From Ginglymostoma cirratum (lineage: Eukaryota), in the NCBI GenBank assembly GCA_024137785.1, contig JAHRHZ010000019.1, positions 27,620,343 to 27,684,342 on the forward strand: DNA of 64,000 nucleotides, written 5' to 3'. This document shows, one piece after another, positions 1 to 64,000 of this stretch. A program made the translations under genes and the position numbers. The notes beneath the pieces are model-generated. The model was not told the origin of the DNA. It was given only the letters and a program-made list of their open reading frames with translations, and did not search any database. The number at the start of each line of letters is the position of its first letter. Positions within the stretch are counted from its first letter, which is position 1.

Positions 1-388
1 ATGGGAGAATTGGCAGCTGTGAGCCCCTTGTGTTCTGTATACCTCTTTGGTCAGGCCTGCTTAGACTCTTCTGAAAGGAAAAGTTTCATTGCCTGTTCTA
101 TCAAACAGCGTGATGACCAAGTTGTGACACATGAAATATGCTGGGGCAAATGAGAAATGTAATTGTACAGATAAAAAAAACACAAAAATGTCTGACATTT
201 GAAACAAATCTGAAGAAAGCAGGAAATGCACAGCAGATTGGTTAACATTTGAGAGAAGAGAGATGGATACTTCAGCCATGGTTCCCGTTTCCTTCTGAAA
301 AATTCTCTCTGATGGACCTGAAGTGACAACAGGCTCATGTTTGACTGGAATGTCCAAGTAATGAAATTACTCAATGGCAATCTTTTAG

Positions 389-450
389 GTTCATACATGA
401 AGGATGACCAAAGTCACCAAGTGAAAAAATACCTCCGAGGAATCAAGAAG
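389..450 (+). CDS. Putative penultimate coding exon of an unidentified upstream gene
   Basis: Acceptor caatcttttag| and donor AAG|gtacat. Only one open frame: xSYMKDDQSHQVKKYLRGIKK, ending in phase 0. Confidence 0.3.
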
Positions 451-561
451 GTACATATTTTAAACTAAAGAGATGACACATGAAATGCTGGAAAGCTTAC
501 AGCACGGCCTTTACCTGCACTGTGGGAATGGTAACAAATTTTCACTCACTTTTCAAAATCT

Positions 562-580
562 AATCAATCAATCAATCAAT
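562..580. repeat. (AATC)n microsatellite
   Basis: aatcaatcaatcaatcaat. Confidence 0.8.
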
Positions 581-1604
581 TATAGGAACACTCATCATTC
601 CCTTTTCAGGTGATTATAGTTTGTGTTAGACTTTTTTTCACCAATAAGTTTGTCACAACTAGTGGGTGAAGCAAAAGGTTAGGAATTCAGTTGGAAAAAT
701 TTCGTTTCATTTAGACTCTAATCATTATTAGTGACATAATTAATAGCCTGATTGTGTTTTCTTTTCTAAACATGACAGTAACTGAATAAAAAACAAGCTA
801 TTCATAATTCAAATAGTTTATTTTTTAAAAGACTGGTTGATGAAATAGGTTGTGGCAAATTTTTACGAACGATTTAGATTATCCGAAAAAGGGATGACTG
901 TGAGAGCAAAGGAGATTGCTCAGTTGCAAAGACCTGATAATATTAAGCTGGAGACATCAACATAGCAATAATTTTTTTTTATTGTTGCAAAGTAGAAATG
1001 AGAGAGGTAACACCTTACAATGGAAGGTCATAACAAGTCTTGGCATAAAAGACAAGAGATCGGAGACGACAGGTGATTAAGTGTAGGGTTGGTAGGATTC
1101 TTTTTGTTAGACAAAGTAGGATGCTCAAAGTGGATAAACATTGTACAGAGGCCAAATTTACCTAAAACTCTATCACAATTCACACAGTATTCAAAAAATT
1201 TGAATTTGCATTTCTCTGTATATCTCTGCAAAGATAGAATGGGCTATGGTCTTTTTTAAAATTGTAGGTGCAAGTTGTTGAATGTGCAAGTTTGTCACAT
1301 CACAGCAAGGAAAGCAGGGCACCTGGGACCTGTGTGAACCAAGCAGGTTAAGAATTGTGAAGGTAATACTGAAGATTTTAAAAGGAAGTATCAACTAGGA
1401 TGGCTGATTTCAATGTCAGATCAGATACAGAAAGAAATAAACAAATACAAAATTGATTGGATCAAGAGAGGGAGAAAAGAAAGACAAAAAAGGACTTAAA
1501 ATGCAGTTTACATGAAATAGGTTTAAAATATCCAACAATCAAGAAATATTTGTAAAAAATATTTAATTTTCAGTGCCAGAAAGAATTAATACATTCCATG
1601 TCAT

Positions 1605-1925
1605 TTCTTTGACAGCGTCTCTCAAACCTGCAATCTCTACCATCTAGAAGATTGAGGGCAGAAGAAATATGGGAACACCATCACCTCCATGTTCCTCTCC
1701 AAGTCACACACCATCTTGACTTGGAGGTATATCACTGTATCTTCATCATCATTGAGTTAGTATCCTAAAACACCACACCTAATAGCACTGTGGGAGCACC
1801 CTCACCACATAAATTGCAGTGGTGCGAGAAGGCAGCTCAGTGCCCCTTTACAAGAGCAATTAGATTTGGGACAATAAATGCTGACTTTGCCAGTGAAAAC
1901 CAAATCCTGTGAATTAGTAAAAACA
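1605..1925 (+). mobile_element. 3' end of a non-LTR retrotransposon (same family as 14095, 40790)
   Basis: Contains ...gggaacaccatcacc...aagtcacacaccatcttgacttgg...gaaggcagctc...caataaatgctg, whose 3' part matches the tail at 41130-41290. Confidence 0.7.
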
Positions 1926-2473
1926 ATGACATGGTACAGAGACTGAAATGGATAAGGTTTAACTGTGAGGGACGGGGTGTGTTTGCATCTATAGTACATG
2001 CTGTTCAATGATTAGGCAGACAGTAAGATATTGTTTTAGTAAAAGTAATGATGGAACGATGTAACCTGAATGGCAGCTGCTGGATTTTTGTCTTGAATTC
2101 TATGCATGCCCTCACCTAAAGTTACATTTACGTTTGAGCTTAAGTATCGGCGAAAGCCTCTTGGCTCACCATTATTCTGAGGGCAAACTTGGGGCCAGAA
2201 TTTAAATTAAATGAAAGTAACGTGAAAAGAAAACTCATTTGTGAGATGAAATCTAATTACTTGATTACAGCAACTTTTGTATGACACAAAAGCTGTGTAT
2301 TCACTATTGGAAAAAACTAATCAGATATTTTGTTAGACTAGAAGTAAAGTTGTTTTAGATGAATTTTCATAATAAAAGACATACCTTGATTGTGACCTTT
2401 CCTCTGGTAATTTTCTATATATAATATATGTATAAAACACACTATGATGTCAGCATTTTTCTTTGATTTGCAG

Positions 2474-2482
2474 AATGTTTAG
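2474..2482 (+). CDS. Putative last coding exon (N-V-stop) followed by UTR-like AT-rich sequence
   Basis: Strong acceptor catttttctttgatttgcag|. Spliced to 389-450 it gives ...IKKNV*. An alternative frame reads MFRVFPSKDRDNNIREPTTV*. Confidence 0.3.
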   Translation, partial: NV

Positions 2483-3399
2483 GGTGTTCCCATCAAAGGA
2501 TCGAGACAACAATATTCGGGAACCTACTACTGTTTAATTATTGAAGCCTCTGGATAGAAAAGATTGGTATCTGATTCCTGCAGCTTTTTGAATTGGATTT
2601 CATTGTGTACTGTAAGATAGAAGTAGAAAATTGGGCAGGTCTTGTTCCATTTCCCAAGTGACGTTATTTTTTCCCCTGTTGATTAGTGTCACTTTCAGCG
2701 TCAGTGTGTTACAAACATTAGGTTTGGTTAGATTTGGTATGTTGTTTTTTTCAGGAGTAAACCAACATTTTTAACTGACTGAACAGAGGTACTTTCCCTA
2801 CTTTAAAAGGAACCATTTTACATTTCAAATCTAGTGTATATCTTTTAACTTGATTGTCATTGTTGAAGTACATTATTGGGTACATCATCCAATCTTTTTG
2901 TCTCCTGGGTTTGATCTAAGCCAAATATTAGGTGAATGATGATAAATAGATAAGCATGATAGGATTTGAACTGAATGTGACTTTTCTCACTTACTATTCA
3001 AAGAGCTATCACTTTCCTAAACAACAGTACTGAAACAGAAATTCAGTTCTAATTAATTTGAATGACTTCGTGATAAATATAATTTCCTGCAGAAATACAT
3101 GACACGTTTCCTAGTTTGTGTTACTGACATATACAATGCAACGTCATCAACAAAAAATATTGCAATGAACGGTTCTGAACATATTTGGATAGAGCATGTC
3201 CGTCACCTTCCCCAAAATCCCACCCACAATTTTGCTTTGTTCTCTCTCATTGCTCCATGGTACAAGGTCAGAATTGCATACTTTCTGATTGTCGCTAGAA
3301 TACATTATCTTGTTTGATCCTTCCATTCCCTCTGTGCTGTCAGACTATATCACAAGCATAGAGTCTGAGACCTTTTTGCTTCCTCCAGCCAAACATTAG

Positions 3400-4100
3400 G
3401 AAGTCTAAAGCCATCACCTTTGGCTTGGAGCACAACCTTTGCTTTTGCTTAATCCCCTCCCCAGCCAATATTTCAGGCTCAACTAGTCCGACTGCAGTCT
3501 CAGCAAACCTGGGCTGGGCTTCAGATGCCTTATCCTTTGATCACAAAGATCAGTTACTTATCATCCCTGTAATATTAGCCACCTCCACCCACTAAACCTG
3601 CCTTAGCCCATCTACCACTTGAACCCTTGGGCATGACTTTATTGTCACAGAATTGATTATTCCACCATTTTCCAGGCTGGATATCAATTCTTTGTTGACT
3701 GTAAATTCCAATTCATTCACAATCCTGTAGCCTATACCTTGCCCTATAGGTCTATGACCTCCACATTACCCTCAGTATTTCAAAAGTAATAGATGTTCTG
3801 TTTTTAAATGTCTCCCTGACCTTGTCTGTCATTCTAACACCATCATGTTCTCCAGCCTTAACTTCACTGCAAACGTTCTCTGTACCTGAATCCGGCTTCT
3901 TGGGTACTCTTCACATTTTTAATCCATTTCTGTTTCCTCAGCTGTGTCTTTGGCCACCTATTCCCACATTTTTGAATTTACTTCCTCAATCTCTCTGCCT
4001 TCCTCTATTTTTAACATTCTTTATAGGCAATCTCTTCAGACACGCTTTACACTACCCGTCCATGTATAAACTCTATTCCCCTCTTTCTTCAAACCTTGGG
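3400..4100 (+). mobile_element. Old L2 LINE 3' fragment
   Basis: Degenerate match to the L2 ORF2 C-terminus (gtttttaaatgtctccctgaccttg...ctccagcct...aatccggcttctt). Reverse-strand counterparts at 28795 and 29860. Confidence 0.5.
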
Positions 4101-4599
4101 TGAACTACCTTCAGCTTTCTTAACTCCTAAAGATGCTCCATTAAGCTGCAGCAATACATTGCCATTGAGCTAGAAACAAATTTACATATTGTAAATTTGC
4201 AGTTAAACATTGAGTTTATCAATGGAGCAGTTTGCTATTTTCATCAAACCACACTGCAAAGAGGCTTTTTAGACTGACATGTTCTTGCTAGCTCCTTGAA
4301 GAGCTAACCGATTAGCTCTATTCCCCTCCATTTGCACAAATCCATAAAATGTTTATTTTCAATGTGTTTTTAATTTCCTTTTGCAACTTCTTGTTGATTT
4401 CCTTCCATCATCCTTTCAATCAATGCATTCTAGATTATAACAATCCAATCCATAAAAGTTTCCTTACTATTTTCACCAGCCAGCATAAATCTGTGTTTCC
4501 GATTTATTATTCCTGCATCGGGTGTAAACAAATTTTCCTCCCTATTCTATCAAAACTCATTATCATTTCAAGCACTCTCCTTACCCCCCCCCCCCCCCC

Positions 4600-4870
4600 A
4601 CCAATGTAACAATCTCAAGTTTTCTACTGTCTCCTTATCATCAAAGTCATTAATGGATGGTACCATTCCAGTATATCCCATTTACACCATCTCCAAGGCA
4701 TCAACATCCTTCCAAATATGTGGTGCTGAGTATTGGACACAGTACTCCAGCTGACACCTTTCCACTGATGATGAAGGCATAATGTCCTGGCTTACGTGCT
4801 GATGTATTCGTTTGTAAAGCCCAAGCTCCTGGATATTTCATTGCTGTGTCCTGTTCCTTTTGATTTGGAA
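4600..4870 (-). mobile_element. Old CR1 LINE fragment
   Basis: acaccatctccaaggcatcaacatccttccaaatatgtggtgctgagtattggacacagtactccagctg is the antisense of an 'LEYCVQYSAPHIWKDVDALE' CR1 ORF2 motif. Confidence 0.65.
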
Positions 4871-7488
4871 CTAAACTGTTCTGAAATCAGACCTAAAAAG
4901 ATTTGGAATGAAGAGTTATTATGAGAGCTAATTTGTCTCAATTCAGGAGCAACAAGTCTACTATTCTTAGTTAAGAGGAGGGAAATGACTTTGGATGGAA
5001 ATATAAATGTGTGCACCCTATCTATGTAAAAATGATGCATTAAATATTATTTCCTCTGTATAAGCTAAGGATAACACTCAGACGTCCAACAACAGGTCTT
5101 AATGGCAATATACGTTTGAGACATTAAAATACCAGAGAAAGATTATTGTAGTCTTCTCAACATTTTTGTTTCCACAGATTTTTTAAAAGATTCATTAAGA
5201 TACTATTTTCAAATTGAATTTGGGCTACTGGTCCTAACAAAGGAATCTTGATAACCGAGCATAATGTCCATATTTGAGGTGTGAATTGCTGTTCAGCATG
5301 TTTTTCCAGCAAGATAAGATGTTTGAGGTCTTAGGAATTGCAAGTCTAAGAAAACACTCTAATGCTCATCAAATTGTCTGGGGAAAATTAGACCCTCACT
5401 GTGGGAATGAGGCACATTTATGGGTACATGGGCTCCAGTTCACTTTTAAATGCATGCAGCTCTTGAAACAACCTTAGGTACTCTGAAACAATATTCATTC
5501 TCAGTAAAAGAAAAGTCACATTCTGTGAACCTGATATATACAGTTGATGTGATAAGCTGCATGAAGAAGAGCAATCTTTCTGCGGATGAATTTGCTAAAG
5601 TAATGACATCTCCTTTCACCTTCTCTGTTAATATGCTATTTGGCATTTCTCAGTGTATGGGAAGGTGCATTTTCTACTTTCAAAAATGCTACATTTATTG
5701 ATGGTCCTTCATTTCTTCAGCCCAGAGCTCAACTCCCTATCAAAGCTACCATTCAACCCAGTTGATAATCTGTCTTTCTTCATTACTGCTTTTTTTTTAC
5801 TCTCTCTAGCCAATCTCTAGATGGTCTATTTGACATATGCCTTCGCACAGCTCATACATGACACGGTACATGCTGCAGGAAATGTGAATTTACCTGGTTG
5901 AAGAGAAAGGTGTGCAAAATGGACACAGGGCCTAAATCCCGACATTGGCTGTTCCTTGATTTCTATCCCACAAGCCTCCAGAGACTGCAGAAGAACCTGA
6001 ATTGTCTTGATTTGTTCAAGTCTTTTACAATGGCCAAATTTCATACTTTCCAGTTTCTCTACATACTTTGTGTGGCGTCATGATACTCTAAATATTATGA
6101 ATTGAAAACATAATCTGTTGTGTAGGAGTTAACATATTGGTTGTGGTGTCAATTTCAAGACAAGATAAGCAGTGCTCAACTTTAGCCTCACTTAATTATC
6201 TAGTTCCATTTTATGGCCACCCATTTCCATTCTCATGTTCAAGAAAGATGATGTTATATTAAGCATCTATAAAGGGAGACCTGAGCTGAAAAAAGCCTGT
6301 AGAATGGCATAATTATGCATTTTCTTTTGTCATTTTTCATTTAGTCCATGTGACGGTCTTGTAAAGACAATTTCTACTGTCATTTCTAATTCAGGAAATT
6401 AAAGTGTAAAAATACACAGATACTTTCATGTCTCCTGCCCAGGAAATGCTACTTCATTATGGAATGTTTTATGATTATGTATTTTAAAAACATCTTTCTT
6501 ACAAAATCAAGTCAAAATGAATACTGATAACATCAAATCATAATGAGTGATGATAACAGTCTTTTGTTATGTAGCTTGTTTCCTGTTTTGTTGTTGAATC
6601 CCACAGAGGTTTCAGGGTAAATGCAGAGTGTGACATTAACACAGAGGGTCCCCTGTGTTGCAGGCTGGTCTTAATTAGGGTGGTACATTTGGTCAGCATG
6701 CTCCTGAATAGGAAGAAACTAGATCAGCCCAGTTCCTGTTACTAATGATGAATGTGATGGAAATGGTCCCTTTTTGATTCAAATTACAAGAGTTCAAGAT
6801 CTTTCTTTTTATTTCTTAGTAAATGCATATACTAATTTTTCCATTACATAAGTTGGCACATGTTGTGTTGCGTCACAAATGCTTTCAGATCATTTATTTA
6901 TATTGGACTTGTTTTACTCCATTTGTGGATCAACCACTTGTAGCCCGGTTGTTTTCATGAGAGTGACTAGGTCAGTATGAATTCAAGTAATTCTTGACTG
7001 TCTGGAATTTGGTATTGATTTACATCGAAGTGAAAAGCCCGAGGGCAGGAAGGGAAGAAGAACTACTAGATTTTTCCAGCCGTGAATTGATGATAGCTTG
7101 GATCGTCTTGAGATAAAGTCACATATGTGAGGGATGCAAACTATTTTCAAAATACTTTATATGACAGGTCATTATATCTTTGCTTATGGCTGCTGATCAT
7201 ATCGTTATTTGTCATGTGTTAACTATGGTAATGCCTCAACTCAGGCTACCATATTTAGTAGCTAAGAGACCTATTTTAGTCGTGATATTTGTAACAGAGA
7301 TAAAGATTTTTTCCCTCTGGGCATAAATCAGTGGAAAATGCCTATTGTTCTTTTCAACAACAAAATTAGGCAGTTTTCCTTCTGGTAATGATTGTATAGC
7401 TCTTCAAACTTCATAACCGTTTCATTAGCAGTTTCCTCTATCACACCAACAATCCTATCTTTTAAAGAGAAATGGCTTTGGTTATAGA

Positions 7489-7651
7489 AATAGTAGGAAC
7501 TGCCGATGCTGGAGAATCTGAGATAACGAGGTGTAGAGCTGGATGAACACAGCAAATCTGAAGAAGGGTCCAGACCCGAAACGTCAGCTTTCCTGCTCCT
7601 CTGATGCTGCTTGGCCTGCTGTGTTCATCTAGCTGTATACCTTGTTATCTC
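7489..7651 (+). mobile_element. Palindromic PLE-terminus-derived mini-element (family A) with hammerhead-like core
   Basis: Inverted arms 7520-7554 and 7617-7651. CTGAAGA(7558)-a-gggtccagaccc-GAAAC-GTC. 16-bp TSD tggc(t/a)ttggttataga at 7473-7488 and 7652-7667. Confidence 0.85.
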
Positions 7652-7753
7652 TGGCATTGGTTATAGATGCTTTTAAAAAATCTGAGCAGATGTGTTATGA
7701 CACACTTTGGGGGTGGGTGTCATTTGAACACTACCATTGAACAAGAGTATGGC

Positions 7754-8056
7754 GGGGATAATCCCGCCCCCTTGACCTGTCCGTCCTCCCTGGACTGACC
7801 TATCTCCTCCCTACCCCCCTACCTACACTCACCTTTACTGGCTCCATCCCCGCCTCTTCGACTTGTCTGCCTCCTCTCCACCTATCCTCTCCTCTATCCA
7901 TCCTCTATCCGCCTCCCCCTCTCTCCCTATTTATTTCAGAACCCTCTTCCCCTCCCCCATTTCTGATGAAGGGTTTAGGCCCGAAACGTCAAGTTTTCCT
8001 GCTCCTATGATGCTGCTTGACCTGCTGTGTTCATCCAGCCCCATGCTTGTTGTCTC
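7754..8056 (+). mobile_element. 5'-truncated Penelope-like element 3' end/pseudo-LTR (family A)
   Basis: C/T-rich 3'UTR followed by the family A terminus. Perfect 15-bp TSD gaacaagagtatggc at 7739-7753 and 8057-8071. Confidence 0.85.
7959..7994 (+). ncRNA. Minimal type I hammerhead ribozyme motif
   Basis: attt-CTGATGA-a-gggt ttag gccc-GAAA-C-GTC-aagt. All core nucleotides present, 4-bp stem II, palindromic ACGT stem III, weak 4-bp stem I (attt/aagt). Confidence 0.6.
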
Positions 8057-8804
8057 GAACAAGAGTATGGCATTGGTTTTACATTTCCAAAAACTGTTTC
8101 TTCACTATAAGTTTTGCAAAACAGGTGTGCAAAAATGATGTCTTTTTTCCTGCTGTTCCTTTTGTTCCATATTAAAGAATCTGCCTCAGGCCTTTGTGAA
8201 AAGAATAAAAACGGAACCAAATGGGTTTTATTTTCTTCCATTACTTTTGGTGAAAGGGCAGATAGAAAACATATATAACGTTCATGGGAGCATCAGTCGT
8301 AAAGATAATAAAACTAATGGCTATGATCTTGGGACTTCCTGTCCGCCAAGTGTCAGACAGGCCTGTATCACTGCCTGAATTATTCAGTATCTCCAAATTC
8401 ATTTTCCTGATTTTCAATCTCGTTCCAACTTCTTGAAAGCCTTTGAAGGCACAGTCGGACATTCTAAGGCACTGGGCACCATGTATATTTATGACCTTAA
8501 CTTCCTAGGAGCACAAATCAAGAAAGATCTCTTGGAGGTACAGATTAACCTGGTCACTGATACGTCACTGATAATTAGACAATGCCATGAATTATTGTCT
8601 TTTAATAATATATTCTCACACAGTGTGCTAATTTGTTCTGCCTTCCCTTGTACACAAATTTGTGCATGTCAAGCCAAAACACATTGTCAATTCAGGTCTC
8701 TCAGCTGATCCCAGTGAAGAACACCACAGGGACTCTTTATATGGTATCATGCATAGGTATCGTGAAATTGTGTTCAATCAAGAATTAAGTGAGAATTTAT
8801 TCTG

Positions 8805-8922
8805 GTTTTGTGGTGCCCTGGTGGTGTCCCTATCTCTGGACTATAAGGTCTAAGTTCAACTCCCATCTGACTTGGAGATGTGTCATGTCCATGTCCAAAC
8901 ATGTCCAAGCAAGTTCTGATTA
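8805..8922 (+). mobile_element. Short tRNA-derived SINE
   Basis: gtggtgtccctatctctgga...agttcaactccca (B-box-like). Homologous to 11284, 43578, 43715 and 44516. Confidence 0.6.
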
Positions 8923-10134
8923 TTGGAAGTTAAAAATTAACCCTCCCGGGCACAAGTTGGCAATTTAAAAGGATTTCTGAATACTAGATCCGAGAAATAT
9001 TTTAGCATTACATTAATTCCCTGACATATTACTAGTTCTTGTACAAAATGTTGGAAAGATAGTGCTTTGGAACCATATCATGTTTTATGGTGGATGGAGG
9101 AAGATTCTCAGAAGCATTTGGGCCTGGGAGTCTAATGTAAACCTTGGTAATTACTAAAATGATTTGTTGTTCTTTATTGAAAGATAAAGTAGAATAATGT
9201 TAAAACATTACTAATGTGAACAGACATCAATTCATATTCTTTTCCCAGCTATTCACAAATGGATGAGGAAATGATTATATATCTGGCCATAATTTTAAAA
9301 TCATATCATTAAAAATAAAAAAAGTTTGCACACGTGCATTTATAGCATCAAAAAATAATAGGTGCAAAATGCATCAACATTTCCAATTTTCCTATTGGGT
9401 AGAAAGTAATGAGCCATCAGAATTAATTCTGCAAAGCTTGGTCTAAAGTTCCCAATGCAACTTTGCAAGGTTGCACAATTATGGCTGTTAATTGACCAGA
9501 CACCCAGCCAAACAAATCTAGTGTAATTTCTGCTTTATGAGGAACACACCTGGTTTTCTTAGGAGTGGAAGAAGTTGATAAAGAAGGAATGGCTCTAGCT
9601 GTTTATCATGGGGCTCTTCTGGTTAACTGGGTTTAGTGGTGGGTAGGTTTCTCCAGTTTTCATTGGGGGAGTATGGCAGAACTGTGATATTTGAACTGTC
9701 ATACTATAAACTGAGTACTGCTGACAGAAATTTGGTCAAAAATAGCAACCTGCAAGAAACCACCTAGTAATTTAAAGTTCAACAAAAATGTGATTCTGAA
9801 TTCAGATCTCAATACAGGTGAAATTAACTTTTTTATTGCCTGGCTATAATCTGGACCCTGATGAAAACAATGCAGAGCTGCACTCTTGCTGGGTATATGC
9901 TAAACCTTTTGATAGTACAGAATTTGAGGTCATTTCTCTGGCTATTAAAATGAGCTTTTTAGCTTTCAGACCATACCCTAAATTAAGTTGGACCACAGAG
10001 GAGGCTGCAGATCTGGACAACTCAGTAACCACAGCAGGGTGGGCATCAATTGCATTAGAACAGTAGGTGTTGCATGCACCCGATATTATTGCTTTGTCTT
10101 GTTGAAAAGCTGATATGCGTGTGTGCGTGAGAGA

Positions 10135-10460
10135 AAGAGAGACAGGACGAAATACTCCTGCATTACTGTTTGGAAGGAGTTCCACAGTCTTGACTGAACA
10201 GCAATGAAGCAACTTCAGTGCAGTTCCAAATCAGATTGATGTGTGTCTGAGGGAACTTGCATGTGGTAGTGTTCCCAAGAAGAGCAGCAGTTGTCCTTCT
10301 GTACAGTAAGAATCATAGGTCCGGAAGGTGGTGTCGATGAAAGTTTGACAAGTTGCTGCTGCATGGCTTCTTATAGATGGTGGAAAGAGTTTGAGGTGTT
10401 AGGGTAGGTTACTGACAGCAGAATGTGCAGTCTCTAACCTGCTCTTACAGCACAGTATTT
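10135..10460 (-). mobile_element. Non-LTR retrotransposon fragment (1605/40790 family), antisense
   Basis: gttccaaatcagattgatgtgtgtctgagggaacttgcatgtggtagtgttccca is the reverse complement of 1670-1725. Confidence 0.6.
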
Positions 10461-11009
10461 CACAAAATATATTAGTTCCCTTTCTCCTCTTTTTTTCTCT
10501 CTTATGACCTTTTGGTCTGTAAATTACACTAATGCACAAAATCCCAATATTTAAAATACTTAACATTTCAAATCCTTCCTTGAATTCAACATAATCTTAC
10601 CATTGCAAAATGTTCTGTAAGTTGCCCGGAAATGCTTTCCAACAATGACTGTGAATTTCTTTTAACCATCAACATTTTGAATTGTTGCTGTATACTGCAG
10701 ATGAACAGTGCTGCAAAATATGTTCACAATTTAATAGAAGTCCTATCTTTTGCACATGGTTTGCCAAAATATTCAAGCTGTTCAAGTGGAACATTTCATT
10801 TGGGAGATTGACTCCAGAAAAGCAACATTCACTTGAAAAATTCTTTCCATTAAAACAGCTCTAAATTTTCCAAACAAATACACTTCCTTTTACGATCAAA
10901 AACAGGCGAAGAGAAAATAAAAGTCTAATTTAAACAGCCTTTGTCAACTCAAAACTAGGAAATGTATAAAAAGAATGAGCATCCCCAAGCTGAGCTCAAA
11001 TAAAAAGAG

Positions 11010-11690
11010 TTGCAGATGATATAAAACTTGGGAGAATTATAAACTGTGAAGAATACAGTATAGTACTTTAAAAAGATATTGAGAAGTTGATGGATTGGGC
11101 ATATAGTTGGCAGATGAAGTTCAGTGCAGAGAAGTGTGAGGTGATGCACTTTGGTACAAAGAAGATAGAGGGACTGTATAATGTGGGCTTGTGGTACCAT
11201 GGTAGAAGGTCAGAAGTTTGTGCATTCAAATCGCATCAGGTTCACTGAGTTTCACTGCAACTCAAGTTCTAGGATTTTGTAGTTCTTGTGCACTATTTGC
11301 CGTGTCCCTACCTCTGGGCCAGAAGGCTCTGAGTTCAATTTCCACCTCATGCAGAGGTGTATAATAACATATTTGGACAGGATCATTAAAGAATTTTAGA
11401 ATAAAGACTATCACTCCAAAGGGTGTGCAGGAGCAGACAGACCTGAGGATGTGAATACATTGGAGAGAGTGCAGTTGAGGTTCATAAGAATGGACCCGGG
11501 AATGAGAAAGTTCAGTTATGGGAATAGAGTGGAGACATTGTTATTGTTTTCCTTGGAGAGGGAAAGGCTAAGAGGAGATTTGGTAGATGTTTTCAGGATT
11601 ATGAAGGGTCTGGACAGAGCAGATAATAAGAAACTGTTCCTGCTTATAAAAGGATTGAGAGGATTAGGGTTATGGTTAAAGTGTTTGCTT
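11010..11690 (+). mobile_element. CR1 LINE ORF2 3' fragment interrupted by a SINE
   Basis: WQMKFSAEKCEVMHFG at ~11110-11155. ORF 11451 LERVQLRFIRM...FSLERERLRGDLVDVFRIMKGLDR. Confidence 0.8.
11284..11390 (+). mobile_element. Short tRNA-derived SINE nested in CR1
   Basis: gtgtccctacctctgggccagaaggctctgagttcaatttccacc...gaggtgtataataacat. Confidence 0.65.
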
Positions 11691-14094
11691 AATGCTGAGA
11701 TAAAACATGTATTCAGGTTTGTGGGGAAAAAAAACTTTTAATCCTATTAGCTTGTGTCATGAATCCAGTAAGCGTATCAAAGCTGCAATTTCTTATTACA
11801 ACTTCTTGAACTATACTTCATTCTTAGACGAACGTAACAACTGCTGAGCTCAAACTCATTGGCTCCTGAAACTCACTGAAGCATTGCTAATAGTTACATT
11901 AATGCCTAGATGTTAGACTGCTCTAAAGGACAGGTACTCCTTTCAATTCAAAACAAAGTACCTGCTAATCAATGTAGGAAAGCAAATGGTTAACTTTTTT
12001 TAAGTGGCAAAACTAGCCTTTTTAAAATTAACCAGAGGCAATTAAATCACAGTTGAAAAAATGCCAGTGCAGGGTGATAGAACATTTTGATACATTTTTC
12101 AGTGGATTATGGTGCTTTCTCCACTGTGAAAGTACTGTAATGTATGTGAATAAATGCACAAGGTCTTTCAATATAAGGATCAATTCACCTTTGAAGCACA
12201 GATAGACATGATGATTCATGATGATGCATCAAAAATGCATCTACATCACAACAGAGCAATTAATAGTAGCACTTTAATGCTTGGAAACATTTTACACTTA
12301 CCATCTGGAATGTTCTAGACTCTTCTTCAGGGTTTTCTCTACATCAGGCATTCGCAACCTGCAAAGCAGCTAGAGGAAAATGTCATGGGGTTTGGAAATG
12401 CAGAGGAAAATGGTATTTCCTCATAAATAAAAAAAAAACTAAACGTGGCCATTTGTGTGCTGCAATGTGCTTTTGAACTCTGGTAAATATCGGGCCAAAA
12501 TGTGTACTATTGCATTCTAATCTGGAATTAGGTTGGAAGTTCAATTGATAAACATAACTGACTGGACACTCTTCTGTGTGACAATGTACCCATGGTCATT
12601 TAAGCAGTTAATCAGTGTTGTAGTAATGAAGTGTAGGAGTAGAAAGGCCGTACTCCTGTTGATCAAGTACAGAAAGTTCTGGATTACAGCCCACACACTG
12701 TACATATTGTAAATTCCCTTCTTGCAGTAGGAATGACTGCCACTGATTTGGCCCTTGTTGTTGAACTCTTGCTTGTCAGTTGAAGTTCACACAGATTTTT
12801 CACCAGGCCTGCCCAGAAAACTGTCTCCTCCAACTTCCTGTGGACTTGCGTAATATTTCCTTGCTTCTTGCATAACCATGATTTCTGGCTGGATCCCTGT
12901 CCAAGTCCTATTTGTGAATTACAAAAGCTGTTGTGAAAGTGTAGTCACCAGTAAACAATGAAACATACAACGAAGTTATTTTACGGCATCAGATTGTATT
13001 TACATTAAAGAAAATTCTGGTCATTCCAAATCAGCAAACAAAGGCTGAGGTTTGACGTTATCCTCACGGAACATTAAGCTTGACGCATACCATATTGTTT
13101 AGTACTGAAACAATGTTTCAAACCTACAAAGTATAGAGTGCCAGCAGTTTTTGTGTCACTTGTCTATTACTTGAAAATATCTCTGCTCCATATAAATATG
13201 GAGCTTGTTAAATACGCTTTTCCCTGTTGCTCTTCTGGTTATTAAAGGTAATGAAGATCAAGCTTTTTTAAAACATGATCAAAATGAAATAGAGTTGGAG
13301 CAGTAATTCAGAGTGTAAACATCTCCACAAAGTGTTGTACTTTGATTCCCATGGTGCAAATTGCTCAAATCTGATGGTTGGTTGGACTGATAGTAAAGTT
13401 CTATGTTGTGGATAATGGTCATATCACATCGGTGATGGGGATGGTAAAGCTAACATCTTCTGTTTTATTTTGATGCAGCCATTCCTTGAAGTTGGCTTGT
13501 GGTCATATATCTTTCCTGTAGTATAAGGGGTTAAGTCTGATGGTGTGATGTGATAAGGAAACTCAGTTTGCATCATCAAAATGTCATATGATTTCACGCT
13601 CTCTGGTACGTAGAATAAAGTAGCAGTTGTTGAGTTATCAGGTTTGAAGATAATGAACTTGGATTTACAAAGAGATCTATGACTATGCAAATAATTATAT
13701 TCAAAGCATTACAACAGTGCACAAAAGGTATGCCAAAAGCATTATATCATTGTAATTCCAATTTGTATTGATGTTTGATCAGAGGCATTGGATGGTTATA
13801 GTTCACAAATAGCTTACAACAATGTTGAATTCAGTTTCGTTTGACATGAAGGTATTTCGGCCAGTTCATCCAAAAATTTTCTTCATTTTACCTTAGTTTG
13901 TTCCCCAAGTAAAAATTGCATATAAAGGTTGCAATATGTCGCTGTCTTAATTATCACCAAATCTCTCACCAATTCTATTCTGGGGATCAAGATCGACCAA
14001 ATATTTAACTAGAAAGGCCATATAAGTACTGTTGCTACAAAAGACTCGATATACTAGTGAGTAACTAATAAACTGACTTCTGAAAATCTGTTCA

Positions 14095-14365
14095 AATCTA
14101 AAGGGACAACTCATGAGTGTGATGGGATATTCTCCACTTGCTAGGATGAGGGCAACCCCAACAATACTTGAGAAGCTTGATACAATTCATGACAAAGCAA
14201 CCCACTTGATCAGTACCTGTACATAATCTTCAAAATTTGTTGCCTCCTTCATTAGTGCAATGAGTCTGCAGTGTGTGTGATCTACAAGATACACTGAAAC
14301 TTACCAAGATTTCTTTGATAGTATCTCCCAAATATGTGATCTCTACTACTAGGAGGACAAGAACG
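14095..14365 (+). mobile_element. Non-LTR retrotransposon ORF2 C-terminal fragment
   Basis: Reads approximately MSVMGYSPLARMRATPTILEKLDTIHDKATHLI. The 3' part matches 1605-1650. Confidence 0.65.
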
Positions 14366-15412
14366 TAACTTCGAAATCCTTCCATGGCCTTGCCCCATCG
14401 CAGCTTAGGGATTTCTTTCAGTCCTCACGTCCATCCATTAGTCTTGTTAACCAATTATTTCAGTCCACTATTGGCAGATTCTCATTCCATCACTCACCTC
14501 CTAATCCTGGAGTACACTTCTAAGTTCCCTGTGCGTGATCACTTTCCTTCTTCTCTCCTTTTTGTTTTGGAATCTCCACAAAACAACACCCATAGGAAGC
14601 ATGTTTAATGTTGAGAAAGGTCCTATGCTACTTAAGAGAAGCAAATTCAATAAGTATGAAAAGTTATGTTTAGTGGTTGGCTTCAGCTTTCTAGTCTTCA
14701 TTTTTTTTAATCCTTGGCATTCACTTTTATCCTTCATAGAGCAAAGCTCTGGACATGTTTTCTTCTATGTGAGAAACTCGGTAGAAACACAAACTTATTG
14801 TTATCTCCATCACAATACTGCAAGAAAATCAAAATATTTAAGAAAATTGAATCAAATTTGTTTTGAGTTGTGCAGAGGCTTTACTGGTCTGCTAACATTA
14901 GGAGTTATCTGTAGAACTTCAGCGATTGTACTTTCAGTGGGTGAAATATCTAGTATTTTTCTGCAAAAAATGCAGTAAACCTGCAAAATAATGCGGATTT
15001 ACTTACCACAGTGTATCACCAATACTTCAATATTTTAGTTCAGAAAAGTTAAATTAATTTTAAGATTCAAGACATAAAGAGACCCTTCATTTTTAATCAA
15101 TGTTGCATAATGAAGCCATTAAAGCATCAACAATATTTGTTATGCTCACCACAGGTCCATCAGCAGAAATTATAATGCTTTGTTTTAGCAATGCCAGCCT
15201 TGGTGAAAATATGAGACATCTGGATTGTGAGCATCAAGCTCTTTATAATTATAACATACAAACATACAGACTGTAGTGGTACAGCCAAAACCCCTTAATG
15301 CAACTCCAGCTGTAAACATTAGCAATTTTAAGAGTTTTGACAGTTGATCCCTCAGAAATTGCACCTCTTTTTGGATTACTGAAACCAGCTGGTATAAATG
15401 CTGGTATAACAC

Positions 15413-16658
15413 ATAAGAACATAAGAACTAGGAGCAGGAGTAGGTCGTCCGGCCCTTCGAGCCTGCTCCGCCATTCAATAAGATCATGGCTGATCTTTTC
15501 GTGGACTCGGAGCCACTTACCCGCGCTCTCACCGTATCCCTTAATTCCTTTATTGTTCAAAAAAAATCTACCTTATCTTTAAAAATGTTTACTGAAGTAG
15601 CGTCAACTACTTCATTGGGCAAGAAATTCCATAGATTAACAACCCTCTGGGTGAAGAAGTTCCTTCTCAATTCAGTCCTAAATCTGCTCCCTCTAATCTT
15701 GAGGCTATGCCCTCTAGCTTCACCTGCCAGTGGAAACATCCTCTCTACTTCTATCTTATCTATTCCCTTCATAATTTTATATGTTTTTATAAGATCCCCC
15801 CTCAATCTTCTGAATTCCAATGAATATAATCCCAATCTACTCAGGCTCTCCTCATAAGCCACCCTCCTCAACTCTGGAATCAACCTAGTGAACCTCCTCT
15901 GCATCCCCTCCAGTGCTAGTACATCCTTTCTCAAGTAAGGAGACCAAAACTGCACACAGTACTCCAGGTGTGGCCTCACCAGCAGCTTGTACAGCTGCAA
16001 CATAACCTCTCTGCTTTTAAACTCAATCCCTTTAGCAATGAAGGACAAAATTCCATTTGCCTTCCTAATTACTTATTGTACCTGCAGACCAACCTTCTGT
16101 GATTCATGCACAAGGACACCCAGGTCCCTCCTGCATAGCAGTATGCTGCAACTTTTTACCATTCAAGTAATAATCCTTTTTACTATTACTCCTACCAANN
16201 NNNNNNNNNNNNNNNNNNNNNNNNNNNNNNNNNNNNNNNNNNNNNNNNNNNNNNNNNNNNNNNNNNNNNNNNNNNNNNNNNNNNNNNNNNNNNNNNNNAT
16301 CAATCCCTTTAGCAATGAAGGACAAAATTCCATTTGCCTTCCTAATTACTTATTGTACCTGCAGACCAACCTTCTGTGATTCATGCACAAGGACACCCAG
16401 GTCCCTCCTGCATAGCAGTATGCTGCAACTTTTTACCATTCAAGTAATAATCCTTTTTACTATTACTCCTACCAAAATGTACGACTTCACATTTAATTAC
16501 ATTGTATTCCATCTGCCAGACCTTTGCCCATTCACTCAATGTATCTATGTTCCTCTGCAAAGTTTCACAGTCCTCTGCACACTTTGCTCTGCCACTCATC
16601 TTAGTGTCATCTGCAAACTTTGACACCCTACACGTGGTCCCCAACTCCAAATCATCAA
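15413..16658 (-). mobile_element. Relatively young 5'-truncated CR1 LINE (RT C-terminus + 3'UTR)
   Basis: ORFs with VSKFADDTK, WQMEYNVIKCEVVHFG, LVRPHLEYCVQFWSP, RLRGDLI, FFTQRVVNLWN. (ttcttatg)n tail. 8-bp TSD tataacac at 15405-15412 and 16659-16666. Confidence 0.95.
16199..16298. other. Assembly gap (100 N) with duplicated flanks
   Basis: 16023-16198 is repeated at 16300-16475. Confidence 0.95.
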
Positions 16659-16689
16659 TATAACACCCGAAATATCTAGAAGTTAACTC

Positions 16690-16805
16690 TAATGGCAATG
16701 CAGCACTGCCTCAGTACTGCACTGAAATGTCAGTCTAGATGATTTAGGAAGTTCTGGAGTGAGGCTTGACTTGACAGTTATCTGTTTCAGAATCTGACAT
16801 TGACT
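16690..16805 (-). mobile_element. Deu-domain SINE (SacSINE1/AmnSINE1-like) 5' fragment
   Basis: caatgcagcactgcctcagtactgcactgaaatgtcagtctaga is the antisense of the conserved gcagtactgagggagtgctgca motif. Confidence 0.6.
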
Positions 16806-18619
16806 TACTTTTTTTGAATTTGTGATATACCTTTTGATCGCAACTTTGTAAGTTCAAGACAGAATGAAAGACATAACGAATTAGACAAGGGCCCAAACAT
16901 ATTAATAGTAATCTTGGCATTTAGCAAGTAACAATTGGCAAATGAGGATAAGGTTAGCATTAGTTTATCACGCATTAGTAATTTCTGCATTTGGCAATAA
17001 TATAGTTAGTGACATACATTGTCAAATCACATGGCACAGAGAATTGCAAATCAATTTTTGGATTGGATTGGGATCAGTAGATGGAATTAGAATTCCACTT
17101 TCATCTCTGTGTCTCTCAGAGAATGGAGATAGTCATTCCAGACTACTTAGATTGTATTGAAGACATTTTTGAGTTCTCCTTACCTGTCAATTATATTCTG
17201 TGTGGAAACTGTAAGTCAGGATTTAAATCTGTTCTGCATAGAAACTGCACAAAAGAGTAAACATCCATGTGTAGTGTACATGATTTAAGAAGCATCATTT
17301 TCATTACCTGTATGATTGTTTTAGAATGCCCTTCTGAATCCCACAAAGCTTTCTCTATCCATACATACTCCTCAATATCACATTCCCCTATGGAGCCTCT
17401 TGATCTCTCTGTACTTACCTTTCGCACGGTGGGTGGTTTCCTCAGCAATGCACCAAAGTCTACATAACATGTTTAAATCCATTACTGGGGGACCAGCCGG
17501 TCAATACCAAAGACCTCATGGTACGCTTGTCCACCTTCACCACATTGGTTGACTCAAAGTTTGGGTCAGACGCCAAGCTTAAATTATTTAAGTGAGACCT
17601 GGAAGTTAAAATAGTCATGCAGGCAATCCTCACACTCATTCTTAGGTCCACATAATGGGTTTTCTCACTCACACATCCCACCCAGTTGAAATCAGAACTA
17701 TAGTCTCTTACCGCTATTAAAAATAGGGTTGCAGGTGTGGGTCATGTTACAAAGGAGGTGTTTTTCTGTAAAAGGGTGAGCTGTAAACATACATCAGAGG
17801 CTGGACTGTCTCAGAAAGTCTAAATGCTTCTTGTTTACACCAGTCAGTACAGTAATCTTTATGTGGAATCATGCATGTCAACCCGAGACAACTACAAGCA
17901 GGCCCCTTTTCAAAATCAGATAAGTTCTTTCTAGGGCACTTGTTTACAACCAATAGGATAATTAGTCTTCTCTTATCTGACGCTGATTGGAATCATTTGT
18001 AGAACATCTGACTTAGGCACCTCCCTTGGATGGACTGCCCTGTAAAATTAAAATCTGGAGCAACACTCTGCTTTACCAGAACTGGAGCAACAGATGTATT
18101 GAATGTTTCCAGCTTTTACTGGATTTTACACTGCACAAATATTTTCATCTTAACTATTTACTCGAGTTGTTTCATTCCTGTGTTATACACACTGCGCTGC
18201 ACGCCCAAATGACACATTGGAAAAAATGTTTGACTGTGACAGGGACCAGTGACTGGCTTCAATGGAAACAAGTCTAAAGCCATAGCCATCACACATGGCA
18301 GTTTCTAGCAACTAGGATGGCCATTCACTTCAACTTTGCATGTGTTAGCTATACTCTGAGAATTTTAAAATTTTCTTATTTTATAACCGACACAATTTTA
18401 TAACCTACACTTGACCTATGACATAGGCCTTCTGAAGTGGGCAACCATTGTACGTGGAGCAAGTTTCCATTACAGATAGCATCTCCAAACAAAAAGTCTA
18501 ATACAAACAGTCCACTGAGTGGATTTGAAGATGCCATATAGACTTCAGCGCAGTACTAAGGAAATGCTACAATGTTGGAAATGCTGGGATTGTCTTTTTT
18601 TTTGGAAAGCTGAATTTTT

Positions 18620-18815
18620 AAGAACTCATTCACTGGATATGGGCCACCGTTTATTGTCCTTTACTAATTGCCTAAAGGGTAGTTAAGAATCAACCATGTT
18701 GGTAGGGTCTGGAGTCACATGTAGGCCTGACCAAGAAAGGACAGCAATTTCTTTCCCTAAAGATTTTGGGTTCTAAAGGATATTAGTGAACCTGATGCAT
18801 TTTTCCTAATAATTG
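18620..18815 (-). mobile_element. Non-LTR retrotransposon 3'-end fragment, antisense
   Basis: cattcactggatatgggccaccgtttattgtcctttactaattgcc resembles the antisense of the 1860-1920 tail. Confidence 0.5.
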
Positions 18816-18944
18816 TTTCAAAGACATCATCACACATTATCAAATGCAAATTTCACATCTGACATGTTAACATTTGAACCCAGGACCCCAGAAAATCACC
18901 AGAGGCAGGTAGGCAGAGTGAGAATGCTACACTTGGGGTTTCCC

Positions 18945-19290
18945 ATAGATTTCCATGGCAGCAGTCTTGGTGCCTTCATTCTGCAGCGGCCTACTGTGCT
19001 AACTGCATTTCAGTCATTGTGGAAAGCCAAAGGCTGGTCACTAAGCATCAAAGTTATCTGCTCACAATATGACATGTGGCTCCAATGTATAACACACACA
19101 CACACACCCACACCACGCACACAGTAAAAGCCATGCTGCCACAGATAGTGTGATAGAGCAGGTCATTGGTGTGTTGAAACAAAACATCTGCTGCAAGGCT
19201 TGCTGAGGGAGAACCCTGTAGTACTCTGTAGAATTAGTGCCAAGACTCCCAGTGCTCTGTTAGATGTGGCACAACCTCACACACATGAGA
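18945..19290 (+). mobile_element. Decayed PIF/Harbinger (HARBI1-like) DDE transposase
   Basis: FHGSSLGAFILQR (~PGSSHDAFILR), SHAATDSVIEQVIGVLKQ (~H..TR..IE..IG.LK.RF) and a ...HNL motif near 19270-19280, with frameshifts and stops. Confidence 0.75.
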
Positions 19291-20339
19291 GGACAGTCTG
19301 TGCCAGCAGCTACAATGGAAGGTGCTGAGGAGCAGGAGTTAGAGGATGGAAGGAGACAATCTAGAGAGCCCAGATGCAGACTGCATTATGGTGGAATGTG
19401 CTGGCTAGCTGATGGGCAAAAGCAGGGACAGTAATAGAATAACACAGTTGGAATGATGAATGCTGTCACCCGGAGAGAAATTGGCAGACTCATTGGCACC
19501 TTGGAACCAGTACCATGCTCCTGAGACAGTGCCTCTGTAATCCTGGAAATCTGTTGATCCTGTTTGCACACAATTCGTGTTCCCCTGTATGATGTTCCAT
19601 CAAAATGCTCATTTCTGTACAGTACTTGTGTATGGACTCACCCTTCACTCTATTTCAAAAGTTGTGTAAAGCACCATAAGATAACCTGAGTAGGTAAGGC
19701 TAGATTCAACAGTCATTTTCAAAAGGGAATTGAAAGTAAACTTTTAAAGAAAAAATGCCCTTTACCAAAGCAAGTACAGGTACTATTGGCTGAACAACTT
19801 CCTCTGTTTTAAGTTAATGATAAAAATGTAAATATTATCTTAACATAAAAATGGCAATTACGGATGTATCAAAGTCTGTAATCCTCATTTTTAGTCCAGG
19901 TTTACTGCTCCAACTTCCTTTCACAATGAAGTCCGACACATTGTTGTTTGCTTAATATAAAACTGTTCAGAAGCAAGCAGACGCTTTTCCATCAAAGCAA
20001 AATACTATGCATGCTGGGAATCTGAAATAAAATGCAGCAAGTGATGCTATCAATGATTTGATGAGGGAGAAGAGAATGAATGCAAGGTTGTATTCATCAC
20101 CTGAATGCTAATCTGTTAGAATGGAGAATTTCCAGTTCACTGGGACAAAAATCAGACTTTATGATGGACTGTTAGTGCAGTCTGACAGATTATTCCCCAG
20201 ACGGTGAAAGTGAGATTGATACTGGGTAGCTTTGGGCTTCCCTTTTGCCGATCCTGGAGCATGTTGACTTGTCCAAGAGTGAGCATTAGACCAGCTATCT
20301 GGATTCAGCCTGCAGGTTCTTACATTGCAGAAAGAGACC

Positions 20340-20730
20340 ATCACCCCATTGCATTTCCTTTTTGAACTATATATTCAATCTTTGAAAGTCAGTGCGCTGA
20401 ATTTGCTTTCAATAACATTGCAGCGAGTGCATTCTGGATCACGACCATACATTGTGTAAAATAAAACTGCTTCAATTTCTCTCTGGTCCTCTTGCCAATT
20501 ATTTTAATTCCTTGTCCGTTGGGTACTGGACCTCGCACCTGTGGAAACAGTTTCTCCTTATTTATGCTATCAAATTGCTTTATAACTTTGAATGCATCTA
20601 TTAAATCTTCTCATAATCTTCTTTTACTCAAAGGAGAATAATTTTCGCTACTCTAATCTTGTGTTGTGATTCTCTCATTCTGGTAAACCTCTGCATTTTC
20701 TCCAAGGCCTTGACAGCCTTCCTAAAGTAT
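20340..20730 (-). mobile_element. Old CR1 LINE 3' fragment
   Basis: ggaaacagtttctcc...tataactttgaatgcatctattaaatcttctc...ctccaaggccttgacagccttcctaaag, antisense CR1 C-terminal motifs. Confidence 0.6.
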
Positions 20731-21409
20731 ACTATTTATAATTGGTGTGAAAAAAAATACCCCATGCCTGTTGTCGATAACATTAAGGACCCTCTCAGAG
20801 GAAGGGATCATTGAAAGACCACTAAGAGTAGCTCAAAAGTGGGAGGGAAGCAACAAGTTTGCTGGAGATACATTTGCGTAAGTAGTAATGGAAACAAGCA
20901 AGCACAATCTCATAGAGTGGTCAGTGACATAGATGAATGCGTGTATTAAATACAATGAGACAACAAGGAATAATAAAGAACCATGGGTCACAGTCACCTA
21001 GGTTTTAACTTTGACTACAGACACATTGATACTCTGAGAAGAATAGAAACTGCACTAAAGGGATCAGACGGGACATTTTGAGGAAGAATTGGACATGAAG
21101 CTGGAAGTGTCAGCACAATCAAGGATTTTCATGAAGACTAGGTTTTGTGGTAGCAGACAATATTTCCCTCTGTGCATGGTTTTTAGTGACAGCATGTTGT
21201 TATGTACTGTGGAATTAAAAACAAAAGATGCACGCTTGGTTATTCAGCCATCGAGTGCACAAAAACCACAATTGTGGAATAAAAACAAAATGCTGAAAAT
21301 GGGGAGGGGTTGTTCATTATCTGACAGAGTATATTGAACATTTAAGTTCAGTTTCTTTAACAGTTACGTGAGTTACCCAAAGTGAAAAGTCTTTATTTCA
21401 GATGCTAAC

Positions 21410-22985
21410 TAGTCAATGTTGCTTCTTTGTTTAAGGAGGGCAACAGGGATAATGTGGGAAATTACAGGCTGGTGAGCCTTATGACAGTGGTCGGAAAATT
21501 ATTGGAGAAGATTCTTAGGGACAGGATTTACTCACATTTGGAAAATTGTGGAATCATTAGCAATAGGTAGCGTGGCGTAGTGCAAGGGGGAATTGTGTCT
21601 CACAAACTTGATTGAGTTTTTTGAGATAACAAGGTGTAGAGCTGGATGAACACAGCAGGCCAAGCAGCGTCAGAGGAGCAGGAAAGCTGACGTTTCAGGT
21701 CTGGACCCTTCTTCAGATTTGCTGTGTTCACCCAGCTCTACACCTTGTTATCTTAGATTCTCCAGCCTGGGCAGTTACTATTATCTCTGAGTTTTTTGAG
21801 GAAGTGACAAAGATGATTGATAAAGACGGCAATATCGGTGGATGTTGTCTACATAGACTTTAGCAAGGCCTTTGACAAGGTCCCTCATGGCAGGTTATAG
21901 AGAAGGTGAAGTCACATGGGATCTGCAGTGAGCTGGTGAGATGGATACAGAACTGGCTTAGTCATAGAAGACAGACAGTAGTAGTGGAAGGGTGTTTGTC
22001 TGACTGGAGACCTGTGAACAATATTGTTCTGCAGTGTGTGTATATATAAACTGTTTTGGAGAAGAATGTAGATGGCCTGATTAGTAAGTTTGCAGACAAC
22101 ACAAAGATTGGGGGAGCTGTAGGTAAAGAGGAAAATTGCCCAAGGATACAGCAGGGTATGGATGGGGTGGAGACGTTGGAAGAAGAAATGACAGTTGGAG
22201 TTTAATCTGGACAAATGCAAGATGATGCATTTTGGAAAATCTGATGCAGAAGGGAAGTATACAGTAAATCTCAGAACCCTTAGGAGTATTAACCTACAAA
22301 GGGATCTTGGCATACAGGTTCAAAGTTCCCTGAAAGTGGATTAGGTGGTCAAAAGGCATGCTTGCTTTCATTAGTCAGAGCACCGAGTATAAAAATTGGC
22401 AAGTCGTATTGCAGCTGTATAAAACTTTAGTTAGGCCACGTTTGCAACATTGAATACAGTTCTAGTCACCACACGACCAGAAGGATGTGGGTGATTAGGA
22501 GAAGGTACAGAAATGGTTTTCCAGGACATTGCCTTGTTTGGAAGATATTAGCTATGAGGAAAGATTGGACAAATTTGGTTTGTTTTCACTTGAATGTCAG
22601 AGGATAAGGGGTGACCTGATAGAAGTTTACAAAATTTGAGAGGCATGGATAGAATGGATAGTTGGAGACTTTTTCTCAGGATAGAAATGTCAACTACTAG
22701 GGGACATACCTTTAAGGTAAAAGTGTAAAGTAAAAATGAGACAAGAGAGGCAAGTTTTTTACACAGAAGGTTGTAAGTGCCTGGAATGTGCTGCCGGAGG
22801 AGGTAATAGAAGCAGTTACAATAGCAATGTTTAAGAAGCATCTTGACAGATACATGACTAGGCAGGGAATAGAGTGATATGGACTATATATAGGCAAAAG
22901 GTTTTTAGTTTAGAGAGGCATCAGTATCGATGCAGCCTTGGTGGGCTGAAGGGCCTGTTCCTGTGCTGTACTGTTCTTTATTCTT
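21410..22985 (+). mobile_element. CR1 LINE, RT domain to 3' end, interrupted by a PLE mini-element
   Basis: GNYRLVSL...LTNLIEFF[insert]EEVTKMID...DVVYIDFSKAFDKVPHGRL...ISKFADNTKIG...RIRGDLIEVYKI. 3' tail gggctgaagggcctgttcctgtgctgtactgttct. Confidence 0.93.
21623..21787 (-). mobile_element. Palindromic PLE mini-element (family A), same architecture as 7489-7651
   Basis: The reverse complement aligns end to end with 7489-7651, including the junction cacagcaaatctgaagaagggtccagacc. TSD tgagttttttgag at 21613-21625 and 21788-21800. Confidence 0.9.
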
Positions 22986-23139
22986 TGCTCAGGAAAGGCA
23001 GCATTTTCTCCTTCTAATTCAGACCTTGCTCTTATTCCAGATATAATTGTGATAAAATTGGACGTTAGGTAGACATTCATGGAGGAATATTGTAACTAAC
23101 TCTGGCAGTTATGCATTGAATAAGTGTTTTATCTTGTTG

Positions 23140-23405
23140 CTACCTCTATTCTTTGCTTTTTGTTGTATGACTTGGCCATTTAATCTCCACTTCCCTAATC
23201 TAGATCATCCCTTTTGTTCTTCCTTGTGCTCGCCATATTCAATGACATATAACCCAGCACATTTCCAGCCTCCTTCAGTTTTGAAGAAGTCATTTTCAAC
23301 TCAAAACATTAACTGTTTTTCCCTCACCATGGATGTTGTCTGACCTGCTGAGCGATTCGAGCACTTTCTATTTTTGTTTCAGATTTCCAGAGTAATATGC
23401 TTTTA
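23140..23405 (+). mobile_element. Old PLE 3' end with degenerate hammerhead motif
   Basis: cagttttgaagaagtcattttcaactcaaaacattaactg...tgacctgctgagc...tttttgtttcagatttccag. Confidence 0.6.
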
Positions 23406-26400
23406 TTGTCACTAAGTTTTTCCAAGATGGTGCTGTAATTGTAATGTTTATGGTAAATTTAGCAAAAAAAAAATCATTACCTAAAAGGTCATTGAATAAC
23501 TATATTAGCAGGAAGATTAATTATCAGCAGAGAAATGTTATAATGCGGTTTAAGTCACTGTATACATTTTTGTGATTTCCATTAAATCTTCAGAAACAGA
23601 AGCATTAGGGTGTGCAAATAAGGTGATATATATCCACTTTTCAGTTCATAATCTGAGTTTTGTTAAGCAGGCAAGAAACAATTTTAACAAAAAATAAGGT
23701 AAATTGGATATCAGAGGGAAATTATTTTAGGGGGAGATGATTTTGGTATTCTGCCTAGTAGGAATGCTCAATAAGGACTCAGGGGATTGACAGAATCCAA
23801 GACTTAACCATCTGTTTAGCTTGTTGCACTGACCATTTACCCCATGGCAAATTATCCCTGAGAAAACTGCTTGCAAACTTGATACAGTAAGAGGTCAACC
23901 TCAAAGAGCCTGACAGCTGACTCCCAAAGGATTTGTCTCTCTGCCAAGTTTTCATATTTATTTATAAACAATGTTTTCCAATGTACATAAAAAAAATCAC
24001 TGCAAATTTATGATGGGGTCATGGAAATATTGGCTAATTAAGGTAATAGTGGGAACAAACTATCACAAGCTGTAGATTGCTTAGAGCTTCCTTCCTGAAA
24101 TTCTTGAACTGATACATTTTTCTACAGGTCTGCCACTACAATTCAAAGCATGTCCAGCATGCAACAGTTTTTGGTCAAAGTTATTACAAAATAAACAAAT
24201 TTCTAGTATATTATTGAGCATTGTGCTATTAGATAGGCCTGTTTGGTACTCATGTTAATGTGCTTTAAAGTTGCACAATTTAGTGCTTAATCGATTCTTA
24301 ATTCATCCCTAATGGGAGACCTGTACATCGATCTCATGTCTAAAGCTGAAAATGTACGAACAAGTAAAATGCAGCCTTGAAACAAGTTGATAAAGAGAAG
24401 ACTTCTAGAGGTGCAGAATGTAGTTAAAAAGTATGTAAAGTACATTGATTCTGGAGGATTATTTTAACAATGACAACAAGAACAAATGTTTCACCTGGTT
24501 CAGTATGCTTTACTGAAGTTTCAGCAATGACAACAGTGGGAACTAGATTTTGAAGTCAGTGATGAAATGATGGCCCTACACCTGATCTTAGAGAAAACTC
24601 CCTACCATTATCTAGGGATCTCTAGGACATGGATTTCATCTTTCCCAGGTTAATTTGACTCTAGTCCCAACTATAGGGGTTTCTGGCATCCAGCAACTTC
24701 GATTTTATCAAGTTGGCCAAGCAGTCGACCAGATTGATAAATTCTTATAAACAGTAAACCAGGAACTGTGACATTTTAATTATCCTTCATGTTATAATCA
24801 TTTTAAAGAGTGCAAGTTAAAGATTGTGACATATGCATAGGATTATGGTTGAAGTTGAAAGTTTCTTTAATTAACAAAATCATATTAGAATATGTATCAT
24901 CATCAAAAAAATTGACATTCCACAAAATTAAATATGAATATATAAAATGTTAAAAAAATTCCTGGATCTTTCTCCTTAGCTCCAGTTTTGGTGCAGTTAC
25001 GATACGTAAACTGCAGCAGTCCAAGGTGACCACTCACTGTCATCTGCCCAAGGCCAACAGAATGGGCAATAAATACTGTATTGATAGCAATGCCCGCAAA
25101 CAAGGACAAATAAAAGAGCTTAGGTTTTTAGGTCGGAGAGATTGTTTAAAATTTATTAATGTTATCAGATCATGATAATATTACACTTTTAGGAACCCAG
25201 TTACAAGTCATTCAACAAACTATAACTTTTGCAAGGATTTTTACAGTAAGACTAATAGCAAAAACATTTAAGTTTTCCAGCTAGGGGGACCATTTAATAG
25301 TGCAGCCTGTGGAAGTGTGTGGAATTGTTGCCAACATTCCCTGGAATTGTACATTCTGGTGTACATGTTCAGATGGTAGAAGTTGTGGTCAGTTTCACAG
25401 TTGCAATGACAGTGAGTGCTAACAGTTTCCTTATTATTACAATTAGACCATCCAGGCTGAATGTTTTGTTTTATTTTATGAGTTTAAATTCCATGGTTAG
25501 GCACAAACAGAATATCTTAGCATGTCCAGCAACATCTATGGAGAGGGAAGTCCATTTAATGGGCAAACATTTTCCATTGGTTTTGGGACTGGGCACAGGC
25601 ACTGGATGTCCCAAACATAAATCTGCCATCAGAGTGACCAACTCGAGGGATTAAAGGAAATATACTAAGTTGGCATAGGGGTATAAAGCACTATGGGAAA
25701 TGTATGGAGGCCATCAGACTGGAAGAGTCAGCATGAGTGAAACAGTGGTAGAGTGTAGAGGTAAGATGGTATGAGTGGTGAAGGCTGGAAGGAAGTTTTG
25801 TATTTCTCCTATTTTGGAGAGGTACAGGATCCCTTTGTATAGGTGGATGTAAGGCAACCTCAGAGAGGGAAGGCCCCCTTTGTGGTTGTGAAAAGCTATG
25901 CTTAAAAAGTTCATAAACTCAAAACTTTCCAGGAACTGTCCAAAAGAAAATCAGTGAAGTTAAGCAAAATATTGAGTATTTCAGAGCGTTTGTTCATACA
26001 AAACCATCAGGGAATTTGTGCTGCCTACTATTTTCCCAAGATTTCATTTTCACAATGGGGTGATGATAAAACGAACATTTTGAGTGATAGCTCCAATTGC
26101 CAATTCAATGGAAAGTTTGTTGGTGTAGGGAATTGAACTTTGAGGGTTAAGCAGTTGAATGAAATGTTTGTTTTCATAAAGGAACTAGTCGAATGAATTT
26201 CAATGTATTGACTTTTCTCTTATCAATGAGAGGTCCTTTTTCTATGAGTAGACACTCAACATGGCTCATGTGTTTTGCTCATGATCAATACTTGGTGAGC
26301 TGGCATGAAGGCGGGAGGGTAAATGGTGATAGGAAAGGGACTATGAAGGGCTATGCTAATTGGCAGACGATCAGAGAGGCTAAAAAGGGCTGGGAAATGG

Positions 26401-26664
26401 GAATAGGAAATGGGAATAGCTTGGCATAGGAACAATAAAGGATGTAGGGGATGGGCACATGGACCTTGGGTGGCATGAGAGAATGAGGGGCAAATGGAGA
26501 TGGTGAAGGGAGTATAGAATGGAATGGATGCGATGTAAGAAGGGTGTGGGTTGAAGGTGAGTGAATGGGAGAGAGATTTTATCTTTTAATATTTGAAATT
26601 GCCAAGACAGATTTTCTGTGGAGTCTGTCCTTCAGAACTGACAGCTTCTAAAGTCTGTTCATAG

Positions 26665-26921
26665 ATCATTAGAATCATAGAATCCCTACAGTGTGAAAAC
26701 AGGCCCTTCGGCCCAACAAGTCCATACCGACTCTCAGAGCATCTCACCCAGACCCATCCCCCTATAACCCATCTAATCTACACTTCCCTCACCACTATGG
26801 GCAATTTTTCATGGCCAATCCACCTAGCCTGCACATTTTTGGATTGCAGGAGGAAACCGGAGCACCCGGGGAAACCCATGCAGACACGGGGGGAATGTGC
26901 AAACTCCACACAGACAGTTGC
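26665..26921 (-). mobile_element. HE1-like V-SINE, 5'-truncated
   Basis: V-domain antisense ggaggaaaccggagcacccggggaaacccatgcagacacggggggaatgtgcaaactccacacagac, with a CR1-derived tail (atcatagaatc)n. Confidence 0.85.
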
Positions 26922-26954
26922 TGTTTTTTTTCCCTTTCAGAAAGGCATCCTTAC

Positions 26955-27340
26955 AGCAGGACAAGCAAAGAAAAAGGATGTGTTGTGAGATAGTCTAAAT
27001 GGGAATAGCAAAATCATCACCGCCAGCATTGTCCGAACAAAAATGGAGCAAATGTTATAATCTGAAATTGTTGAACTCTGTGTTGAATCTAGAAGTTTGT
27101 AGAAGGCTTAGTTGAAAGGTACTGTTCCTTGAATGAACGTTGAGGTTTACTGGAACACTGCAGGAAACTAAAGACAGAAAGCTCAGAATGAAAGTGCAGT
27201 GAAGAATGAAGATGACAGATGATTGGAAGCTGAGGCAGTAACACCTGCAGATTGGATCAAGCTATTCAACCAAGTGACAGCCAATATGCATTGGGTCTCC
27301 CCAGTATAGAAGAGCCTGTAACATAAGTGCCAATAAATCG
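26955..27340 (-). mobile_element. Decayed Penelope-like element GIY-YIG endonuclease and ORF end
   Basis: IYWHLCYRLFYTGETQ (~IYCI.C....YIGET). ORF terminus FNTEFNNFR near 27060-27090. Confidence 0.7.
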
Positions 27341-27919
27341 CTGCTTTGTTCCTTTGGCAATATTCCACTGGACTGGCTGAAGAAATTTGGCATTAACATT
27401 TTATCCTTTATCTTGCTATGTTATTTTTAGCCAGAAAAACTGAAGCATACATTTGCTTTATGGTTAGTTTATATGCTTACTAATTTGCAAGCTCACAAAT
27501 TAATCTCATTTGAATCAGTCAAAATCTCAATATTATTTCTGTCACACTACCCAAATATTCAATGGAGGTTGATCTTTTAAACAACATTAAAGCTGGGTTC
27601 AGAGCAACTGTTTTCAAAGGTTTTACAAGTCTGATTTGAAACATGATTATCATGATTAAAATGAAGTGTAACTGGTTTGGAAGAAACAGATTGTTTAAAT
27701 GTGAGCCAAGTAAGTCCTGACTTCCGCCTGCAGCTAACAATGCCCTGATAGCTTGTTTCCTAATATTCTTTTAGTACTATTTCTGAATTCTCTGAGTCAA
27801 GGTAAGTGACCTTTGTGTTGGAAAAGGGAACACATTCCCAAACCATGCAGTCATGGTCAGCATCAAGTCCCTCCCAAGGCATGTGTAATAACAGGTAGAT
27901 ACAGAATATAGTTGCTGCA

Positions 27920-28036
27920 TCTAGGCCCGAAACGTCAAGTTTTCCTGCTCCTATGATGCTGCTTGACCTGCTGCGTTCATCCAGCCCCACGCTTGTTATC
28001 TCGGATTCTCCAGCATCTGCAGTACCTTTTATCTCT
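27920..28036 (+). mobile_element. PLE terminus (family A) truncated inside the hammerhead stem II
   Basis: ctaggcccgaaacgtcaagttttcctgctcc...ttatctc plus tail. Possible TSD aatatagt at 27905-27912 and 28037-28044. Confidence 0.85.
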
Positions 28037-28794
28037 AATATAGTGTCTTTACTCAGTTTCAAGGGATAGTGTCCACTGTACAATGCAATATTTTTCTGTT
28101 CTTATATCATCCATCCTGTTAAAACCTTTCTCTTGCAATACTAGAGAATGCTACAGGAAAATGATAAAAAGAATTAGGAAAAATGTATTATTAGTCATAT
28201 CATTTATGACGTTTTCAAGTGGCAAGAAACAGAACAAGGGAGAAAGAAAATTGCTGAGAGTTATGAAATGTGTTCCGTCATTGCAAATCATGTTTTATGT
28301 GTTAAATTTAATGGAGAACTAGGGAAGAAAGTAGAAGAAAACCATGATTCTGAGTTTTTCTGGGGCAGCTGAAATTCTGCCAATGGGGCTGAAAGCAGGA
28401 AGCAGGCCAACCTCAGGAGCTTGAGGAACCTAGAGGACATTTTGCCAATGGCAGCCAATTGACAAGCTGAAGCCAGAACTGTCATCCAATAAAGAGTGAG
28501 GGCCCAACCCCTAGAGATACTGACACATCAGATTACTGGCAGCTCTGCTGGTGGGGACCATTGCTGAGGCTCAGGGAGAGAGCATCTCATTGATGAGGCT
28601 CACTCTAAGAGCAGGTAAGTTTCCAGGAGGAAGCTGGGTCTAGGCAGGCAGAGAAAATACAATCCCATAGGTTGGACTTTTATTGCTAATGCATATTGTT
28701 CATTTATTGATTCTGACAATCATGTGTTAATTACAGCACTATTCTTCTGGTAACGTGGGCTTGGAATGATAAGCACTTTAACTTGCAGTCCTGA

Positions 28795-28920
28795 CGCACA
28801 TGAGACCAGAGTTGGAAATTCATAATCTCAGAGGGTTGTGGGATTGGAAGAGATTACAAATATAGAGTGGAGTAAGGCTATGGATGGACTTGAAATTAAG
28901 GATGAGCATTTTAAAAACTA
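28795..28920 (-). mobile_element. L2 LINE fragment
   Basis: Near copy of 30070-30195. Confidence 0.6.
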
Positions 28921-29714
28921 CAAATACATTTTGTAATTGAATTCAACCTTTCCATGTGGCTCAATCATACAACATGTGCTGTTAGTTTAAAACCCAGAAA
29001 ATGTAATTAGAAAAGCTTAGTTGATAACGTTGCAGCTGTGGTTGCTTTCTGTCATGGCTTAATTTGTTTACATTATATTACAGTAGTCTTCCAATTACAA
29101 ATATTGAAGTAATGAATTATACCTTTTAGCAGTGACCTTGTAAAAAGCTTATGCACAGTTTAATGCAAACAAGTACTTTTCCTTTGAAGGACAATTATCC
29201 TTCATCAGATGCTTGGTAAATGACTCAATCAGTGTGGCAACTTTTGAAAAATAAGCATCCCCTTCCTGTTGGACTGCAGCAGACAACACTTGCGTCAGCA
29301 CAGACACTGTTTTCAATGAAAACCCCAAAAACATCTCTATTTTTAATCCTGGGAAAAATATGTATATAACCTCAAGGCCAACCATTGCATTATTTAGTGG
29401 ATTACTTAACTTTTACCACAGAAACATGTAAGGGAAATTTGTAAAGCCCAGCACCAGTCTATTGCTGCATAGCCACATTAACTAACATGATGCTGTCAAA
29501 CTGTAACCAAGCATTTGCCATGTGTTCTAATTTGCCTATTTTTTCACTTAAGCATTTAATGCCTTTTTTCTTTTTTTGTGCATCACAAATGTATAAAAAT
29601 TGATTTGCTGTGATCATCTTTAAGGAAATATAACTTATTGAATGTGACCTGAACACATTAAGAATTGTTAAATGTAGAAGAATGCTACCCTGGTGTACAT
29701 TCAATACTTGACTC

Positions 29715-29825
29715 TTATGTAACATCACAAAAACAGATTATCCAGTCCATATCTCATTGCTGTTTGTGGGAGTCTGCTGTGTACAAATTGGCTGTCACAT
29801 TTTCCACACTATAATAACAACTTGG
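29715..29825 (+). mobile_element. Deu-domain SINE (SacSINE1/AmnSINE1-like) core
   Basis: aacatcacaaaaacagattatccagtc...cattgctgtttgtgggagtctgctgtgtacaaattggctg. Probable 3' tail resumes at 30285-30347 after an L2 insertion. Confidence 0.7.
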
Positions 29826-29859
29826 AATTATGCAGTGCCACGGCATTTTACAAGATTGT

Positions 29860-30270
29860 TAGTGGACCCAACTCAATGACAAGACCCATAGAAAATTATT
29901 AGATCTGATGACCAAAAGACAGGACAGAGAGGTAGGTAAGGTAGGTTTTAAGGAGATTGTTAAAGGAGGAAAGCATTGTCATGAAGTGGAACTGTTTAGC
30001 GAAGGAATTCAAAGGCCACAGCATTTGAAATAACAGCTGCTAATCACGGAGCGACTAAAATGGTAGATGCACACCAGGCCAGAGTTGGAAGCTCATATAT
30101 CTCAGAGGTTTGTGGGATTGGATGAGATTACAAATATCGGGAGGGGCAAGGCTGTGGATGGATTTGAATTCAAGGACGAGCATTTTAAAATCAAGATTTT
30201 GCTGAGTCACGAGTTAATACGGGCCTCTGAGGGTAAGGCTGATGCTTGATAGAACTTTGTGCAAGCAAGG
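29860..30270 (-). mobile_element. L2 LINE 3' fragment
   Basis: aggccagagttggaag...gggaggggcaaggctgtggatggatttgaattcaaggacgagcattttaaaatc is the antisense of DFKMLVL.FKSIHSLAP...SNSGL. Confidence 0.7.
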
Positions 30271-30509
30271 GCAGATGCAGTGAACGTTTGAAAGTGCTTT
30301 GTGATAGTCTGAGATCACACAAGACGCTATGTAAGTGCAACTTCTTTCACGTGCAGAAGTATATTGTATGAAGATACGTAAAGCCAGGTGACATCAATGG
30401 ACAGACCAAGTGACTGGACCATTGTAAGTTTGCATCTCTTTTGCAATGCAACATTTATAATTGTTCCAGTTAGTAAAAATTTATGCAATGAAGTTATTAC
30501 GTATCCTTT

Positions 30510-31200
30510 ATAACAAAAATTGGCCATTCAGCCCAATGGCACATGTTTGTGTCTATGTTGCACAGAAGACTTCACCCACCCATACTACATCTAATATTAT
30601 CGACATATTCCTTTCTCTCTCAAGTATTTATTTAGCTATTGCCAATTGGTAATCAAAACTTTTTGCTTCAACTGTTCCTTGCAGAAAAGAATAGCATATT
30701 CTCCCCACTCTCCAAGTAGAAAGGTTGAATTCCTTTTTGGATTTCATTTTGCCTGTCCTATATCAATAGACCCTAGTTATGTTTGATTAGTATCAGCTCA
30801 ATCATTTATAGAGAAAAGAACCTCAGCCTCTTCAATCTTTGCCAATCGATATAACCTCTTAATCCAGTCTGGTCTTTTTGCATCATCGCTGTTGCTTGTA
30901 TGCCCTTCTTATAATTTGGCAGCCCAAACAGTTCACAATACGAAGGCCTAAACAATTTACAATGCATATTTAACATAACTTTTCTCATTTTCAGTTCTGT
31001 TCCCCTAGAAATGAACCCCTTTTGCTTTTTTTTTCTGCTTTGATTATAGCCTTGTTAACCAGTGTTGTTACTGATTTCTGTGCTTACCCTGCACATTTCT
31101 CTATTCCACCACCCCACTTACACATCTATATTTCCTTGCATTTCATATCAAAATCTACCAACCCGCTCTTATCTATATTGAATTGAAGTAATTTGCAAAT
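30510..31200 (-). mobile_element. Old CR1 LINE 3' fragment
   Basis: ORF 30806-30988 resembles KVML.LYK.LVRP.LEYC..FW.P. 3' tail ggccattcagccc. Confidence 0.65.
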
Positions 31201-31299
31201 GACATGCCTATTTTACAAGTTTACGCATGTTTATTTTGACCTAGTTCTCCTGCATGTTAATTATGAAGTGCGACGATATCATAAATTAATTTTTAAAAT

Positions 31300-31975
31300 G
31301 TGGGGATATTTGGGAATGTCACAACTCAGGGGTATTTGTGAGTTCTTGTGCATGAATCACAAAAAGTTAGCATCCAAATTCAGAGGGTAATAGGGACAAT
31401 AAGTGGAATGTTGGCCTTTACTTCAAAAGGAAAGGAGCATGAAAATGGGCATGAAAATTGTTAAAACTATTTTAGGCTGCTATTCTAGGGAGAGATAAAG
31501 TAGCATTGAAGGCAATCCAGAGAAGGTACACTAGGTTGATGCTGGGCATGGAGGGATTGTTTTTTGATGAAAGCTTGAGTGAGTTGGGCTCATACAGTTA
31601 GGTGTTTAGAACAATGCGAGACAAGCTTATTAAAACATATGAGATTTTTCGGGGCTTGACAGGATAGATGGGGAGAGGTTGTTTCCACTTATGGGAGAGT
31701 CTAATCTCAGAATTAGGACAGTGATCAGGAGGAATTCTTTTCTCCTCATGAATCTGTGCTTTTTTTCACTGCAGAACACTGTAAGGGCTGGGTACTAAAT
31801 TATATTCATCTCTCAGATAGACAGATCTTTAATCAGCAAGTGAATTCAGAATTATGGGGGGAAAGCAGAAAAGTGGAATTGAGGGTTTTCAGATCAGCCA
31901 ATGATATCATTAACTAATGGAGCAGATCAATGGACCAAATGACCTACTTCTGCTTCTCCCTGTTATAATCTTATT
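31300..31975 (+). mobile_element. CR1 LINE 3' fragment with 3'UTR
   Basis: ALKAIQRRYTRLMLGM...LIKTYEI...DRIDGERLFPL. Tail gacctacttctgcttctccctgttataatcttat. Confidence 0.8.
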
Positions 31976-32021
31976 ATCTAACCTGGCTTTTGGCGTCTCT
32001 TGTAAATTCATCAGGAACATC

Positions 32022-33110
32022 TCTGCCAACTGAGGAAGGATTTTTCAATTTCTAGGACCATATTATTTTCAATAGCACAAAATCTCACGCTTCCTTCTAT
32101 CTCTTTATCACTTACAAACTCTATACCCAATCTTATGTTGTCTTTGCTCCAAAATATTCTGGCCACGAGCCCCAAAACTTTGTAACAATTCTTGAGCGTA
32201 TTACATCAGAAATCACTCACACTATTTCTGGAGTCATCACTAATGTCAAAAGATTTAATCACACTATCCAAACTCCCCAATTTACCTGACTGACAAACAC
32301 AGGTTAAAAGAAGATGCTCACCAAATTTTGTACTTAGCATGGAAATGACTGTTTATTACAAACAGTCTATAATCAATGGCAGTTGGGTAATAGGAATTGG
32401 TAACTTATAACTTTCCATAGCCTAACTGTACAACTTTTAAGTTCCTACCTTCACAAACAGAGACACACAAAGACAGACAAAACACAGATAGTAAGGGTGA
32501 AATACAAAAGTAAAACAAGGAAACACAATTTGATATCGCCAGTCTGGACCACAGGAATTGATGAATGCTTCTGTCGATTTCTTCCAAATTCATTTAGTTC
32601 CTTGCATTGAAACAGGTTTGTTTGCGCACTTATGTTCTGTTTCATTCAATGGTGAGAATTCATCTTTTCACTGTCTTTAAAGGCATTTTATTCCTAGTCC
32701 AACACGGATTTGCAGAGAAAAGCGAGTAGAAGACAACTAACTGTCACTGGTGACTTTCTGGTACCTCCACATTGAAGACAAAGACCCACAGAGAAATTTT
32801 GTTGATGTTTTCTCTTTGCAAATAATGTAATTCTCCACTGCGCACAAGCCACGGTCACCTAGTCAGGAACCAATCAGAACATTGATGCCAAGCAATTGTT
32901 CCTTAGTTCAGAACCCATCAGCTCTAAGATGTCGGCTTTTGCTTTAACTGCAACAGGAAATGCAACATTGCAAACAACTCACATTGTGCTGTTGTAAATA
33001 TGATTTTTAAAATTGCAGCCATCTGTTTTCAACGTCTCCTTGGTTTAAAAAAGTATCTTCCTTTATTAGCCCAAAAATGAAGGAAATATAAGATGTGGTT
33101 TTTTTCAACA
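32022..33110 (-). mobile_element. Possible old solo LTR
   Basis: Bounded by TGT...ACA, with an internal CCAAT box and antisense poly(A)-like signal. No TSD found. Confidence 0.25.
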
Positions 33111-34018
33111 GTTCCAGTCAGACCCAGCTCTAAGGACCAATGTTCTGCAGCTAAAGTTGTTTAATGCCTGCTCCATTCAACACAATCAATTTTTGGAGTG
33201 GAACCTCTAACAGATATTAGGCAACTTAATTACATGTAGATGAGGGCCTGTTTTTAGTTGGGTTGTCCGGAAAATCTTCTGACAGGGATTGAAGTCATAT
33301 GTTTTCTGGTGCCCTTAGGACATACTGCTGAATGAAAAAAACAAAAAGCAGAAGGTTGACATGTGGCAAGTGTAAAATATACAATAACAAAGGTATTTAC
33401 ATCAGCGTTGCTAACTTTAGTAATTCATTAGTAATGCTGTTTAATTTCTTCTGAAGTGTACTAGGATAAAATTTAGTGTATAATCATAATTTCATACATA
33501 CTTTGTAGCCTCTCTGATTAGAATCTAATTTAATTTTTGCACCTTATAAATGTGATTATGAGAGTTCACTTAAAAATATTCTCTAAACAGCAAGATGCTA
33601 TGTATAGACTGAACTTTGTAACAACCAATGTTTATCATTTGATAATGGAGCCAAAGCCAATAAAGTACCAGTGGGTATGTTATTGGTATATCTATTTAAT
33701 AGTTTACTTTAGAATAACACGTTAATCATGCAAGTAGATAGATAAAGGGTCTATTTGACTTATTTTATCTTCTCTTGTAAAGCATGAAGCTGTGCAAAAA
33801 GCCAAAGCACTTAGCTCAAAGTTCAACAGAGATGCTTGAAATTAATATGTCAAAAATAGACAAAATTATGGAGTTTGATGATTTATGAATAGTGTAGTGA
33901 GAGTGCATATTCTAATTGAAAAAATGATGTTTCACACATTTCAAATATTTATTGAGTAACTAACAGAAGTAGAGGGGCTTTAATGGGGCGTTAATATATA
34001 TGAACCAGTAGAATTATT

Positions 34019-34750
34019 GGGCTGGATTTTTTGATACTGACTTGGGTTTTACTCACTAGCAGGGAACCCCAGTCTGTTCTGTGTAAGTGGTCCAATCGAA
34101 TCGAGTACCCTTCAGGCACATAAGTGGCCACCATCAGGCCACTCCCACAATTCTGGTCCCCAGCAGAAGACATCCCATCTGGTGAATGCTGTCAACCAAT
34201 AAGAGGCTGGCAGCTATTCACCACTGCAAGTGCCAATGTGACCAATGGGTGCTGCCAGCCCTCATCCACCAGAGATCCAGGAACATTATGGGACCCCAAC
34301 TACCAAATGTATGAGGATGAGTTGGGGAGTATTGTGGGTTGGGGGCACAAGTTTGAGGTTTGGGGGGTATTGGTGAGTGATGAGAACAGTCGGGTGACTT
34401 TCAGATGTCCCTCCCCTTCCCAATGGTTGGTTCATCAACTGAACACAAAATATCTGCTAACCAGTTACTCCATGCCACTGAAAACTGCCTTCTGAGTGAG
34501 TTGGGAGCTGCGTGGTTCCTGTTAACTCCCTGTGACATCATCACATTTCTCAGTGATAATGGATGTCAATTTGATGATCGATGAGAATAATTGAGATCGC
34601 TATTGCCAGTGATCAGGATTTCATTATCAGTTCATTCCACTCTCCAACTTAATTAGGGATAGATTCTCCACCTCCAAGAATCAAAGTGGAGTCTTTGTTG
34701 CGGCTAGAAAGCACGGTTCCTGCCATAACATGCTGCATTAAATTCAGCCC
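34019..34750. mobile_element. Non-autonomous DNA transposon (PIF/Harbinger-type MITE)
   Basis: TIRs gggctggattt (34019) and aaattcagccc (to 34750), 1 mismatch. 3-bp TSD ATT on both sides. Confidence 0.65.
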
Positions 34751-35009
34751 ATTAAGTGTGGTGAAAGTGGCATGTGAGCAGAGAGCAGAAATTGGTTTAG
34801 TCAATCATATCAATTCATCTAATTTTAATAAATTGCTTGGTCGATCTATATTAACAAGATGTGAGAAACATTAGCTTAAATTAATGCATCAGTGTGTGGT
34901 TTTATGATATTTTTATAAATTATTTAAAAGACCTGCACTGCATTCTAATCAACACAATTATTGGATAGAATTCAATTGATACATAATGAAAAGGAAAGGA
35001 AACATACAT

Positions 35010-35360
35010 AACATTTTATGTCACCCAAACATTTCAAAGAATTCATTTGCAAGAAATTAATTTGAAATGTGGCGATTACTGTATAGGCAAACACTGTGCC
35101 ATTTAGTATCCCAGCAAAACCCACAGACAACTGAAATGAACGAGCATGATTATCAATTGATTGACTGAGTAAGGAATGTCAGTGCAACTTATGTTTCTGG
35201 GGTTTAATTTGTTAGAATAGGCAGTCAGGACAATTTAATATCTACTGTGATAGGACAGTGCCTTTGACAATTGCATTGGGGTAGTCACTCAAAATTTAAA
35301 ATAGGAACTGAATTCACAAATTGTGCTGTCGAGAGAGCACTACTCACTGAGCCAGGATAT
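35010..35360 (-). mobile_element. Old Deu-domain SINE, antisense
   Basis: ccatttagtatcccagcaaaacccacagacaactgaaatga resembles the antisense of 29750-29795. Confidence 0.5.
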
Positions 35361-35966
35361 TGATTTCGATTGCGGTCACTATGTTTATATAGGACTCCAT
35401 AAGGAGCAAAGAATTGCCAAATATGTGGCAAGATTGAATAACCCTATGTAATTTTCCATTAGATAGTATAAAAGTATTGAAACAATTAAACAAGAATGTG
35501 GCACATTCTGATATTTGCGTATGACTGCACTGTATGTTTAAACTTTCTTATGAGAGTCTTCTAAAATATACATATATTACCCATCAATCCTGGCATTCTT
35601 AAAATGGATATTTAATCAAGTTTAAGTTTGTGTTTCCAAAACCACTTATATGTACATTATGAAAAGGACCTTAGAGAATGCTAAGTATATCTTGATTAAT
35701 ACTTTAGTGCTGAGCAAGGAGTTTCCTTGTTTATTCAATACCAAGATAATGCTCACTCATAGGTTAATGTAGTTGTAATCAACAGCAATGCACATTTGAC
35801 ACCTGGGTTTTCTCGTAATTGCTTCAGCCTCTGGAACTAATGTGTCAGTTGATATCTGGACACAGGTTAGAACTAGCAGCTATTTCCTCAAATTAGGTTA
35901 ATCTAAATTGCATGCACTCAGCTATAATCATTTTGAAAAAAAACAGGCTTCAACTAAAACATATCA

Positions 35967-36537
35967 GAGATAGTAGGAACTGCAGATGCTGGAGAATCTG
36001 AGATAACAAGGTGTAGAGCTGGATGAACACAGCAGGCCAAGCAGCATCAGAGGAGCAGGAAGGCTGACGTTTCGGGCCNNNNNNNNNNNNNNNNNNNNNN
36101 NNNNNNNNNNNNNNNNNNNNNNNNNNNNNNNNNNNNNNNNNNNNNNNNNNNNNNNNNNNNNNNNNNNNNNNNNNNNNNNNNNNNNNNNNNNNNNNNNNNN
36201 NNNNNNNNNNNNNNNNNNNNNNNNNNNNNNNNNNNNNNNNNNNNNNNNNNNNNNNNNNNNNNNNNNNNNNNNNNNNNNNNNNNNNNNNNNNNNNNNNNNN
36301 NNNNNNNNNNNNNNNNNNNNNNNNNNNNNNNNNNNNNNNNNNNNNNNNNNNNNNNNNNNNNNNNNNNNNNNNNNNNNNNNNNNNNNNNNNNNNNNNNNNN
36401 NNNNNNNNNNNNNNNNNNNNNNNNNNNNNNNNNNNNNNNNNNNNNNNNNNNNNNNNNNNNNNNNNNNNNNNNNNNNNNCTGCTCCTCTGATGCTGCTTGG
36501 CCTGCTGTGTTCATCCAGCTCTACACCTTGTTATTTC
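35967..36537. mobile_element. Palindromic PLE element (family A) with unresolved centre (400-N gap 36079-36478)
   Basis: Left arm gagatagtaggaac...gacgtttcgggcc and right arm ctgctcctctgatgc...ccttgttatttc are reverse complements. Confidence 0.9.
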
Positions 36538-36859
36538 GACGAAAACATGTTGGGAATAATTGTGACTCCATGACAGCATTAGCTTACTAACATTCTAAAT
36601 GTTGCGTTGTACTCACTGTATTGTTATTGCAGGCTGTGGCAAGATCAACTAGTTCTGTAAGTCTTGTGATAGCATGAGAATTCATTCAAATCCAACTTGT
36701 TTATTTGTATCAGACATGTGATATATTTTACAACACTTTTTATCTACTCCTGTGGTACGATGTCCTTCTACAATTCATAATTCAAGAACAAATTAGACAG
36801 CTTTAGAGATACATCAAATAATCAGGGATAATCAATAGCAATTTGAGAAAGATAATATT

Positions 36860-37195
36860 TCTTTGAAAAACTGATAATGTGGATGAAGGGAATACAATAG
36901 TTGCAGTGGTTCATACAGACTTCCTGAAGTAATTCAAGGTTTCTTGAAAGAGTCCTTTACAGAAGTTGAGGCGTATGGGGGTGAAAGAGGAAATTGGACA
37001 ATACTATTAGAGAGTTGGTTGATAGGCAGAAAACAGAAGGTTAGAGCTAAAGTATATTGTTTGAAATGGATATACATTCATTCTTCATTTCATTTCTTAA
37101 TAAAAGACGGACATGAAAATTTAGCAAAAATGGCAGAGAGGTGGGAGATGCAGCTTAATGTGGTGAAGTGATTGCAAATTCATTTTGGGATTTTT
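36860..37195 (+). mobile_element. Old CR1 RT fragment
   Basis: LESWLIGRKQKVR...AERWEMQLNVVK. Confidence 0.6.
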
Positions 37196-37689
37196 CACTG
37201 AGTTTAAAGTTACTGAAGGGTGCAAAGGATGAAAATAGATGAGACAAGGCTATTAAATAAACCAGTGGTGGAGAGGTGCTGAAGGCATATTCAGGTCAAC
37301 TAACTCATCACCTCCATGTCTGGGGAAGCTTGCCAGGTGACACAGTAATCGGCTGGTCACCAGCTGACTGGTGAGCTTCCTGTCTGATTACAGGTGGTGT
37401 CTCAGTTTGCCAGAAACTGCCAACACTTCTGAGTCCTGGTCAAGGCCTGCTTTTCAAGGGATGCAGTGGGGAGAAGGAGGGTATTTCTCTTTTGCTGTTT
37501 AATGTTGGAGGTCACCAGAAGAGGGATTCACTTTCAGAGGCCACCCCTTTTGCCTCCTGTGCCTCCAATTGTCCTGAACTGGGGTTAATTGACCACTTTA
37601 GAGCCTCATTTTCTCTTTTAACTATCTTTCTTACCACCTTCAGGAAGGAGAAATATGAGCTCTTCGAGTATTATGTGCAGTTTTAGCAC

Positions 37690-38330
37690 TTTATTACAGA
37701 GAGTACATAAAAGACTTAGAAAGCATTCCCTGTCCGTTCACTGGATGATATCGGGTAAGAATAAGAAAGTTTTCCTAGAGGACTGTGGCAGTAGAGAAGG
37801 ACCAGGAGAAGTCTGATGTAAATGAATCAGGGCAGAAGGATATTAGGAAGCTGGTGGTGAGGATTAGAGTAAGGGCATGAGGCTTTGGAAATATTTAAAC
37901 ACCAGAAATCTTTTGTGGCCAATGGAGGTTATGGAGAAGATAGCACGTCGTGCTAAATGCAAACAAGCATGTTGGATATTTCATTTTGCAAAAATTAAAG
38001 CTTGTGGAGTGTTGTTACAGGGATGTTCATCAGAGGGGTGTTGCTGAAATCAGGTTTGGGATGAGGCAGAAGCAAACAGTATTACTGGAAGAAAGTAGTT
38101 TTGGTAAGGGAGCAGAAAAGGATAAGAAGCTGGGCAGCAGATTTGAACAAAATGGCATGAACCTGGCCTTCCAGCTCAAGGTGGAATACTTCATGCTTAA
38201 AGCACAAGAATTAGAGCTTCTGATAGGACCCAAGGAGAATGGGTTTCTATTTACCAATATTCAACTGCAGGAATATATAGATCCCACCCTGATATCAGAC
38301 CAGTAGTTTGAGAGTGTACTAACATTCTTT
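37690..38330 (-). mobile_element. Old L2-like LINE fragment
   Basis: Purine-rich antisense profile. ORF 38030-38257 has L2-like low-level similarity only. Confidence 0.3.
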
Positions 38331-38440
38331 GTGTCAAGCAGAGATGGTTTGAAGTCCTATGAACTCTTTGAGAGCTTCATTCCCCATGCAGCTTTTGTTA
38401 GGCCCACTCTAAATGGGCAAAGGCATATATTAACACAGAG

Positions 38441-38619
38441 ATAACATTTCGGGTCCGGTGACCCTTCCTCAGAACTTCCTCCAGTTCTGAGGAAGGGTCA
38501 CTGGACCCAAAATGTTAACTCTGTTTTTTTCCTTCACAGATGCTGCCAGATCTGCTGAGCTTTTCCAGCAACTTTTGTTTTTGTTCCTGATTTACAGCAC
38601 CTGCAGTCCTTTCAGTTTT
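38441..38619 (+). mobile_element. PLE mini-element (family B) with two back-to-back hammerhead-like motifs
   Basis: Inverted arms 38436-38476 and 38483-38523 around a 6-nt spacer. 13-bp TSD tattaa(c/t)acagag at 38428-38440 and 38620-38632. Confidence 0.85.
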
Positions 38620-40789
38620 TATTAATACAGAGCCATTCTGAGTGGACAGTGAATTGTAACATGCAAAGAAGATACAGAATTGTTTTAACAAAATCGCTCT
38701 TGGGTACTCTAAAGGGACTGATGGAAAATCAAAAGCCACTTTTAAAAATCTGTCAGTCTGATTTAACACCTGGAAAATACACACAGGCATCGAGTAATGT
38801 AACTCATTGCTACAAATCTCTTGTGAGGGACATACCTTTGCTTCTTTTGGGGGTTATGGTTTTCTGGGATTTTGAAAACACAGTGGGATGATTTCCTATG
38901 TTTGCTATTTCTAGTAAAATTATACGTGTCCTGAGAGATTACAATTCTACTAGAAATAGCAATAAGAGGAAATCTTCCCATTCTGTTTACAATATTGGCA
39001 ACACGTAGACATAAGAGGAAATCTTTCCCTGCGTTGAGGGGAAATATGGTGCTTCACTGCTGGGGAGACAGAAAATCAGAGGACACGGCGACCGGGGCAT
39101 TCTTTCACTCCTCAGTGGTCTATTATGGAATGCTTTAGCAGACACTAGAGCTAGTCTCTCATCCATAATCAAAGCTGCGCAATGCTACACCTTGTGTGTA
39201 GCAGAAGGCCAGGCACTCGTGGGAGGTTTTTAAGAGAAGAACAAATCATTTTAAAACAAAGGGTCAAAAATATACAGTAATTTGGACTTCCGATTCCTAC
39301 TTGTACAGCAAAAATGTCAGGAATAGGCATTGTTTCACTTTCCTGTAATATCTGATTTTTAAACCAAACTACAATTGCAAGACATTCAGCATACATGTGT
39401 GTATTTTTAAGTTTATAGCATTAATTGCCATCATGTTAACATAATATTGTCTTGTATGGATTTATGCTTGCACAGACTTCCTGCCTGCTGTGTGCAGCTT
39501 CCATTTTGCTCTCCAGCAAAGTTCTTCGAAGTTTGATTGTTGTAAATGATTTTGTACTGCTAAGTCAAACTAGCTAAAAGTGTACACATATTAGCAGACT
39601 ATTATCTGTGAAAGTTGCATCAGAGAGAGCCTTATATCATAAAATAAATTTTGTTTTACAATTAGTTCTACAGTTGATATAGCAACAGTGCTATATTTCA
39701 GTTTTGAAATTAATTTTAAAAATCATGTTATTGCATTTATTTGCTCAAACCAAAGACAGGACTCACTGTGTGAGTTATATTTTACTGGTTTACAACACGT
39801 AAACACAGGATAATTTAGAAGTAAAGCAGAGAATTAGCTGGATGTGAATTCAGTCTTTGTTGCCATGTAGTCATGTGTAACAGAGTGATAGCTGTGCAAT
39901 CTCATTGAAGGTACACATTTTATTTCATCTTGAAATCTGATCAGTAAAGCAGTGAAAAGAGTAGACTTGCTGTGATAATTGTGAAATGTATGATATTTGC
40001 ACAATATGTATTTCTGTTAGTTTTATGACAATTATTAATTAGAAGCCTGGTGTAATCAGTGAATGAAGCAAAATGTCCTGAATGTCCGGAAAAAAAGAGG
40101 TCAATCTTTCCTCAGGAAATGGTAAATTCTTCTACGCTGTGTGAAAAAAAATCATAATACAAACTACACAGATTGCTAGTCCCAGTTTTATTTTCAAAAT
40201 TGCGTTCAAGCTTTCTTTAAATTTACTTGCATTTATTACAATATTCATAAAATGTAAGCACCCTTTTATTTAAGACTTTGTATTCCATAAACTTCCTTCC
40301 ATAATTATGAATGAAAGAGCATCTGCAATAATTGAGCCTTGCTGACTAACCCATCTTGGGCCCCTCACATATCTCCGTGCAGATTTTCTCATGACATGCT
40401 GATTGCTATTGGCACAGCACAGTGATTTGCTTCTCTGTAATTATGTTCAGGGTTTTCTCTGCTGTTGAAGTTAGTAGGTATTATCGTCACGAAGGTGAAG
40501 ACTTACTTGTATCATTTCGATTGCAAGTTCTTTCGAGGAAGCTTTTGATTGTGAGTTTGAAAAAGCTACTTATTAAAAAGTGATTAATTTTCACATTTGA
40601 ATGATTATTTGATGGGGAGTTGTTAACTTATTTAGCACCTCCACAGTGCACCCTTCCTTCTACAAAAGGTGATTGGCATACCGCAAGCAATCCGTTCCAG
40701 ATGAGGAGTTTTGATATGAAGTACGATTGAAATAAAATTGCAGTTACGATATGGAGTAAAGTAACGGAAGGTGTCATCATCAGTGCTCA

Positions 40790-41292
40790 GCAATAACCTG
40801 CTCAGCGATGTCCGGTTTTGGTTCTTCCAGGGTCACTCAGCTCCTGACCTCATTGCAGCCTTGGTTCAAGCATGCACAAAAGAATTCCAAAGGTGAAGAG
40901 AGAGTGACAGCCCTTGACATCAAGGCGCACTTGACCGAATGTGGCATCAAGGACCTAACAAAACTGGAATCAATGGGTGCCAAGGGGGAAAATGTCCACT
41001 GGTTGGAGTCATTCCTGGCACAAGGAAGATGGTTGTAGTTGTTGGGGGTCAGTCATCTCAGCTCCAGGACATCTGTGAAAGGGTTCCTCAGGGTAGTCTC
41101 CTAGGTTCAACCACTGTAGCTGCATCTAAATCCTAGAATTCCCTCCAAAGGACATTGTGGGTTACAGACTTCAGCACACGGACTGCTGTGATTCAAGAAG
41201 GCAACTCTCCAGCCCCTTGTCAATGGCAACTAGGGACAGCAATAAATGCTGCCTAGCCAGCGATGCCCACATGTCGTGGGTGAATATAAAAT
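40790..41292 (+). mobile_element. Internally deleted non-LTR retrotransposon (RT N-half joined to 3' end)
   Basis: RVTALDIKA...VWHQG...LESMG...WLESFLAQ...VVVGGQSSQLQDI..RVPQGSLLG, then a direct jump to the 3' tail at ~41115. Confidence 0.85.
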
Positions 41293-41886
41293 AACCAAAC
41301 AAAATTGGGAATTTTACCTTTTGAGAGGATTGCCATATTCATAACTTGCCCTGCCAGAAGATAGCTAAAATTCTCCTATTGATAAGTTTGAATAATACTT
41401 GGATAGATTTAATTGAACCCTGTTAAACTGAAAAAGAAAACACAGAAACTGCTGGAAATAATCAAGTCAGGTAGCATCTGTAGAAAGAAGTTGCATTTCA
41501 TGTTACTATTTGTCAAAAATATACTGACTTGGCCAACTTTGGCTATGAGGATGATCAGGATGTTACAAACTGATTTCAATATTGATAGGCTTGGAAGGGA
41601 AGGAGACAGTTTGGGGATTCGACACCTGCTGGTTATTCAGCAATGCTAGCTGGAATTGCATTTGTTAGATTGTTGGCACAGCTCTGATGACTTTCCACTG
41701 ACATTCACTGGGTTCCCTAACGAATATTGGTGACTTCTGATGACCTTTGGAGTGGAATGATCTGTAGGGGAGGAAGGAAGATAAAATTAACAAGAAAATA
41801 AGAACTTGTTTGTAAAGATCAGTGAAGGACTTCTGAAGGTCACCATTCAGTTAAGTGAAGTTCTCAATGTTAAAGTATTAGCTAGA

Positions 41887-41909
41887 CAGAGAGAGAGGGA
41901 GAGAGAGAG
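41887..41909. repeat. (GA)n-rich tract
   Basis: cagagagagagggagagagagag. Confidence 0.6.
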
Positions 41910-43577
41910 GTGGGGGTGGGGCAAGAGACCTCTTCCTATATTCAGACATTAAAGACGCAAAGTGTAAAAGAAAAATTTTTACAATCACTATTGACTTTGC
42001 TTAACAAATTTCTCCTGTGTGTGTTGTGGCGACAGTACTTGCTGATCAGAAGAATATGCTAAAATACACACTGTCAGGATTCCGTGTCCATTTTGTTTTC
42101 TGGGTTAATCAAAAGATAAATTTAGCTCACATTCAAATAACTCTTTGCTCTGCATCATTTTTCTCTGAACACCAGGTCACATTTGCTGCAAGCTGATTTT
42201 TTGGATACCTTAACATCCAGTGATTTTCCAGGGTTTCGTTTCATTCTTTTTAATCTCAGCAGTGATGTAACAAAATGTTTTTAAAAATTATAAGAAATTA
42301 AAAATAAACAATAATCAGCAATTGCAGGACTTTCTGTTTTTGTTTTAGATTTCAATTCTTTGTTTAAAAATTAAAGGCAGAGTCTCTTAAATCATGAGAC
42401 CAGCCCAATGAACTTTTTTAATTAGAGAGAAACAGATATTGTGGATGGAATTCTCCAGGCTCACCTGAAGCTTTTTGAAGAATGGACGGGGAACTTAATT
42501 GGGTGAGATAGAAAAGAATCAGTTTCCTGCCGGTGGAATAATAATTTACTATTAAGTTCTCAGAAATTTAAGGTGTGACCTTTCCAACCTTGATGGTGAG
42601 ATACTTGCTTTGTATTCATTCCGATGTCATGAATACTTATTAACATGCTGGACTGCTGGAATTATGATCATGGGCACAATTTTCTGAACCAATAATAGAA
42701 AATATGTCTATTCACGAACCCAACTACACACATATGTGGGGCTTGAACCTGGCAGGGTACACTTCTTCCTCCAAGCTCTAATGAGTATAAACTTCTTCTA
42801 TTGCTAGGGTTCTTCAAAACCAAGCTATTTCTTTGTGCAAACACTTGCAGTGCCACGGGTGAAGCCTTATAATGTTGATCAGCTATTGAGACATCTCAGT
42901 CACCTGCAGTATGATTTATTGTTGCTAAAACCTCTAAGTGTCAGGGGTGAACATTGACAGGACTAACAAGCCTGCCTAAACATGGTAGCAAACCCAACGG
43001 AGACAACATAGTGGGACTGACCTCTAAAAGGGGCTCAGTACAAACATCCAACTTCTCCCACTCAAGCCTTTGGTGTCAAGCTCTCAGCTATGTATGTTCT
43101 CCCAGTTGTGGTAAAAGGTCAGTGAGCTGATGGCGTGTGAACTGCTGAGTATTGCAGATCTTTTCCGTGTTAAGTGTGAGCCCTGCCAGATAAGGAAGTT
43201 TGAAAGACTGTACTACTGCAGGTGCTAGTAGGGCTAAAATGGTTGCTGCAATGAGACAACAGCTATTGTTTGTGCATAAGGCATGCATAATAGAGATGCC
43301 TGACACCCAGTCTTGTGTGTGATATCCTGTGCGGTAGAAACTCGGAATGTTAACTCCCATTCACAAGAGCGCAAAGCATTGAGTAGGCTATGTTTGTTAC
43401 CTTACCATTCACCCTCTTTCAACACCGGAGCCAGGTTCTCATGAGCCCCTTGGATGCTTTATTTTTGAAAATCCAATTGCACTGTGCACCATGTAATGCT
43501 AGGTAAGTGTTCTTGCTGTTGTAAACACCTCCCAGGTAAAATCAGTATCTTTGGATACTCACATGATATCACTGAAG

Positions 43578-43812
43578 ATATTCTTGTAACCATCCTTTTC
43601 AGAGATGTTTTACACACTTCTGGCGTAGCTGGGTCTTGAACCCAGAACTTCCAGCCTAGTGGCAGAGACAATACCACTGCTCCACAGGAATCCTTTAGCT
43701 GTTTAATTGGAAAATATTTTCAATCAACCTTTTCCATTCTCTGGAGCAGCTGGGACTTAAACCTGAGCCTGCTGGTCCAGAGAAAGGAACACTACCATTG
43801 CACCTCAAGATC
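43578..43812 (-). mobile_element. Two tandem short tRNA-derived SINE copies (43578-43690, 43715-43812)
   Basis: Both show antisense B-box (gggtcttgaaccc, gggacttaaacc) and A-box (taccactgc, taccattgc). Confidence 0.7.
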
Positions 43813-44183
43813 CCATAGGTGTTTACTCTAATTAACTTGGGGAAAATCTTCTATCACTGTGTTAGTCAATGAGGACCACATGAGAGGAGGCTCCCGCTGC
43901 AAATACTGTGATTAGTTTACTTCCTGACAGCAGTGAGCACAAACTTATGAAAGAGCAGATTTCCCACGTGCACTGTTAAAGTCCAATGATGAACTGATGC
44001 TTGCATGATTTTTAGCAAAAATTCATTGCCCTCATGGTGTCAGGTTCATGACTCTTACAAAGTAATGCGACTACCCTCTTCCTCACTGTTGCAATAAAAT
44101 ATTGGTAAATGTCCATGGAGGAAATAAAGTCAACCAGAGCCCTTGATTCAACTTCTGAATCAAGACTGAGTGATTGCTTCTGA

Positions 44184-44184
<1 letters not shown>

Positions 44185-44221
<37 letters not shown>
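44185..44221. repeat. (TG)18 microsatellite
   Basis: Perfect dinucleotide run. Confidence 0.97.
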
Positions 44222-44223
<2 letters not shown>

Positions 44224-44390
44224 AAATGCATGCTGAAAGGGAGTGGTGGGGGGGAGGTGGTGGATGGTGTGAAAGGAAGGTGGGAGAGAAAGCAGAACCA
44301 AATTCTTAAATACTAACATTGGGACTAGTGATAACTCTTTGTTTATGCTCTGTTTCTGAAAGGGATATAAAAAGGTCGATGTTCTTCTTT

Positions 44391-44460
44391 AACATAGAAA
44401 ATAGGAGCAGCAGTAGGCCATTCAGCCCATCAAGTCTACTCCACCATTCATTATGATCAA
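44391..44460 (-). mobile_element. CR1 3'-tail fragment
   Basis: aacatagaaaataggagcagcagtaggccattcagccc, similar to 15413-15490. Confidence 0.7.
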
Positions 44461-44515
44461 TATCCAAAGAGAGAGAGATACTGCTCTAAGAGTGGGTTGA
44501 TGAATTAATTACAGA

Positions 44516-44628
44516 TATTTTTAATCAACCTGTTCAAACATGTCATGACATATGTGTGGGGCAAGTGGATTTGAACGCAGGTCTCCTGGCTCAGAGATAG
44601 CAACACTGTCACTGCTCGACAAGAGCCC
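44516..44628 (-). mobile_element. Short tRNA-derived SINE
   Basis: Reverse strand: gggctcttgtcgagcagtgacagtg...ctgagccaggagacctgcgttcaaatccac...aacaggttgattaaaaa. Confidence 0.7.
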
Positions 44629-46029
44629 AACCAATTAATTATATCTTGTTACGATTTCAGGGATCAATTTGGCTCAATTGGTTGTTGTTGTTGTCATGCA
44701 ATGTCAATTAGTAACATTACTGATCTTTAACACATGTCGCTACTACTGTATGGCGGTTAGTTGATTTAGATACATGAAAGTAGAGCTATAAGTGAAGTGC
44801 CCAATTTGGGTAAAGATTAGATGATGTGGGCTAGTGTTTTGGGCACTGTGGAGTGCCACTGCTCTTACCACATAATCCACAGCCCAGGTTGGTATTTCCT
44901 CCCATTGAGCTGAATTACTTGTGGTTAAAAGTTCTCGGCTTGCCAGCAGTTGTCATTGCTGTTGTGTTCAGTGTCAAATATCACGCTGGAGTTTTCTTTC
45001 AATGATTTCAAGTGTATCTAAACACTTGAACTGTAGTCTTGTAATGTAAGCATGCAAGATATGTAAACATAGCATAAAAAACACTGCAAATGCTAGAAAT
45101 CTTTTACTGGAACAGAAAATGTTGGAAACAGCAAGAAGTAAAATGAATAAGCCAGCAACTACTTAAGCGGGAAACAGTTCTTTAGTGAAATTCTATTTAC
45201 ATGAGATAATTGGGCCATAATGAGAGTAACAAAGGTAATTAAAGACACGCATTAGTTACAAAGAACTTGTGAGTTGCTGAGGCACTGAGGATGGAGTAAG
45301 CATGCCATATTAGGAGAAGATTTGTCAGTAAATTGAGTTCTTAAGTTTTTTTTGCGTATGTTCCTATTATGTTTGAAACATACATAATACATAATTCTAT
45401 ATTAATATGCTAATTCAGATTACAACCTGGTATAAGGGTGAAACATTACATTTTATGTTAGGTCTTCCTACAGCTCAAAACATGCTTAATTCACCTTTTA
45501 GTTTTTCACGAATGTTAGCAAAGACAGAAATATTGGCATTGACGTGATGACTGAGCACATTCTGATAAATCCATGTTTGACAACTAACTGTGGAGGTCTT
45601 CAAGCTTTAGTTTTTCTGACCTGCTGAGTAATTATTTATTTTTCTTGCAAAATTTGAACCTGTTCAGTAGGAAGGCTGTCAAGCTACCTTCCTTAATGAT
45701 CTCCACTAAGAGTACACTTGTTATTTTCATGACTGTAATGGATGAGTTAGAGACTGGTTCGAGTTGATTGCTGTTGATCAGAAATGAATTATTCTGCAAG
45801 AGATTTGATGAGTGAAATTTGGAACACTTTTATCTTTCTAAAATGATTATTTAGGTTTGCCAAATAATTGCACATGACCCCTTAATAAGATTTTACAAAT
45901 TCTTTTCTATTACGTAAAATAATATTCTCTCATTGGTGGAATCATCTGATGACCGAGGCAGGCGCTTCAATGGATGAGATAGTGCCTCCGCTGGAATGAT
46001 GGTCTATATTTTGTTTTACTCGTGTGCAC

Positions 46030-47130
46030 CCAAAGTGACGTCAACATTGTTTAATCTTTTCTGTCCTACCCTCATATGTGGATCCCACCTCAATAGCTGC
46101 AGGTAAACCTGAGGATGCCTGCTGCCAGCTTTGCTGGTTTGCCTCCAATACCTGGCAGGCATTCTTTGCTGGTCTGGGGTCCAGAGGGTGCTTTCCTCCA
46201 GGGGTTCCCAGTACATGTATAAATGCACCCAAGCCAACCTGACATGATTGAGGCATTTGGGTCCCTGACAGAGTGGAGTTGGTTCAGCAGGACACCTCTG
46301 GAGAATCCTGAGATGGCAATGCTTGAGTGTAAGAATGTCACTCCTCCTCCTTGTTGGTGGCCAGTGTAAACTCCCTCGCCCCTGTTGGGATGTGGCTTCT
46401 AGAGGGAGCCATGCTCCCTCAGCCCCCTCTTGTCTAGCCAGTGGATGCATTTGTGGCTCAAGCAATGGGGAAAAAAAAGGTCCCTGTGCATATCCAGCAG
46501 AGACTGATTGTTCTGCTGCACTGGGCTCCCAAAGTGGTCACCACCCATTCCTTCGAGGCTTGCCATGTGCTCCCTGCTGGAGCTCCAACCTATTGCCAAC
46601 TCTTCAGTCTTCACTAGAGTCTGCGTATAATCTCTGCCACCTCTGCCTGATGCTCCCCTGCTAATCTAAACATTGATGATACCTCACTAATGATCATGAC
46701 CAGAAGTGTACGATCTATACTGGGTCCAGAAAGGTCCTAGTCTTCTGCAATGCTGGCAATGGTCTTTATTTTCCCTGGATTAGGGGTGTGATCTGGAAAC
46801 TGCATAGAAAAACAAAGATCTGTTAGTGTCACAAGCCTCCACCCTTACTCCGGTTTCGTAGAGACGTTGCTACATTAGATGCAGCTTGGGAGTAGCAAAT
46901 CAGAGGCTCTCACATTCGATCACCACCTATGTCCAATCTCCCTATCAGAATAGGCACCTTTCAATTGTTTTCTGCCAGCTCAACAGCATGATCCTTGAAA
47001 TTGGATAGGAGCCTTTTATCAAACTTCCCTGTGCCCCTTCACCCATCCCAATCCCACACAGATCTGGACACTTTCTTCTACAGGAGACGGAGTGAATCAG
47101 TAAGAGACATTAAAGTGTGTACATGAGTAC
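46030..47130 (-). mobile_element. Possible relic of a Harbinger accessory (Myb/SANT-type) gene region
   Basis: GC-richer block with decayed antisense exon-like segments (acceptor tttttctatgcag near 46800). Family assignment is by general resemblance only. Confidence 0.25.
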
Positions 47131-48027
47131 GATACCTGCATTTATAGATCGAGATGTTAGTCGCCAGAGATTGTCTGTATGTGATAATAGGAAGTAGACT
47201 ATGGTAAGGAGAACATTAGGAGTGAAAAGCATGGGTCAGTTTTGTCAAAAAGCAAAGTTGATAAAAAGCAAGAAAGCGTTTGATGATGTGTGTGTCTTAG
47301 ATACCTCTGAGGTGTTCATTCTGAAACTATCTTCCCTGGTTGTGCCTGTGTCCAATGCAGTGAGAAGCAGTCAGATGTGTACATTCTCCTAGTTGTGATG
47401 AAAGATTAGCAGTGAGTGTGTAATCTCCTGAATACTGTAGTTGCTTTTATGTTTTTCACTGTGACCCATGGCAGATGTTTGAGACGCAGTGCTATTCATT
47501 CTGTTACCAATGATACTGCATTGTTAGCTGCAATTAAATGACAGACATTGATTGCCCACGGGCGATCTGATGGAGACACCAAATCTCCAGCCCTGTGCAG
47601 TGGAAACAGTACAATGCTAACTCGTGGGGGCTTGACTCATTGAGTATATACCCTGCCTGACTACAGCAGGCCATTCATCACCTTGCATACTAGAGACAGC
47701 TTCTCTAGAGCAGTCCATGAATGCTGGCCTCCACAGCCACCTCTGTACAGTTGGAATGTCTATCCCTAGGGAAGAGAGCTTCTCTCTATGACAGCATTCA
47801 GAGCCTGTAGGCATCACGGGAGCCTGGCATCATTTTTTCTCCTGCTCGAATACCTCCTGGGGATGGGTGGGGGTAGTGAGCAAAGACTGAGTAATGGTCC
47901 CTGCATTTTGGAGTTTGGAAGGTCCCAGTGATGGTTGGGAATTTAGGAGGGGGGGGGGAAATGTCTGCCCATAAAAGTTGGTGCTTTACTTGTTTAGTCC
48001 ATATGTGATGCATATGGGAGCAATGTC

Positions 48028-48136
48028 CAGATGATCTGTATGTCCTTGTTTGCTATGATCTGCCTGTACTGCTTGCAAAACAAAGCTTCCCATTGTACTT
48101 AGGTGCATGGGACTACACTTAATTCAAATCAAATTG
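48028..48136 (+). mobile_element. LINE 3' end (Rex1/Babar-like)
   Basis: gatctgcctgtactgcttgcaaaacaaagcttcccattgtacttaggtgcatg...(tcaaa)n tail. Confidence 0.5.
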
Positions 48137-48346
48137 AATATTGGGTCCATGGTGATGAATGAGGGGATGGGAAGGGGGGAGTTATAAGTCAGTGGTGGAG
48201 AGATGGAATGTCTATCTTTCTGTTGGAAAAATTTGGCCAAAAACACTTTCTTATGATTTGTACTGTGAGAGAACTGCTACTTTCTATTGACACTTGACAA
48301 ACAAGTGTTGAACCACACACTTGAGACATGGGTTTGTTAGCACAGA

Positions 48347-48446
48347 TGAAATAAAACAGAAATTGCTGGAAAAGCTCAGCAGGTCTGGTGGCATCTGTGA
48401 AGAAAAAAATCAGAGTTAACGTTTCGGGTCCGATGACCCTTCCTCA
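48347..48446 (-). mobile_element. PLE terminus (family B) truncated within the hammerhead core
   Basis: Reverse strand: tgagga-agggtcatcggaccc-gaaacgtt-aactctg...cacagatgccaccagacctgctgagcttttccagcaat. Confidence 0.85.
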
Positions 48447-50624
48447 TCTGCTTAAATTCAGAATAGATTGTAAATGTGCATCTTAAGACTGTGGCTAAAT
48501 GTTGGTACAAACAATGAATGGAGGAAATCTTTCTTCAGTGATAATAAATAAAGATTTTCCATTAAAGGTGCAATTCTCAACACTTAAATTGGGTGTGGTA
48601 GTTTAATGTGATTTATATGGAGGACGATAAAAACCAAAATGATGTGACAAACGTATTTAAAGTAACACAGGAAGTATCACTTAGCAACTAATTGTCAGCA
48701 GTTGGGTGCAGAATCCCATTCAATAAGATAATTGCATTTTAATGAGGTGTGAAGAACTGATTGAAACTGTTCAAAGCAGTGAATTTGATTGGAACTAGTA
48801 GAGCATTTTACATTAGTAAAATATGATAAATAATTATTGAACTGCCTAAGATAGCTGCAGTGCTTAAAGTAGTACAAATGATGTTTTTGAGAGACTTTAT
48901 TTGGAGGTAGTGACTAGTTGGAGCTATATGTGCTGATGTACATGGCTCCCTGTGATGAGCATGGTCAATGTAAATGGTGCGGTATATACTTAAAACCCAA
49001 AAACCAAAAAACGAATAATGTGTAGTCAGCAATCCCAAGTTATGCCACTGGATCTGTACCTGTTCCAGTTTGAGGACCAACAGTTCTAAATATGCAGATA
49101 AGCTTCATGTACAGGACCAATTAAATCTCATTCCACTTTACAAATATTTAAGTTAACTAAATCATTAAAAGTTTTCTTTTCAGTCGCTGCAGTACAAAAT
49201 CGAAATAATGCAGCAATCTCCTCAAAATGGTTTTGCACAATCCAGCAGTTCAGGCAGTCCAGGACGTCTGTCACCAACTGTAGAGTAGGTAGACAAATTA
49301 ACATTTAGATACAAGCTAGGCCTGAATTGGGGGAGAAAAATGTAGACAGCAGTTAAATAGCAACAGAAGACAGGGTAGAAATGAGTTGAAAACATATATG
49401 CTAGAGGGAAGATATGGATAGAATGGCCTTTCATCATCTTAATAGAAAAACAGCAAATGGTTAAATTGCTTGATTAAGGCAATGTCATTTACCCTTTGGA
49501 CTAAGTATTTACATCAATATTGAGCTGAAACCTATTTGGACTGATACATGTGATGCAACTGGGTTATAAATGCATCGCAAGGAGGACAAATATGAGGCAG
49601 TGAATAAGTTCATTGTGAGCAATCCATGAGAGTTTAGCAATATATTAAAGGATGAATTTTAACTTTGTCCAGCTCATACTAACAAAAGCTGTACGTTATT
49701 AGTTTTGGATAACCTAGCTCCCTATTCTTCCTAAGCCACCATATTTCGGGGACCTTCTTTTTAATGGCCCAGTATGTCCACTCGAATTGTCTGGCAGCTC
49801 TACTACTCTATTGCAATCTTCAGATTTAAGCTCTTTGATATATTTTGTATCCTGATTCAATTTTGAGACACCTACTACCAAGCTGTACTGAGTGATGAAG
49901 AGGCAGAAGCCAAAAAAGGATATGTGCCAAGAACAGTATCAGTGCTACCATAGGCACCACAAGAATTATATGGGTGTTAGGCAGCCTAACCCTTTCAATC
50001 ATGATCTGTAGAGCTTTGCCAGGACTCACCTCTTAGCCAGCTGGGTCAGTCTCCTGTTCTCCCAATATTGTGTTGATCCAGGCCTCCCACCAGCTACTTT
50101 GGGTGACTTGAGCAATGTGTTCAACCATCTGGCTCCTTACTATTAATGTCTTGTGTATAGCTCACACTTCCTGTAATATGCTTACTCTAACACCTACTCC
50201 ATCAATTTATATTCATAATAATCATATTATTGTAAGAGTGTTTCTTCCCATTTGCTGTAAACAACACTATAGGAGGTCAGTCATTACCTTTGTACAGATT
50301 ATGCATCAAGTGAAAGTATGTAAGTTGCACTGATGTGTAACTGGAGTATGTTAAAGTGCAACTGTGTCAGGCTGATCTGAATTGTGCTACTTGGGTATCT
50401 AAAACATGACTTGTGCAATTTCGAGCTCACAGGAGTTGGTCTAATGATGTCAGGTTCATTTGGAGGTGTAGCACTTCATTTTGGAGAGTTAAGGTACCAT
50501 TTTGGTTATGTCCAGGGGCCCTGGTTGTGGGTTGATGTTACGTCCTTTTCAGAGAAATATGACACCTTTTGGGATTGTTAAAAGTAGACACAAATGTGTG
50601 TTTAAAAAGATCCTAAACACTTTA

Positions 50625-50821
50625 GAACTGTCAAGGTCATTGGAACTGTCAGAAGAATTGGCAAGATAGATCTCCAGAGAACGGTCACAAAAGCTTAAGG
50701 GAACTGTTAAGGTAACTGTTAGGAGAATTGTCTATATAGCTGTAAAAGGAAACTGACAAAGAGAACTGTGAAGGCATTTAAAACAGTTGCTCTTTAAATA
50801 TTTGATAAAAAGGAACTGTGT
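50625..50821 (+). repeat. Cluster of ~10 dispersed GAACTGTNA-like motifs
   Basis: Copies near 50625, 50643, 50655, 50679, 50701, 50713, 50725, 50750, 50763 and 50813. Confidence 0.65.
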
Positions 50822-51707
50822 TTCTGTGTTAAAAAAAGTGCTTGTGATTTCACTCTACCTATTGAAATTAATGTAAGGTTAATCATTACAAGACAAGAGC
50901 ATACCACTGATTTCAGATCCCTTGCACAGCAGGGTATCTGTCAATGCACAGCATGACAGACTTCTCCAAATGGTTATAGCTGAAGTGGGACTGAGAATTG
51001 CAAAACTTATTTTTACAGAGGATTTAAAGCAAGTTAAATGTGGTAAATGGATTTTTATCAATTTGACGGTTTGTTTTTAAATAGTGAATTTAAATTTATT
51101 TAATCTCAGCAGGGGTCCTGGGGTCTGCCCATGGTGGGCACTGAGTGAGTGGGCATGGCAAATGTGAGAGCAAAAGCTGGAAGAATGTGGGTTAGCATGA
51201 GTTGTGAACTGCTAGCATGGGGGCTGTAAAGGGCCGGGTATAGGTACTTATGTTGGCGTGGAAGGTATGGGAGACTCCTGCCTCGCCTCCCCCTGCTTCC
51301 ATATAACCTTCTGGAATGTCTTGACTCAGTGTCAGACTAAATGTGCCATATTAGAAATAGTATGACTAGCAGAAGGTGAAGAAGCCTCTACTCTAACTCA
51401 GTCATATCTTTAGCTCATTGTTAGAACTTTCATTAATTTCGCTATGACTGATGTTTTATGCTGTTTACACTCATACATTAAATACTTATATTTACAAGCA
51501 GCTGGGCTGGAGCTCCCTGGATTCATTTTGCATCCATGTTTCCAGAAGACCCTGACTCACCTTAGCCTAAGTACTTCTGTGGTCTGAGGCTTCTCCTTAG
51601 GTGCACTGCTAGCAGTAGCCACCACTCCCAGTGGAATTGCCTACAGTAAGTGGTAGGGCCCTGGAATGCATTGCTGGTGAGGGTAGTGGAATTGGCCTCA
51701 TTAGGGG

Positions 51708-51852
51708 CATTTAAGCGGCTATTAGATAGGCATATGGATGATAGTATAAGGTAGGGGTGGAGGTTAGATAGACCTTAGGTTTAGGGTAAAAGTTCGGTAC
51801 AACACCGTGGGCTGAAGAGCCTGTGCTGTGCTGTACTGTTCTATGTTCTATG
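51708..51852 (+). mobile_element. CR1 LINE extreme 3' end
   Basis: FKRLLDRHMD, then gtgggctgaagagcctgtgctgtgctgtactg(ttctatg)2. Confidence 0.85.
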
Positions 51853-54477
51853 GAGTGCACCTGATTTGGTAGCATCAGCAGGATTTCTGCCTGCAGCATC
51901 TTGAATTTTTTGGAAGATCCCGCAGTGACCAGTTAAGTGCCTGTCAAATATTTAATCCAATCGGGTCATCTTCTCGGAAGTGACTTGTGTTTTCTACTAG
52001 TTCTCCAACCAATATACTGAACTCTTGTTAATAACATGAAATTTCATGTACTCTGTCTCATAGTTGCTCTGTCATTCAATGTCTGAACTCTCCTCTGCTT
52101 TGTTTTGCGATTCATCATAAAACTGCTTAGTAGTATTATTGTGTGTATTTGAAGGTGGTCTGTAGATTGTCAGTGAATGAATTGCAGCCGTGCATCAATT
52201 ATTGTAATGAAATAAAATTGTTACATTTGTTCTCTTGTGGAGTTTGTCACGTACACAGTACTAAATTCAGTGTTGCACAAAAACCCATCCCACTGAGAAA
52301 CCTGTGGCACTTTTAGTTCTGTGCTACGAAATTATAGTTATTAGGTGCAGGTGTAGCCCTCATAACTTTGAACATTGCCTCTGGTAGGAAGGGCACCATT
52401 ATCAAAATAAAGCAAACGTGCTGACACCAGTGCTATTATACGCAGCTGGTTGACTTGAAGAGGATATTCTGTCCAGTTCCTCAAATGGCAGATGTCAATT
52501 AAATATATATGAAAAGATATAACACTTCCTTCTGACAACACCAGGTTTGGGATTGCTGTTTTGTCTGCCTGCGTTAGGGTGCCCAAACATACTTGAGGTG
52601 AAACTTTAGCTTTATTAAGGTCCACACGCATTGAAAAGTGTGTGTGCAATTCTATCGGTTATACGAGAGCAACTATAGTGGGCTAACCAGTCAGCTACTG
52701 TTCTCAAACCCACTGAAAAGCAACTGCAACAGGACTGGTCATAATAAAAGCAGTGCTGTAATGTACCTGTGGTCTTGTATATGTAAGGGAGGTGTGCTTA
52801 GGTGAGTTAGTAATAATCAGTAACTGAAAAGAAAGCTAAGTTAATGGGATGACACAGATATACGAGGAAGACTCAGAAATGGAACAACTCTTAATCCCCT
52901 TGAAAAAGACCTAAAAAACATTTTGCCAATAGCAGCAGCAGCAAGGAAAGTGTAAGCAAAGCTTCAGGCTTCCACTAAGGGTTAGAATTTGACACCCTGC
53001 CTCTCTTCCGTCACTCCCCCACCACACCCCAACCCCCAAATCCCTGCCAGTGGTGGACTTACAGACTGGGTTCATAAAATTGGGTATAATGTCATGGGCA
53101 CTGTTCTTGGCAACAACCTGCCTACCTCTAATTTTAATCATGGCAGGGGAGGCACTGAAAGGTCTGTCCATCATTGGTCCAATTGATACCCTTAAGTGTC
53201 CAATTGATTGCCACCATCCTTGGTGAAATATAACTTTGCAATTACATTTGGAAAGTCTTGTTATGAATCAGTAGATAGAATAAAAAATAGCTGGCTATGT
53301 TAAACACTGTGTCATCCATCTGTGGTCATTTAGTTCAAATAATGCATCTGCTAGGCTGAATTGCTGCAGAACCAAAAAAGTTAAATGAGCATTTGATGTT
53401 GCCTATTTTGGACTGTAACAGCCCTATTGTGGCATGTGTGCTTTAATGAATGGCAAACAACTGGCTAGCTTTTCAAATCCAAACTCTGTGTAAGTCAGCT
53501 TTCCATCTGCATTTACAGCTGTATCTGAATCCGCTGGTATTGGTATAACATACCCTGAGGTGGCAGGAGAATTGGATACAGTTTTCAAGTTCAGGTCTTT
53601 AATGATCTCCCAGCACTGTAGAGCCCTTGGAAAGAATTTCCCTACATAATGTTTCCCTGATCTTTTTAATAATGATTCTATGATGCATGGAAAGTTTCTT
53701 TCTACCAATAGCAACCGGGAGATAGCAGAAGTAAAATCAGGGCAGTTGATTTATTGCCAACCCCTCACTTCACTGCATTTTTTGCTGGAATCCTCTGCTG
53801 GGATACCAACTGCACCTTAAATTAGGGCTAATCTCATTAGTTGCACAATTTATATGATAAACACAGAACTCTGGTGCAGTTTTAAGGACACACTGTATTT
53901 GATGCTGTGCTCATAAAATTGATGATCACATGGATCTCTCCTAAAAAAGTGTAAACTTCATTTTGTGGGACCATGAGGAGCAGAAGTAGCCTCAAGATTA
54001 ATGTGGATTGTTTCCATATTGGACTCTCCCTTTGCTTGGATTGGTCTGTCTCTGGAATTGACCTTCCCCTGGCAGTTGACCAACCTGTTGCTGGTCATAG
54101 CCCGTGTTCTGCACCTGGACACTCTGAGTTGTGGGATTCACTATCATTTTAATGATGTCCCAGTCTCAACATTAAGTGGGCATCCCAGCAACACAACCAG
54201 TAATAAGCCTTCATGGATCAACCAAACTCCATCTGCTGGTTCTGCAGTATATAATAATTTCTCTAATCTGAAAAAGTTAGGAAAAAGTACTAGCATAGTT
54301 ATTTGAACACTTGGAAAACATTAATTCACATTCCAAGTATTCTCAAAAATTAACTTCTGTTTTAAAAACGTGAACATTTAATCTCTCTTTTGTACTTTAA
54401 ATGGGACTTAAAGCAGCTTCCCTTTAATTTCCATCTGGAAATGTGAAACGACAGGCAGTTCACAGAGCATAGATTAA

Positions 54478-55199
54478 ATGAAAACAGAAACAGAAATCAC
54501 TAGAAATTCGCAGGTCTGGCAGCGTCTGTGGAGAGGAAGTAGAGTCACATTTTGAGCTCAGTGGCCTTTCATAAGAACTGAACACAGCTAGGAAAATATG
54601 GTATATATGCTGAAGATGGGGCAGGGAGGGGAAAGAGTAAACAATAGGTGGAGATGGAGCCCAGAGAGAGAGAACAGAAGTAGGGGAGACAAAGTGGAAA
54701 GTGAGATGTTTAGGGACCCTGTAGCCTTCAAATCTCAATAACTAGTTCGATAATTCTAGGGCTTGAGCACCTCCTTTGCATGTCCTTCGCTCATGTCCAC
54801 ACACCAGGTCTTGTAACCACATGAGCTGCTTTCACCACAGCCAACCCATTTTCACCCATTAATGGCCCCCAGTAGCAGCTTTACTTCAACTCCGGCTCAC
54901 TGTGATCCATCCCTTTGTCTGCCCAAAAGCTGTTCTCTCTCTTTCTCTCTCTGTCTCTCTGGGCTGCATCTCTATTTATCATTTATTCCTTCCCCTTACC
55001 CCTGTACCTCCACCCCTGTCCCTGTCTTCAACACATTATACCAACATTTCCCCAGCTACAGTCAGTTCTGAAGAAGGGTCATTGGACCCAAAACGTTAAC
55101 TGTCCTTTCCCTCCATACATGTTGCCAGACCTGCTAGGTTTTCACAGTAATTCTTGTTTTTGTTTCTGATTTCCAACATCTGCAGTTCTTTGTTTTTGT
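54478..55199 (+). mobile_element. PLE 3' end (ORF terminus + 3'UTR + pseudo-LTR) preceded by an inverted partial copy
   Basis: 54710-54766 reads LGTL*PSNLNN*FDNSRA* (~LGTLQP.GLN.EF.NFR, PLE ORF end). Hammerhead-like motif at 55063-55102. 54478-54700 is a diverged reverse complement of ~54910-55170. Confidence 0.85.
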
Positions 55200-56507
55200 C
55201 CAATGAAAGCAGCTTCTGCAAAGATTCTCAATGGACACCACTTTGGATTCTCAGTCACACAACGTTCTGGTCCTTGCTCTCTGTAATCCTATCAAACAGG
55301 AGCTAAGCAGATCTGAAGAAAATTCTTTTTTTGTTAAAGCATTATTGCAAAAGAAGTGGCAGAATATCAACCTATTGCATCATATAACTTTCACCTTGAA
55401 TATTTTGCACATTCATCAAATACAAACTGTGTTTCTATATGCAGTACTATTTGGATTTTGCTGGTTTCAGTGATTCCATTATAAATGATATTTATGATTT
55501 CTGTTCAAACAGTGCAATGTTTTATAAGGAGCACTGAGCTTTGTAGCCTTTAGCACTGTAGCCTTGATTGTTGACATCTGAACAATTAAGCTTGGTTATA
55601 TCTTTTAACTTATTCAAATTCTGTTTTGTTGTTAGCTGGTTTTGATGAACAGAAATAAACAGAAATGAGCTCGTTGCAACTTGACAGCAAGTGGTGTTCT
55701 GAGTACTGGGGATGTGACCAAGTTGCTCACCAAAGGATATTAAATCTCTTAGTGAGATAATCACTGAAAGATTATACCCATCATATCGATGATAGAAGGG
55801 ATTTAAGAAGTAGCTTTCTCTCTTTGCAATGGTTATCTATTAAATAAACTCCAATGGAATTAATTATCCAAAAAAATTGTACCTCAGAGAAAAAAAGAAC
55901 CTTTCTATTGAGTTAATAACTCCAGGCAACAATGCTAATCCTTTTCCTACTAATTAACTAGGAATTATGTTTACTTGGTTCATTACGTTAGCTAACTTCT
56001 GTAATTTAACATCTGATATGCTGGTATTACCTCAACTTCCTTCAGCATTCTCGTAATAATGCAACAAAATCAGTCAACTGTGGCATCTTTTGTGAGGCTA
56101 CTTTTACAGCTGAAAGAATGTAACTATTTAGGTGAAGGTTTGTACTTATCACAGAAGACTTTCCAGTTCTGGGCTTTCAGCAAGTGTTCATGGGCCAGAT
56201 GAAGAACCGTTGTTAAGAACAAAAAAAGTATTGCGATTGCAGATTATCATCAATAAGATACTGATATGTGATGCACTTCATTGAAATCTTCCTTCATGAA
56301 GCATCAATCCTTTTAATTAAAGGGATAAGCTCTGAGAAATGGGCCCAGATCTCCCAAGGATAACAAACCATCATTAGTAGGTAATAGGATAGTTTTGTTG
56401 TCTGGTCCCTGTTGGATACAGTGGGGTTGGTGGGGAGAACAGATCAGAAGAATTGGGTCATTCTGCCTGATGTTTCCTGGGTAACTACTCAGGTGAGGAC
56501 ATTGCAA

Positions 56508-56569
56508 ATGTCCAGGGTCTCTGTCTCCAACTCCGAGCTGGAGACATTCATGGATGTCGCGTGGAAGAG
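56508..56569 (+). CDS. Candidate first coding exon of the HIF-alpha gene
   Basis: ATG at 56508 (second in-frame ATG at 56550) reads MSRVSVSNSELETFMDVAWK-AG|gtaaat. The phase-2 donor fits exon 2 (AG+A=Arg). No homology support; could be chance or a transposon relic. Confidence 0.25.
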
Positions 56570-57257
56570 GTAAATTAATACTAGAAGTTGAATCTTTCTA
56601 GGCAATTCACATATAGGTCAGTGCATCAGGACTTCCACAGGATTCCAACACATACCTCGGTTGTATATCTGGTTTCTGACTATCTAGAGACAGGAAGATT
56701 TGGGCCATATGTTTAGAACTATGAGAAACTGAGCTAAAATAGAATTTGCTGATTCAGTAAATTTCTTCAATAATTGCATCACAACATAATTGGCACATAC
56801 AATTACTTTGATTTAATGTTAAAGATTTCACATTAGTAGAGTTATGGCGCTGTCACTTTTAGTTCTTTGCCCTGGGTTTAAATGCAACCATTCTGGGAAT
56901 TTTGCATGTGATATTTCATCTTAATCTCCCAATGGGTGGAGAGGTAACAAATAAAACTTTCCATAATCCAGCAGTAATTATATTAATAATTATCAGATTC
57001 TTTAAGAAAGATATAAGAATGGCAGGCATGGAAAATACTTGCATTCAGTCACATGTGATAGGAGACATATTTCTGAGGGTGGGGTTAAAAACATATTGTT
57101 GATACCACGAGAGAGATGTGTTGTTCAGCATCTGACTCTTTCGAGTGTATGAAGCTAACTAAAATGATAAATGCATTCCAACATCTAGCAATAACGCTCC
57201 TTCTTCTTTGATGCATACTACTTTGCCACTTGAGTTGATCTCACCTACTTGCCAACT

Positions 57258-57840
57258 GGCCTGAATTATTCTCTACCCAGGTTAAAATACTGGGAGGGAG
57301 ACCCCACTGAAGGAACACCATCTACCCTGCAGCCATGTAAAGGTTTATTGGTTGTCAATAAGCTGGAGGCAGCAATGCTGCCTTTCTGGATCACGAAATC
57401 CCTCTTCAAAAAACGGAGGGTCCTGCTCAACCAGTGACTGGTGATCTGGCTGGATGCCATTCCTACAATGCCCCAGGAGAGGAGCTGGGAAGCTAGGTTT
57501 TGAGAAGCTTGCAGGAGGCCATCTTGTGGGCTCAGGGTTCCTGGCAAGGAAGAGCCCCTCTGCCTGCAGCTCGACTGGACTCTACCAGTCCATGGAGGGG
57601 CACCTAGAGGAAAGCCACTTCGCATGGGCTTCTCCTATCATCGGTTAAGTTCTGCTGGTGGCAGGATGAAGTTTATAGTTGGGTGTTCTTTGCCCACCTG
57701 GAGCCTAAGTTGACCACTGGTGGGCATGACAGTCAGTGCCATCAGGTATCGTTGCAGAGTAGGGCCAGGCATGTAGGCAGTGGGTTTTAATGAGCCCACT
57801 ACCTTCAAACCTGTCAGATCAGGAGTGTAGTATCCAACCC
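57258..57840. mobile_element. Old MITE, probably the same type as 34019-34750
   Basis: Degenerate TIRs ggcctgaatta and tatccaaccc around a GC-richer interior. Confidence 0.35.
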
Positions 57841-58390
57841 AATGTCTCTGATATTCATAACACAGATGTAATTAGAGAAATAGAATTCATTATTAATATA
57901 AATCCAGAAAGGCATACTGAGTGAAGATTTCCTTTGTGCGTATAGACAGTTGCACAACTTTTATTGATTTAGCAAACATAAACTGTCACAAATATGGTAT
58001 ACTTTAATTACTGAGGCAGACCAGCTTTACCCATTTATAATTTTTCATTCAAGTTACGAGGCTATCAGGTAAAAATTATACCAAATCATGTAGGGAAAGT
58101 TTTAACTAATATATAATGTGAGCTAGAGGGTGAGAGGGAGGGCAGAGTGTGGTGGAGGAGGGTGTGACCATAATGCAAATCTCATCCTCCGATAGTATCA
58201 ATTGAGGAATTGCCTAATGTTCTAGGAGAGGCAGCTGGGGCATTGTGGCAGGCAAAGACTGGATGGCCTGAAGATATCTGCATGTATGTTTCTTTCTGGA
58301 TTTCAAAATGAGCTGACAGGAGCTACTCTCCTTGTCATCAAATATGCCTGACTCATGCTTTTATGATGTTGTGTGGAAGTTCTTGTTTGA

Positions 58391-58627
<237 letters not shown>

Positions 58628-58959
58628 TAAGACAATATAAAATAAATCAAGTTTATAAGTAAATTTCTTTCTGTATAAACGCAAACCTTTGTTCTGTCAC
58701 AGATTCCCATCACAGCTAGCTGTATACTGTATTACAAAACTGCCTTTATGCAGGAAAATGTCTTACAGTTAGCACACTCTGTGGATCTGGTGCTGACCTA
58801 CATAGGTCTTCACCTATTAAGACAAATGGACAGATGTTTTTGAGAAGCATGCAATTTTCCCAATACTTGCTGCTGGGATATGTGGCTTTTCTCTGTCCAA
58901 TTTCCAGATCTCTCCCATTGGTGGATGACGGGGCCTCTGGCAGAATATGGCAATACATG

Positions 58960-59680
58960 TTACCAGAGAGGTTGACTGTGCTTAATCTTGACAAGTCACC
59001 AGGACCAGATGAGATGCAGCCAAGGACACTGAGGGAAACTTGTGGTGGTATTTGAAATGGTATCCAAAAGCAAAGGGAATTTGGAGGTATTTATGTACAC
59101 ATCATTGAAAGTAGGAGGGCAGGTTGGAAAAGTGATTAACAAAAGTTCTAGGCTTTATAAACAGGTCATCAACTAAGAATAGAAGGAATTTAAGATGCAA
59201 AAGCAAAATACAGTGGATATTGGAAATAACAGAACATGCCAGAAATGCACACCAGATCAGATAGCATCTGTGATGGGAAACAGAGTTAACTTTTCAGATT
59301 ACAACTCATTCTGATGAAAGGACATAACTTGAAATATTAATTCTGTTTTCCCCACAGATACTATCTGATTGGCTATGAATTCCCAGCATTTGTTTCTCTT
59401 TCTGATCTTCTGATAAACCTGTGGGAGACTCTGGTTTGGCCTCAGGTGAAGCATTGTGCTTAAGATGGGGAACCAAATGTCAGGAAGGATGTAAAAGCGC
59501 TAGAGAGGGTGAAGGAAAGATTCACAGGAATGTTGTCAGGTTTGAGGAACTTCAAGTATGTGGAGAAATTCGAGAAGCTGCGTCTGTTTCTATGTGAGAA
59601 GAGACAATTAAGATGATATTTGATGAATGGAGATATTCAAAATCATGAGGGGGTTGTACAGAATAGACTAGATTGAACGA
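58960..59680 (+). mobile_element. Old CR1 LINE fragments in HIF intron 2
   Basis: LNLDKSPGPDEMQPRTLRE...TLVWPQVKHC...RKDVKALERVKERFTGM. Confidence 0.8.
59198..59410. mobile_element. Old palindromic PLE mini-element nested in CR1
   Basis: Arms atcagatagcatctgtgatgggaaacagagttaa and ttaattctgttttccccacagatactatctgatt around ctgatgaaaggacataacttgaaatatt. Confidence 0.7.
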
Positions 59681-59689
59681 GGAATAAGT

Positions 59690-60190
59690 AAAACACTGCT
59701 TCACCTGTAAGGTGTATTTGGGACCTTAGACAGTGAAGAGAGAGAAGGTGAATGTGCAAGCATTAAACCTTCTGTAATTGCACGGGACAGTGCCAAGGGG
59801 GAGTGAGGGAGTATTAGGGGTGATACAAGAGTGTACCAGGATGTCACGGAGGGAGCGGTCTCTGTGGGATGCTGAGAGTGGAGGCGGAGGGGGGGGGGGT
59901 GAGGGGAAGATGTGTTTGGTGGTGGCGTCTTGCTGGAGGTGACAGAAATGATGAAGGATGATCCTTTGAATGGAGAGACTAGTTGGGCGGAAAGTGAAGA
60001 GAAGGTTCTTGGAAGGAGGGGAACAAGTGAGGGGAGAAATGTAGGAGATGGATCGGACATGACTGAGGGCCCTTCCTGGACCTGAAACGTTAACTCTGAT
60101 TTTTTTTCTTCACAGATGCTGCCAGACCTGCTGAGTTTTTCCAGCAACTTCTGTTTTAGTTCCTGATTTACATTATCCACAGTTCTTTTG
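59690..60190 (-). mobile_element. Penelope-like element ORF fragment (59690-60070, -) joined to an inverted family B terminus (60075-60190, +)
   Basis: The reverse strand reads ...HRDRSLRDILVHS...GTVPCNYRRFNACTFTFSLFTV*GPKYTLQVKQ, the Cys-knuckle linker before the GIY-YIG domain. Confidence 0.85.
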
Positions 60191-61639
60191 GCCCTCCAGG
60201 GTGTTTCACTTTTAATATTGTCGATGACATATTGCTCAGGCCTGCATAATTGGTCATAGCTTATTAATGTTAAGTTGTATAATTATTTCAGGAACTCAAA
60301 AAAAAGGGTTTGATAGTTGCCGGAATCCAAAATCAGCCAAAGTAATTCACTCATGCTGCAAAATTCTTGACTCAGTGTTTTAAGTGAGGTAATCTATTAC
60401 TGTGTGATAGAGGGCTTCTAGCAGTTGTTCTCCAATGTAATACAAAAATTATAACCAAAATAATATGTATTTTAACTTAAAAGTAACTCTTCATTAATGG
60501 TGTATTTTGTTATCCAACCATGTACAGTTAAACCTGTTGTTGTTTAAGAATCTTAATTATCTGGATATTAATCGACAATTTCCATGAATTTGTCTAGAAA
60601 TGATATTCCAGGAATAAAAGGTGATAGGGCAAAATTGAATGTGTTTCATTGAAAAGGCATTTTCAAGTGCTGCATTAACTTCACTATTTCAAGGTGAATT
60701 AGTGACACAGACATTTGCTGTAGTTCCACGCTGTTAGACCATCAAGTGGCAGGATGTGAGTTCAAGTCTAACTGAATGTCCAGTGCGTTTCTGATCTTAA
60801 CTGTGGAAAAATGTTGGTCAAAAGACTCTTGGAAGGCAGGCACCAACAGGCGTGTCTTAGTGATACAAGCTACTTATCATGTAATGTTTTCTATCTTCAA
60901 GGAGCTATTTCTTCAAAACATTCCGACAAGCAGTTCCATGCAATTGATGAAACTCATGGTGCAGTGATGAACTTCAGTATCTAGCTATTGAATATTACCT
61001 TATGTGAACTAAAATAACAGTTTTAATGAGACAACAAATTAAGCAAAAACAGGCAATTAACAGGTTAATAAGCAGAGTTTTGCAATATACTTAATTTGGC
61101 TTATGAACAAGGGTTGATCTTAATTAGGATCATATTTCATTGAAAATTGTGGATTGTTGCTCCAAAAAATTTTGTTGCAAAGACTTTCTGTGAATCAATG
61201 ACAGTTGAGTTCACTTATAAGAGATCCTTTTACTTTTCAGCTAAATAAGAAAGTAGTAGTTATTTACATCAAGAAAATATTTAAGGAAATACGGTAAACT
61301 GCAATTTGAGGGTTGTTTCTTCACAAACACTGCTTGATCTCCTTAGTTATGACAGATCTGAAAAAGTTTGACATTAATAGACTGTATTCTTTGATTGGGC
61401 TATGGAATATCTTTTCCATACATTATCAATTTACAGCTTCACCCCATCATCATCTGCCCAACTGCTGTCATACTCGTGCACAAAGATAATTACAGGGATC
61501 TTTATTTATGGCATTGCTTTATGTATAAAAAATACTATAGACCTTAATTTATTTTTGTTGGGGACATGCAGGCAGTTACTACTGTGAACCTTTCTTCTCA
61601 TGTCTTATGATTTTCCCTAAAACGGTATTTGAACGTTAA

Positions 61640-62150
61640 TGCAGTTTGGTTGCTGGGCATATTGAAAATCATGGGCGTTTCATCTGTGTTGCTGATGTGA
61701 CATAATGGGTTACTCTTGTTTTGGCCACTGTCTGATCTTGAATAGCTGGAAGTTGTCAAGGTTAGCATCAAGATCTTTTGGTAGTATCTAAGCAATCTTG
61801 GCCTCCTCTTGTAATGCTTGATATTTTTGGTCCAGCTAAACCAAGTAGCTGTTGCTCTGAAATCCTTGCTGGATTTGAGGTTTGATTTGGAACATATAAA
61901 TTCATAACTACACCTTGCATTGCTGGTGACAATGTAATCATTTCTGGTGATTTTTCAAGGATACAACATTTACTTCTCAAGATGAGTCCAGTGGCTGTTT
62001 GCTGTTCGCATTCGATCTCAAAGACCTTCTTCAGGGTAGATTGGCCCTTCTCCCACTGTTTCATTACCACTGAATTCCCTCACTGCAACACAATTATATA
62101 ATGAGTTGGCAAATGTTACAACTTTTAGCTTGAAACCAACTCTGTATTTA
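61640..62150 (-). mobile_element. Decayed pogo-family (POGK/Passer-like) transposase
   Basis: KYRVGFKLKVVTFANSLYNCVAVREFSGNE (Brinker-type DBD), HWTHLE...YIVT...KDFRATATW (CENP-B HTH) and ISNTDETPMIFNMPSNQT (first D of the DDE/D motif). Confidence 0.8.
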
Positions 62151-62369
62151 ATTTATTTTCCAAAGGACCCATTGCCACATGTAATCTTCTCTGTGTGAAC
62201 TTGTCTCAATCTCCCACACATCTTGGCAACTTCACTTGTGCTACCTGCTTGATCTCATGTGTTGGGAAATAAACAACCATTTCTGAAGTGAAATATTGAT
62301 GGTCACTCCTATGCAAGTAGAGAATGTTTTTAGCATAAGAGAGGGGCTGATGTATACACCAAGTTAAGG

Positions 62370-63697
62370 TATACAGACCTGTCAGTTTATTTATAGTGGT
62401 GGTGAAGCTTCCAGAAACAATTATTTGGGACGGAGTTAGTAGTCACAGGAAAAATTTGCGTTAATTAGGAGTGGATTTCTAAAAGGTAAATCATGTTCAA
62501 CTAACTTGCTGGAGTCTTTTGAAGAGATAACAGAGTGGATGAAGGTAATGTTGTTGAAGTGGTGGTTTACATGGACTTCCAGAAGATACTTGATACAGTG
62601 CAACACAACAAACATGTGAGAAAAGTTATTTCTTGTAGAAAAAGGGGCAATCGCAACATGGATACAAGATTGGCTGAGGGATAAGAAACAGAATAATGAT
62701 CAATAGATTTTTTGGGTCGGTGAAGATTTGTAGTTGAGTTCTCCAGGGGTTGGCATTGGGACCCTTGCTTTTCCTGATTTATATCTGGTGTGCAGAGGGC
62801 AATTTCAAAGTTTGTGGATGATACAAAACTTGGAAGCATTGTAAACTGTGAGAGCATTGTAAAACTTTAAAAGTACACAGAAAATTTAGCGGACAGGGCA
62901 GATATGTAGCGGATGAAGTTGTGTGCAGACAAGTATGAGGTGAGGTATTTTCATAGGAAAGATATGAACAGACAATGTGACACAAGGGGCTACAATTCTA
63001 AAGAATGGGCAGGAGCAGAGGGACCTGATTGTATATTTGCACAGAAAATGGCAAGACAGGTGGAAGAGAACAGTCAATAATGTCTGTGATATCCTGGGTT
63101 TTATTAACAGGAGCATAGATTAGGAAGGAGGGGATGTTGAACTTATAGAAGACATTTGTTAGACTTCAGCAGGAATATTATGTACATTACTGGATGCAAC
63201 ATTACGGGAAGGATGTGAACACATTGGAGAAAGTACAGAAGAAATTGAACACATTGTTTCAAGGGATGAAGAACTTCAATGATGAGGATAAATTGGAGAG
63301 GTTTGGACAATTCGCCTTGGAGGGAAGAGGTTAAGATGAGATCTGATAGAAGTCAGTTTTGGATAGAGTACATAGGGAGAAACTGTTCATATTTGCAAAA
63401 GGAATAAGAATGGGAGGGCATGGATATAAAGTCGTTTATAAAGGAAGCAAATGCAACTGAGGAAGAACTTCTTCACACATCAAGAGGTTCAGGTTTGGAA
63501 TGCACTACCTGGAAGTGTGGTGGAGACAGGTTCAAATGAGGCATTCAAGAGGACGTTGTTTCTATTTAAATCATCATCCAATATGCAAGGGTACAGGGAA
63601 ATAGCAGGATTATGGCACAGAGTCGTGATGCTTATTTGAAGAGTGGGTTATAGACACAATGAGATGAATGCCCTCATTCTGTGCTGATTTTGTGATG
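62370..63697 (+). mobile_element. Old CR1 LINE RT domain to 3' end
   Basis: YRPVSL...GFLKGKSCSTNLLE...YMDFQK...ISKFVDDTKLG...LRKNFFTHQEVQVWNALPGSVVE. Confidence 0.9.
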
Positions 63698-63730
63698 AAA
63701 TGGCAATTCTCAATAAACAAACATGCACAT

Positions 63731-63815
63731 ATGATGCTGCTTGGCCTGCTGTGTTCATCCAGCTCTACACCTTATCATCTTGGATTCTCCAGCATCTGCA
63801 GTTCCTATTATCTCT
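63731..63815 (+). mobile_element. Short PLE terminus (family A)
   Basis: tgatgctgcttggcctgctgtgttcatccagc...gttcctattatctc. 9-bp TSD catgcacat at 63722-63730 and 63816-63824. Confidence 0.85.
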
Positions 63816-64000
63816 CATGCACATTGAATGTTGGGAGACTGGGGTCATACTACTGTTCTAGATGACAACAGCACGGATTTGTAGCTTGAGCCTGGTACTT
63901 GTACTCTTTTGGGCTTGATTCACATTGATCAATGCTTTTCCCCAGGAAAGTTTTCAGGAAACAAAAGATGATCTCTTTGCTTAGCAACAAATCCATGCTG

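What the first reader, a model, noticed from the sequence alone, without database searches (positions are those of the whole stretch)
7489..21787. A ~165-bp fold-back, hammerhead-bearing retro-element that appears to propagate as a unit
Seen: 7489-7651 (+) and 21623-21787 (-) align end to end and share the same non-canonical internal junction (cacagca|aatctgaagaagggtccagacc), where an inverted partial PLE terminus is fused to a forward one. Each has its own unrelated 13-16 bp TSD, and one sits inside a CR1 ORF2. Known: PLE insertions often carry an inverted 5'-truncated pseudo-LTR, and PLE termini carry minimal hammerheads. Inference: an identical junction at two independent sites means the palindrome was itself copied. 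That would make it a non-coding, MITE-looking but PLE-derived non-autonomous element (retrozyme-like) with no Pol III promoter. I do not know of a description of this unit.
Basis: partly seen in the sequence, partly recalled or inferred. Interest (0 to 1): 0.8.

Follow-up and report, generated by a model that had tools for sequence, protein, structure and literature searches.

The report
Twin fold-back Penelope-end insertions in shark
Two short retrotransposon-end insertions in a shark genome share an odd internal seam, which suggests, but does not prove, that a tiny hairpin piece of a Penelope-type element was being copied around as a passenger in its own right.

Summary
In detail: 7486-7651(+) and 21623-21788(-) are 166-nt, 92%-identical, ungapped copies with unrelated flanks, their own 16- and 13-bp duplications and one shared junction.

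Most of the anatomy is ordinary Penelope-like (PLE) insertion: an inverted end with a 34-nt tail plus a forward end with a minimal hammerhead. All 9 family ends in the window fall on two fixed positions, so the end-to-end match says nothing; only the junction counts. It is idiosyncratic: a 35-nt left arm and two bases absent from the parent. Three fold-backs of this family inferred from predicted proteins have different junctions, all near the hammerhead edge, so that breakpoint is a hot spot.

Best reading (0.5): one junction was re-copied in trans by the PLE enzyme, probably from the anti-hammerhead strand. Rivals: repeated de novo formation (0.27) and gene conversion between neighbours (0.14). 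It is not a retrozyme by definition: one hammerhead, helix I cut to 1 bp, no tandem. No third copy was found, but no shark genome was searchable. Counting copies alone will not decide; shared private mutations will.

The parts
7473..7488 (+). Left target-site duplication of copy A (16 bp; last 3 bases also read as the tail end)
   Evidence: matches 7652-7667 with 1 mismatch
7486..7519 (-). Copy A: inverted 34-nt PLE tail; its outer end is the second fixed family end (inferred RT start site 2)
   Evidence: 5 of 5 tail-bearing copies end at this position; tail = stretch between two RT start sites in PMC11167929
7520..7554 (-). Copy A: inverted 35-nt terminal piece, left arm of the stem
7555..7556 (+). 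Copy A: two junction bases not found at this place in the parent forward strand; they complete a 7-nt repeat of the tail boundary (unit positions 30-36 and 70-76) and also equal the next bases of a longer inverted arm
7557..7651 (+). Copy A: forward 95-nt terminal piece, from the hammerhead edge to the first fixed family end (inferred RT start site 1)
7558..7585 (+). Copy A: minimal type I hammerhead core (complete core, extra base before a 4-bp helix II, palindromic helix III stub; helix I only 1 bp)
   Evidence: features as in PMC4209133
7617..7651 (+). Copy A: right arm of the 35-bp stem
   Evidence: 4 arm mismatches
7652..7667 (+). Right target-site duplication of copy A
21613..21625 (+). 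Target-site duplication of copy B (13 bp, 3 bases shared with the element end)
21623..21717 (-). Copy B: forward 95-nt piece; hammerhead core 21716-21689 with a C-to-T change that turns the conserved helix II base pair into G-U; right arm 21657-21623
21718..21719 (-). Copy B: the same two junction bases
21720..21754 (+). Copy B: inverted 35-nt piece, left arm
   Evidence: 2 arm mismatches
21755..21788 (+). Copy B: inverted 34-nt tail
21788..21800 (+). Second target-site duplication of copy B
21300..23050 (+). Decayed LINE (CR1-like by recalled motif) RT region that hosts copy B; outer limits approximate
7754..8057 (+). Comparator: older-subfamily forward copy with 3' UTR, hammerhead with 4-bp helix I, 15-bp duplication, no tail
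27920..28036 (+). Comparator: forward solo copy ending in the tail
35966..36537 (.). Comparator: inverted tail-bearing arm (at least 113 nt), a 400-N gap, then a forward arm; probably a longer fold-back that did not assemble
63731..63815 (+). Comparator: forward solo copy ending in the tail, 9-bp duplication

Best explanation
The unit is a non-coding, non-autonomous derivative of a shark PLE end that was copied more than once from one source junction by a PLE protein acting in trans. Origin (inferred): an ordinary two-sided PLE insertion, one cDNA started at the tail end and one at the first start site, was joined with an unusual seam. Either a symmetric fold-back lost about 62 nt of its left arm, or the join slipped on the 5-7-nt repeat shared by the tail boundary and the hammerhead edge. 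Propagation (inferred): read-through transcription of the strand opposite the hammerhead gives an RNA that is a 35-bp hairpin followed by a free, correctly oriented tail. The PLE protein nicks a target and primes at the tail end. The other end is set by priming at the first start site on the complementary strand, which gives exact ends and a 13-16-bp duplication. The hammerhead is a passenger and is not cut on the copy path. Shown: anatomy, separate duplications, identical seam, fixed ends. Not shown: any third copy, any transcript, the parent ORF, or priming on this template.
For: Identical two-breakpoint junction plus two non-parental bases at two sites with unrelated flanks and their own duplications. 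The other family-1 inverted arms I could see all run further than 35 nt: 1 of 1 in the window and 4 of 4 in predicted proteins, where they reach the hammerhead and 3 of 4 fold back with three different seams. A and B share a tail base absent from the other 3 tail-bearing window copies. Neither arm carries a change shared by A and B against the partner arm, and the 6 stem changes are uncompensated, which fits neutral decay from a perfect source. The minus strand folds as hairpin plus separately folded tail. Assumption-driven odds of a chance match are 2e-5 to 2e-3 per window without a strong hot spot, against 0.02-0.6 for two copies if a family has 10,000-100,000 members. PLE ends suffice to move flanked DNA in trans and an antisense template has been proposed (PMC3846280). 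The anole PLE protein extends both target strands and does not need hammerhead cleavage (PMC11167929).
Against: Only two copies, 14 kb apart; no third copy in any source I could search, although none of these holds a shark genome and only 5 family-derived proteins turned up in all. The right end must be set at start site 1 without the tail behind it, whereas the anole enzyme needed RNA beyond that site in vitro. The forward breakpoint lies in a hot spot and on a microhomology; with strong-hot-spot assumptions a match arises in about 2% of windows. The centre is less diverged than the ends (2 differences in 86 nt; scan p 0.04-0.09, uncorrected), as conversion would predict. The shared tail base may be a parent-subfamily variant.
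Confidence: 0.5

Rival explanations
1. Both are ordinary dead-on-arrival PLE insertions made from the parent's sense RNA. Two cDNAs start at the two fixed sites on opposite target strands and are joined at a preferred place: the forward cDNA ends at the hammerhead edge and anneals through a 5-nt microhomology, and the other stalls after 69 nt. The seam recurs because the chemistry favours it, or this window is the lucky one among many read.
For: Needs no new capability: inverted 5'-truncated ends with a tail are standard (PMC8557442; PMC3846280). All 9 family ends are fixed. Three protein-inferred fold-backs and several second-family copies break near the hammerhead edge. The two junction bases can be templated from the tail boundary.
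Against: The three protein-inferred seams all differ, and none of the 5 other inverted arms stops at 35 nt. Folding of six sense copies gave no consistent barrier at the left-arm end: it lies at a helix edge in one copy and inside or near helices in the others. The protein-inferred seams could be gene-model splice artefacts, which cuts both ways.
Confidence: 0.27
2. Two independent fold-back insertions landed 14 kb apart, and later one centre was overwritten by the other through ectopic gene conversion, helped by the fragility of a long palindrome.
For: Proximity and inverted orientation; lower divergence in the middle (2 of 86 against 11 of 80; scan p 0.055 at two differences, 0.039 at three; loop against rest Fisher p 0.13).
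Against: No central substitution is shared by A and B that is not also seen as a family variant in predicted proteins. The flanking homology is short (69 and 95 nt). The scan signal weakens to p 0.07-0.09 when two adjacent changes are merged.
Confidence: 0.14
3. An assembly or sequencing artefact: a short-read assembly collapsed or gap-filled one palindrome with reads from the other.
For: The assembly has gaps, one inside a fold-back of this family and one flanked by an exact 176-nt duplication. The copies are identical over 33 nt across the junction.
Against: A 33-nt identical run is expected at this divergence (p 0.61). Copy-specific bases flank it on both sides, and the missing piece is one-sided, unlike polymerase skipping of a hairpin (inference).
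Confidence: 0.04
4. A retrozyme: the hammerhead cuts a transcript, the RNA circularises and is reverse-transcribed by rolling circle.
For: A complete hammerhead core is present; animal retrozymes derive from PLE ends (bioRxiv 10.64898/2026.07.22.740005).
Against: One hammerhead per unit, no tandem, helix I of 1 bp against 4 bp in the older copy, helix II poorly populated in B. A single minimal hammerhead did not cleave in vitro (PMC4209133). The copies are not permuted at the cleavage site.
Confidence: 0.03
5. A DNA-type MITE moved by a cut-and-paste transposase.
For: Short, non-coding, hairpin-forming.
Against: The inverted repeat is not terminal (offset by 34 nt), the duplications are long and unequal (16 and 13 bp), and every base but two maps to a retroelement end.
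Confidence: 0.02

Closest known systems
Inverted-pLTR insertions of endonuclease-bearing Penelope-like elements (Arkhipova 2013, PMC3846280; Craig 2021, PMC8557442)
   Same: Inverted 5'-truncated end next to a forward end, 30-40-nt tail on one side only, target duplication, hammerhead in the end repeat, palindrome-like seam.
   Different: No ORF or body at all, a left arm of only 35 nt plus tail, and the same seam at two loci. The sections and passages I read describe no re-amplified minimal fold-back.
Poseidon of Anolis carolinensis (Frangieh 2024, PMC11167929)
   Same: Hammerhead, then two fixed ends separated by a tail; both target strands extended; cleavage not needed for insertion.
   Different: Shown for an autonomous element and a sense template that runs on past the tail. 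Nothing was tested on a fold-back or antisense template, and the shark parent's clade was not determined here.
Animal non-LTR retrozymes (Cervera and de la Pena 2020, PMC7229834; Li 2026, bioRxiv 10.64898/2026.07.22.740005)
   Same: Short, non-coding, PLE-end-derived, type I hammerhead, long duplications, present in a chondrichthyan, monomers dispersed.
   Different: Defined by head-to-tail tandem units with at least two complete hammerheads and circular RNA; this unit is head-to-head with one weakened hammerhead.
Non-autonomous PLEs such as MRC1 of Chlamydomonas (PMC8557442) and short nonautonomous Penelope elements of Heliconius (PMC6685494)
   Same: Non-coding passengers sharing the 3' end of an autonomous PLE.
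   Different: MRC1-type elements form direct or tandem ends; the Heliconius passage gives no structure, so a fold-back form there is unchecked.
MITEs of cut-and-paste transposons (definition in PMC8969392)
   Same: Small, hairpin-forming, ends alone would suffice for mobility.
   Different: No terminal inverted repeats, long variable duplications, retroelement origin.

Membership tests
Penelope-like element end (pLTR) | Minimal type I hammerhead with extra base before helix II, conserved first pair of helix II and palindromic helix III stub | tested here: met
   against PMC4209133; the pair is G-U in copy B
Penelope-like element end (pLTR) | Optional 30-40-nt tail giving two fixed ends | tested here: met
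   34 nt; 4 of 4 and 5 of 5 ends coincide
Penelope-like element end (pLTR) | Inverted 5'-truncated end flanking the unit, with target duplication | tested here: met
   duplications of 8-16 bp at five copies, plus a 7-bp match not adjacent to the ends at the gapped copy
Penelope-like element end (pLTR) | Linked ORF with PLE reverse transcriptase and GIY-YIG endonuclease | tested here: inconclusive
   No GIY-YIG hit among 342 frames of at least 55 aa. A frame joined to a second-family end (59726-60106) looks like a PLE linker from recall only; Pfam and Atlas gave nothing.
Non-autonomous PLE family | Many dispersed copies of one structure descending from a source copy | not testable with these tools
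   2 copies in 64 kb; no shark genome available; 0 junction hits elsewhere
Non-autonomous PLE family | Non-coding and carries the cis-acting end of the partner | tested here: met
Non-LTR retrozyme | At least two tandem units each with a complete type I hammerhead | tested here: not met
   one core per unit; criterion
Non-LTR retrozyme | Hammerhead able to fold (helix I of several bp) | tested here: not met
   1 bp in both copies against 4 bp in the older copy; a bulged alternative was seen by eye only
Non-LTR retrozyme | Self-cleavage and circular RNA | not testable with these tools
   needs RNA-seq and bench assay
DNA MITE | Terminal inverted repeats | tested here: not met
   35-bp arms offset by the 34-nt tail
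DNA MITE | Short fixed-length duplication | tested here: not met
   16 and 13 bp
Pol III SINE | A and B boxes, tRNA/5S/7SL head | tested here: inconclusive
   No tRNA or Rfam hit. Two-mismatch A-like (unit 16-27) and B-like (81-91) boxes on the hammerhead strand, 2-3% per strand in resampled sequence, post hoc, with mismatches at positions I recall as conserved.

The most novel reading that the evidence does not exclude
A 'retro-MITE': a 166-nt hairpin whose two ends are the PLE enzyme's two reverse-transcription start sites, copied as a unit from an antisense RNA, possibly in tens of thousands of copies in carpet sharks (two per 64 kb would extrapolate to 4-114 per Mb, uncorrected for window selection). 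Any PLE insertion with inverted ends would then be a potential replicon, and the unit would be a minimal natural substrate for the unsolved second-strand and inversion steps of PLE transposition.
Probability: 0.35. Interest if true: 0.7.

Novelty: new variant of a known kind. Interest (0 to 1): 0.45.

Why it matters
How PLEs make their inverted ends, and whether they use an antisense template, are stated open questions (PMC3846280; PMC8557442). A re-copied 166-nt fold-back would be a ready-made test substrate and a head-to-head kind of PLE passenger, distinct from tandem retrozymes and from Pol III SINEs. If the seam is instead a recurrent product, its sequence still maps where the two cDNAs stop and join. 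Either way such repeats are likely to be mislabelled as MITEs or miRNA hairpins and to break short-read assemblies. If it is conversion or chance, it is an ordinary pair of dead insertions.

Tried and rejected
Third copy. Translated junction frames found nothing among near-length proteins. The longer-protein search gave 1 hit among 3 candidates, a Stegostoma tigrinum Mx1-like isoform that begins with a tail-bearing piece of this family but lacks the junction. The representative-library search gave 7 hits: 3 were unrelated repeat proteins and were dropped, and 4 were family-derived, none with this junction. Only two of the six frames were searched. Cluster membership and source names of those proteins could not be retrieved, so their species are unknown. 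Bacterial/archaeal genomes: 0 for a junction probe and 0 for an arm probe. Plasmids: 0. Full-text probes: 0 papers. Bamboo-shark miRNA supplement: 0 in 1 file. The whale shark repeat library (PMC8455134 supplementary file 20) exists but is unreadable here; Dfam, Repbase, shark genomes, RNA-seq, the bioRxiv supplements and the metagenome and viral collections stayed unchecked, so prior cataloguing is open.

Rejected: segmental duplication; end-to-end identity as evidence; structural selection on the stem (0 compensatory changes in 35 pairs, only 2 sequences); a clear RT-pause explanation for the left-arm end; Rfam matches (7 sub-threshold hits elsewhere).

Literature searches that found no description of this unit. 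The library lacks most subscription papers and Repbase Reports.
Full report
Observation. Copies A (7486-7651, +) and B (21623-21788, -) are 166 nt, ungapped, with 13 differences. Each has its own duplication, 16 bp with one mismatch and 13 bp exact, and their flanks are unrelated. B splits a decayed LINE reverse-transcriptase frame exactly at a duplicated EFFE. The junction 16-mer is exact in both and otherwise absent from the window at up to two mismatches. Both fold strongly, but the stem is 35 bp.

Setting. The family occurs in a named zebra shark protein, so the window is probably from a carpet shark; the species was not determined. A HIF-alpha bHLH exon lies in the frame 58391-58627 on +; calling it EPAS1-like exon 2 is recall, and whether A and B are intronic was not settled (no first exon found).

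Anatomy. Unit positions 1-34 are an inverted tail, 35-69 an inverted terminal piece, 70-71 two extra bases, and 72-166 a forward piece from the hammerhead edge to the family's usual end. Four other family-1 loci serve as comparators. All four tail-less ends coincide and all five tailed ends coincide. This matches the PLE tail, which in the anole element is the stretch between two RT start sites, with both target strands extended (PMC11167929, parts 1-3 of 4 read; a supplement search found none of three terms). Inverted truncated ends with a one-sided tail are standard (PMC8557442, passages; PMC3846280, parts 1-4 of 5; PMC8969392, passages). So the PLE assignment rests on end anatomy, not on an ORF: none was found in 342 frames. 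The end-to-end match is expected of any fold-back.

The junction. The older copy has a T run before the hammerhead, and P0004 and P0003 read through it accordingly, so the two bases are not the parent's forward sequence. They can be templated in two ways: as the next bases of an inverted arm that once reached the hammerhead, or as a copy of the tail boundary, since a 7-nt word occurs at unit positions 30 and 70. Both imply a multi-step seam. Of four family-derived proteins from the representative library, all have inverted arms that reach the hammerhead; three fold back there with three different seams and one runs on into the 3' UTR. These seams are inferred from translations of unknown species and may include gene-model artefacts. 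Second-family copies in the window also tend to start near the hammerhead. The forward breakpoint is therefore a hot spot, while the 35-nt left arm is unusual.

Hammerhead. The core is complete and has the minimal-PLE features (PMC4209133, parts 1-2 of 4), but helix I is 1 bp against 4 bp in the older copy, and helix II is barely populated in B. Single minimal motifs did not cleave in vitro, and cleavage was dispensable for insertion. Retrozymes are defined by tandem units with two hammerheads (bioRxiv 10.64898/2026.07.22.740005, parts 1-3 of 5; PMC7229834 and PMC6155905, passages). The unit fails that test.

Weighing the explanations. Assumption-driven arithmetic puts a chance match at 2e-5 to 2e-3 per window, or 2e-2 with a strong hot spot, and two copies of an abundant family at 0.02-0.6; the number of windows screened is unknown. 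For re-copying: one shared private tail base, uncompensated decay from perfect arms, a minus-strand RNA that ends in a free tail, and published trans-mobilisation by PLE ends with a proposed antisense template. Against: no third copy in any searchable source; the right end lacks the downstream RNA that the anole enzyme needed; and there is a weak central low-divergence signal (p 0.04-0.09) that favours conversion, though no private central change is shared. Degenerate Pol III-like boxes offer an alternative, plus-strand route but are weak and post hoc. I assign 0.5 to re-copying, 0.27 to recurrent formation, 0.14 to conversion and 0.09 to the rest.

Prior description. Ten searches found no description of this unit. 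Short nonautonomous Penelope elements are mentioned without structure in PMC6685494 (passages), and rearranged inverted Penelope copies as siRNA sources in PMC3681739 (passages). The whale shark repeat library (PMC8455134, passages and supplement list) could not be read, and for PMC3789328 I saw only the search listing and a supplement search. Repbase, Dfam and unseen supplements may already hold it, possibly labelled as a MITE.

Verdict. A real and well-delimited pair built from known parts, with one unexplained seam. It is at best a new variant of non-autonomous PLE, is not a retrozyme, and is undecided until a genome-wide phylogeny of junction copies is made. Interest 0.45.

Noticed in passing
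window 58391-58627 (+): Frame with a HIF-alpha bHLH exon (Pfam bHLH_HIF1A, E 3e-36); EPAS1-like by recall. The first exon was not found, so the copies may lie in a long first intron or upstream.
   Followed up: partly
window 38432-38612, 59223-59416, 54482-55182, 48333-48447, 23267-23394: A second, related family of hammerhead-bearing ends, three of them as fold-backs with different seams; several forward arms start within a few bases of the hammerhead edge.
   Followed up: partly
window 59701-60188: An open frame on the minus strand, PLE-linker-like from recall, joined in inverted orientation to a second-family end; Pfam and Atlas gave no hit.
   Followed up: partly
window 35966-36537: Family-1 inverted and forward arms around a 400-N gap, probably a longer fold-back that failed to assemble; short-stem fold-backs may be over-represented among visible ones.
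   Followed up: partly
window 16023-16475: An exact 176-nt duplication either side of a 100-N gap inside a LINE copy, probably a scaffolding artefact.
   Followed up: no
window 7501-7512 and 7566-7576: Two-mismatch A-like and B-like Pol III boxes brought 65 nt apart by the junction; the tail base shared by A and B falls in the A-like box.
   Followed up: partly
protein P0009; also P0003, P0006, P0007: This repeat family is built into shark gene models, for example the N-terminus of a zebra shark Mx1-like isoform; it may be exonisation or annotation error.
   Followed up: no
window 38869-38995: An unrelated AT-rich palindrome (56-nt arms, 82% complementary, 15-nt spacer), MITE-like, not examined.
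   Followed up: no
window 28793-28916 and 30066-30190: A 125-nt direct repeat pair, 85% identical, 1.3 kb apart; not identified.
   Followed up: no
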